Made by a program: the position numbers and the translations under genes. A stretch of 32,000 bases of DNA from Candidatus Saccharimonadota bacterium (GTDB lineage: Bacteria; Patescibacteriota; Gracilibacteria; BD1-5; UBA6164), in assembly GCA_965227835.1 (NCBI GenBank), contig OZ245768.1, positions 930,001-962,000 on the forward strand, in the 5' to 3' direction. Numbering within the stretch: position 1 is the first letter of the stretch; the number at the start of each line of letters is the position of its first letter. Below are positions 1 to 32,000 of the stretch, piece after piece. The notes below the pieces were generated by a model. It was not told the DNA's origin. It ran no database searches and worked only from the letters and a program-made list of their open reading frames with translations.

Positions 1-665
1 TAAGCCTAAGTAATTTAAATGAAGTTTGAGGAAATTTATACTTAGGCTGAACTTCTATAACAAATTTAGGAGAATTAAGGAAAGTTTGAGGAGATTTATA
101 TTTAATATGATTATCTAAAAAAAATATAATAAATATAAGAAAAGAAATAAAAAATAAAAAAATACATATATGATGAGAAATCATATATGACTGAAAATAT
201 ATTTATGAAAAATTTTCAATTTTCTTTGACTACTTGTGAGAATTTAATGATGATGAAAATTTAGATAATTCAAAAATAGAAAAAGAAAAACAGGAATTTA
301 TCGAAAAATACTGATACAGTAGTGCTAAAAGATCAGATTCAGTTAAAAAAGATTTAAATTTAATTGCAAATATATTTTACTATTTTATTGTTGATAACTT
401 CATAGAAGAATGAGAAAAAATTAAAAAAATAATAAAAGAATTAAAAAAAAGTAATAAAAATGAAAAAAGTATAAAAGAAGAAAAATTAAATTTAAGGTTA
501 AAATTACATAATAAGCTAGAAGAAAAATTTAATGAAATAAATCATTACTTTTGAGAAGATATTAAAAAAAGATTAGAAGATGAATTTAAAATGGAAATGA
601 CAAAGAATAGTGATGATAGTAAATATCTACCAGTAGAACTGGTAGCTTTAAATGGAAGCCCCTAG
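1..665 (+). CDS. Leucine-rich-repeat (LRR) protein, paralog 1, 5'-partial (codon phase starts at nt 3)
   Basis: With TGA=Gly it reads ...LSNLNEVGGNLYLGGTSITNLGELRKVGGDLYLIG..., followed by a C-terminal domain colinear with paralog 3 (...HYFGEDIKKRLEDEFKMEMTKNSDD). The native stop (DDN-TAA, as at 3679-3681) is displaced by the IS200-like insertion. This adds 15 IS-derived codons up to TAG 663-665. Confidence 0.75.
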
Positions 666-1235
666 AAGGGGCTAAAATAGTTTTTACCAGTTTAAATCTA
701 ACTGATTTCCATCAATGGTTTTATCCTTATGTTGCTGATGTTGAACATAATTTTTTATCATATCCAAGTCAAGTCAAACTGTACTTACATAGTATCATCT
801 ACTCCAGAAATTCTTCGAGTACAGTCATTTCTTCTTACTATGTTTGTTATGAAGTATTATTGCACTCTTTCATTTCAATCTTCACAGAATTTCTGCAACA
901 GAGTATTTTGGAGATATCCTCAAAACGAGATGAACATGATCTATCGTTATATTTCATTTTAATATCTCAAAATCATATCTCTTTGCAAGTTCATGAAATG
1001 TGTCTCGTATATCTTTTCTAACTGATTGAAAAAGTATTTTTTTTCGGTACTTTGGTACCACCACTATGTGGTAAGTGCAGTCCCAATTCACATGGGACTG
1101 CTTTGCGTATTTGTGGGACATATCTTTAAAAAGTTATTCCCCTCCTAGGTGCTTCCTAGAAGATTATACACAACTACCGGAACGGTAAAACCTCCACTAC
1201 TCGCACCAGCAGAGCTGGTGGTTTAGTGTTGGATT
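619..1235 (-). mobile_element. IS200/IS605-family insertion (tnpA only), inserted at the stop codon of LRR paralog 1
   Basis: The empty site is visible at 3670-3690 (gatgataattaaattttt); here the same sequence is split by ~617 bp. There is no obvious target duplication. Subterminal perfect hairpins are typical of the family: CTACCAG-n5-CTGGTAG (627-645), AGCCCCT-n3-AGGGGCT (657-673) and CACCAGC-n3-GCTGGTG (1204-1220). Confidence 0.85.
684..1121 (-). CDS. tnpA: IS200-type Y1 (HUH) transposase TnpA, 145 aa, intact
   Basis: Hand translation: MSHKYAKQSHVNWDCTYHIVVVPKYRKKILFQSVRKDIRDTFHELAKRYDFEILKGNITIDHVHLVLRISPKYSVAEILGRLKGKSAIILHNK...FWSRGYYVSTVGLD. It carries the HxH (HVHLV) motif and the catalytic-Tyr region. 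Four in-frame TGA fall where Gly is expected (LKG, ILGRLKGKS). Length is 438 nt. Confidence 0.9.
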
Positions 1236-1658
1236 AATTAAATTTTTATTTAAAAAATAATGGTAGATAAAAATAACATTCTTGAAGAAAAATTAACACC
1301 TAAAGATAGACTAAGAATTATTCTAACTCCTGAAGATTTCAAGGACTATGAAAGAATGGTTGAAGAATCTTACGGTAAAATATCTTGGGAGAAATTGGAA
1401 GAATATAGTGAATTTGATGAAAATCAAAACTTGAAAGGTATATATTGGAAGGGGAATTTAGATTTAAGTTGAACTTCTATAACAAGCTTAGGGAAATTAA
1501 AATATGTTTGAGGATATTTAGATTTAAAATGGACACCTATAACCGATTTAGAATATTTAGAGAAAATTTGAGGATATTTAGACCTAGAATCAACTTACAT
1601 AAAAGATTTATGAGAATTAAAAGAAGTTTGGGGAAGTTTAAATTTAGCTTGAACTAAA

Positions 1659-2864
1659 GGGACCTCTGCAAAAAGATAGATTTAAATTACAAAAATATAA
1701 TAAAAAGATTAAAATATGATAAATATTTTAATTTTTTTTTAATGATTATGTCACCATTTAAAGAACAACAAACATTTTTGAATTATTTCCAAAATGAGTT
1801 ATGAATTACAAGAACAGAAAAGTTTCTAACAAAATTAGATAAAGTAGTCCCATGGGAATCAATATCAAATAAAATTAATTTATCTAGAGAAATATCAGAT
1901 TGATGAGTTTGAAGACCAAGAATGGAAATACAAAAAATGTTAAAAATACTATTTCTTCAATGACTATATGGATTATCAGATCCGGAAATAGAAGATCAAA
2001 TAAGAGACAGAAATAGCTTTCAAAAGTTTCTATGAATATCTGAATCTAAAGATATACCAGATGAAACAACAATATGTAGATTTAGAAATGAATTATCAGA
2101 AAACTGAAGTCAGGAAACTATATTTACAATGACTCAATTTATTTTAGCTGAAATGTGATTTACAGTAGAAAAGTGATTTATTCAAGATGGTACTATAATA
2201 GAATCACCAAAATGAAGAAAGAATAATAAATGAGAAAATACAAGAGATAAGGAAGCTAGTTTTACAAAGAAGAATTGAAGAAGTTATCATTGATATAAAG
2301 CTCATATTGAAACAACAAAGAGAGGAGACTTTGTAATGAATACAACATATACGACAGCTAAGATACATGATTCACAATTATCTGATACTTTAATGACTTG
2401 AGATGAGAGTGAAGAGGCATATTGAGATAGTGCCTATATAAGTAAAGATAAAATAAAATTTTTAGATGAGTTATGAATTAAGTGAGAGTTCAATGAAAGA
2501 TGATCTAGAAATAATCCGTTGACTTCTTATCAAAAAGAACAAAATAGAATTAAATCTACTATTAGGGCAAGAGTAGAACATCCTTTTTCTATTTTAAAGG
2601 CTAAATATTGAAATTATAAAACAAGATATAGATGATTAGTTAAGAATGCTATGCACTGGTTTTTATCTTGTGCTATTTATAATTTTGAACTATTGGCAAG
2701 GAGGTATATATAGCTTTCTAATAGGTGAATTGTGCCTAAATTTGGAAATTATACCTAAAAAAAGGCATAATTCATAGAAATTATCTTATATATTCTTCAA
2801 AAAAAGTGATTTTTATTCAAAATCACTTTTTTCTTGTTCTTTTCAACAATATTGCAGAGGTCCC
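1659..2864 (+). mobile_element. IS5-family insertion sequence (about 1.2 kb)
   Basis: Terminal inverted repeats are GGGACCTCTGCAA (1659-1671) and TTGCAGAGGTCCC (2852-2864). They are flanked by direct TAAA (1655-1658 and 2865-2868). The uninterrupted target gaacTAAAataaaaag is seen at 4091-4106. Confidence 0.9.
1742..2713 (+). CDS. IS5-family DDE transposase, 323 aa
   Basis: Table 25 gives a single 972-nt ORF. Family-typical strings are GRPRMEIQKMLKILFLQGLYGLSDPEIEDQIRDRNSFQKFLGI, KKNGRSYHGYKAHI and RARVEHPFSILKAKYGNYKTRYRGLVKN. Every TGA sits at a position that is Gly in IS5-type transposases (GRP, FLGI, HGYKAH, YRGL). Confidence 0.9.
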
Positions 2865-3626
2865 TAAAATAAAAAGTTTAGGAAAATTGACAAAAGTTTG
2901 AGGCTTTTTAAATTTAAAATGAAGTTCCATAATAAATTTAGGAGATTTAGAGAAAGTTTGGGGAAGTGTAAATTTAGATTGAACTAAAATAGAAAGTTTA
3001 TTTAAACTAAAAGAAGTTTGAAGAAGTTTAGATTTATCTTTTACTTCTATAACAACCCTAGGAAATTTAGAGAAAGTTTGAGGAAGTTTAGATTTATCTT
3101 TTACTTCTATGATAAGCCTAGGAAATCTAAAAGAAGTTTGAGATAATTTAGGTTTGAGATGAATATCAAGAAAAAATATAAAAAATATAATAAAAGAGAT
3201 AAAAGATAAAAAAATACATATATGAGGTGAAATTATATATGATTGAAGAGCTTTAGACATTTATAAAGAATTTTCAATTTTCTTTAACTACTTGTGAGAA
3301 TTTAATGATGATGAAAATTTAGATAATTCAAAAATAGAAAAAGAAAAACAGGAATTTATCAAAAAATACTGAACTAGTAAAACGAAAAGATCATATTCAG
3401 TAAAAAAAGATTTAAATTTAATTGCAAACATATTTTTTTACTTTCTTATAGATAATATCATAGAAAAGTGAGCTAAAACTAAAAATCAGATAGAAGAATT
3501 AAAAAAAAGTAATAGAGATGAAAAAAGTATAAAAGAAGAAATAATAAGTTTAAAGTTAGCATTACACAATAAGTTGGATGAAAAATTTAGTGAAATAAAA
3601 CATTACTTTTGAGAAGATATAAAAAA
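2865..3626 (+). repeat. 762-bp block identical by eye to 4095-4856 (3' halves of LRR paralogs 2 and 3), part of a ~1.23-kb tandem gene duplication
   Basis: Line-by-line comparison found no mismatch until 3627/4857. The 5' parts (1215-1658 vs 3655-4098) differ at a few scattered positions. Confidence 0.85.
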
Positions 3627-3699
3627 AAGATTAGAAGATGAATTTAAAATGGAAATGACAAAGAATAGTGATGATAATTAAATTTTTATTTAAAAAATA

Positions 3700-4983
3700 A
3701 TGGTAGATAAAAATAACATTCTTGAAGAAAAATTAACACCTAAAGATAGACTAAAAATTATTCTAAATCCTGAAGATTTCAAGGATTATGAGAGAATGGT
3801 TGAAGAATCAGAAGGTATTATTTCTTGGGAGAAATTGGAAGAATATAGTGAGTTTGATGAAAATCAAAACTTGAAAGGTATATATTGGAAGGGGAATTTA
3901 GATTTAAGTTGAACTTCTATAACAAGCTTAGGGAAATTAAAATATGTTTGAGGAAATTTAGATTTAAAATGGACACCTATAACCGATTTAGAATATTTAG
4001 AGAAAATTTGAGGATATTTAGACCTAGAATCAACTTACATAAAAGATTTATGAGAATTAAAAGAAGTTTGGGGAAGTTTAAATTTAGCTTGAACTAAAAT
4101 AAAAAGTTTAGGAAAATTGACAAAAGTTTGAGGCTTTTTAAATTTAAAATGAAGTTCCATAATAAATTTAGGAGATTTAGAGAAAGTTTGGGGAAGTGTA
4201 AATTTAGATTGAACTAAAATAGAAAGTTTATTTAAACTAAAAGAAGTTTGAAGAAGTTTAGATTTATCTTTTACTTCTATAACAACCCTAGGAAATTTAG
4301 AGAAAGTTTGAGGAAGTTTAGATTTATCTTTTACTTCTATGATAAGCCTAGGAAATCTAAAAGAAGTTTGAGATAATTTAGGTTTGAGATGAATATCAAG
4401 AAAAAATATAAAAAATATAATAAAAGAGATAAAAGATAAAAAAATACATATATGAGGTGAAATTATATATGATTGAAGAGCTTTAGACATTTATAAAGAA
4501 TTTTCAATTTTCTTTAACTACTTGTGAGAATTTAATGATGATGAAAATTTAGATAATTCAAAAATAGAAAAAGAAAAACAGGAATTTATCAAAAAATACT
4601 GAACTAGTAAAACGAAAAGATCATATTCAGTAAAAAAAGATTTAAATTTAATTGCAAACATATTTTTTTACTTTCTTATAGATAATATCATAGAAAAGTG
4701 AGCTAAAACTAAAAATCAGATAGAAGAATTAAAAAAAAGTAATAGAGATGAAAAAAGTATAAAAGAAGAAATAATAAGTTTAAAGTTAGCATTACACAAT
4801 AAGTTGGATGAAAAATTTAGTGAAATAAAACATTACTTTTGAGAAGATATAAAAAATAGGTTGAAAGATGAATTTGAAAAAGAAATGGCAGATCTAAATA
4901 TCTATAAGAAAAAATCTAAAAATAAACTTAAATCAAAATACATAAACATAAAAAATATAGTAAAAAAATTATTTAAGAGCTAA
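3700..4983 (+). CDS. LRR protein paralog 3, intact, 427 aa (N-terminal domain, >=8 LRRs of 20 aa, charged/coiled C-terminal domain)
   Basis: A continuous 1284-nt frame with 18 in-frame TGA (Gly) and no TAA/TAG, checked codon by codon. Repeat pattern: LDLSGTSITSLGKLKYVGGN / LDLKWTPITDLEYLEKIGGY / LDLESTYIKDLGELKEVWGS / LNLAGTKIKSLGKLTKVGGF ... There is no signal peptide and no SD. Confidence 0.85.
3901..4380 (+). repeat. Tandem 60-bp coding repeats (one 20-aa LRR per unit, 8 units)
   Basis: The period is exactly 60 nt, so units line up with the 60-nt sequence lines. Consensus is gatttaNNNtgaactNNNataNNNNNNttaggaNNNttaNNNgaagtttgaggaNNNtta. The same repeat type occurs at 1-110, 1455-1658 and 2866-3150. 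Confidence 0.9.
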
Positions 4984-5040
4984 ATTTTTATCTTTTAATA
5001 GATAAAAATCTAGATAGTATTAAATAGATTCAAAAAAAAA

Positions 5041-5071
5041 TTGACTTATAATAAATAATTATTATTATATA
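5041..5071 (+). promoter_or_regulatory. Sigma70-like promoter of the 5108 gene (TTGACT -35, AT-rich -10 region)
   Basis: TTGACTTATA at 5041-5050 matches the -35 context of the three cassette promoters at 20305, 20986 and 21592. TATTAT lies at 5063-5068. The downstream leader tttttacatttcaaaatAGGAG resembles the cassette leader ttttccaatttttcaaaaAGGAG. Confidence 0.5.
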
Positions 5072-5107
5072 TACTTGTTTTTACATTTCAAAATAGGAGA
5101 AATTAAA

Positions 5108-5503
5108 GTGAAAAACAAAAAACTAGTCAAAAAGACATATGTTTGTTTTATGTCTCATAAATCACTTTTGCCAAAAGAATTATTGATAGAAGTGAAAGAG
5201 CGTAATCCAGAAAAATTGGATATTCCCGTTGACTGTATAGCTTTTCAATTTTTTGATGTTATTGGTAGAGAAGATAAAAACAATCACAAAGAAAAAGCTA
5301 GAAAACATAGTAACAGGGTAAATATATCCAATTTATACTATGTTGATGCAACTATTAAGGATAAGGACCAAGTTACTAAGGAAAGAGGAGAGGATTGTCT
5401 ACTACTTTTTAACATGTCAGTAAATGGTTGGGAAAAAGTCGTTCAATGTAAGAATGGTCACATAGAACCACTTAGAGTAGGTGATATCTTTGTTACTACA
5501 TAG
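5108..5503 (+). CDS. Hypothetical protein, 131 aa, TGA-free, GTG start
   Basis: AGGAGA sits 7 nt upstream of GTG 5108. The track's TTG 5075 start has no SD. It ends at TAG and is followed by a hairpin. I recognise no family. Confidence 0.55.
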   Translation: MKNKKLVKKTYVCFMSHKSLLPKELLIEVKERNPEKLDIPVDCIAFQFFDVIGREDKNNHKEKARKHSNRVNISNLYYVDATIKDKDQVTKERGEDCLLLFNMSVNGWEKVVQCKNGHIEPLRVGDIFVTT

Positions 5504-5526
5504 TAATAAAAATTATATCCTATTTG

Positions 5527-5560
5527 TTAAGCCTTCTTTATAAAAAGAAGGCTTAACTTT
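5527..5560 (+). terminator. Stem-loop terminator after the 5108 gene
   Basis: TTAAGCCTTCTT-tataaa-AAGAAGGCTTAA, followed by cttt. Confidence 0.55.
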
Positions 5561-5565
5561 TACAC

Positions 5566-5605
5566 AAAAAAAGAAGCCAACTCTTACGAGTTGGCTTCTC
5601 CTATT
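5566..5605 (-). terminator. Intrinsic terminator of the four-gene operon (bidirectional)
   Basis: GAAGCCAACTC-ttac-GAGTTGGCTTC. It is flanked by an A7 run on the + strand (a U-run for the minus transcript) and by ctattttt on the other side. Confidence 0.8.
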
Positions 5606-5649
5606 TTTGTTAAAATAAACCATACTTTTCTTGAAACAAGAAAGTAAAT

Positions 5650-6435
5650 TTATCCACAAAAGCCTTCATTGGCAGTTTGACTGAAAGAACCAGCATTTTG
5701 ACTAGCTCTTACAGCAGACTGACTGAAAACTTGAAAGGCCTTTCTAATCTCACTTTGAGAATTTCCAGGTGTGAGAATCCATTCATCACGAACACCCATA
5801 TCCGAAAAAACTCGCTTGAAATTAGTACGACCATCATCAATACCCATACCTGCAATAATGTGAACTTCACTAAGAAGCATATCATTTACAATTTTTTTTA
5901 CCTCAGGTGATTCTGCACGGGAATGTTCATCACATCCATCAGTAATAAAAAGTGTAGCTGTACGACAGGAAACTCCACTATCATTAAACTGCTTACATTT
6001 TGCAAGCACTGTTGCCAAGGTAACAATAGCTTTATCAAATAAAGGAGTTCCACCCATAGGAGAGTATTGCTGACTTATATCTATGTCTCCAGATATTGGC
6101 TGACAAGGATACAAAACTCCACTATTCATAGCAATAGCATAAACTAGTATGCTATCTTTTTGCTTAGAATCATATAGAGATTTAATTACCTCATCATGCC
6201 CATCAATAACAGTTTGAGTATTGTTGGAATAACCAATAGAACTTGAATCATCAGCCAATATTGAAACAATCATGACTTCGCTTGATTCAATATCAATATC
6301 CTCAGGAGTCAAACCAAGACCTTCTTGGATTTGAGCTCCCATATCATTGATTTTTATGACTTCACGAGCCTCAGGGGATATGGCCCCTTCTTGCTCAGAA
6401 CCATCAAAAAGATCTTCTAAATTTTGATTACTCAT
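5650..6435 (-). CDS. von Willebrand factor A (vWA) domain protein, TerY-like, 261 aa
   Basis: The MIDAS motif is complete: ILADDSSSIG (DxSxS), MGGTPL (Thr) and LFITDGCDEH (Asp). SD AAGGAGA lies 7 nt upstream. There is no in-frame TGA and the stop is TAA. Confidence 0.8.
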   Translation of the reverse strand: MSNQNLEDLFDGSEQEGAISPEAREVIKINDMGAQIQEGLGLTPEDIDIESSEVMIVSILADDSSSIGYSNNTQTVIDGHDEVIKSLYDSKQKDSILVYAIAMNSGVLYPCQPISGDIDISQQYSPMGGTPLFDKAIVTLATVLAKCKQFNDSGVSCRTATLFITDGCDEHSRAESPEVKKIVNDMLLSEVHIIAGMGIDDGRTNFKRVFSDMGVRDEWILTPGNSQSEIRKAFQVFSQSAVRASQNAGSFSQTANEGFCG

Positions 6436-6466
6436 TTTTAATTCTCCTTAATAAAAGAGGGATGAT

Positions 6467-6502
6467 GGTAGGAAGAAAAGGTGTAAAGCTTAACTTCCTA
6501 CC
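6467..6502 (-). promoter_or_regulatory. Intra-operon stem-loop between the hydrolase and vWA genes
   Basis: GGTAGGAAG (6467-6475) pairs with CTTCCTACC (6494-6502) around an 18-nt loop. It lies in the 73-nt gap, which is the only sizeable gap in the operon. It could be a partial terminator or an RNA-stability element. Confidence 0.4.
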
Positions 6503-6508
6503 AATATT

Positions 6509-7555
6509 TTAACTAAAATTTGGCCAGTTACCAAAATCCACGGATTTGACAACATTCATACCCGCATTGCGATAACGATCCAAAGCTGCTTCAGCTTGAG
6601 GAGTATAATCAACCAAAATTCCACCCTGACCATCAGGAACTGTAACAGCAGACATACAGTCTTCCATTACATAAACCTTTTTGGAAAGTTCAGAATTTTT
6701 GCTACTTATCTCACCAATTAAATCATCAATAGATGACAAGACACAGTGGCTAGAAGCCTGACCAGCGATAATGATACGATCATAGTTCAACAAAGAATTG
6801 AAAAAATTCGTATTTTTCTGAGCAAGCTGTGTTCCCTTATTATCATGACGACCTAATACTTCAGGCCTCAAAATTGAATAATTCTCTGTAAGAGGATGTC
6901 CACCTTTTATTTCACAAAGACCCTGACTTCCTCTAACATAGCTGTGAAACAATCTTGCTTCCTCTATTACTCCAGCCAATGCATGTCCAGGAGAACCAAG
7001 AAAACAATGTTCAGGCCACAAAAAAAGCTGATATTTACCTTCTTTTTCAAGTTCTTCACAATAGTAAATACACTGTTTCAAAAGCCAAGAATAAGCTCCT
7101 TTATCACCTGTAACTGCTTCTGTAACCAAGGGATTTGGTTTACAAATACCTTTTTTGATATCATCAGCAGTTACAATAGTATGGGAATCAGGGTTTGATC
7201 CATCCTCTCTTACCCAAAAAAATGGGAAAAAGATTTGGATAGGAAAGTGAGTATCAAGAGTGGTAGTAATTTGAGAAATACTACCCATATTTTTATGGAT
7301 AAACTCTGCTATCCTAGTAGAATCCTCTATGGCTCCTTTACCACTTCTACCTGCAACATACAAAGAACCTTCAGGGAAACAGAAATCCTTTTGCATATCT
7401 ATAAGAAGTAAAAGTGTTTTAAGCCTATCCATACTGGCAGGTTTGATGGAATTGGTAGACCTAAAATCATTTGCTTCTGTCGAAATCCCTCTTCGATCCG
7501 GCTGATAATCATAAAGCCCAGAGTTATTAGGGTTGAAAAAACTTGGTATATTCAT
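6509..7555 (-). CDS. Isochorismatase-fold cysteine hydrolase, PncA (nicotinamidase)-like, 348 aa
   Basis: Motifs are colinear with E. coli PncA. LLLIDMQKDFCFPEGSLYVAG matches LLLVDLQNDFCAGGALAV (catalytic Asp). LDTHFP matches DWHP. LWPEHCFLGSPGHAL matches FWPDHCVQNSEGAQL. EIKGGHPLTENYS matches HKGENPLVDSYS (Lys). AGQASSHCV matches GLATDYCV (nucleophile Cys). SD AGGAGA lies 7 nt upstream. There is no TGA. Confidence 0.75.
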   Translation of the reverse strand: MNIPSFFNPNNSGLYDYQPDRRGISTEANDFRSTNSIKPASMDRLKTLLLLIDMQKDFCFPEGSLYVAGRSGKGAIEDSTRIAEFIHKNMGSISQITTTLDTHFPIQIFFPFFWVREDGSNPDSHTIVTADDIKKGICKPNPLVTEAVTGDKGAYSWLLKQCIYYCEELEKEGKYQLFLWPEHCFLGSPGHALAGVIEEARLFHSYVRGSQGLCEIKGGHPLTENYSILRPEVLGRHDNKGTQLAQKNTNFFNSLLNYDRIIIAGQASSHCVLSSIDDLIGEISSKNSELSKKVYVMEDCMSAVTVPDGQGGILVDYTPQAEAALDRYRNAGMNVVKSVDFGNWPNFS

Positions 7556-7569
7556 AATGTTTTCTCCTG

Positions 7570-9417
7570 TTATTTCATCTGGATATTCCAGATATCTTGG
7601 TTAGATTTAATAGCTATTAAGCCAGAAGATCCCGGCAATAAAAAGCTATGAGAGTCAACGAAGCGAGCAGTATCACGAAACTGCTTTGTTTCAACTAAGC
7701 TAGAGTTTTGTGCTTCTATACGCACAATTCCCTCATCACTAGATGAAAAAAGCATATTTCCTATAAAACATTTGCCTCGTATATTTGAAAGCCAATCTCC
7801 AGAGTTCTGATTTGATTGGCTTGAAGCTATAACCTGTCCTTTACTATCTATAAAGTAAGCTGAATTTATTACTTCTCCATTTTGTTTGATAGAAGTAAGA
7901 AAGCATACTCTATTTTTAGAAAAGAAACAAGTAGCATCTATTAGTTGTCCTTTGATACCAGGTATTGATATACTATCATTTATACCTCTGTAATCAGTAT
8001 TAAATAAGAAAAATACACTCAAACCTCCTCCAAAGTAAAAGCCAAAACCCAAACTATCTCCTACCCAAAACAAGGTTCTGTTAGTCAAAACTTGCCCTAC
8101 GGTTTCAGGATAAGAAGGTCCCATATCAGAAACTTTTATCAAACTACCATTTCTTATAAAGAAGCTATTTTTAGAATTAGCTCCCAAAATAGGTAGTCTT
8201 CCATAAGTTTCAGTATCTATGGTTTGGGTTTCATTTTTTCCTAAGATGACAACTTTGTCGTTTTTTCCAACAAGGGTTTTTTCTCCATTTATACGAAAAC
8301 GAATATATGGATCCAAATCACCTTTGACAAAAGAATTATCTCCTTCACGAAAGTAGCTACCTTGAGAGTGATATATGTACCTAAGTTTACCATCTTGAAC
8401 AGTTGCATAAAGTATTTTTCCAGAAGTTGAAAAAATCTTTTTAGCAGAAACTTTTCCTAAGATAACCTCTTTTTCTCTTATGGATGCAGTTTTTTCAGCA
8501 ATTACAGAAAGTAAATTTCCTTGCTCATCAAACTTAAACCTATCCATAATAGAAATTGGGAATTCCTCTCTTTTATCTTCTTTGAATACTTCTTGCAAAT
8601 ATTGCAAAAACGAATCTGGAAGAGTAGAAAGAGGTTTAGCTGGTTTTGGGTATATTACATCATCTGAAAATAGTGTTATGCGTTTTAATGGACGAACTCT
8701 TTCAGGAACTCTATCCTTTTTATCTTTAGGTCTATATACACCACCATAAGGGCCTACATAAATCAAAGTTTGCATAAGCATAATTAGATATGCATACCAA
8801 TCTGACAATTGATTGTGAGGTTTTACAAGTTTAGTAGATTTTGATTTTTTATCACATATCAATGGATCTACAAACTTATTGGTAAAAACATTACAAAAAT
8901 AATTCCCAAACTGGACACTATCAAAATCTATCAAGTAAGGCTTATCTTTTTTTACCAAAACATTCAAGTCATTGAAATCTCCTATCACAACTCCAGCTTT
9001 ATGTACGGATTTAACTATAAAAAACAGATTTTTGAATATTTCTATAACCTGTTTATCACTGACAAACCCTTGTCTAAAACTTTTATTGGAGTATCTAAGA
9101 AGTACCTCTGCATCTTTCACCATATCCATTGTATAACCTACGATTTGTTTTTTTTGATCAAAAGCAAAATCAATAGGTGTAATGACAAAAGGGGAAAAAC
9201 CACTTGGTAGTTTCTTTAGTTTTGTTTGGTGCTCCTTTATTTTTTGAGAAGCACTTTTTTGATCTGAAGGAGAGTTTGCAAAGATGGGATGTTCTGGTGG
9301 TTTAAAGAGCTTTAAAGCCCTAGTTTTTGATATTTCATATATTTCAGCCTCTCCCCCACTACCAATAATTTGGTCAGGAGAAAGATTTACTGATTTATTA
9401 CGTATCAAAACTTTCAT
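7570..9417 (-). CDS. Ser/Thr protein kinase-like protein (YegI/TerY-P-type) with a ~320-aa beta-rich C-terminal domain, 615 aa
   Basis: Kinase motifs are the glycine loop IGSGGEAEIYE, the Lys in RALKLFK, the catalytic loop VIGDFNDLNVLV and the DFG equivalent LIDFDS. The C-terminal half is rich in G/S/beta-strand repeats (...ILYATVQDGKLRYIYH..., ...LFWVGDSLGFGFYFGGG...). SD AAGGAGG is present. There is no TGA. Confidence 0.75.
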   Translation of the reverse strand: MKVLIRNKSVNLSPDQIIGSGGEAEIYEISKTRALKLFKPPEHPIFANSPSDQKSASQKIKEHQTKLKKLPSGFSPFVITPIDFAFDQKKQIVGYTMDMVKDAEVLLRYSNKSFRQGFVSDKQVIEIFKNLFFIVKSVHKAGVVIGDFNDLNVLVKKDKPYLIDFDSVQFGNYFCNVFTNKFVDPLICDKKSKSTKLVKPHNQLSDWYAYLIMLMQTLIYVGPYGGVYRPKDKKDRVPERVRPLKRITLFSDDVIYPKPAKPLSTLPDSFLQYLQEVFKEDKREEFPISIMDRFKFDEQGNLLSVIAEKTASIREKEVILGKVSAKKIFSTSGKILYATVQDGKLRYIYHSQGSYFREGDNSFVKGDLDPYIRFRINGEKTLVGKNDKVVILGKNETQTIDTETYGRLPILGANSKNSFFIRNGSLIKVSDMGPSYPETVGQVLTNRTLFWVGDSLGFGFYFGGGLSVFFLFNTDYRGINDSISIPGIKGQLIDATCFFSKNRVCFLTSIKQNGEVINSAYFIDSKGQVIASSQSNQNSGDWLSNIRGKCFIGNMLFSSSDEGIVRIEAQNSSLVETKQFRDTARFVDSHSFLLPGSSGLIAIKSNQDIWNIQMK

Positions 9418-10261
9418 TTACTTCCTCCTTTGTAGAATATTTTTTTTTGATAACTACTAGTGTAGTATCATCTTTGAGAAGACCTGGTAATAACCTTCCA
9501 TTGTAAATACTTTCTCTGTTAAACAAAGAAAGTTTTCTTGTAATCATACTGGAGTTATCAACATATTTATCTTCTTCCCAAAATTGGCTAATATCTCCAA
9601 CGATATTGTTGGTATTTGGAATAGTTTTGTCACTAGCTTTTATCAAATCAAGAACTCCATCGCTACCTAATAGTATGTTGTCATATTGTTTAGGTTCTAG
9701 AATTTCTTTTATACTGATATCAAGAAGTGAAGGGTTTTCATCAAATAAAGCTGAACCTGTGATATTATACATAATATATGGTGGAGCATTAGCTGGAAAT
9801 GGTCCAGACTCTTTTATTTCACCATCTATTATATATACCCCATCTCCACAAGAAAATATATAAGCTTTTCCACGAACAATAACTATTCCTATTATAGTAA
9901 ACAAAAAATATTGGTTTACTATTTCAGAAATACTATCACCCATACTTTCAGCTAAAACTGAGAGCTTGCTTATAAAACTCATTTTTATTCTATTCCAAAA
10001 ATTGCTTTTTAACTGAGGATTATCTCCAGATTGAAGTAAACGATTTATCTGATCAAATATCAATTTTGAGAGAATCTTAGAAGCTATTTTTGCTCCTACT
10101 TCGCAGTGTTTAGAACTACCACAGCCATCTGCAATTACCGATACCAACACATCATCATTTTTCTCCCAAGAGAAACTATCATGATTATTGGTAAATCCGG
10201 GTTGTCCCGTTTTTATATGGTCAGTTCCCGCTATGGAACCTCCTGCTATTCTAATATCCAT
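9398..10261 (-). CDS. PP2C-family Ser/Thr phosphatase (PP2C_2-like), 287 aa
   Basis: MDIRIAGGSIAGTDHIKTGQPGFTNNHDSF..., VSVIADGCGSSKHCEVGAKIA..., SCGDG... and LLGSDGVLD match the metal-binding Asp motifs of bacterial PP2C. I chose ATG 10261 because AGGAGA lies 8 nt upstream. The track's 10402 start adds 47 low-complexity residues with no SD. The 3' end overlaps the kinase start by 20 nt. Confidence 0.75.
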   Translation of the reverse strand: MDIRIAGGSIAGTDHIKTGQPGFTNNHDSFSWEKNDDVLVSVIADGCGSSKHCEVGAKIASKILSKLIFDQINRLLQSGDNPQLKSNFWNRIKMSFISKLSVLAESMGDSISEIVNQYFLFTIIGIVIVRGKAYIFSCGDGVYIIDGEIKESGPFPANAPPYIMYNITGSALFDENPSLLDISIKEILEPKQYDNILLGSDGVLDLIKASDKTIPNTNNIVGDISQFWEEDKYVDNSSMITRKLSLFNRESIYNGRLLPGLLKDDTTLVVIKKKYSTKEEVNESFDT

Positions 10262-10402
10262 AAATAGTTTCTCCTGTTTTTTCATAGATGTTAATGAACT
10301 AAAGGTGTTGTTTATACATTTAAAGCATTTGTAAATAAAAAATTTTTTGCTTTTAAATAATAAACAATAGCTTTTAAATTTAAATGTCAAAATGACACTC
10401 AT

Positions 10403-10431
10403 ATTTTAATTTTTTATACTAGTTTTGTCAA
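10403..10431 (-). promoter_or_regulatory. Near-consensus sigma70 promoter of the four-gene operon
   Basis: The minus strand reads TTGACA (10431-10426), a 17-nt spacer, then TAAAAT (10408-10403). It lies ~140 nt upstream of the PP2C start. Confidence 0.6.
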
Positions 10432-10667
10432 ATCTTTTTTTAAAAAAATCATTTTTACTTTATACAAAGCAATTATTATAACTGAGAAATTAAAATAGTA
10501 TTGATATTTTACTATTTTTAAACATAATGTCAAATTTTTTTATAATTAAATTAATAAAAGTCAATTATCTGAAAAATTGACTTTTATTTTTGTTAAAACT
10601 GTAAAAATAGTTTGAACTTAATAAATTTTATATAAAAAACCACAAGACAAATACAATTTTTATTATC

Positions 10668-10752
10668 TATCCTCCTGTTCTATTCTTGTTCTATCCCCTC
10701 TCCTTCCAAAAGGAGAGGGTTAGGGTGAGGGCTTGTTTGGGTTAGGATGAGG
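10668..10752 (+). repeat. GC-rich hairpin repeat, copy A
   Basis: ttctatCCCCTCTCCttccaaaaGGAGAGGGttagggtgaggg...gggttaggatgagg. It shares a ~50-nt core with copies at 11217-11308 (same orientation) and 28782-28822 (inverted). Confidence 0.85.
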
Positions 10753-10846
10753 TTTTATATGAAAATGAAATGACTTTACAAGTATATTAGAAATATAATG
10801 AAATCTTGAACAAATGAATGAAAATTACAATTTTTGAGAAAAATTT

Positions 10847-10874
10847 TTGACATTTATAAAAATAAATATATAAT
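10847..10874 (+). promoter_or_regulatory. Consensus sigma70 promoter (TTGACA-16-TATAAT)
   Basis: TTGACA at 10847-10852 and TATAAT at 10869-10874. Together with the terminator at 11137-11170 it delimits a ~290-nt transcription unit. Confidence 0.6.
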
Positions 10875-10984
10875 CGTATTCACGAGAATAGAAAATTTGC
10901 TTTTTCTGTTTAATTTTTAAACCTTTAAATAGCAAATCTATATATCTCGTATAGTTTTGCTGTTTCTTATTCAGGAAAATTGTT

Positions 10985-11131
10985 ATGTGGATTTTTATTT
11001 CCGCTTTATCAGCTTCATTATCTCTATATGAGGGACTCGAAAGTGAAAATAATTTTTTTCTTTCGCTTTGTCTGTTCAGTTCATTCGGATTTATATACTT
11101 TATCAATGAATATAATAAACAGCAAAACTAG
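10985..11131 (+). CDS. Possible small hydrophobic protein, 48 aa (the unit may instead be a non-coding RNA)
   Basis: MWIFISALSASLSLYEGLESENNFFLSLCLFSSFGFIYFINEYNKQQN. AGGAAA lies 6 nt upstream of the ATG. The stop is TAG, 6 nt before the terminator hairpin. There is no TGA. It is the only plausible ORF in the promoter-terminator unit. Confidence 0.3.
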   Translation: MWIFISALSASLSLYEGLESENNFFLSLCLFSSFGFIYFINEYNKQQN

Positions 11132-11136
11132 AAAGA

Positions 11137-11170
11137 CTCCCCCAGTTCAAACTGGGGGGTTTTCTTTTTT
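11137..11170 (+). terminator. Strong intrinsic terminator
   Basis: CTCCCCCAGTT-caa-AACTGGGGGG, followed by ttttctttttt. Confidence 0.85.
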
Positions 11171-11216
11171 CAAAAAATCAAACTAAATATAAAAATTAGA
11201 GATAAGTTATTTTCTT

Positions 11217-11308
11217 TCCCCTCTCTCTGTCCCATCCCTTCTGTTCTATCCCCTCTCCTTCCAAAAGGAGAGGGTTAGGGTGAGGGACTGCTCGGGTTAG
11301 GGTGAGGT
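11217..11308 (+). repeat. GC-rich hairpin repeat, copy B
   Basis: ttctgttctatCCCCTCTCCttccaaaaGGAGAGGGttagggtgagggactgctcgggttagggtgagg. It is a direct repeat of copy A, ~545 bp away. Confidence 0.85.
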
Positions 11309-11394
11309 GAATAAAATTAGTATGAGGAATTATAATAAAATAGAAGCAAGAAATGTTAAAAGAACCTATAAATAAAATATATTTAAAATTATAA

Positions 11395-12060
11395 CTACCC
11401 TATATAATCTCGATTAATATGCAAATTTATGTGATGTCTTCATTTATCAAAAACAGATTGTCTAAAATTAAAAAATTTTGACCATTTTTTTGCATTTTCA
11501 TATCTAAAATGTTTAAATTCTTGACCATAACTTCACTTATGCTGAACTGGTAAATTTGATGAATTATAACAAAAAATCATTTGAGGGATAGAAAACAAAA
11601 ATAGATCTGAAAAAACCATATTTCTTTTTAATTTCAATTCTGTTGATTTTGATAAAGTACAAGTTGGTGAATCTCATCAATTAATCCTATAAAAAATTAT
11701 AGAATAATATCAATCTTTAGGAATTCAATTCAATTGATCTCTTTTTAAAATTGTTGCATTTCAAACCCTTGCTCATTTTATTTCTAGTTTACTACCATCT
11801 TTTAATATTGCATCAAAATAAGGATTATTATTTGCTTTAATGAGTTTAGCACCAAGAATTATAGAAACAATTTTTTCTGAAAATTTTCATGTAATTATAC
11901 TAGCACTTCGTGATACATTAGAATTTAAAATATTTCAAGTTTCATTTATTACTTTAGAAGAAACATTTTTACTAGAATTATTATTTTCCAAACTGATTAA
12001 TTCTCAAGACTGTGTATCAAGTCAGAATCAAGCTACTCTATCATATACTATATTTCACAT
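11395..12060 (-). CDS. Hypothetical protein, 221 aa, with a possible PD-(D/E)xK nuclease-like motif
   Basis: Codon-by-codon table-25 translation gives a 666-nt frame with 17 TGA (Gly) and stop TAG 11395-11397. The motif is ...NPYFDAILKDGSKLEIKGARVGN... (D-x9-E-x-K). It starts 14 nt after the U32 gene stop. The functional call is weak. Confidence 0.55.
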
Positions 12061-12074
12061 ATTTTATCAAAAAA

Positions 12075-13493
12075 TTATTTATTTTTAAGCATTTCTCTAA
12101 ACCATAGTTTGTTATCAAACAAATAGCTAAGATCATAATGTGCTCTCTCCAAATTTATGGATCTATCAAGCATTTCTTCATCTATTTTACCTTTTTTTAA
12201 TACTTTGTCTATTAAATTTATCTTTTCTTGATAATTCCTTCATCTCGTAGGAAATTTCACAGTATCTACATTTTTCAATTTGGAAAAAAACAAATAAGAA
12301 TAAAGATTTAAATTATCTCATTTTGCATAAAAAGTAGCTAGCTCTAAAGCTTTTAGCTTAGCTTCTCATCAAATAGATTCTATTTTTCTCTTACTATATT
12401 CCAGATATGTTTTGAAAGAGATATTTAGTTCTTCTTCAAGTTTTTCAAGTTCTTTAAATATATCTTTTGATCAATACTTCGTTGATATTTCTTCTAAATC
12501 TTTGTTTTTGCATAAATCATTCAATACAGATAAAATTTTTTTAACAGCTCTCAAAAATATTAAAATATCTTTATTTCTTTTATCATTAAGACTTTTCATA
12601 GAATCAAAAAACAAGTCTACTCTATTTCTAGAGTTCCATACAATTCAAAGTAGCTTATCTAGTAAAATATTTTGGGAATCTCATATTCAAAGATCTATTT
12701 CTCATAAAATTTGTTCTGCTTGTTCAAATATATCTAAATATTTATCAGACATATTATCTAGTTTTTCTTTATTTGATAAATCATCATTAAGTATTATTCT
12801 TTTGAAATCAGCCCTAAACCTCTTTTTAAATACTAAATCATTAACAACAACCGTGCATATATCCTTGGCTCAATATTTATGCTCTGCGAAACATAATCAA
12901 TTGTTATATCTACAAAAATCTCATTCTCAAAAAACTTCAAAATTCATTTCAGGAAACTCAGATGTTATTTCTTCTATTTCTTTCAAAGTAACTTCACGAC
13001 TCAAAATCACCTTATTGACATTATAATTTTCCAAAAAAAAACTAATAGCTTTCTTGTTGTAAACTGCAAGTATTGTGGATATATTGATTTTTCATTTATA
13101 GTTTATCTTTTTCAAATATTCCAAAATTCATATATTACCACAAATTATTCAATCCATTCAAATTTGGATAAACTCCTCAACCATTTTTTCTATAAAAGGC
13201 ATAGTTTCTGATGTATAGTACCAAGCATTTAGGTTGGCAAAAATTTCAAGTTTATGTTTATGAACTTGTTTTACTATTTGTTCTAAGGTATCGTAATTTG
13301 TAACTTGCTCGTGTTCCGCAAATCTTCAATTAGGGCTAACTTCAAAACCAAATTTATCTGACCAGTAGCTTGGATTATATCAAACAAAAAATTCTCATGC
13401 TCCAGATTCAACCAAAGAGTTTATATATTCCTGAACATCTTTTGCATTTTTTCAGCTAGAAGGAAATCATAGTCATACTATTTTTTTAAACAT
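12075..13493 (-). CDS. Peptidase U32 family-like protein, 472 aa
   Basis: A 1419-nt table-25 frame. ...ESGAGEFFVGYNP..., VHKHKLEIFANLNA..., GMDGIICGNIGILEYL..., NVNKVILSREVTLKEIEEI... and NFEVFGEGDFCRYNNGLC follow the U32 (PrtC/YhbU-type) pattern. Confidence 0.6.
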
Positions 13494-13797
13494 ATTTTTA
13501 TAAGTTTATTAATATATTGATTGTAACAATCTATAGCAAAATTAATATCTACTAAAAGGTAATTTTATCATAGCTCCCTATATGCTAATTTTGCCACAGT
13601 ACCATAAATATTACAAAAGATTAAAGTCTTCTGTTGAACAAGGATTAAGAAATTCATTTAAAAGAAAAAGAATTGCTAAGATTTTAATTATATATCAATA
13701 TTTTATTTTTATAACAAAAAAAGCAAGAAAATAAAAAAGCACCCTTGAAATCAAGCATTGCCTTTTTTATTTTTTAAGAATATACCAAAATTGAGAA

Positions 13798-13998
13798 CTA
13801 AAAATAAACTTTATTATTAAGCTTTCTATAAGTTGATCTAATTATAGCAGCTTCTCTAATTTTTTTCTTGGTAGGTTTAAAAGTAACATATCTTTCTTTT
13901 CTAAGTTTATTGGTAATTCTAGAAGAAAAAAATAACTTTTTAAGCCTTAAAATAAGCTTTTCATTGGATTCTCAATCATTTTTTACAGCATATATCAT
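13798..13998 (-). CDS. rpsU: 30S ribosomal protein S21
   Basis: MIYAVKNDGESNEKLILRLKKLFFSSRITNKLRKERYVTFKPTKKKIREAAIIRSTYRKLNNKVYF (66 aa). It is S21-like in length, basic composition and the ...ER.Y..KPT.KK... core. It contains one TGA (Gly). Confidence 0.7.
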
Positions 13999-14222
13999 AG
14001 TTTTTCTATCCCCTTAAAAGATAATTAAAAATAAGTTGCGATGTATTGTATTGTCAGATTTTAATTTGTCAAAAAAATATTTTTTCGTATGATTTTTAAG
14101 AGAAAACGGGCTTTAAGAAATCACTTTATTGAGAAGAGTTTGAAAAATAGAATAAGACTAAATTTAGACAAAATCCCCACTTTCAACCTCTATATATACC
14201 CACAAATTTTAAAAAAACTAAA

Positions 14223-14555
14223 ATGAAAAAAGAAAGATTGTTAAAATTAGAAAGTATAGTAAAACAACTAGTATCAGAATATATATTTGAGAAAATTATA
14301 GATATAGAAGAAGATTTTGAATTGATAAATATAGTTTGAGTAAAAATAAGCTCTGATTTATCTTATTTAGATATTTATGTATCTTGTTTTAAAAATCAGC
14401 AAAACTTAACAAAAACACTAGCTACCTATGCTCCTGAAATAACAGGGAAACTTCATAGGAAACTAAGCACTAAAAAACTACCTAGAATAAGATTTAGATA
14501 TGATAAAAGTTATGAAATATCTCATAAAATTACAGAAAAAATAAATAGCTTATAA
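14223..14555 (+). CDS. rbfA: Ribosome-binding factor A
   Basis: MKKERLLKLESIVKQLVSEYIFEKI...INIVGVKISSDLSYLDIYVSCF...LPRIRFRYDKSYEISHKITEKINSL. It has the RbfA pattern V.vS.DL..a.vYVs ... P.l.F.yD.s (110 aa). Confidence 0.8.
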
Positions 14556-14562
14556 TAAAAAA

Positions 14563-15519
14563 ATGCTAAAGAAAATATTTAGACACTTATCAAAAATAAA
14601 AAACTATACTAGGTTTTTTAGAAAAAACAGAAAAATAAAACAGTATAAGGATTCTTTATCAAAGCAGAAAAAAAAGGCAAAAAGAAATAAATATAGTATT
14701 CAGTTGAAAATAGATTTTAAAATTGAAAAACTAAAAAGAATTCTTTTTGTTCTTTTTATATTATTTATAGTCATTATAGGGGTAATAATAAAGTGACCTT
14801 TTTTGAAAATCAAGGAAATAAATATAATTAGACTTGATGAAAATATAAACATAAGATTGATAGAAAAAAGACTTGATGAACTAAAATGACAATTTCTTTT
14901 CAGTGTAAAACCAAACTATATAGAAGATATAATAAAAGAAACACAGCAAAATATAAAAAGTGTTTCTATATCAAAAATACCTCCACATAAAATAACTATA
15001 AGATTATCTTCATATGATACGATTTTTAGTACTAATGTAGTATGAAAAGAATATTTAATAAGCCAAAATTGAGTTTTTTTACCAAACAGACTAAAAATAT
15101 CTAAATTCCCTAAAATAGAAATAAAGGGTTTAGAGCTACAAAACTATCCAAATTACAAAAAAATACTTAAAAGTGATGATTTGTATAAACTGGTGTATTT
15201 AAGAGAAAATTTAGAAAAAAATATAGCTAATTTAAAGATACAAAAAAGCATTTATTATAAGGTATTCAAAGAAATTCACTTTGTGATAAACAATAAAACA
15301 AGACTAATTTTTGATTTAGAATGAAACCTAGATGAAAAATTGAAACAAATATTTGTATTTAACAGAGAAAGAATAAATATAACAAAAGGTTGAATAATAT
15401 ACATAGATAATAGAGTAAATTGAAAAATTTATTATTGTGATAAAGAAGAGTTACCAAACTGTATAGAGAATATAAACTATATATATGATGAAGATATAAA
15501 GTCGAGTGATTATAGATAA
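14563..15519 (+). CDS. FtsQ/DivIB-like cell-division protein (basic N-terminus, one TM, POTRA-like region), 318 aa
   Basis: A 957-nt table-25 frame. The TM segment is ILFVLFILFIVIIGVII. It is followed by FLKIKEINIIRLDENIN...VSISKIPPHKITIRLSSYD...EYLISQNGVFLP, which fits the FtsQ POTRA pattern. Confidence 0.5.
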
Positions 15520-15544
15520 GAGTAGTATATTTTATGTTTTCCTT

Positions 15545-15776
15545 TCAACAGATGGCTTTAGCCATTTGTCCTAGCTCTTCAACAGAGAGATTTAGTCATA
15601 TATCATATATCTTCAACACAGAGCTTTTGCTCTTTGCCCTAACCATTCAACAGATGGCTTTAGCCATTTTCTACTTGCCTTATCTGATAAGAAGAATTTA
15701 CTTTTCTCCCAACAGAGAACTTTAGATCTTTGTACTAGCTTATCAACAGATAGTTTTAGCTCTTTGAAAAAAACAA
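15545..15776 (+). repeat. Array of six palindrome-containing units with a 34-bp period (one 62-bp gap)
   Basis: Units start at 15545, 15579, 15613, 15647, 15709 and 15743. Consensus is TCAACAGAnnGCTTTAGCnnTTTG. The best copies contain the perfect palindrome ATGGCT-tt-AGCCAT. Confidence 0.85.
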
Positions 15777-15798
15777 TCTACTTCCTAGACAAGGGGTT

Positions 15799-15850
15799 TT
15801 AACCCCTTGCAAATCTAACCCCTTGCAAATTTTAACCTCTCGCAAAAATC
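15799..15850 (+). repeat. Three tandem ~17-bp repeats (TAACCCCTTGCAAAT-like), the first forming a hairpin with upstream CAAGGGG
   Basis: ttaaccccttgcaaatc / taaccccttgcaaattt / taacctctcgcaaaaatc. caaggggttttaaccccttg (15790-15809) is self-complementary. Confidence 0.75.
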
Positions 15851-15901
15851 ATTTTCCTATCAATACGGAACTAAAAACCTTCATCTCAGAATTCTAATGT
15901 T

Positions 15902-15910
15902 CCCCCCCCC
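15902..15910 (+). repeat. C9 homopolymer tract ~175 bp upstream of the PKD-protein gene
   Basis: gttCCCCCCCCCtc. It is the longest G/C homopolymer I saw in this very AT-rich window. Confidence 0.8.
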
Positions 15911-15961
15911 TCAAAAATTTAATCTTTTATAGGAGCATAACTCAAAGTTATTTTTGATAAA

Positions 15962-15993
15962 ATAATTAGACAAAATGTCTAATTATTTTTTTT
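15962..15993 (+). terminator. Hairpin plus T-run (terminator or operator) upstream of the PKD gene
   Basis: ATAATTAGACA-aaa-TGTCTAATTAT, followed by ttttttt. Confidence 0.5.
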
Positions 15994-16083
15994 GTTTATA
16001 TCTATTTTTTATGCTAATATTTACTTATATATATTGGTCTAGTTTTAAGACTAATTACTAAATTATTTTAATAAACAAAAAAC

Positions 16084-19083
16084 ATGTTTGATCCATCAAA
16101 AATAAACTTAGATTTAGAAGGCAATGAAGGTGAAAATACTCCTGAAGAAAGCAAAAAACAGGAGGAAACAATAATTAATGAACAAGATAATATAGATTCA
16201 TTAGAAAATAAAGAATTGGAAACCAAAATTGAAAACAAAGAGGAAAATCAAAACCAAGAAGAAAAAGAAAATGAGGTTTTAATAGATAATATAGATGAAG
16301 AAAAAGTGGAAGAAAAAAAAGAAAACTTAGATGTCTTTGAAGAAAAAGAAGTAAATGAAACAGAACAAAATCAAAACCAAAAACAAGAAGAAGATGAAGA
16401 AATAAAAAAAGAAAATAGGACTCCAAACGAAAATGAGTCTTCAAATCAAAATCAATCCCCGATACAAGATAAGATAGAAGAAAAAGAAGAAGAAAAAATT
16501 ATATTTGATATAAATATAAACTCTCTTGATTATTTAATGAAATACCTAGTATCAAAAGAATATGATTTTTTTGTACTAGAGCCAGAAGAAGACAAAATAA
16601 AAGTAAGCTTTAGAAAAGACAATTTAGAAAAAGAACTGAAATATATAAAATACCCTACCTATACAAATATATTGCTCAAAGCAAAAAGTCTCACAAAATT
16701 AAAAATAGAAGAAACAAACATAAGCCAAGAATGAACAGCTGAAGTATCTATGAACAAAAAAGTTTATAAAGCTTTATCAAAAACAGCACCAAGCACATCC
16801 TGAGAAAAATTATTTTTCAAAATGGCAAGTACAGAAAAAAAAGCAGAAACGAAAAAGAAAAAGGGGATGAGTTTTGGAAAAATGATGTCAATATTTTGAG
16901 GTTTATTTTTCACAGCAATATTGATTTGATGAGTATTTATATCAATAGTACTTTTCAACTCAAACTCCATATCTGACCTACAATTTTTCAATAATCTATG
17001 AGTAAACACAAATGCCATAAAAGATTTTGCAGCAAAAGTAGTAAATTGAGTTTTTGGAATGATACTTGTAGTTGAAATAATAATACTTTTTATCTTCTCA
17101 TACAAAGCACTTTTAACAAAAAAAGATTTTAAAAAAGATAAAATAACAAGAATAATAATATCTATGTTTTTCCTAGTTTTATCAGTAATAACCTTTATAA
17201 CTTGGATGTTTTTAGCTCAAAAAATTAACTCACTGAAAGGATTGAATTATTGAAAAGTTGAATTTTACGATAACTCCAAATATCTATCAGAACTATTTTG
17301 AGAACAATGATCAAAAATAAATATATCAGAAAAAATTATATGACCTATAAATATAAGATTCAACAACAAGGAATTTATCCAAAAACTAGTAGATGACTGA
17401 TTTTCTCCGCAATCCGTAACTTGGGTAATATGAAAAACAAAAAAAGAAGTAGCAGTAGAAGATTATGAAACAACATATGAATTTAGAGAAAAATGACTTA
17501 CAGATGTAAACCTTGTCATAAGTGGTACAAATATAAAATGAGAAATTGAAGAAATAGAAAAAAATATATGAAAAATAAATATTTCAAACACCGTAAAAAT
17601 AGAAGAGATAAAACTAGACAACGGATGATCAAAATTTGTATTTGATGCTTCTGATCTAAGGTCTCTTTGAAAAGTAAAATGGTATTATATACCTTCTTTG
17701 GAATGAAAAACAGATGATGAGATTAATAATATAGTGGCAAAATCTCTAAGTAAAGAAAAATTAGAATGATATAAATTTAATTCTAAAAATATATTTGAAT
17801 GAGAGGAGTATTATTGAATAAAAATAGTAAACTCTTCATGAGAACCAGAAGAGCTAGATAAATTATTTATTATATCAAAATGAGATAAAAATGAAGTATC
17901 ATGAGAAATAGAAAGTATAAATGATCCAAATGATGATAAAAAATATAGCTTTGTATTTAAAAACCCAGAAACAAATATATGAGAAGCATATATAAGCAAA
18001 TATGTTTGGAGAATACAGGATTTTGGTGATTCTGGTGAGGAAAACTATGTAGTTATAGAAAAAGATGCAAATCTAAGTAATTTAGAAAATTCAAGTAAGA
18101 TAAGCTATACTTTTAAAAAACAGTGAATACATAATGTAGTACTTGATATAATAGACTCTGATTGAAAAACACAAACTTTTACAGATAAAATAGAGATTAA
18201 AAAAAGCCTAGATTTACTTACAAAACTAAGCTTCAAAGTTGATAATAGAGAGTTGAAATATGGTGAAGACATTATATATGAAAGAGAAAATAATACTTAT
18301 TACCTAGAAAATATCCTTGCTCCAAGTTCTATAGAAATAGATGCTAATAAAATCAGAACTACGAGTTGAAGGTATGGATTAAAAACTGTAGAGTTTGATT
18401 TGGACAGTGATTGAAGTTTTGAAACGATAGAGAGAAAAACAAAATATGATTTAATCAAAGGTTGAATAAAAAGCTTTAAGGTGAAGTATAAATTTGTAAA
18501 CAAAAACATACAAGAAGAAATAATTGATATAGTTGAAACTATTCATATAACTTGAACAGATAGAGAAGCAATACTAGATTTAAAAATAATAAAGCCAAGT
18601 TCTTATGTACCTGTTATAGTGAAATTTGATGCATCAAATTCTAAGGTAAATTGAAAAGATATAGAGAAATTTATATTTGATTATGGAGATTGAACAGAGC
18701 CTGAGGAAAGGGATTCTATAAATAGCTGACGCAGGTATGTAGAGGCATGAGAATATGATATAAAGCTAAGTGTAGTTACTTCTGATTGATCAAAGTATGA
18801 TTTGAAGAAAAAGCTTATTTTGAGAAATAAACCTCAAAAGGCAGTAATAAGTACGAGTTTAAAAAAAGCTCCAGTTTATCAAACAATTGATTTTTCGGCT
18901 GAAAAGTCTATATGAGAAGTATGAAGTTATTTTTGGGATTTTTGAGATGGGAGTACATCCACTAAAATGTCTCATAGTCATTCTTATGATAAAGCTTGAA
19001 AATATAGTATAAAGCTAGAAATAGAGTTTAGTAACAAAAATATATTGAAAGATGAAATTGAAATGGAAATATATGAAGATTAG
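16084..19083 (+). CDS. Large membrane protein with an acidic low-complexity N-terminus, a GspE/PilB-N-like segment, 3 TM helices and multiple extracytoplasmic PKD domains, 999 aa
   Basis: An exact 3000-nt table-25 frame, checked line by line with no TAA/TAG. PKD signatures are FDASNSKVNGKDIEKFIFDYGDGTEPE...YVEAGEYDIKLSVVTSDG and IDFSAEKSIGEVGSYFWDFGDGSTS...HSYDKAGKYSIKLEI. TM segments lie at ~16885-16960, 17050-17103 and 17152-17217. Confidence 0.85.
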
Positions 19084-20170
19084 GAAATGTGAAAATTAAA
19101 TGAATTTGGTAATGGTCCTTTAGATAGGTACCACCAATTTTAGCAAGATTATCTAGGATAAGGACAGGGAAATTATTAAATTTTGTAGGAAGAATTATAT
19201 TACAACTTCTAAGTTTTTCAATAGGACTTAAACCGTTCATACCTATTCAAAAAGAAGGTCTATAATTATTATAAGTATAAATATATTTACTACTATGGTT
19301 TAAAAAATTAGGAAGAGATTTCATGCGATCAAGATAAGGTCTATATAATTCTTCATCATCAGTTCTATGAGATCTCTCTACAATTCATTGAAGATATTTT
19401 TTTCAAGCAGGAATACTCTTAAAACAGCAATTTATATTATTTAATATAGCATTCCACTGATTTTCCTTTCTCTTACTTCATCCACAAAAATCAGCAGGGC
19501 CATTATCTCATTGAAATTCCATATGATAATATATTCACATACTCCTAAGATATGTAGCTATAGTAAGTATAAACATAAGACCAAATTCAGAAGAAAGACT
19601 ATGAGAATAAGCTATAAATTTATATTTTGTTTTAGCACATATATATGTCCATTGATATAAAGGAAGATTATATTTTCTTAGTATAAAACAAAGTTCTCAT
19701 AAAGCTTCAAAATCTTCTATATGCTTTGTATCTACTTGACCATACTCAAAGGGAAGAATATTTTGATAATCGTATAGAGGTTTACTATCTCATTTTCTAC
19801 GAGAATAATGATGCTTTTTTACTTTGTTTCTTTTTAGTATATTTCATATAGTAGAGGAAGAGAATGTTATTCCATATCTGAGGAATAAATACTTTGCTAG
19901 ACGTACTCTTCAATATTTTGTTTTATTTCGTTCTTGTAATACAAGTCATTCTAAATCAGAAGATGTTTTTTTATTATGAGGAGTCTTAGGAGCTCTTGAT
20001 ATATTTTCTATAGGACCATCTCTACTTCTTCTTACTGTTTTACGAGAACATCATAATATATAAGCTGTTTTACTTACGTTTCCTTTGTTTTCTTCAAGTA
20101 TCGACCTCGCGAGGATTCTTGCTGATTCTACTCCTTGCTTAGTACACATTTTTTCATATAATCATTTCAT
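19028..20170 (-). CDS. IS481-type DDE transposase (HTH + integrase core), 380 aa
   Basis: The HTH is ...NVSKTAYILGCSRKTVRRSRD. The catalytic triad context is YGQVDTKHI, EFQGDNGPADF and IVERSHRTDDEE. It is a 1143-nt table-25 frame. The ORF has no stop inside the IS and reads through the left IR into flanking DNA, ending at TAA 19028-19030, antisense to the last 56 nt of the PKD gene. Confidence 0.8.
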
Positions 20171-20285
20171 AAGAGGTTTGGGATTATAAAATAAAATTTT
20201 TTACAAAATCTATTATATCCTCATCCTCTTTTTTACACAATTCCATATCAATAAATAGTGGTACCTATCTACTGGTACAGATAAT
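19108..20285 (-). mobile_element. IS481-like (rve/DDE) insertion sequence, ~1.18 kb
   Basis: Imperfect terminal IRs share TAGATAGGTACCAC (19121-19134) and GTGGTACCTATCTA (20258-20271). The element is flanked by a perfect 15-bp direct repeat AAATTAAATGAATTT (19093-19107 and 20286-20300). Confidence 0.8.
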
Positions 20286-20304
20286 AAATTAAATGAATTT
20301 TTTC

Positions 20305-20332
20305 TTGACTTATATGTAATAATTTATATAAT
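20305..20332 (+). promoter_or_regulatory. Cassette promoter 1 (TTGACT-16-TATAAT)
   Basis: TTGACT at 20305-20310 and TATAAT at 20327-20332. The conserved leader ttattaacttttccaatttttcaaaaAGGAGtttttt leads to ATG 20378. Confidence 0.65.
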
Positions 20333-20377
20333 ATAGACTCTTATTAACTTTTCCAATTTTTCAAAAAGGAGTTTTTT

Positions 20378-20839
20378 ATGGAAAAAAATGATTCGGGTTA
20401 TGATCCTATAAAAATTTTTTTTATTTCAATTCTTTTTATTATTGCCCTTATGCCGCTTATAATTTCTATAAATGCGAAAGAACAAAATGCAAATAAGTTT
20501 CTAGAACATTATGGGGTAAAAATAGATATTTTAAATTCAACCATAAGAATTAGATCAACTTTGGTTTTAGAAAGTTTTGGTAATTCTTTCCCCCATTATG
20601 ATTATGATGGATATAGCCAAACTCATCTAGCAGATATTGATCTTTCGTATGAGGAAAAAGAAATTGTAATTGGATCTTTAGCTCAAAATTTCCCTTCTAA
20701 TACTAAGCTAAGTTTTTTAAATTTTCCAGAAAATGAAAAAGGAGAACTTTTATCAATTATAAATGAAAATTTTCCTAATCATTACGAAAGTATAGATTTT
20801 GTTTATAGTAGAGAAGAGGATAAATATCCTAGCTTTTAA
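20378..20839 (+). CDS. Cassette protein 1: small membrane-anchored protein, 153 aa, TGA-free
   Basis: SD AAGGAG lies 6 nt upstream. The N-terminal TM is IKIFFISILFIIALMPLIISI. The C-terminal motif ENEKGELLSIINENFPNHYESIDFVY is shared with the 21060 and 22650 products. The stop is TAA. Confidence 0.7.
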   Translation: MEKNDSGYDPIKIFFISILFIIALMPLIISINAKEQNANKFLEHYGVKIDILNSTIRIRSTLVLESFGNSFPHYDYDGYSQTHLADIDLSYEEKEIVIGSLAQNFPSNTKLSFLNFPENEKGELLSIINENFPNHYESIDFVYSREEDKYPSF

Positions 20840-20893
20840 CATTTAAAAACTAAAAAGGAGCTATAAAAAATTGAGATTTTTAGAAAAAATCTC

Positions 20894-21068
20894 ACGAGAG
20901 AGCCAGCTTTGCTGGCTCTCTTTTCTTATTTTTTAATATTATGTTTTAGAATTAAATAAAAAACTTAAGATTTCAAGATTTTTTCTTGACTTATTTTAAA
21001 ATATTATTATAATATATAGTACTTATTAAGTTTTCCAATTTTTCAAAAAGGAGTTTCTTATGGAAAAA
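20894..21068 (+). repeat. 175-bp terminator-promoter-leader-ATG module, copy 1 (near-identical to 21500-21675)
   Basis: acGAGAGAGCCAGCtttGCTGGCTCTCTtttcttattttttaatattatgttttagaattaaataaaaaacttaagatttcaagattttttcTTGACTtattttaaaa...TATAATatatag.acttattaa.ttttccaatttttcaaaaAGGAGttt.ttATGgaaaaa. It contains the terminator hairpin 20896-20921 plus T-run, and promoter 20986-21013. Confidence 0.9.
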
Positions 21069-21494
21069 TTTAATGTGCCTGTGCTAAAATATATGAAAAA
21101 AGGCATTATATCTTTAGTACTTTTGGTATTTACTTATTGGGGATATACATTTTTTGATAAACTGCCTGACTCTCCGATTGAATTCATGGGTGTTCCTCTT
21201 GTTATTATTGTATGTATTTGGTTTCTTTTAGGAAATTCCAAAAAAAATTCAGCTTTAATTGCTTGCTTATTTTTATTAGCTTTTGCAATTTTTGGTATGA
21301 AAAATTCAATATCAAAACAAAGTGAACTAAATGAAATATTACAAGCATACAATGTATCTGGAGATTTTTATAGTAATGGAATACTTAAGGTTTTCTCAGT
21401 AAATAGTGAGCTTTCGTCTCAAAGAAAAGGAGAAATCAAACAAATTTTAGGAGGCATATATCCTAGTCATGAAATAGTATTTGTGACTAAATAG
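21060..21494 (+). CDS. Cassette protein 2: small integral membrane protein (3 predicted TM), 144 aa, TGA-free
   Basis: The SD is AAGGAG. TM segments are GIISLVLLVFTYWGYTFF, MGVPLVIIVCIWFLLG and ALIACLFLLAFAIFGM. The C-terminal domain YNVSGDFYSNGILKVFSVNSELSSQRKGEIKQILGGIYPSHEIVFV is shared with the 22650 product. The stop is TAG. Confidence 0.7.
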   Translation: MEKFNVPVLKYMKKGIISLVLLVFTYWGYTFFDKLPDSPIEFMGVPLVIIVCIWFLLGNSKKNSALIACLFLLAFAIFGMKNSISKQSELNEILQAYNVSGDFYSNGILKVFSVNSELSSQRKGEIKQILGGIYPSHEIVFVTK

Positions 21495-21499
21495 GATAT

Positions 21500-21675
21500 A
21501 CGAGAGAGCCAGCTTTGCTGGCTCTCTTTTCTTATTTTTTAATATTATGTTTTAGAATTAAATAAAAAACTTAAGATTTCAAGATTTTTTCTTGACTTAT
21601 TTTAAAAATATTATTATAATATATAGCACTTATTAACTTTTCCAATTTTTCAAAAAGGAGTTTTTTATGGAAAAA
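21500..21675 (+). repeat. Terminator-promoter-leader-ATG module, copy 2
   Basis: It differs from 20894-21068 by a few substitutions and one extra A. It has the terminator hairpin 21502-21527, TTGACT 21592-21597 and TATAAT 21615-21620. Confidence 0.9.
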
Positions 21676-21690
21676 GTAAAAAAGTTTTAG
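21667..21690 (+). pseudogene. Remnant of a third cassette gene (MEKVKKF-stop)
   Basis: It has the same promoter, leader and ATG-GAA-AAA start as cassettes 1 and 2. The frame stops after 7 codons, immediately before the IS200-like element. Confidence 0.6.
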
Positions 21691-21694
21691 CTTT

Positions 21695-22370
21695 TCTTCT
21701 ACCCCGGCCTGAAGGCACGGGGCTTTTATTTGTACTGAAATTTAAAGCTCTATCTCTTCAATCTTATTCTCTTCTTCTCACTGTTGTTCCACATAATTAG
21801 ATATTATTTCTCAATTTATCTCTCATACACTAGATACAAAATATCATACTCACCATATATTTCATGTCTTCCAATACCATCTCTTAATTTCTTTGTAAAA
21901 ATACCTCTTTATTGCCTTAGAACTTTCTCACTTTATATGTCATACTATTGTAGATATTGGTTTAGTTAACGGTATCCTACAATACATATGTACATGATCT
22001 TCTTCCATTCATATCTTTATTATTATTACTCATAGCTTTTTACTTATTCATCTTATGATCTTTTCCAATCTATCTTGTATCTCTTTTTCATGAATGGATT
22101 TCTGTATTTTGTTATCCATACTATATGGTATCTGACATCATATGTCGCATGACTACTTTTTTGGTATTTCATTCTCTCTAGTGTTAGTTTTTAACACTAT
22201 TTTATTTATTCTATTGATTTTTTACACTTTTTTCTTTAGAATCGGCCTGAAGGCAACGGGGTTTAAAACCCTATGTCACAACACATCTCATTTATTCAAT
22301 TTCTATCACTTACACCTTCGGTGTCTTAACTATCTAAAGATAGGGGTTTTTATCCCGATGTGTTGAAATT
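21695..22370 (-). mobile_element. Second IS200/IS605-family element (a different lineage from 619-1235), inserted in cassette 3
   Basis: It contains a Y1 transposase gene and structured ends. These are CCCCG-gcctgaaggca-CGGGG (21702-21722), a second ggcctgaaggca at 22244-22255, CAACACATC...GATGTGTTG (22279-22366) enclosing ACACC-ttc-GGTGT, and CTATCT-aa-AGATAG. The boundaries are approximate. Confidence 0.7.
21742..22172 (-). pseudogene. tnpA: IS200-type tnpA with a frameshift
   Basis: Frame a reads MKYQKSSHATYDVRYHIVWITKYR and then stops early. Frame b continues ...KSIHEKEIQDRLEKIIRGISKKLGVIIIKIGMEEDHVHMYCRIPLTKPISTIVGHIKGESSKAIKRYF...WKTGNIWGVGYFVSSVGEINGEIISNYVEQQ. The total of 431 nt is one nt short of a multiple of 3, and the shift is near 22095 (agaaatcc). 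A sequencing error is possible. Confidence 0.75.
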
Positions 22371-22649
22371 AAGTCAATAATCTTTCCTGTAATTTTGCTT
22401 TTAGGTACATTTGCTTATATTTATCTCAAAACTACCCACTTTTTATAAAAAGTATACCTATATTTTACTTTAAATAAAGGGAAATTAAGCTATTTTTAGT
22501 GTTTTATCTTTAGTATTTTATAAATGACTTATTTAAGCTAACTTTATCTTTATAAAATTCAATCAATATAAAATCTCTGTTTTTACTTATATAAAGGTAA
22601 AAAATAAAATATAAAATACAAAAAACTGGGTAGATTTAAGATTTATAGT

Positions 22650-22865
22650 TTGTCATATATTGATAAAAGTGTTTCAAAATATGTAGAAGATTTACTAAAT
22701 GAATATGATATTTCTGCATCATACAATCCTGGAAAAGGTATTATTAGTATACATATGAAAGATTCTAATCTTTCTGACAAACAAAAAGGTGAAATTATAA
22801 ACATTTTGAATGATGAATACCCAAAAAGGGGTGTATTATTTAAAAATGCTAGGTTGAAAAGGTAA
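22650..22865 (+). CDS. Cassette-family domain-only ORF, 71 aa, probably the 3' remnant of a decayed cassette gene
   Basis: The only start is TTG, with no SD or promoter module upstream. It encodes YDISASYNPGKGIISIHMKDSNLSDKQKGEIINILNDEYPKRGVLF, homologous to the C-terminus of the 21060 product. A cassette-type terminator follows. Confidence 0.4.
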   Translation: MSYIDKSVSKYVEDLLNEYDISASYNPGKGIISIHMKDSNLSDKQKGEIINILNDEYPKRGVLFKNARLKR

Positions 22866-22882
22866 CCAAAATCGTTTTTTAA

Positions 22883-22915
22883 AAGAGAGCCAACAAAGTT
22901 GGCTCTCTTTTCTTG
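22883..22915 (+). terminator. Cassette-type terminator variant
   Basis: AAGAGAGCCAAC-aaa-GTTGGCTCTCTT, followed by ttcttgattttt. Compare GAGAGCCAGC-ttt-GCTGGCTCTC in the other cassettes. Confidence 0.8.
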
Positions 22916-23023
22916 ATTTTTAATTGATTCTTAGTTATTCAAAAAAATTTTTGTAATTAACTCTTTATTGTTATTATTATTTTAATTCCTAAAATACAAA
23001 TTTTAATCTTTAAATATAAAAAA

Positions 23024-23923
<900 letters not shown>

Positions 23924-23927
23924 AAAA

Positions 23928-25022
23928 ATGATTAAAAAAATATCCTTAACTCAAGCAATACAATCCATATTCTTTGTAGTTATAATAATAGTTTTTTCAT
24001 TGGTATTTTGAAAAAACTACTTAGAAAACTACGAAAAAAACATTACCGAGAAAATATCAAAAGAAGATTTAGACATAAGAATTGAATCATTTGAATTATC
24101 CAAAATAAGAGACTTAGAAGAAACATATTTTAAATATACTCCCGATAAAAAAGTCCTTGATGAAATAGTAGAGAAAATAGATAATTCTAAAAAAAGAGTA
24201 TATATAGAGGTATACATGATCACTGAAAATAGGATAAAACAATCTTTAAAAAAGGCTAAAGATAGATGAGTAGATGTAAAAATATTACTAGAGAGAAATC
24301 CTTACAAAGCTAATAATATAAACAATAAACATTACAGCTTCTTAGAAAAAAGTTGAATAGAAATAAAATGGTCTAACCCTGACAAATTTAGTTTAAACCA
24401 TTCAAAATTATTAATAATAGATGATGAGGCCGTAGTATCCACAGGAAACTTAACATATTCAAGTTTTACTTTCAACAGAGATATGTTTCTTTTTTTGAAA
24501 GATAAAGAAATAGTAAAAACTCTTTTAAATATATTTGAAAAAGACTTTTGATTTTCACTAGATATTGAAAACAAAAAAATAAAAGAAGAAAAAATAAAAA
24601 GTATTTATAGCCATAATTTGGTAGTATCTCCTGAATATTCAAGAGTAAAAATTGAAAAAATGTTTTTACAAGCAGAAAAAAACATAAAAATGTATTTTCA
24701 ATACCTAAGTGATCAAGAACTAACAGACATATTGATAGAGAAATCCAAAAAAGGAGTAGAAATAGAGATAATTATAGACAAAACATTTTATGATGAGCAG
24801 AAAGAAAAGATAGAGAAATTAGAGGAATATTGAATAAAGATAGAAAAACTAGAAAAAATAAAAATGCATTCTAAAGCAATATTAACAGATGGAAAATATC
24901 TATTTATATGAAGTATAAATTTTTCTAAATATAGTTTAGACAAAAATAGAGAAGTTTGAATATTACTAACAAACAAAGAAATAATAAAAGATTTTGAAAA
25001 TCTTTTTGAAAAAGACTCTTAA
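23928..25022 (+). CDS. Phospholipase D / cardiolipin-synthase-like protein with two HKD motifs and an N-terminal TM, 364 aa
   Basis: LNHSKLLIIDDEAVVSTGNLTYSSF and KMHSKAILTDGKYLFIGSINFSKYS. It is a 1095-nt table-25 frame. The TM segment is IQSIFFVVIIIVFSLVF. Confidence 0.8.
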
Positions 25023-25067
25023 GGAGAAACTGAAAATTAAGATTCTGTGTGAGAAATGATTTTTTTG

Positions 25068-25293
25068 TCAACAAATGGCTTTAGCCATTTGCTATTGTAA
25101 GAAATTTTTATTTGCTTGTTATTTATCATATATATCAAAGAAACCTGTGACAAAATTAACATCTATTAAAAAATAATCTTTTTATTCAAAAGAGAGCTTT
25201 ATTCTTTGCTATTGTAGGAAACTTGCTAATTATATGTATAATAAGACAAAGTTTAGGATAAGACTAGATTTTAGCCCTTTACAATTGTAGAAA
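25068..25293 (+). repeat. Three dispersed copies of the TCAACA..GCTTTAGC..TTTG palindromic element
   Basis: The copies are tcaacaaATGGCTttAGCCATttgctattgtaagaaa (25068-), tcaaaagagagctttattctttgctattgtaggaaa (25186-) and gactagattttagccctttacaattgtagaaag (25262-). Confidence 0.75.
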
Positions 25294-25308
25294 GTTTCTC
25301 TTTTTGAG

Positions 25309-25340
25309 AAAAACTCCTCGGTTTACACCGAGGAGTTTTT
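25309..25340. terminator. Bidirectional terminator between the PLD gene and leuS (convergent)
   Basis: AAACTCCTCGG-tttaca-CCGAGGAGTTT, with A/T runs on both sides. Confidence 0.8.
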
Positions 25341-25344
25341 AGAA

Positions 25345-28683
<3,339 letters not shown>

Positions 28684-28781
28684 CAATAAATTTTTTAAAT
28701 ATTTAATTCTATTAGTTTGTTTATAAATGATTAGATATACCTGAACTAAGACGAGTTTTTTTCAAAAAAATATTTGATTAA

Positions 28782-28822
28782 ACCTCACCCTAACCCTCTC
28801 CTTTGGAGGAGAGGGGATAGAA
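28782..28822 (-). repeat. GC-rich hairpin repeat, copy C (inverted relative to A and B)
   Basis: The reverse complement reads ttctatCCCCTCTCCtccaaaGGAGAGGGttagggtgaggtt. Confidence 0.8.
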
Positions 28823-28887
28823 AATATATAGAAAACAGAGGTTACTATTATTACAGAGTAGAGAAAGTTACCATAAATTTATATCTT

Positions 28888-28971
28888 TCAACAGAGAGCT
28901 TTAACTATTTGTAGATAACAAATTCTTAACTTTATTGTCAAAAGAGAAATTTAGCACTTTGCAATATTTAG
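28888..28971 (+). repeat. Two more copies of the TCAACA..TTTAGC..TTTG element
   Basis: tcaacagagagctttaactatttgtagataac (28888-) and tcaaaagagaaatttagcactttgcaatatttag (28938-). Confidence 0.7.
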
Positions 28972-28986
28972 ATGAAGTTATCATAT

Positions 28987-31473
28987 TTAATACCTCATAT
29001 CCAAACTCATTTCCTCATCTCAAGATTCTAAATTATGCTTACTCATTTTATTATCACTTATAGCAAAGGTATTATCTCAAATCCATAAGGCTCTTTTTAT
29101 AAAACTATCTCTATAATCCCAGTTTTTTGAAGCTAAATATGAACCTATAGTACTATCTTCATAACAATAAGGTGGAATATAATAATTTCTCTTAGAAGGA
29201 CAATAAGTATCTCCATTTATTAATTTCTTGCATTCTAATTTCTCTTCTTTTTTCTTTAAATATCAACTACAATCTTTTTCTCTTTTTTCCTCTAAATTAG
29301 AAGAGTTTATATGTGTAATTCTATATTTTTCACTTATACCCTTTTCTTTATCTATATTCAAAGCTAAAATTCAAGCAAAGAAATCTATATGATTGTAGCT
29401 AGTTTTACTCTCATTTGTATAGATTTTTGCGGGAAGTAAAAGTAAATTTTCTTTGGAATTCCATACAAACATTCTAGGATTTCTTAGAGCTTCACTATTA
29501 CTTCAACTATCTCAAAAACTTTTAGTATATTTTTGAGAAACATATATATCTCAAATAGATTTCTGCCAGTTTCATTTAACACATATAGGTAAATCTATCT
29601 CTATAGTTGAATCCATTTCAGTGCATCATACATCATATGCAGTCTTATTTTTATTTAAATTACAAGTATTTCAATCTCCATCTACTCTTATTGCTTCACA
29701 TCATCCAGATATAAGCTTTTCTATTTCTTCATCCCAACTATCAGATTTTTCAGGTTTTTTATTATAATCTATTTCATATAAATCAAGTTTTATTCAACCA
29801 TTTCTAACACCTCACCACTGATTTTGATAAGTTTCATAACCTAGTCCTATTATATGATTTTCATCGTAAGGATGAAGATAAGTAGAATATCCAGGCATTT
29901 TTAGCTCTCATAGTATCTTTGGATTTTTACTATCAGATAAATCTATTACAAAGAGTGGATCAACCTGCTTAAAAGTAACTAAAAACAGTTTATCTCACAT
30001 ATACCTAGAACTTCTAAAAGTTTCTCAGGGAGCAAGCTTGGTTAAACTAGAATGAAGTTTTAAATTCTTATCCAATATATAAAGATCTGTATGCATTTCG
30101 TCTACTTTTCACCATGAGTTTATACTTGTAATTATTCTAAATAATCAATCTTTTTCGTCCATACTATACTGGTTTAGTGGGCTTCATGGTATCATATTTG
30201 AATTCAAATAATTTAAACTATCTCAATTTATAGATAATTTATGTACCATAGTATTTGTAGTTCATCAGTAATAATAAGGTGCTATACAAATATCACTAAT
30301 TTCACATTTGTAGCTTTGGCTAGAATAAACTCTATCAGTTATATATAAATTATCTAAACTCATATATAACTCAGAACTATTCCCTGCAATAACTTTATTT
30401 TTTACCTCACTGCTTGTATCTTTGGTATCTATAATTGATATTATATTATAACTTGGATTAAAATCATACTTCTCCAATGTTTCTTTATCAGGAAGGATAT
30501 ATTGTATATCACTACATTTAGCTACATTTCATGAACTTGCTTTGAAAGGATATTTTTTATCATTTAGTTTTAAATTTTGTTCTTCTTTTATAGAAGTCTT
30601 TGAAATATCTATTTTTTTGGGAATTATTTTATCTGAATCAATTTTTATATCATCTATATTTTTAAATGTAGTGTAAGGAAAGTTGAAATAATTATTGGAA
30701 ACCACATATAAATACCTTCATATCTTTCTAGATTTAGACATAGTTCAATCACTTACATATAACTTTTTTAATTCAGGATTTTTTTTATCTTTAATATCAA
30801 AAACTATTACATATGTCTTATTGTTTCTATTTATGTAATAGCTTTTATATTTATTGGTACTTTGTGAGTATCAGCTAGCTAAAACTACCAGGCTATCTTC
30901 GTCTATATATATTTTGGTATCATAGAAAAAACTAGGGACTTTTATTTTTTTCACTAATTCTAAATTCTCAGACTCAACTATATGTATGTATTTACCTTCA
31001 TTATACTTTAATTTATCGTTGTAATAGTATATATAATTTCAATCTGTTTTGATTATATCTGCCTCATCTACTCATAATACTTGAATATTAGTTTTGGAGT
31101 AATTTCAATCTGTACTTTTTCTTGATAAAGTTTGAGAATTGTCTTGAAGTGAGAAATCGGCTTGCATTTCCAATGTCTCATCTATACTTGCATTATCTAC
31201 AAATGCTTCATCCACATTTATTTCTTGTATTCATCCACGAATAAAAGGTCTCCTATATCTATTTTTGTTACTTTCCCAATAGTCTTTAATATATGTTTCC
31301 ATAGTTTCTTCTAAATCATTACAACTCTCAAAAGATTTTAGTTTAAAATCCATATCTAATTCTAAAAATTCATCTTTTCCCAATTCTTTTGAGATAGAAT
31401 CGTCTATAATTTCTGCAAAACAATAATTTGAAGTTACAAGTATAGTTATCAACACTAAAAATATTTTTTTCAT
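28987..31473 (-). CDS. Secreted beta-propeller domain protein (Beta_propel/COG4880-like), 828 aa
   Basis: A 2487-nt table-25 frame. The Sec signal is MKKIFLVLITILVTSNYCFA. The core RYMGDKLFLVTFKQVDPLFVIDLSDSKNPKILGELKMPGYSTYLHPYDENHIIGLG is the hallmark stretch I recall for this family. Confidence 0.7.
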
Positions 31474-31595
31474 AGACCTTAAAATTAAAAAATAACACTT
31501 TTTTGTATTATAGTGTTATTTTTTAATCTCAAAATTTGATTTTGTTTTTTTTAATTAAAATATTAATTATTTAAAACTTCTTCAAATATTTCAAA

Positions 31596-32000
31596 CTAAC
31601 TTTCAAGACTATTTTTTATAATCTCTTCAAGCTCAGAAATCATATTCGGATTATCTTTTAAAAATTTTTTGGCATTTTCTCTTCATTGCCCTAATTTAGT
31701 ATCTCCGTAAGAAAAAAATGCTCATGATTTTTTGATAATTCAAGAATCAACTCAAATATCTATAATTTCTCATACTTTGGATATACCTTCATTATACATT
31801 ATATCAAATTCTGCTTCCCTGAAAGGAGGGGCAACTTTATTTTTTATAACTTTTACTTTTGTGAGACTTCAAGTAGCTTCTTTTTCCATTCAAGTTCATA
31901 TTTCTATCTTTGCTTTTCTCCTAACATCAATTCTTTGAGAAGAATAAAATTTCAAAGCATTTCATCAAGTTGTAGTCTCTGGAGAACCAAACATAACTCA
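31596..32000 (-). CDS. recA: Recombinase RecA, C-terminal 134 codons (5' end outside the window)
   Basis: ...[31 protein letters not shown]...[67 protein letters not shown]. The GG of TTTGGNALKFY is encoded TGA-TGA. Confidence 0.95.

Follow-up and report, generated by a model that had tools for sequence, protein, structure and literature searches.

A TGA-free four-gene operon resident in bacteria that read TGA as glycine

How does a group of neighbouring genes come to lack a codon with which the other genes of the genome write most of their glycines? The question is raised by the window, i.e. the whole stretch of 32,000 nucleotides analysed here, whose host decodes TGA as glycine. In-frame TGA codons occupy conserved glycines of TrxB (GxGxxG, GGG and AAGD) and of RecA (TTGGNALKFY), and both confirm the reassignment. 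In the 32 kb of source genome from which our counts are taken, 271 of the 389 glycine codons of native genes (70 %) are TGA, and in TrxB 27 of 32. The first-pass annotation of this DNA had read the code in the same way; its count of 17 TGA codons in a 221-codon gene was too high, the actual number being 14. Ribosomal protein genes of recoded genomes also use TGA, for 25-64 % of their glycines (pooled), and have no Shine-Dalgarno (SD) sites. In the AT-rich locus L138, which holds genes of ribosomal proteins and IF1, TGA accounts for 72 % of glycines overall and for 13 of 14 in S12. TGA-free reading frames are rare, amounting to 20 of 533 across 492 kb of recoded DNA, and 11 of the 20 lie in three loci that carry the operon described below: the window (W), L101 and L085. 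Beyond this operon, TGA-free genes of other recoded genomes encode a PhoH-PIN protein, and PyrF with a phosphoribosyltransferase.

The window has six such frames between 5108 and 11131: 5108-5503 and 10985-11131 on the plus strand, and 5650-6435, 6509-7555, 7570-9417 and 9398-10261 on the minus strand. Their ~1,700 codons contain no in-frame TGA, a triplet that is common out of frame. The four minus-strand genes form an operon with 115 glycines, every one of them GGN, and TGA occurs in its three codon frames 0, 26 and 96 times, so the absence is frame-specific. All six frames stop with TAA or TAG. AGGAG-type SD sites precede the block genes; in the window, seven of eight TGA-free genes have an SD site compared to none of the 19 TGA-containing genes (Fisher p = 9e-6). 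Matches to TTGACA-type promoters were found at 10847 (12/12), at 10533 and 10431 (11/12, minus strand) and at 5041 (10/12), and hairpin terminators at 5569-5602 and 11138-11159. The GC content of the block is 0.31-0.37 compared to ~0.25 in the flanks, and the excess lies mainly in codon positions 1 and 2 (GC3 is 0.22 compared to 0.16).

The first-pass annotation had described the absence of TGA, the stops, the SD leaders, the TTGAC(A/T)-type promoters with their terminators and the lower AT content, and all of these were borne out. Its list of genes was correct as well, except that the operon is on the minus strand and that its block misses two further TGA-free, SD-led genes, at 20378-20839 and 21060-21494 (plus strand). 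The GC-rich direct repeats that it took as the right border are real: copy 1 at 10687-10753 (CCCTCTCC..GGAGAGGGTTAGGGTGAGG) and copy 2 at 11242-11308, both on the plus strand, are 67 nt long and 93 % identical. They belong, however, to a dispersed hairpin family with a third copy at 28775-28820 on the minus strand, and thus do not mark an island edge. No integrase, tRNA gene, or island-specific repeat or border was found at the block, which argues against the suggestion of a mobile element not yet adapted to the code.

The operon core (5650-10261, minus strand) encodes, in order of transcription, a PP2C phosphatase, a Ser/Thr kinase with a beta-propeller, a PncA-like nicotinamidase and a vWA protein with a MIDAS. 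The gene for the PP2C-type phosphatase (9398-10261; 287 aa, no TGA; Pfam PP2C_2, E = 3.6e-13) has a reading frame open to 10402; its start was placed at the ATG at 10261 on the basis of the preceding AGGAGA SD and of homologue lengths of 270-278 aa. Its end overlaps the start of the kinase gene (7570-9417), whose 615-aa product (no TGA, 44 GGN) combines a kinase domain (Pfam Pkinase, E = 6e-7) with a C-terminal all-beta propeller; the AF2 model has a pLDDT of 92.8, and its top Foldseek match is the LRRK2 kinase-WD40. The nicotinamidase (6509-7555; 348 aa, no TGA, 28 GGN) has an isochorismatase fold with inserts. It scores 25.9 with Pfam Isochorismatase, slightly under the cut-off of 27, its best sequence matches in the PDB are PncA (3pl1, 3r2j) and Pnc1 (2h0r), and its PncA catalytic triad and metal-binding motifs do not vary (D53/K217/C271, D101-x-H103 and WPxH183C). 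The fourth gene (5650-6435; 261 aa, no TGA, 21 GGN) encodes a vWA-fold protein with a complete MIDAS (D62-x-S64-x-S66, T130, D166) that is invariant among its homologues; all top Foldseek matches of its AF2 model (pLDDT 89.9) are vWA or integrin I domains. Two promoter-like sites, TTGACA-N17-TAAAAT and TTGACA-N16-TAAAAT, each matching at 11/12 positions, lie upstream at 10403-10533 on the minus strand. In L001, a 97 % identical strain, an IS5-like element is inserted in this upstream region at ~10462.

The operon combines a TerY-P-like phospho-signalling triad with an enzyme of the NAD-salvage type at its centre. According to the summary in PMC10542128, the TerY-P triad consists of a TerY-like vWA protein, a PP2C and a Ser/Thr kinase with a Zn-ribbon (Anantharaman et al. 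2012), and stand-alone versions of it are anti-phage (Gao et al. 2020). The same three protein types occur here in one operon, and in most of the kinase homologues a CxxC..CxxC Zn-ribbon follows the kinase domain. The ribbon was, however, lost in the clade of the window and is missing from the window kinase. The operon further differs from TerY-P in its fourth invariant partner, the PncA-like nicotinamidase, in the large C-terminal beta-propeller on its kinase and in the context of its family, which is NrtR and NAD salvage and not tellurite-resistance or restriction genes. The PADLOC models of TerY-P gave no match to it.

Elsewhere the order PP2C-KIN-ISO-VWA is intact in at least 63 of 85 loci from many phyla. 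In standard-code bacteria the cassette usually follows the gene of NrtR, a repressor that senses NAD/ADP-ribose, and has pncB and nadE close by: among the 81 standard-code loci whose flanking DNA was examined, 47 have an NrtR homologue, mostly directly upstream of the PP2C gene, and NAPRT (21), NadE (10) and ADP-ribosylglycohydrolase (6) are also found. In known NrtR regulons, pncA-pncB-nadD-nadE are controlled by this Nudix-related repressor (Rodionov et al. 2008, PMC2330246), and a PncA-type enzyme likewise adjoins nrtR, pncB and nadE in most of our standard-code loci. The PncA-like gene is here, however, placed between the kinase/phosphatase pair and the vWA gene, an arrangement absent from the main text of PMC2330246, and there is no adjacent nrtR in the recoded genomes or in the viral contigs that carry the cassette. 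The large phage-like carriers are L086 and 13 IMG/VR contigs, often with NAPRT and NadE. The operon is found widely and resembles an NAD housekeeping function controlled by NrtR, so we infer a role in defence no further than its context and the analogy with TerY-P suggest one.

The closest relatives of the island genes are all found in other TGA=Gly genomes; among 5.8 billion proteins, the kinase is 59 % identical to its nearest recoded relative and at most 50 % identical to those of standard-code organisms. The first-pass annotation had named best matches confined to Gracilibacteria/SR1, with TGA-containing orthologues, as evidence that would refute it; the best matches do lie in recoded genomes, but the orthologues there are TGA-free too. 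The reading frames of the operon contain no TGA in five recoded-genome contigs, which come from three or more diverged TGA=Gly lineages, and TGA ends none of the 16 operon genes in recoded genomes compared to 95 of 297 standard-code homologues (32 %). As a description, the earlier remark that the genes are readable in both codes is therefore supported. In the tree the lineages of W and L002 form a clade (bootstrap 100 %) in which neither standard-code nor viral sequences are nested. L101 is joined to the other recoded lineages with a bootstrap of only 10 %, so that the operon possibly entered more than once.

Comparison at the level of codons gives the absence of TGA its weight. The loci L002, L084 and L085 are collinear, and synonymous sites have diverged by 0.26-0.35 in the operon compared to 0.23-0.41 in the flank. 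Of the 25-27 conserved glycine pairs in a flank gene of these loci, 5-7 switch between TGA and GGN. Between L002 and L084 the codons of the operon differ at 40 of 112 glycine pairs, and TGA is never one of the two. In L101 the operon has the codon usage of native genes (RSCU r = 0.92), yet TGA is used for 0 of its 125 glycines compared to 62 % in native genes. The agreement with native usage is lower in W (r = 0.79) and L002 (r = 0.51) than that with other operon copies (r = 0.81-0.94). Had glycine codons come to match the host to the same extent as those of Arg and Leu, 49-66 TGA codons would be expected in W, 58-87 in L101 and 13-56 in L002. Between W and L001 a recombination tract runs across the vWA and PncA-like genes, and continuing gene flow could thus contribute.

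The operon core is a long-time resident of these genomes and not fresh foreign DNA, and the sequence comparisons point to long-term purifying selection as the force that has held it free of in-frame TGA and TGA stops in TGA=Gly bacteria. As it has neither, and keeps SD sites that native genes, ribosomal protein genes included, are without, its mRNA is translatable without the special tRNA-Gly(UCA). The message would be unaffected were TGA read as stop, and it could be read by a standard-code ribosome. We know of no regulator of tRNA-Gly(UCA). The best explanation as a whole, to which we give a probability of roughly 0.55, is that a resident operon is under selection for independence from the private codon of its host, the small units of the window being a separate matter. 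This independence would itself be the selected property. The likeliest reason may be that the module must function when TGA decoding is unreliable, e.g. during phage takeover or NAD/ADP-ribose conflict; next to this, its copies may repeatedly pass through standard-code-compatible phages. The literature we read documents no phage that disturbs the decoding of TGA in code-25 hosts; there is a report of an RF2 encoded by a phage (bioRxiv 10.1101/2021.08.26.457843), which provides a precedent.

Among the other explanations, continuing traffic is the one to be taken seriously, unlikely as we consider it. Chromosomal copies would be replaced again and again, through recombination, by copies that circulate on standard-code-compatible phages or elements, which replicate in standard-code bacteria as well, and this pool would retain only TGA-free, SD-bearing versions. 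Most predicted Gracilibacteria phages are indeed without in-frame TGA (Liu et al. 2023, PMC10746230), the cassette is present on L086 and the IMG/VR contigs, without NrtR as in the recoded genomes, and both the W/L001 recombination tract and the closer codon usage between lineages than to hosts are consistent with exchange. The viral copies are, however, only 26-44 % identical and none falls within the fully supported clade of W and L002; synteny is stable with parallel divergence of operon and flank in L002, L084 and L085, and the integrated prophages of the same study are all TGA-dense. The main reading of the first-pass annotation, a recent acquisition from a standard-code donor with too little time to gain TGA or lose SD, is largely refuted and now improbable. 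The operon co-diverges with its flanks, with heavy synonymous turnover and no TGA gained, its codon usage in L101 is fully host-like and still TGA-free, its standard-code relatives are more distant than its recoded ones, all its stops are already adapted away from TGA, and an integrase, tRNA gene and element-specific border are absent. These points outweigh the GC content above that of the flanks, the only partly host-like codon usage in W and L002, the mobility of the cassette across phyla and its presence on phage-like contigs, the IS elements nearby and the lack of TGA in other likely imports (PyrF with the phosphoribosyltransferase, PhoH-PIN).

Translational optimisation, in which TGA would be slow or inaccurate, and strongly expressed genes would avoid it and use SD sites, appears even less probable. 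The consensus promoters and strong SD sites of the units would suit it, as would the TGA share of pooled ribosomal protein genes, somewhat below that of some other genes, and the lack of a match in metagenomes for an EF-Tu P-loop pattern with two TGA codons. Ribosomal protein genes nevertheless use TGA and have no SD, so the pattern is not explained by high expression; the window TrxB is rich in TGA, and mere preference cannot yield exactly 0 of 115-125 glycines in three lineages. It would be more surprising still if the genes were meant for another cell and expressed in a standard-code partner or prey after DNA transfer, as Agrobacterium T-DNA is in a plant. Their full standard signals (sigma-70 consensus promoter, SD, intrinsic terminator and code-neutral frame), unlike those of native genes, and the membrane-protein orphans encoded by the small units would fit such a role, but neither transfer machinery nor border sequences came to light, these bacteria are not known to have any such mechanism, and the operon is an ordinary, NrtR-controlled one in free-standing standard-code bacteria. 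A chimeric assembly, in which a recoded genome was fused with a standard-code contig, has a negligible probability: the coding style does change abruptly at both borders, but the junctions are identical in the independent assembly of L001, analogous operon-native junctions occur in L002, L084, L085, L101 and L102, from different samples and assemblers, and the source contig spans 1.49 Mb.

In Streptomyces, the bldA/TTA regulon is a gene subset defined by one codon that depends on one tRNA. Early genes of recoded phages avoid the reassigned stop (Borges et al., bioRxiv 10.1101/2021.08.26.457843). As in both of these, a gene subset is marked here by whether or not it contains one codon dependent on a single tRNA, but the situation is inverted and cellular: nearly all genes need the special tRNA and few are exempt. 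Standard-code-compatible phages have also been predicted for Gracilibacteria/Absconditabacteria (Liu et al. 2023, PMC10746230), with which the operon shares the association with a code-25 host, the lack of in-frame TGA and translatability in either code. In contrast to these phages, and to the TGA-dense integrated prophages of that study, the TGA-free operon is chromosomal and cellular, is without phage hallmark genes and is inherited with TGA-rich neighbours, and its exclusion of TGA rests on the codon-level comparison, not on absence alone.

Not part of the operon are several separate orphan units that resemble morons and share one format: the 5108 gene, the mini-ORF unit and the cassettes at 20.3-21.7 kb. 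Phage morons are autonomous promoter-gene-terminator units. Like these, the small units each combine a sigma-70-type promoter and an intrinsic terminator with a short, SD-led orphan ORF, but they sit outside any recognisable prophage, and they are host-like in codon composition (RSCU r = 0.91) while TGA-free in a TGA-rich genome. The 5108 gene (5108-5503, plus strand; 131 codons, no TGA, TAG stop) starts with GTG after AGGAG, or with ATG at 5150, and its promoter-like site (TTGACT-N16-TATTAT, 5041-5068, plus strand) resembles those of the 20.3-21.7 kb cassettes. It is a separate transcription unit convergent with the operon, and two GC-rich hairpins between them (5527-5602) form a putative bidirectional terminator region. 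The gene had no Pfam, PHROG or PADLOC match, and its homologues are confined to the source genome and L001. Outside the block, at 20290-21720 on the plus strand, three tandem cassettes, each with a consensus promoter, an AAGGAG SD, a TGA-free ORF and a terminator, encode membrane orphans of 153 and 144 aa and a 7-codon stub; the 153-aa ORF had no relative among 1.84 billion representative proteins. The mini-ORF unit (10847-11170, plus strand), which is absent from L001, has a perfect TTGACA-N16-TATAAT promoter, a structured leader, the ORF at 10985-11131 and the terminator at 11138-11159. The ORF encodes a hydrophobic product in 48 codons without TGA, and the RNA folds with z = -7.3, a 19-nt helix pairing the 5' and 3' ends (10952-10970 with 11112-11130).

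The host genome is AT-rich (GC approximately 0.25) and cellular, the window encoding LeuRS, RecA, TrxB, RbfA, a U32 peptidase and several transposases. In TrxB, TGA occupies the glycine positions of the GxGxxG, GGG and AAGD motifs, and in RecA those of TTGGNALKFY, TGA thus being read as glycine. In 14 native genes TGA accounts for 271 of the 389 glycine codons (70 %). The 221-codon gene contains 14 TGA codons, not the 17 reported in the first-pass annotation. That the window is a recoded phage with TGA-free early genes was ruled out, as the flanks encode LeuRS, RecA, TrxB and RbfA.

Six ORFs are TGA-free: one at 5108-5503 (+), four at 5650-6435, 6509-7555, 7570-9417 and 9398-10261 (all -), and a mini-ORF at 10985-11131 (+). 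The first-pass annotation had described them as free of in-frame TGA, terminated by TAA or TAG, led by Shine-Dalgarno (SD) sites, equipped with their own promoters and hairpin terminators, and less AT-rich than their surroundings, and this description was confirmed. None of the approximately 1,700 codons is TGA, the stop codons are TAA or TAG throughout, the best promoter matches and the terminators lie where the annotation had placed them, and the GC content of the island is 0.31-0.37, with the excess mainly at codon positions 1 and 2. Outside this block, at 20378-21494, lie two more genes that are TGA-free and SD-led. An AGGAG-type SD site precedes seven of the eight TGA-free genes of the window, compared to none of the 19 TGA-containing genes (p = 9e-6). 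The four large genes form an operon (5650-10261) which, as a correction to the annotation, is on the minus strand. All 115 glycines of its products are encoded by GGN. The TGA trinucleotide occurs in the operon 0, 26 and 96 times in codon frames 1, 2 and 3, respectively; since it is frequent in the other two frames, its absence belongs to the reading frame.

The first gene of the operon (9398-10261) encodes a PP2C phosphatase (PF13672 PP2C_2, E = 3.6e-13, 50 bits against a cut-off of 24). The second (7570-9417) encodes a 615-aa protein with an N-terminal protein kinase half (Pfam Pkinase, E = 6e-7, 29.5 bits, slightly below the cut-off of 31.7) and a C-terminal all-beta propeller (AF2 pLDDT 92.8). 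The AF2 kinase model superposes on eukaryote-like kinases, and its closest structural match is the kinase-WD40 part of LRRK2. In the consensus of 70 homologues a CxxC..CxxC Zn-ribbon follows the kinase, in most family members lying between kinase and propeller, and it is missing in the window protein and its recoded relatives. The propeller is present in all homologues, where it either replaces or follows the Zn-ribbon. The Zn-ribbon has been lost in the clade of the window.

The third protein (6509-7555, 348 aa) has an isochorismatase fold, with the nicotinamidases PncA (3pl1, 3r2j) and Pnc1 (2h0r) as its best solved relatives. The residues D53, K217 and C271, corresponding to an Asp-Lys-Cys triad, are invariant among 25 homologues; D53 and C271 align with the DxQxDF and HC motif regions of Mycobacterium tuberculosis PncA, and K217 was assigned as the triad lysine by its invariance only. 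The metal-site residues D101-T-H103 and W180-P181-x-H183 (DxH and WPxHC) are likewise invariant. The protein is below the family thresholds (Pfam Isochorismatase 25.9 compared to 27 bits, NCBIfam PRK11609 23.8 compared to 174), and a profile of its family matched PncA in the PDB with E = 0.007. The predicted hydrolysis of nicotinamide to nicotinate is supported by the pncB/nadE neighbourhood of the cassette described below.

The fourth protein (5650-6435, 261 aa) has a vWA fold with a complete MIDAS motif (AF2 pLDDT 89.9, the prediction being built on database homologues), of which DxSxS..T..D is invariant in the family. Nearly all of the top 50 Foldseek matches are vWA-type domains, including integrin I domains and TFIIH p44. 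The family profile matched no PDB sequence or Pfam family and the window protein itself had no Pfam VWA match, so that the assignment succeeded by fold comparison alone. With the island proteins PADLOC gave only weak matches of the kinase domain to PD-T4-6 and MkoA and none for the vWA and PP2C proteins; PHROGs and NCBIfam gave nothing specific, and no PHROG structural or replication family matched within the island. A vWA protein with MIDAS, a PP2C phosphatase and a Ser/Thr kinase together resemble the TerY-P triad. The window operon differs from TerY-P, however, in having the PncA-like fourth member and in lacking a C-terminal Zn-ribbon (or OB fold) on the kinase, and the PADLOC TerY-P models do not match it.

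The cassette is widespread. More than 1,500 full-length kinase relatives have 38-50 % identity, and a scan of species-representative genomes gave 312 loci in Patescibacteria, Cyanobacteria, Planctomycetota, Myxococcota, Acidobacteriota, Gammaproteobacteria and others. Of 85 loci, at least 63 retain the complete gene order PP2C-kinase-PncA-like-vWA. A homologue of NrtR, the NAD/ADP-ribose-responsive repressor of NAD salvage genes, is found in 47 of 81 standard-code loci, mostly directly upstream of the PP2C gene, and other neighbours in these loci are NAPRTase (PncB, 21), NadE (10) and ADP-ribosylglycohydrolase (6). Neither NrtR nor other NAD genes were found adjoining the operon in the recoded loci. 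In one standard-code locus with a GC content of 53 % (L003:5822-13330) a full set of NAD salvage genes lies after the cassette, comprising a NadD-like gene, NAPRTase, NadE, PnuC, NadR and NrtR. The part of this contig examined contains no further gene called as pncA, which suggests that the cassette enzyme takes the role of PncA there.

A complete cassette is also carried by a 91-kb standard-code phage-like contig, eight of whose ten tested proteins match phage families. Kinase relatives occur on 13 IMG/VR contigs of 42-545 kb, all but one with the whole cassette and several with NAPRTase and NadE (NAD synthase) beside it; NrtR is nearby in none of these phage-like or viral contigs. The arrangement on them has the appearance of an NAD salvage and signalling module carried by phages. 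We found no description of the four-gene cassette in the literature, including the NrtR regulon paper (PMC2330246) and a survey of NAD/ADP-ribose conflict, nor any of chromosomal TGA-free operons.

To the first-pass annotation the island had looked like DNA recently acquired from a standard-code donor or a mobile element. This reading is not supported, the closest relatives of the window genes being all in other TGA=Gly genomes. The same island is present at the same place in a 97 %-identical sister strain (L001), and the operon is TGA-free in further recoded lineages, three in all. One comprises three collinear genomes (L002, L084 and L085), with a kinase 59 % identical to that of the window and native flank genes containing 9-23 TGA codons each; the other (L101 and L102) has a kinase of 46 % identity and native genes with up to 41 TGA codons. 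The operons of the window, L001, L002, L084 and L101 have no in-frame TGA and end all their genes in TAA or TAG. In the L085 operon the kinase gene is frameshifted and the vWA gene truncated, and its three TGA codons all lie in the out-of-frame tails of these two genes. This copy (L085:2168-5734) looks decayed, with the kinase split into 514 and 99 aa and the vWA gene shortened by a deletion of approximately 185 nt, sequencing error being an alternative.

The operons of the window and L002 lineages form a clade (bootstrap 100 %), and the nearest outgroup examined (L213) has TGA stops. A single clade of all recoded-lineage operons was not upheld, since L101 joined it with a bootstrap of only 10 %. 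Codon usage of the operon is correlated with that of native genes with r = 0.79 in the window and r = 0.51 in L002, i.e. partly host-like, and with r = 0.92 in L101, where it is indistinguishable from native. A tRNA scan found no tRNA gene in the window, and there is no integrase within 5041-11312. Patchiness among strains is confined to the mini-ORF unit, the operon being shared. A chimeric assembly is excluded, as the same junctions recur in independent assemblies. Between the window and L001 the vWA and PncA-like genes (5778-7572) are 87-94 % identical (85 % for the vWA protein), compared to 98.5-100 % for the kinase and PP2C genes and the flanks. This mosaic points to recombination over the tract or, for the vWA protein, to diversifying selection.

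The fraction of codons differing at positions with the same amino acid among L002, L084 and L085 was 0.26-0.35 for the operon, compared to 0.23-0.41 for the native flank, showing that both diverged together. In a flank gene TGA and GGN were exchanged at 5-7 of 25-27 conserved glycine pairs, and over the three comparisons such exchanges (18) were about as frequent as those within GGN (12). In the operons of L002 and L084 the codon had changed at 40 of 112 glycine pairs, in no case involving TGA. The first-position choices for arginine (AGR/CGN) and leucine (TTR/CTN) served as an internal control, and in the operon these had shifted towards host usage. Had glycine shifted similarly, 49-66 TGA codons would be expected in the window operon, 58-87 in that of L101 and 13-56 in that of L002, and the chance of finding none is at most 1e-6. 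In addition, TGA serves as the stop codon in none of 16 operon genes, compared to 32 % of the standard-code homologues.

High expression was considered as a cause of these features, using 108 metagenomic loci recovered by rpsL genes with a TGA-coded conserved glycine. In an AT-rich locus (L138) 13 of the 14 S12 glycines are TGA, and ten ribosomal protein and IF1 genes use TGA for 72 % of their glycines and have no SD site. Pooled over 80 loci, TGA makes up 25-64 % of the glycine codons of ribosomal protein genes. A TGA-free, SD-led gene thus does not bear the mark of high expression, and this cause is very unlikely. No metagenome contig matched the EF-Tu P-loop GHVDHGKTT when both of its glycines were required to be TGA, compared to 108 matches for one TGA-coded glycine in S12, and tuf was absent near rpsL in the retrieved loci. 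The ratio of coding densities under codes 25 and 11 was useless as a recoding detector at higher GC.

Among the 533 ORFs that encode six or more glycines in approximately 492 kb of DNA that is clearly recoded, 20 were TGA-free, and 11 of these belong to the operon-bearing loci of the window, L101 and L085; elsewhere TGA-free genes therefore amount to approximately 2 % and have no SD site. The remainder are short ribosomal protein genes, for which chance is a sufficient explanation, a PhoH-PIN gene (L130:2648-4000, 27 glycines) and an adjacent PyrF and phosphoribosyltransferase pair (L152:3431-4961, 32 glycines). The latter genes are significantly TGA-free in TGA-rich genomes and may likewise be code-neutral, or may have been imported recently.

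The operon, of defined identity and context, has thus resided for long in recoded genomes, excluding TGA in its reading frame independently of lineage and conserving its SD sites, and from this we infer that selection maintains its independence from the private codon of the host. The speculative suggestion of the first-pass annotation, that such genes are kept readable in both codes, is upheld as a description, given TAA/TAG stops and no in-frame TGA. The operon mRNA would not need tRNA-Gly(UCA), would remain translatable if TGA were to act as stop and would be readable by standard ribosomes. As the occasion for such selection we prefer robustness during conflict, on the basis of the NAD/ADP-ribose context, the analogy to TerY-P and the existence of phage-encoded RF2 (bioRxiv 10.1101/2021.08.26.457843). 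The main competing explanation is continuing traffic of the operon via standard-code-compatible phages (PMC10746230). The tract of recombination between the window and L001 over the vWA and PncA-like genes and the NrtR-less phage-borne copies of the cassette would fit with it, but the operon has diverged together with its flanks and the recoded clade is clean, and we consider traffic unlikely. The dual-compatible phages of Liu et al. (2023, PMC10746230) are similar to the operon in that in-frame TGA is absent and termination is TGA-independent; the operon, however, is not a phage genome, and its flanks are cellular (LeuRS, RecA, TrxB). We rate the finding as allied to those phages and to codon-defined expression classes, here on an uncharacterised, widespread, NAD-linked TerY-P-like operon.

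Codon reassignment is usually viewed as genome-wide and all-or-none, and as an obstacle to phages and to gene flow. If the operon has indeed been selected to stay outside the reassignment through deep divergence, beside fully recoded neighbours, it would show that a genome can be divided by a private codon into genes that depend on it and genes that do not. Such a case provides a handle on how code-25 bacteria and phages fight over translation, on whether genes still cross the code boundary and on the role of a widespread NAD-linked signalling operon. The occurrence of the cassette beside pncB/nadE on large phage-like contigs ties it to NAD depletion and reconstitution during infection, which are of current interest. 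As a practical use, TGA-free genes of uncultured bacteria could be expressed directly in Escherichia coli.

A more doubtful extension is that the NAD-linked operon and the small membrane proteins of moron-like units form one "bilingual" gene set, an emergency or cross-code regulon defined by a single absent codon. Its members, all with standard promoters, SD sites and terminators and all purged of TGA, would continue to be produced after a shutdown of TGA decoding, caused either by a phage (through RF2 or by attacking tRNA-Gly(UCA)) or by the cell itself; alternatively, they might be expressed in a standard-code partner.

The units in question are the gene at 5108-5503 (+), the mini-ORF unit (10847-11170, +) and three tandem cassettes at 20290-21720 (+), which are moron-like and TGA-free without sign of foreign composition. 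For the 5108 gene, an orphan, the only occurrences are in the source genome and, in diverged form, in L001. The tandem cassettes have near-identical promoters, leader/SD regions (CCAATTTTTCAAAAAGGAGTTT, three exact copies) and terminators around unrelated bodies, i.e. two TGA-free membrane orphans of 153 and 144 aa and a 7-codon stub. Their codon usage is native-like (r = 0.91), transposase genes are located on either side (19028-20170 and 21742-22119), and L101 contains a unit of the same build at 15594-16046.

The mini-ORF unit encodes a hydrophobic peptide of 48 aa, and its transcript is strongly folded (z = -7.3), a 19-nt helix pairing the leader with the 3' end of the ORF. A small hydrophobic peptide and an mRNA with its 5' end folded onto its 3' end resemble type I toxin-antitoxin systems. 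No strong minus-strand promoter for an antisense RNA was found inside the unit, and an Rfam scan gave no family at gathering score, only sub-threshold matches around the mini-ORF. The unit lies between two copies of an intergenic GC-rich hairpin repeat (CCCTCTCC..GGAGAGGGTTAGGGTGAGG), at 10712 (+) and 11267 (+). The first-pass annotation was correct about the existence of these direct repeats; their role as island borders was ruled out, as the family is dispersed, with a third copy at 28783 (-), and it resembles REP or MITE elements. L001 has one repeat copy and lacks the unit, and this difference between the strains may be due to recombination between two copies.

The LeuRS gene (25345-28683, -) is unusually long, with 1,112 codons and a Lys-rich mid-protein insertion of approximately 150 residues. 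LRR paralogues lie in tandem at 1260-4983, the copy at 1260-3681 being the same gene as that at 3700-4983, interrupted by an IS5-like element (1655-2875; transposase 1742-2713, 20 TGA codons); the ORF at 234-665 resembles the C-terminal part of yet another copy. A 98 %-identical copy of the element is found at a different site in L001 (7746-8966), inserted upstream of the PP2C operon at approximately window position 10462, so the element is active. Despite its mobility, it is fully TGA-coded.

Follow-up and report, generated by a model that had tools for sequence, protein, structure and literature searches.

The window analysed here is a stretch of 32,000 nucleotides of contig OZ245768.1 from a Candidatus Saccharimonadota bacterium. 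On its reverse strand lies a gene whose 348-residue product is, judging from alignment and modelling, a long-form nicotinamidase-like enzyme, a cysteine hydrolase of the PncA type (Table 1). That this is a real gene and not a chance open reading frame follows from its homologues and its dN/dS. The closest homologue has an E value of 2e-215, 1957 sequences match at E <= 1e-3, and dN/dS is 0.18 against a 97%-identical strain. An earlier, sequence-only reading had called the protein atypically long. This is wrong at the level of the family, because a length of about 350 residues is the rule in a large and strongly conserved family (653 clusters or more when grouped at 50% identity). The best 120 of the 1957 homologues are all about 345-360 residues long and align over their full length at 55-68% identity. 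The two extra segments described by that reading do exist. The first core beta-strand begins at residue 47, which leaves an N-terminal extension of about 45 residues, and the insertion, put at about 60 residues, spans some 60-75 between DTH and WPEHC.

The sequence-only reading also placed the gene among phospho-signalling genes, and this holds: a PP2C phosphatase, a kinase-like protein and a protein with a MIDAS motif adjoin it. The combination of a TerY-like vWA protein, a PP2C phosphatase and a Ser/Thr kinase is known as the TerY-P triad, reportedly described by Anantharaman, Iyer and Aravind in 2012.

Table 1. Features of the cassette, with positions in the window
Feature	Position	Strand	Details
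Long-form PncA-like putative nicotinamidase	6509..7555	(-)	ATG...TAA, 348 aa
Catalytic residues	7397-7399, 6905-6907, 6743-6745	(-)	Asp53, Lys217, Cys271
Metal ligands	7253-7255, 7247-7249, 7007-7009	(-)	Asp101, His103, His183
PncA N-terminal extension	7418-7555	(-)	aa 1-46
Family-specific insertion in long PncA	7022-7246	(-)	aa ~104-178
Ser/Thr-type protein kinase	7570..9417	(-)	615 aa; kinase domain aa 1-~290, 8548-9417
Kinase C-terminal seven-bladed all-beta domain	7573-8469	(-)	aa ~317-615; 28 strands after residue 317 (AF2)
Linker between kinase and beta domains		(-)	Cys-less, where a zinc ribbon would stand
PP2C-family phosphatase	9398..10402	(-)	PF13672 PP2C_2, E 3.6e-13, 50 bits (cut-off 24)
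TerY-like vWA protein (weak assignment)	5650..6435	(-)	261 aa; MIDAS DDSSS aa 62-66, Thr130, Asp166
Two sigma-70-like promoter matches upstream of cassette	10403..10533	(-)	TTGACA-17-TAAAAT 10431-10403; TTGACA-16-TAAAAT 10533-10506
Intrinsic-terminator-like hairpin	5569..5602	(-)	15-bp stem and T run, 48 nt past the vWA stop

The kinase scores 29.5 bits against the Pkinase model, under the cut-off of 31.7. Lys36, Asp147, Asn152 and Asp164 are invariant in the kinase-family alignment, and the AF2 model (pLDDT 90.9) finds the protein kinases GRK, LRRK2 and CaMKII in Foldseek. A small-molecule kinase is disfavoured because of these protein-kinase matches and because the gene is paired with that of a PP2C phosphatase. 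Its kinase domain is 25% identical to that of E. coli YegI (E 7e-8), and the phosphatase is 25% identical to E. coli PphC (E 7e-7). The real start of the PP2C gene is probably the ATG at 10261, because AGGAG stands 8 nt upstream of it and the homologues begin with MxIxIAGGS. The third partner is harder to place. Its family conserves the MIDAS pattern DxSxS...T...D, and the protein ends in a conserved tail that is rich in Ser (FSQSAVRASQ). The hhalign match to E. coli YegL is weak (E 2.4e-4, probability 43%), Pfam vWA models match 3 of 24 family members at a marginal E of 0.012-0.045, and phage counterparts match PF00092 weakly. Some members are named 'VWFA domain-containing' in UniRef, and a sequence search of the PDB gave no match. 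The vWA assignment draws on motifs and weak profile matches.

The sigma-70-like sequences upstream are suggestive of cassette promoters, each fitting the consensus at 11 of 12 positions in an AT-rich region where the total of such matches does not exceed that in shuffled sequence. At the other end, the hairpin is predicted to close the four-gene unit.

In this host TGA encodes glycine (code 25), yet none of the 115 glycine codons of the cassette is TGA, and the cassette looks like an island of foreign origin. The closest relative of the cassette belongs to another code-25 lineage and also lacks TGA, with synonymous divergence between the two close to saturation. A very recent transfer would be one explanation, but as the full cause of the TGA-free state it is weakened by this equally TGA-free relative. 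Possibly the cassette must stay translatable under contested decoding, or it shuttles between hosts whose genetic codes differ. Its lack of TGA in two code-25 lineages bears on how genes pass between, or persist in, organisms that differ in genetic code.

Active site and fold of the long PncA family

The motifs quoted in the sequence-only reading are all in the translation: IDMQKDF (with Asp53), EIKGG (Lys217), ASSHCV (Cys271), WPEHC (His183) and DTHFPIQ (Asp101 and His103). Across an alignment of 30 family members, the catalytic triad, the three metal ligands and Phe58, Trp180 and Tyr226 are invariant, which bears out a PncA-type cysteine hydrolase with its triad intact. The segments that carry the catalytic Asp, Lys and Cys are collinear with those of M. 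tuberculosis PncA (3pl1) and E. coli PncA. The segments WPPHC and WPDHC of characterised PncA proteins are the counterparts of WPEHC, and Phe58, Trp180 and Tyr226 align with aromatic substrate-pocket residues of M. tuberculosis PncA.

It had been proposed that the metal site is changed, and that the substrate may therefore not be nicotinamide. The first part is true of a single residue, the variable extra (fourth) His of the E. coli and M. tuberculosis enzymes, which is missing. However, the Asp-x-His pair and the His of WPxHC do not vary within the family. The second part does not follow. With three ligands and the pocket-aligned aromatic residues retained, the metal site gives no argument against nicotinamide.

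Sequence similarity to characterised PncA is weak. The family profile reaches 3pl1 with an E value of 0.0095, and a PDB search that uses sequence alone, with either the protein or the profile, barely reaches PncA. Fold search and hhalign were needed. Aligned to E. coli PncA by hhalign (E 7e-10), the long form matches at WPxHC and at the catalytic Lys and Cys. The AF2 model (pLDDT 81.5) has an isochorismatase-like fold, and Foldseek ranks three nicotinamidases highest among its PDB matches: 2wt9, 3v8e and 3o93 (E 2e-7 to 1e-5, target TM 0.69-0.75). CSHase, BiuH and RutB rank lower. Among viral models (BFVD), the fold search matched only nicotinamidase-like proteins of giant viruses.

A four-gene cassette in several phyla

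Myxococcota, Elusimicrobia, Cyanobacteria and CPR all keep the order PP2C, kinase with seven-bladed beta-propeller, long PncA, TerY-like vWA. In 78 of 80 genome loci the vWA gene comes directly after PncA, and kinase and PP2C lie upstream wherever that flank exists. A reciprocal scan seeded with the kinase found PncA after it in 57 of 60 loci; for vWA the count was 45 of 47. These counts show tight four-gene synteny across phyla. The relatives share the extensions and the linkage alike; they are not housekeeping PncA proteins that carry the same extensions without the neighbours, the outcome that the sequence-only reading had named as speaking against itself. In the literature on nicotinamidase or pncA together with kinase, PP2C, vWA, NrtR or phage, no description of the four-gene module was found, and a mention in the 2012 Ter paper is possible. 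The module is, as far as we could find, not previously described.

What if the enzyme is a plain housekeeping PncA with additions particular to its lineages, and the kinase, phosphatase and vWA protein are an independent triad that merely travels in the same operon? A few loci would fit. NrtR and long PncA occur without the triad at two of them, PP2C and kinase occur without PncA at three, and in Archangiaceae a separate NrtR operator stands directly ahead of PncA. However, in at least four phyla PncA lies in the same order, with the kinase on one side and vWA on the other, even where the kinases are merely 33-47% identical, and the four components have been reassembled in different orders in phages. 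Hitch-hiking would not outlast such divergence and rearrangement, and we regard this explanation as highly improbable.

Homologues on Vibrio and Variovorax megaplasmids (30% identity) lack the triad and stand in unrelated contexts, and a DDE transposase beside one cassette is a strain-specific IS5 insertion and not part of a mobile cassette. Fusions of PncA to vWA or to kinase were sought among the homologues, and none was found.

NAD+ salvage, alternative substrates and phages

In many lineages nrtR, pncB, nadE, nadD, nadM, pnuC or ADP-ribosylglycohydrolase (ARH) genes adjoin the cassette, and another NAD gene is present in 20 of the 26 loci of at least 12 kb. Of 135 loci, 93 have an NrtR-type operator, TAGTGT-N7-ACACTA, either ahead of PP2C or at nrtR. 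Its 158 sites in 2.04 Mb include 125 in these two positions, and of the other 33 at least 16 precede PncA itself by about 80-120 bp. The site fits the published NrtR operator, a 21-bp palindrome with the core GT-N7-AC (PMC2330246). In vitro, NrtR leaves its DNA sites when ADP-ribose is present (Rodionov 2008, PMC2330246).

A link to NAD+ and nicotinamide pools had been offered as inference only. Comparison gives it strong support. However, this window is an exception: NrtR (by tblastn), PncB and a TAGTGT-N7-ACACTA site with up to 2 mismatches were sought in it and are absent. The window copy looks to have lost NrtR control and to run from its own promoter or promoters.

The long PncA is not simply a housekeeping enzyme, because a canonical short PncA adjoins the cassette at four related loci (at one of them 32% identical to E. 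coli PncA, E 3e-31). It may have a different substrate or a sensor role. One version of this idea is that it acts on another amide, such as a nicotinamide analogue, a modified pyridine or a protein- or nucleotide-linked amide from NAD+ or ADP-ribose turnover. The insertion, the extension and the flexible loop after Lys217 would remodel the pocket, and the triad would control the reaction. Two plain nicotinamidases side by side would indeed be redundant. The loop (residues 219-240) borders the active site and is strongly conserved, and it is modelled with low confidence. The one fusion that recurs joins a domain of about 245 residues, with no Pfam or PDB match, to the N terminus of the long form. 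The protein also falls under curated cut-offs, with 25.9 bits against 27 for Pfam Isochorismatase (PF00857, where only the N-terminal 40 positions match) and 23.8 bits against 174 for NCBIfam PncA (PRK11609, NF008623). What does not fit is the invariance of the metal ligands and of the residues aligned with the aromatic pocket. In nicotinamidases these ligands hold a metal that touches the unsubstituted pyridine nitrogen. Nor does it fit that the nearest folds are nicotinamidases and not CSHase, BiuH or RutB, or that in most NAD clusters the long form is the sole PncA-like gene beside PncB. In our view another amide as substrate is unlikely.

The phage copies raise a different question. The genomes of two huge phages, and a phage-like scaffold from the gut, carry PncA, vWA, PP2C and kinase together in other gene orders, and in two of the three PncA and vWA are immediate neighbours. 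The huge-phage homologues of the long PncA are 30-35% identical to it and shorter (265-302 residues). Perhaps the cassette is mainly a conflict module, serving anti-phage defence or counter-defence. The TerY-P-like triad would sense infection or an NADase, PncA would be either an effector that alters how much nicotinamide and NAD+ is available or a nicotinamide-sensing input, and the kinase would act on other targets. Besides the phage sets, a PARIS-like AriA/AriB pair is inserted within the cassette at one locus, and triads of the TerY-P-like kind reportedly defend against phages on their own (Gao 2020, as cited in PMC11090510). Horizontal mobility points the same way, both in the TGA-free islands of two code-25 lineages and in a joint replacement of PncA and vWA that sets two strains apart (dS is 0.21-0.25 for this pair and 0.03 for PP2C and kinase). 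So does the release of NrtR by ADP-ribose, a product of NAD+ cleavage. However, the position and content of the cassette are stable in Myxococcaceae and Archangiaceae, and in small CPR genomes it sits among housekeeping NAD genes and ribosomal genes, unlike patchy defence islands. It has no toxic effector domain. PADLOC has no defence model that matches PncA, PP2C or vWA and gives weak generic matches for the kinase, although it cannot decide the matter because the E. coli YegI/PphC/YegL triad receives no specific match either. The link to phage defence, built on the phage-encoded sets, the PARIS insertion and the reported role of TerY-P-like triads, is circumstantial, and a module devoted mainly to conflict seems improbable.

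A candidate switch and its relation to known systems

The preferred reading is that the protein is a long-form nicotinamidase of a salvage regulon controlled by NrtR and ADP-ribose, coupled to a TerY-P-like phospho-switch. On balance we think this probable, with modest confidence. It starts from the enzyme class, the fold and the conserved active site, from the synteny of the four genes across phyla, with PncA and vWA exchanged as a pair between two strains, and from the surrounding NAD genes and NrtR operators. Against it count the scores under the curated cut-offs, the weak sequence similarity to characterised PncA, the short PncA beside four cassettes, the lack of PncA-vWA or PncA-kinase fusions among those sought, the weak profile matches of the vWA protein, the few loci that have part of the set, and the absence of NrtR, operator and PncB from this window. 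The enzyme would be a metal-dependent cysteine amidohydrolase that converts nicotinamide to nicotinate, nicotinamide being the substrate that we infer. In most lineages the module would come under the NrtR regulon, beside the Preiss-Handler genes PncB, NadD and NadE and sometimes PnuC or ADP-ribosylglycohydrolase. Given that ADP-ribose releases NrtR, membership of this regulon would mean that the module is switched on during NAD+ breakdown. The kinase and PP2C would reversibly phosphorylate the vWA protein, PncA or both. The vWA protein would dock on PncA through its MIDAS site and gate nicotinamide deamidation. The phospho-switch would then set the rate at which nicotinamide is cleared and returned into NAD+. 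Here the coupling of PncA to the vWA protein is presumed to be physical, and phosphorylation, including its direction, is presumed to be the control step.

A broader proposal is more tentative, and taken as a whole we find it possible but doubtful. In a module spread over several phyla, a TerY-P-like kinase/PP2C/vWA switch would gate, or be informed by, a dedicated long nicotinamidase. This would give post-translational control of NAD+ salvage, armed by ADP-ribose through NrtR and copied by huge phages for conflicts over NAD+.

NAD+ depletion and reconstitution are a central topic in bacterial immunity and phage counter-defence, and yeast sirtuins are known to be controlled through the clearance of nicotinamide by Pnc1. 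To our knowledge, control of bacterial PncA is known mainly at transcription (NrtR, NiaR, NadR). The conserved context of the cassette suggests an undescribed switch on NAD+ salvage. If this is true, a kinase/phosphatase/vWA switch around a nicotinamidase adds a post-translational layer to PncA control, and the poorly understood TerY-P triads gain a first concrete metabolic partner. The module is found in hundreds of species and in huge phages, and the idea is open to direct test in Myxococcus xanthus and cyanobacteria.

Some phages encode NAD+ metabolism of their own, including the NAD+ reconstitution pathways NARP1 and NARP2. Megaphage G encodes the PncA-like gp275 (PMC12484599), and the huge phages discussed above likewise have PncA-like genes, which could offset NAD+ depletion. 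Unlike the NARP pathways or phage G as described, they carry them together with vWA, PP2C and kinase genes. With the NrtR salvage operons (nrtR-pncA-pncB and others; Rodionov et al. 2008, PMC2330246) the relatives of the cassette share adjacent nrtR, the operator and pncB, nadD, nadE or pnuC, whereas the published NrtR regulons list no kinase, PP2C or vWA genes.

The long PncA has the fold of PncA and Pnc1 (2WT9 of A. baumannii, 3V8E of yeast, 3O93 of S. pneumoniae, 3PL1 of M. tuberculosis, and the E. coli enzyme). Common to both are the Asp-Lys-Cys triad, the Asp-x-His and WPxHC ligands, the pocket-aligned Phe, Trp and Tyr, a KG...YS motif and frequent linkage to pncB and NrtR. However, PncA and Pnc1 have 180-220 residues. 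The long form reaches about 350 through its extension and the insertion between its metal ligands. It also has a longer conserved loop after the catalytic Lys, lacks the fourth His, scores under the curated family cut-offs and is nearly always flanked by kinase, PP2C and vWA genes.

The closest parallel for these flanking genes is the TerY-P triad, including YegI-PphC-YegL of E. coli, where what appear to be the same three protein types share one operon and show distant homology to those of the cassette. The TerY-P kinase usually bears a C-terminal zinc ribbon or OB fold (PMC11090510), and in the cassette family a zinc ribbon often follows the kinase domain as well: its cysteines are present in 22 of 31 kinase relatives and missing from the window kinase. 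Unlike the described TerY-P architecture, the cassette kinase bears an additional seven-bladed beta-propeller, and the vWA protein is too divergent for Pfam. TerY-P triads stand with Ter genes and restriction systems, whereas the cassette lies in NAD-salvage clusters under NrtR operators, with a nicotinamidase gene placed between its kinase and its vWA protein.

The long PncA family and its partner proteins

The window enzyme belongs to the PncA clade of hydrolases, and its active site is intact. The strings quoted in the sequence-only reading, IDMQKDF (Asp53), DTHFPIQ (Asp101, His103), WPEHC (His183), EIKGG (Lys217) and ASSHCV (Cys271), all lie in its ORF. In an alignment of 30 long forms 96 columns are invariant, among them Asp53, Asp57, Phe58, Asp101, His103, Trp180, His183, Lys217, Tyr226, Ser227 and Cys271. 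In M. tuberculosis and E. coli PncA, the counterparts of these residues make up the catalytic triad, the metal ligands (Asp-x-His...His) and the aromatic substrate pocket (hhalign E 7e-10). The changed metal site proposed earlier amounts to no more than one lost, variable histidine, since Asp101, His103 and His183 do not vary. Nor does the description of the enzyme as atypically long survive at the family level. Among 5.8 billion proteins searched, 1957 were homologues. The top 120 all have 345-360 aa and match over full length at 55-68% identity; a single strain variant is 92% identical. An exhaustive profile search gave at least 653 clusters (50% identity) at E<=1e-30. Both the N-terminal extension and the insertion thus characterise the family and do not set this gene apart. 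Standard libraries fail to recognise the hydrolase properly: Isochorismatase reaches 25.9 bits in Pfam (threshold 27) over the N-terminal 40 positions only, and the sole NCBIfam match, PncA, is far sub-threshold.

The folds closest to the AlphaFold model (pLDDT 81.5) are the nicotinamidases of A. baumannii, yeast and S. pneumoniae, with carbamoylsarcosine amidase, biuret hydrolase and RutB more distant. This argues against a different substrate, an explanation that we consider unlikely even though a canonical short PncA lies immediately beside the cassette in four loci. The same four loci indicate that the long form is not merely a housekeeping enzyme. It could be an isozyme under conditional regulation, an enzyme acting on a related substrate or the nicotinamide-sensing input of a switch. 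The loop that follows Lys217 (aa 219-240), strongly conserved and modelled with low confidence, may be a lid or docking surface.

Long PncA is also recurrently fused to an N-terminal domain of ~245 aa (P0107, P0361-P0365, P0384, P0393), which has no match in Pfam or PDB and whose conserved motifs include GRIxRG, DDPxR, TWDN, DPRYMT and RAFLYFT. In locus L179 the fusion sits within the usual cassette, and a canonical PncA, a NadD/NAD-kinase fusion, GNAT and ADP-ribosylglycohydrolase (ARH) genes follow.

The kinase and phosphatase neighbourhood noted from the sequence is real, with both ORFs upstream on the same strand. PP2C_2 passes its Pfam threshold, Pkinase falls just below (29.5 bits, threshold 31.7) and the 261-aa protein has no Pfam match. 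In the kinase model (pLDDT 90.9) the N-terminal domain matches the eukaryotic-type kinases GRK, LRRK2 and CaMKII, and the C-terminal part has 28 strands, apparently a seven-bladed beta-propeller. Lys36, Asp147, Asn152 and Asp164 are invariant in cassette kinases. The linker joining the two parts is a CxxC...CPxC zinc ribbon in 22/31 relatives and a Cys-less 'FD..GNLL' variant in 9/31, the window kinase included. In the 261-aa protein a MIDAS pattern (DDSxS...T...D) is conserved and the C-terminal tail is Ser-rich; only a weak relationship links it to E. coli YegL, and the kinase and PP2C are distant homologues of YegI and PphC, respectively, from the same species. Thus the three partners appear to form a divergent TerY-P-type triad. 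Such triads have been proposed to work as a phospho-switch and are reported to act against phages (PMC11090510).

The annotated PP2C start (10402) overlaps a promoter-like site, and the first 47 codons resemble AT-rich leader sequence read as protein. Translation probably begins at the ATG at 10261, with AGGAG 8 nt upstream.

Coordinates of features, in the window unless another locus is named
Feature	Position	Strand	Remark
PP2C phosphatase	9398-10402	-	ORF upstream of hydrolase
Kinase-like protein, 615 aa	7570-9417	-	ORF upstream of hydrolase
Kinase-propeller linker	8460-8550		aa ~290-320
Long PncA-like hydrolase	6509-7555	-	ATG-to-TAA ORF, 348 aa
vWA protein, 261 aa	5650-6435	-	ORF downstream of hydrolase
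Example host gene regions	23024-23923(+), 25345-28683(-), 31596-31994(-)		TGA at conserved glycines
Small TGA-free ORFs	5150-5503, 20378-20839, 21060-21494	+	0/5, 0/6, 0/10 Gly codons TGA
IS genes	684-1121(-), 21742-22119(-), 1742-2713(+), 19028-20170(-)
LRR-like gene, upstream copy	1260-1679, 3109-3681		split by IS5 element
LRR-like gene, second copy	3700-4983	+
Antisense ORFs	2823-3260, 4035-4490		artefacts of repeats
Hairpin elements, ~45 nt	~11240-11290, ~10695-10745		minus-strand reading
L001, compared segment	10001-11905
L171, cassette	198-4818		second code-25 lineage
L170, cassette	432-2134		second code-25 lineage
L179, fusion	4535-6337
L178, cassette	2223-6149		cyanobacterial
L176, cassette	1220-3900		cyanobacterial
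L007, region with PARIS-like pair	5229-8825		Myxococcaceae MAG

The cassette and NAD salvage

The association of the hydrolase with kinase, PP2C and vWA genes is tight and crosses phyla. The order PP2C, ~600-aa kinase, long PncA, ~260-aa protein recurs in Myxococcus stipitatus and Elusimicrobia, with NrtR ahead of it in both and PncB behind it in Elusimicrobia. Among 80 species genomes fetched with a PncA profile, the ~260-aa gene directly follows PncA in 78, and the upstream flank, whenever present, contains kinase and PP2C. Only two loci of this survey have NrtR and PncA without the triad; they would suit mere co-travelling of PncA and triad, which is very improbable. In a reciprocal, kinase-seeded scan of metagenome loci, PncA lies downstream of the kinase in 57/60 informative loci, a vWA gene is found in 45/47 and a further NAD gene in 20/26 loci of at least 12 kb. 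CPR/Patescibacteria, the source of the window kinase's best homologues, have the cassette inside complete salvage clusters, such as PP2C-kinase-PncA-vWA-ARH-NadE-PncB with NadM-Nudix and NrtR opposite, or with NadD-PncB-NadE-PnuC downstream.

Filamentous cyanobacteria also have the cassette. In some of them ARH is inserted or takes the usual place of PP2C: it lies between PP2C and kinase in L178 and directly upstream of the kinase in L176, where no PP2C was found within 8 kb. Uma2-family genes interrupt the cassette in these loci.

NrtR sites are palindromes of 21 bp around a GT-N7-AC core, and in vitro ADP-ribose frees DNA from the repressor (Rodionov et al., PMC2330246). A sharply conserved palindrome, WTAGTGT-N7-ACACTAW, is found at nrtR or just upstream of PP2C in 93/135 loci, which makes the cassette a predicted NrtR regulon member in most lineages. 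Of 158 such sites (at most one mismatch, 2.04 Mb scanned), 125 fall in those two places; among the other 33, at least 16 lie ~80-120 bp upstream of PncA itself (Archangiaceae, Myxococcaceae). The cassette is embedded in NAD salvage under predicted NrtR control. Within the window, no nrtR, NrtR operator or pncB was found; the cassette is bracketed by two candidate sites that strongly resemble promoters and by a terminator-like hairpin.

Phage genomes encode PncA-like proteins (tblastn; 30-35% identity, 265-302 aa) that retain triad and metal ligands. Two huge phages were looked at: in L173 PncA adjoins vWA, then PP2C, kinase and a Nudix gene, and in L174 PncA, vWA and PP2C lie inside 8 kb, with PncA and vWA about 2.5 kb apart. 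On a gut 'Bacteriophage sp.' scaffold of 6.5 kb the genes run PncA-vWA-PP2C-kinase. Across the three loci, PncA and vWA are direct neighbours in two, L172 and L173. The four-part association thus predates the long-form family and extends beyond it. Such phage sets, the anti-phage report on TerY-P-type triads and a PARIS-like AriA/AriB pair inside the L007 cassette all speak for a primarily conflict-related role, which nevertheless seems doubtful to us. The L007 pair (AriA E 1.4e-24, AriB E 1.3e-18) is inserted with an extra Ser/Thr kinase between cassette kinase and PncA. Similar gaps of 1-5 kb occur in several Archangiaceae loci, where PncA has its own NrtR operator.

A TGA-free cassette in a code-25 host

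The host uses code 25, with TGA read as Gly. ORFs of at least 150 aa cover 8.4 kb of the window (GC about 25%) with the standard code and 30.5 kb with TGA as sense, and TGA at Gly positions interrupts thioredoxin reductase (GxGxxG motif), RecA and LeuRS. With that GC, the host is probably a CPR bacterium of the Gracilibacteria or Absconditabacteria type. TGA makes up 247/351 Gly codons in host genes and 45-70% in genes flanking cassettes, whereas the four cassette genes have 0/115 (P about 1e-61), a higher GC and a preference for T-ending over A-ending codons. The closest other relative, in a second code-25 lineage (PncA 69%, kinase 59% identity), adjoins TGA-rich ARH and NadR-like genes and is itself TGA-free (L171, L170; 0/119 Gly codons in L171). 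The window and L171 cassettes are mutual closest relatives with synonymous sites nearly saturated, and share the T-ending preference, unlike their hosts. Two explanations remain. Perhaps related standard-code donors seeded the two lineages independently, or perhaps TGA is actively avoided in the cassette. Three small TGA-free ORFs with no meaningful Pfam match may also be foreign.

The 97%-identical strain L001 has the same locus. There, PncA and vWA differ from the window at dS 0.21-0.25 versus 0.03 for PP2C and kinase (0.02-0.09 overall for these and host genes). Therefore, allelic replacement has exchanged the PncA-vWA half as one unit, and dN/dS of 0.18-0.32 indicates purifying selection on both genes.

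The window is rich in IS elements, with two IS200-like Y1 transposases, an IS5-type DDE transposase (DUF772/DDE_Tnp_1) and a weak rve-type integrase. A leucine-rich-repeat (LRR)-like gene is tandemly duplicated. Two copies of a hairpin-containing element of ~45 nt (cctcaccctaaccctctccttttggaaggagaggggatagaac), similar to a REP or MITE element, lie upstream of the cassette; L001 carries the IS5 of the window (98% identical) in this region, just upstream of PP2C.

Proposed mechanism and known systems

The preferred model, held with slightly better than even confidence, is a nicotinamide-deamidating long PncA gated by a phospho-switch. The enzyme would deamidate nicotinamide freed by NAD+-consuming enzymes, the kinase/PP2C pair would switch the vWA protein and/or PncA between phosphorylated and unphosphorylated states, and the vWA protein would bind PncA and so gate its activity. 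Experimental prospects are good in Myxococcus or cyanobacteria.

No description of a nicotinamidase-triad association was found in the literature searched, which did not reach the 2012 Ter paper. The NrtR regulon of Rodionov et al. (PMC2330246) lists no kinase, PP2C or vWA genes, whereas the cassette has all three. PncA, the TerY-P triad and the NrtR regulon are known kinds; the combination of nicotinamidase and triad appears to be new.

Follow-up and report, generated by a model that had tools for sequence, protein, structure and literature searches.

The question raised by this locus is why a chromosome that reads TGA as glycine should carry an array of small genes without in-frame TGA, each behind a copy of the same expression module, and how such genes might come and go. 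The array lies between a PKD-domain membrane-protein gene and trxB in a 32-kb stretch of DNA, which is termed the window here. Other genes flanking it in the window are a PLD-like gene, leuS and recA.

Long open reading frames in the window arise only when TGA is read through. The trxB gene uses TGA in its GxGxxG motif, and translation of TGA as glycine gives a Pfam match to Pyr_redox_2 at 7e-54. The LeuRS loci nearest to that of the window are from Gracilibacteria MAGs. The window is Gracilibacteria DNA and TGA encodes glycine (code 25). This context was overlooked by an earlier sequence-only reading, which had listed the absence of TGA from the cassettes as a neutral remark; where the host uses TGA for glycine it is a strong anomaly. 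Gracilibacteria are thought to be dependent on host cells (PMC11452946).

Organization of the array

The features of the region are as follows.

19107–20285, minus strand: IS481/IS3-like insertion sequence between the PKD gene and module 1, missing from strain L001
20286–20377, plus strand: module 1; −35 TTGACT at 20305–20310, −10 TATAAT at 20327–20332, leader, Shine-Dalgarno (SD) GGAG at 20368–20371
20378–20839, plus strand: cassette 1; 153 aa, one N-terminal transmembrane (TM) span, acidic C-terminal region, TAA stop
20894–21059, plus strand: terminator 1 and module 2; stem 20896–20922 and T-run, −35 at 20986, −10 at 21008–21013, SD at 21050–21053
21060–21494, plus strand: cassette 2; 144 aa, two to three TM spans and a C-terminal domain of ~60 aa, TAG stop
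21500–21666, plus strand: terminator 2 and module 3; stem 21502–21528, −35 at 21592, −10 at 21615–21620, SD at 21657–21660
21667–21690, plus strand: 5′ stub of cassette 3, ATG GAA AAA GTA AAA AAG TTT TAG, truncated by IS200
21688–22366, minus strand: IS200-family element, boundaries approximate; tnpA from 22172 to 21742 with a frameshift near 22085–22090
22367–22649, plus strand: decayed remainder of the cassette 3 body; TM-like stretch IIFPVILLLGTFAYIYL in the frame of ORF4
22650–22865, plus strand: ORF4; 71 aa, TTG start, TAA stop, intact C-terminal domain
22881–22921, plus strand: terminator 3; AAAAGAGAGCCAACAAAGTTGGCTCTCTTTT and T-run, the last element ahead of trxB

Each unit displays a near-consensus sigma-70 promoter, a leader of ~37 nt, a strong SD, the codons ATG-GAA-AAA, a divergent body for a small, predicted membrane-anchored protein, and an intrinsic terminator. 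At the sequence level the three units are co-directional and monocistronic, and the cassettes are individually promoted and terminated, as the sequence-only reading had proposed. Exactly three copies of the 23-mer TTTTCCAATTTTTCAAAAAGGAG are present, at 20349, 21031 and 21638 (0 expected in 100 shuffles). Upstream of every copy is TTGACT-16/17-TATAAT, scoring 11/12, at 20305, 20986 and 21592, and ATGGAAAAA follows every copy; the positions of 23-mer, promoter and start codon thus confirm the threefold recurrence of a promoter-leader-SD-ATGGAAAAA module. A run of A4 or A5 makes the promoter spacer 16 or 17 nt long. Conservation ends at codon 3, i.e. the first three codons (MEK) are constant and the bodies diverge thereafter, which also agrees with that reading. 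The described fusion of terminator and module is found as a 175/176-nt unit in two copies that are 97.7% identical (4 of 176 columns differ). The first copy consists of 20894–21059 plus the first 9 nt of cassette 2, and the second begins at terminator 2. Positions 20894–21001 and 21500–21607 show 100% identity over 108 nt; modules 1 and 2 are ~70% identical over 80 nt. Three related terminators, at 20896, 21502 and 22881, have the form AGAGAGCCARC...GYTGGCTCTCT, with perfect 12-bp GC-rich stems followed by T-runs. A possible riboregulator, in which a UUUUCCA/UGGAAAA hairpin covers the start codon, was considered and rejected; its stability is no better than that of shuffled sequences (z −1.25 to +1.24).

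The predicted 153-aa chain of cassette 1 with one hydrophobic span is as previously described. For cassette 2 the length of 144 aa holds, and the three TM spans claimed for it appear as two clear hydrophobic spans and one weaker. Neither cassette 1 nor cassette 2 displays a lipoprotein or signal-peptide consensus.

Cassette 3 is disrupted by an IS200 element, as had been noted; the minus strand reads YHIVWITKYR...HVH, and after one frameshift correction the transposase matches Pfam Y1_Tnp (E = 1.1e-32) over profile positions 3–121 of 121. All 12 glycine codons of its tnpA are TGA. Members of the IS200/IS605 group have a Y1 (HUH) transposase of about 130–150 aa, as is the case here, and are bounded by subterminal hairpins, with no terminal inverted repeats. 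In the present element related subterminal hairpins are found at 21702–21722 and 22243–22263 and a structured left end at 22279–22366; a second copy would be needed to fix the exact ends. Inactivation of cassette 3 by IS200 in this strain is our guess. The TM-like stretch IIFPVILLLGTFAYIYL is in the same frame as ORF4 with six in-frame TAA/TAG stops between them, and ORF4, which has neither an SD nor a strong promoter, probably represents what is left of the 3′ end of cassette 3. The IS481/IS3-like element carries a 347-aa TGA-containing open reading frame with weak Pfam matches to rve_3 and HTH_8. It has inverted repeats at 19121–19139 and 20253–20271 and a 14-nt direct repeat, AAATTAAATGAATT, at 19093–19106 and 20286–20299; strain L001 has the uninterrupted site.

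Strain L001, a second strain with ~97% identity that is represented by an independent metagenome contig, carries cassette 2 only, in the gene order PKD gene, one module, cassette 2, one terminator, trxB. Its module joins the upstream flank of module 1 to the body of module 2, and its terminator joins the left flank of terminator 2 to the stem of terminator 3. The one- and three-cassette haplotypes part within the −35 region and within the terminator stem, which makes the repeated modules the apparent substrates of recombination. The earlier suggestion of recombination between modules is thus supported by a comparison of two genomes, in which the difference could be either gain or loss. The cassette 2 coding sequence shows 0 differences in 435 nt between the strains, versus 17–24 in adjacent 435-nt bins; divergence is patchy, with only 1–3 differences in some bins, and this identity is therefore only suggestive.

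TGA avoidance and the Shine-Dalgarno sequence

Cassette 1, cassette 2 and ORF4 have no in-frame TGA in 368 codons, in accord with the sequence-only reading, and each has 8–10 out-of-frame TGAs. Their stops are TAA, TAG and TAA respectively. The cassettes are thus read alike under the standard code and code 25. Native genes use 300 TGA versus 132 GGN codons for glycine (69% TGA), the cassettes 0 versus 20 (Fisher P = 1.4e-10; probability of 0 of 20, 5e-11). Half of the cassette glycine codons (10 of 20) are GGA, a single synonymous change away from TGA. In recA, trxB and leuS, TGA accounts for 66–84% of glycine.

The SD of the cassette module is AAAGGAG. An SD precedes 0 of the 18 TGA-containing open reading frames of the window versus 5 of the 6 TGA-free ones (P = 1.4e-4), and it is also rare among TGA-containing open reading frames at 12 other loci, mostly labelled Gracilibacteria. 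The other SD-led genes of the window are all in one clearly foreign, TGA-free island of higher GC. That the module SD is foreign to the native genes had been missed in the sequence-only reading. Glycine aside, the synonymous codon usage of the cassettes is native-like (GC3 0.14 versus 0.16 in native genes), which fits long residence and also import from an AT-rich donor.

The shared domain and searches for relatives

The products had been said to share a C-terminal domain. This holds for cassette 2 and ORF4, which are 35% identical over 60 aa (pairwise E = 3e-8), so that ORF4 does have the family domain; cassette 1 has in common with them only a short motif of ~20 aa (E = 1e-4 and 0.02). The acidic C-terminal region of cassette 1 contains EK(G)E..I...FP twice. 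When cassette 1 was left out of the profile, its score was 13.5 bits, the top non-self value among 23,534 six-frame segments and barely above noise. Membership of cassette 1 in the family is thus only weakly supported, as is the suggestion of two domain copies within it.

An AF2 model of the shared domain, with a four-row alignment as input, has a pLDDT of 86.9 and a predicted alpha-beta-beta-alpha-beta order. The single-sequence model of cassette 1 was of low confidence (pLDDT 55) and was left unused. The top fold matches are PrgK D2, FliF RBM, SpoIIIAH (TMq 0.74), PrgH, EscJ and the DolP BON domain; every Foldseek match has an E-value of at least 0.03, and de novo designed mini-proteins are among them. 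The modelled domain resembles ring-building and BON domains at the fold level only, and the fold is generic. As in SpoIIIAH, PrgK/EscJ, FliF and DolP, a TM anchor at the N-terminus precedes a small domain modelled as alpha-beta-beta-alpha-beta (TMq 0.65–0.74), but Pfam and PDB searches show no sequence similarity to these proteins. Ring-building domains form homo-oligomeric rings in secretion, flagellar or sporulation machines; partner genes of these kinds were not found in the 32-kb window.

An exhaustive profile search of 1.84 billion protein representatives found no homologues of the cassette proteins. Besides the window's own proteins it matched two long repeat proteins, P0004 and P0005, over a helix motif of ~20 aa; these matches were judged uninformative. 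Word-index protein searches returned only the window's own proteins, and exact-sequence look-ups of cassette 1 and of a kinase gave no further contigs. There was no significant match in Pfam, PHROGs, PADLOC, NCBIfam or the PDB sequences; DUF5663, a candidate for cassette 1 (E = 0.018), was below the curated cut-off. Blastn against GenBank phages and plasmids (INPHARED, PLSDB) gave only short AT-rich chance matches. Protein-pattern scans of IMG/VR, for which the domain alignment is too divergent, showed no cassette relatives, and a 22-mer of the module is absent from GTDB species genomes, JGI metagenomes and IMG/VR. None of these collections thus yielded a homologue or a donor pool.

No recombinase, toxin, secretion, phage or plasmid genes were found in the window, which covers ~20 kb on the upstream side of the array and 9 kb on the downstream side; among code-25 open reading frames of at least ~130 aa, Pfam shows only DDE (IS5-like, IS481-like) and Y1 (IS200) transposases. 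At other Gracilibacteria loci anchored on LeuRS, trxB, PLD and the PKD gene are not kept nearby and no cassette-like domain was found. A related species, L082, located through trxB, has sodA and ribF upstream instead.

Origin of the cassettes and comparison with known systems

The explanation we prefer, at a probability of about 0.5, is that these are self-contained, code-neutral accessory cassettes, gained and lost by recombination between modules and drawn from a pool that extends beyond code-25 cells. The modules would act as portable homology arms, and recombination between them would add, delete or swap whole cassettes. The cassettes may have their ancestry in such a pool, or may circulate in it still; the code-11-compatible phages reported for Gracilibacteria are an example. 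A pool not confined to code 25 would explain both the missing TGA and the presence of the SD. Against this explanation stand the lack of homologues in every collection searched, native-like synonymous codon usage apart from glycine, and the lack of phage, plasmid or recombinase genes in the window. Each product would sit in the membrane and expose a small alpha-beta-beta-alpha-beta domain that may oligomerise at the membrane surface. A protective role at the envelope, as in immunity or superinfection exclusion, is a guess.

Native, lineage-specific paralogues are an unlikely alternative, but one with several observations on its side. The genes would have duplicated in tandem in place, their bodies diverging fast and their modules being kept uniform by gene conversion or selection on expression, and selection for translation of a very high or special kind would account for TGA avoidance and the SD. 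Native-like codon usage and GC3, the same locus in both strains, a family confined in searches to this species, and host sigma-70-type promoters with intrinsic terminators elsewhere, e.g. the unit at 10847–11159, all agree with this. Yet divergence to at most 35% identity should have yielded some TGA among 20 glycine codons, 10 of them GGA, and none is found; recA, trxB and leuS, with their high TGA usage, show no avoidance in these housekeeping genes, and the only other SD-led genes of the window belong to the foreign island. We give a slim chance to a further possibility, that the module, made up of promoter, SD, MEK codons and terminator, is a recombinase-free, homology-driven platform for capture and exchange. 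Selection would keep its cargo code-neutral because the cassettes move back and forth between the code-25 symbiont and bacteria that use the standard code, perhaps even the cell that hosts the symbiont, or the phages of such bacteria. Native-like GC3 together with zero TGA would fit such shuttling. TGA avoidance would then be an adaptation for crossing the code barrier and not a remnant of recent import.

A system of variable surface proteins for attachment to host cells is quite improbable. It would account for a constant 5′ module ahead of divergent bodies, the 16- or 17-nt spacer, cassette content that differs between strains, and the host dependence ascribed to Gracilibacteria in PMC11452946; it leaves TGA avoidance and the SD unexplained, only three codons are conserved and a consensus for lipoproteins or signal peptides is missing, slipped-strand switching would need a longer run than A4/A5, and the window has no invertase or recombinase gene and the cassettes no internal tandem repeats. 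Very little favors site-specific capture at the hairpin repeats, in the manner of integrons or rAID arrays, beyond co-directional cassettes with hairpin-containing repeats between them: the window has no tyrosine recombinase, the hairpins look like terminators and unlike attC, no cassette is without a promoter of its own, and the haplotype junctions are in two different repeated elements, as homologous recombination predicts. It is just as hard to credit that the array is an assembly artefact or that its open reading frames are meaningless in AT-rich DNA. For cassette 1 and for ORF4 only one contig each is known, but the independent L001 assembly reproduces module, cassette 2 and terminator, the three bodies are unique sequence between short repeats, open reading frames of 144–153 codons are stop-free in 27% GC DNA, and cassette 2 and ORF4 have a domain in common at E = 3e-8.

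Codon reassignment is usually viewed as hindering the exchange of genes. The code-25 chromosome described here nevertheless contains small code-neutral genes under translation signals that its own genes do not use, and between two close strains whole units appear to have been gained or lost by recombination in the control modules that they share. If this is general, genes that were recently imported or that shuttle could be found simply in Gracilibacteria and Absconditabacteria, from a list of TGA-free, SD-led open reading frames, and the cassettes would be candidates for envelope functions in a host-dependent lifestyle. The module is also a ready-made expression cassette, apparently strong as predicted, for organisms without genetic tools.

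The array had been likened to integrons, to morons and to immunity-gene arrays. In integrons an IntI tyrosine recombinase is beside the array and promoterless, attC-bounded cassettes are under a common Pc; here the Pfam search (code 25, open reading frames of at least ~130 aa) found no integrase, the window has no attC-like site, and an 11/12 promoter and a perfect terminator hairpin with T-run belong to each cassette. The integron comparison thus fails. Morons are autonomous promoter-gene-terminator units within prophages. The cassettes are like them in being single genes with, at the sequence level, a strong promoter and a factor-independent terminator of their own, in encoding small membrane proteins, and in accessory content that varies between strains. 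They differ in being in tandem behind near-identical modules, with host-like composition, outside any prophage (no phage gene in the window and no PHROG match). Labels of moron or immunity type are not borne out, there being no prophage, toxin or secretion context in the 32-kb window and no family match.

The vlp, vsp and vsa lipoproteins of Mycoplasma have conserved 5′ regions and variable bodies, and are switched by promoter-spacer length or by recombination. The cassettes share with them a tandem cluster in which promoter, leader and start region are strongly conserved ahead of divergent bodies, but they have no lipoprotein signal, hypermutable tract, invertase or internal repeats. The defining features of the rAID-1 orphan-immunity arrays of Bacteroidales are a XerD-like recombinase at the 5′ end and genes homologous to immunity families (Ross et al. 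2019, bioRxiv 10.1101/471110). The present array has co-directional small genes, repeated intergenic sequences and variable gene content, as those do; unlike them, it has only three cassettes, no XerD-like recombinase in the 32-kb window and no significant immunity family (Pfam, NCBIfam, PADLOC). Liu et al. 2023 (PMC10746230) describe TGA-free, code-11-compatible phages whose predicted hosts are Gracilibacteria and Absconditabacteria. Unlike these phages, the cassettes are chromosomal, between housekeeping genes, and gave no match in IMG/VR, INPHARED or PLSDB; like them, they have no in-frame TGA, end with TAA or TAG, and are readable in both codes 11 and 25.

Organization of the cassette array

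The 23-mer TTTTCCAATTTTTCAAAAAGGAG is present in exactly three copies, where none is expected by chance. Each copy is found 3′ of a TTGACT-16/17-TATAAT promoter (11/12 matches) and 5′ of ATGGAAAAA. Transcription is predicted to begin near 20339, 21020 and 21627. Promoter, leader, Shine-Dalgarno (SD) site and the MEK start codons together form a module, and two modules are fused to the preceding terminator. These two terminator-plus-module units (175/176 nt) have mismatches at 4 of 176 columns, and a stretch of 108 nt is identical between them (20894–21001 vs. 21500–21607). The repeat, promoter, terminator and ORF checks agree with the coordinates and descriptions of modules, cassettes and IS disruption in the sequence-only reading. 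The features are:

20378–20839 (+), cassette 1, 153 aa, one hydrophobic span
21060–21494 (+), cassette 2, 144 aa, two clear hydrophobic spans and one weaker
from 21667 (+), cassette 3, ends after MEKVKKF, then a minus-strand IS200-family element
22172 to 21742 (−), IS200-family tnpA with one frameshift, Y1_Tnp match at 1.1e-32
22650–22865 (+), ORF4, 71 aa, TTG start and no SD, an intact domain copy, probable 3′ remnant of cassette 3
20896, 21502 and 22881, three related terminators

A transmembrane-like stretch 3′ of the IS200-family element is in frame with ORF4, with six stop codons between. All 12 Gly codons of tnpA are TGA, so the element is native to the lineage with genetic code 25. From the cassette 1 stop to terminator 1 (20852–20893), AAAGGAG recurs with TTG after it, and immediately 5′ of the terminator 1 stem lies a hairpin with a perfect 9-bp stem, GAGATTTTT-AG-AAAAATCTC.

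A C-terminal domain had been proposed to be shared by all products. This holds for cassette 2 and ORF4, which align over 60 aa with 35% identity (pairwise E = 3e-8). In cassette 1 the common part is limited to the motif E-x-K-G-E-[IL]-x-x-I-[IL]-N-[DE]-x-[FY]-P, with E = 1e-4 against ORF4 and 0.02 against cassette 2. With a profile made from just cassette 2 and ORF4, cassette 1 is the top non-self match among 23,534 six-frame segments, at a score of only 13.5 bits, which is near the best chance matches. Thus membership of cassette 1 in the family is plausible but weak, and is partly based on the common architecture and common module. The proposal that the domain occurs twice in cassette 1 is likewise weak.

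An AlphaFold2 model of the cassette 2 domain, from a four-row alignment, shows a helix-strand-strand-helix-strand order (pLDDT 86.9, pTM 0.71). The top Foldseek matches in the PDB are PrgK domain 2, a FliF ring-building motif, SpoIIIAH (TMq 0.74, rmsd 2.1), PrgH, EscJ and the DolP BON domain, all with E-values of at least 0.03; designed mini-proteins also matched. The modelled domain resembles these proteins at the fold level only.

Genetic code, codon use and translation signals

The standard code gives only 15 ORFs of at least 120 aa in 32 kb, while reading TGA as sense gives normal gene packing. The FAD motif of trxB, one of the genes flanking the array, reads VIIV-G-A-G-S-A-G only with TGA as Gly, and this translation has a Pyr_redox_2 match at 7e-54 (Pfam). 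For LeuRS, the nearest loci among GTDB genomes are from Gracilibacteria MAGs (61–72% identity). On these grounds the window is Gracilibacteria DNA of genetic code 25 (TGA = Gly). Its GC content is 27%, and TGA makes up 300 of 432 Gly codons (69%) in its native genes.

Cassette 1, cassette 2 and ORF4 bear out the earlier claim that they are TGA-free, i.e. none of their 20 Gly codons is TGA (10 GGA, 7 GGT, 2 GGC, 1 GGG). At the native rate the probability of this is 5e-11. Each of the three has 8–10 out-of-frame TGA triplets, and their stop codons are TAA, TAG and TAA. With no TGA in frame, all three read the same in codes 11 and 25.

Translation signals differ as well. Native genes of the window have A-rich leaders and no SD; GGAG, GAGG or AGGA is upstream of none of the 18 TGA-containing ORFs of at least 100 aa, but is upstream of five of the six TGA-free ORFs (P = 1.4e-4). 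SD motifs are likewise rare 5′ of TGA-containing ORFs in 12 other loci, 11 of them titled Gracilibacteria, Peribacteria, Altimarinus or Patescibacteria and one just "bacterium". Sigma-70-type promoters and strong terminators are not a marker of foreign origin here, since a unit in native context (10847–11159) has both.

The window also has a larger TGA-free region:

5075–10402 (mostly −), TGA-free island, 0/121 Gly codons TGA, GC 30–37%

This island is made up of the window's other TGA-free, SD-led genes and is clearly foreign. It encodes an isochorismatase-like protein, a protein kinase with weak PD-T4-6/MkoA matches (PADLOC), a PP2C phosphatase and possibly a vWA-like protein, read by eye and without a Pfam match. 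Clear SD sites are present at three genes, and the gene order is reminiscent of a TerY-P-type triad. At its end the island has a bidirectional terminator (5569–5602) whose stem core, GCCAAC...GTTGGC, is common to the cassette terminators. Unlike the island, the cassettes have a GC3 (0.14) and non-Gly synonymous codon usage within the native range.

A second strain and turnover of cassettes

Exact-sequence look-up of cassette 2 identified an independent ENA metagenome contig from a second strain (L001), about 97% identical to the window in the flanks. Its order is PKD gene, one module, cassette 2, one terminator, trxB. Cassette 1 and everything from module 3 to ORF4 are missing there, as is the following element:

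19107–20285, IS481-like element between 14-nt direct repeats

This element is a simple insertion. When it is removed, the flank 5′ of the module 1 −35 box is orthologous to the flank 5′ of the L001 module, which from the −35 box onward is of the module 2 type. In the L001 terminator the left flank is that of terminator 2, and both stem and right flank match terminator 3. Both haplotype junctions thus lie inside repeated elements, which supports the earlier suggestion of recombination between modules. Homologous recombination between modules would place junctions in the repeats, with deletion of a cassette circle or the reverse; either direction, gain or loss, fits the two genomes compared. Within the window, the IS481-like transposase frame meets its stop only about 26 codons beyond the element, in the 3′ part of the PKD gene (19028–19106), thus the transposase C-terminus is partly encoded by flanking DNA.

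The cassette 2 coding sequence is the same in both strains at 435/435 nt, against 17–24 differences per 435-nt bin in the adjacent PKD gene. This is only suggestive of a recent exchange of cassette 2, because divergence between the strains is patchy.

Besides the array there is a second strain-variable self-contained unit:

10847–11170 (+), within region 10754–11237, strain-variable unit

It has a perfect TTGACA-16-TATAAT promoter, a predicted transcript of about 290 nt (folding z = −6.7 vs. shuffled sequences), a hydrophobic TGA-free 48-aa ORF (10985–11131) 3′ of AGGAAA and a strong terminator (11138–11159). Two direct repeats of about 70 nt containing CCCCTCTCCTTCCAAAAGGAGAGGGTTAGGGTGAGG flank the unit; in L001 it is missing and one hybrid repeat is left. 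No Rfam or Pfam match was found, and the unit looks like a putative type-I-toxin unit or a new structured RNA.

A GC-rich palindromic repeat at 10695 and 11250 has a partial copy 5′ of leuS (28783–28822; L001 2038–2079; 88% over 42 nt), pointing to a REP- or MITE-like element dispersed in this genome. Positions 3–4983 hold a near-duplicate gene array of leucine-rich-repeat-like proteins (LxLxGTxIxxLGxLxxVGG-type repeats by eye, no Pfam match). An IS5-like element (1658–2713; DDE_Tnp_1 at 4e-24) apparently interrupts one of the gene copies; in L001 a 98%-identical IS5 copy adjoins the PP2C gene instead.

Origin and likeness to known systems

The array consists of expression units, predicted from sequence to be self-contained, and differs between strains; its repeated control modules are the recombination substrates. 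Three word-index searches found no homologues of the cassette 1, cassette 2 and ORF4 products. None emerged either when 1.84 billion representatives were searched exhaustively with a profile, the only extras being two long repeat proteins sharing a helix motif of about 20 aa. No cassette relatives were found in IMG/VR, GenBank phages, PLSDB plasmids or other Gracilibacteria loci. In a related species, whose trxB is 68% identical, sodA and ribF lie 5′ of trxB and cassettes are absent. So far as known, the family is confined to the species of the window.

A native family whose intergenic modules are under concerted evolution is the chief rival explanation. Paralogues this divergent, however, would have gained synonymous GGA-to-TGA changes had their divergence taken place within the lineage, and the cassettes have an SD, which is missing from native genes. 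We infer that the cassettes are part of, or were recently derived from, a gene pool extending beyond code-25 cells. A code-neutral mobile pool has precedent in the prediction of TGA-free phages compatible with code 11 for Gracilibacteria (PMC10746230); a phage link of the cassettes was not found in IMG/VR or GenBank phages, and no phage gene is in the window. The native-like GC3 would fit import from a standard-code donor that is just as AT-rich, or long residence with selection against TGA.

It is a guess that the products are immunity-type or exclusion-type envelope proteins, fitting the small membrane anchor with an alpha-beta-beta-alpha-beta domain, the strong autonomous unit and the strain variability. 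The value of the locus lies mainly in its code-neutral, SD-led cassettes on a recoded chromosome and in direct evidence of cassette turnover via modules.

The proposed likeness to immunity-gene, moron or integron-like arrays holds in part. Like morons, the units are autonomous promoter-gene-terminator units, but they are outside any prophage, and the window is devoid of toxin, secretion, phage and defence genes. The layout is similar to that of rAID-1 or integron arrays, although the defining recombinase is absent and each cassette has its own promoter. Mycoplasma variable surface-protein families, whose switching devices are absent from the array, resemble it in having a conserved 5′ region.
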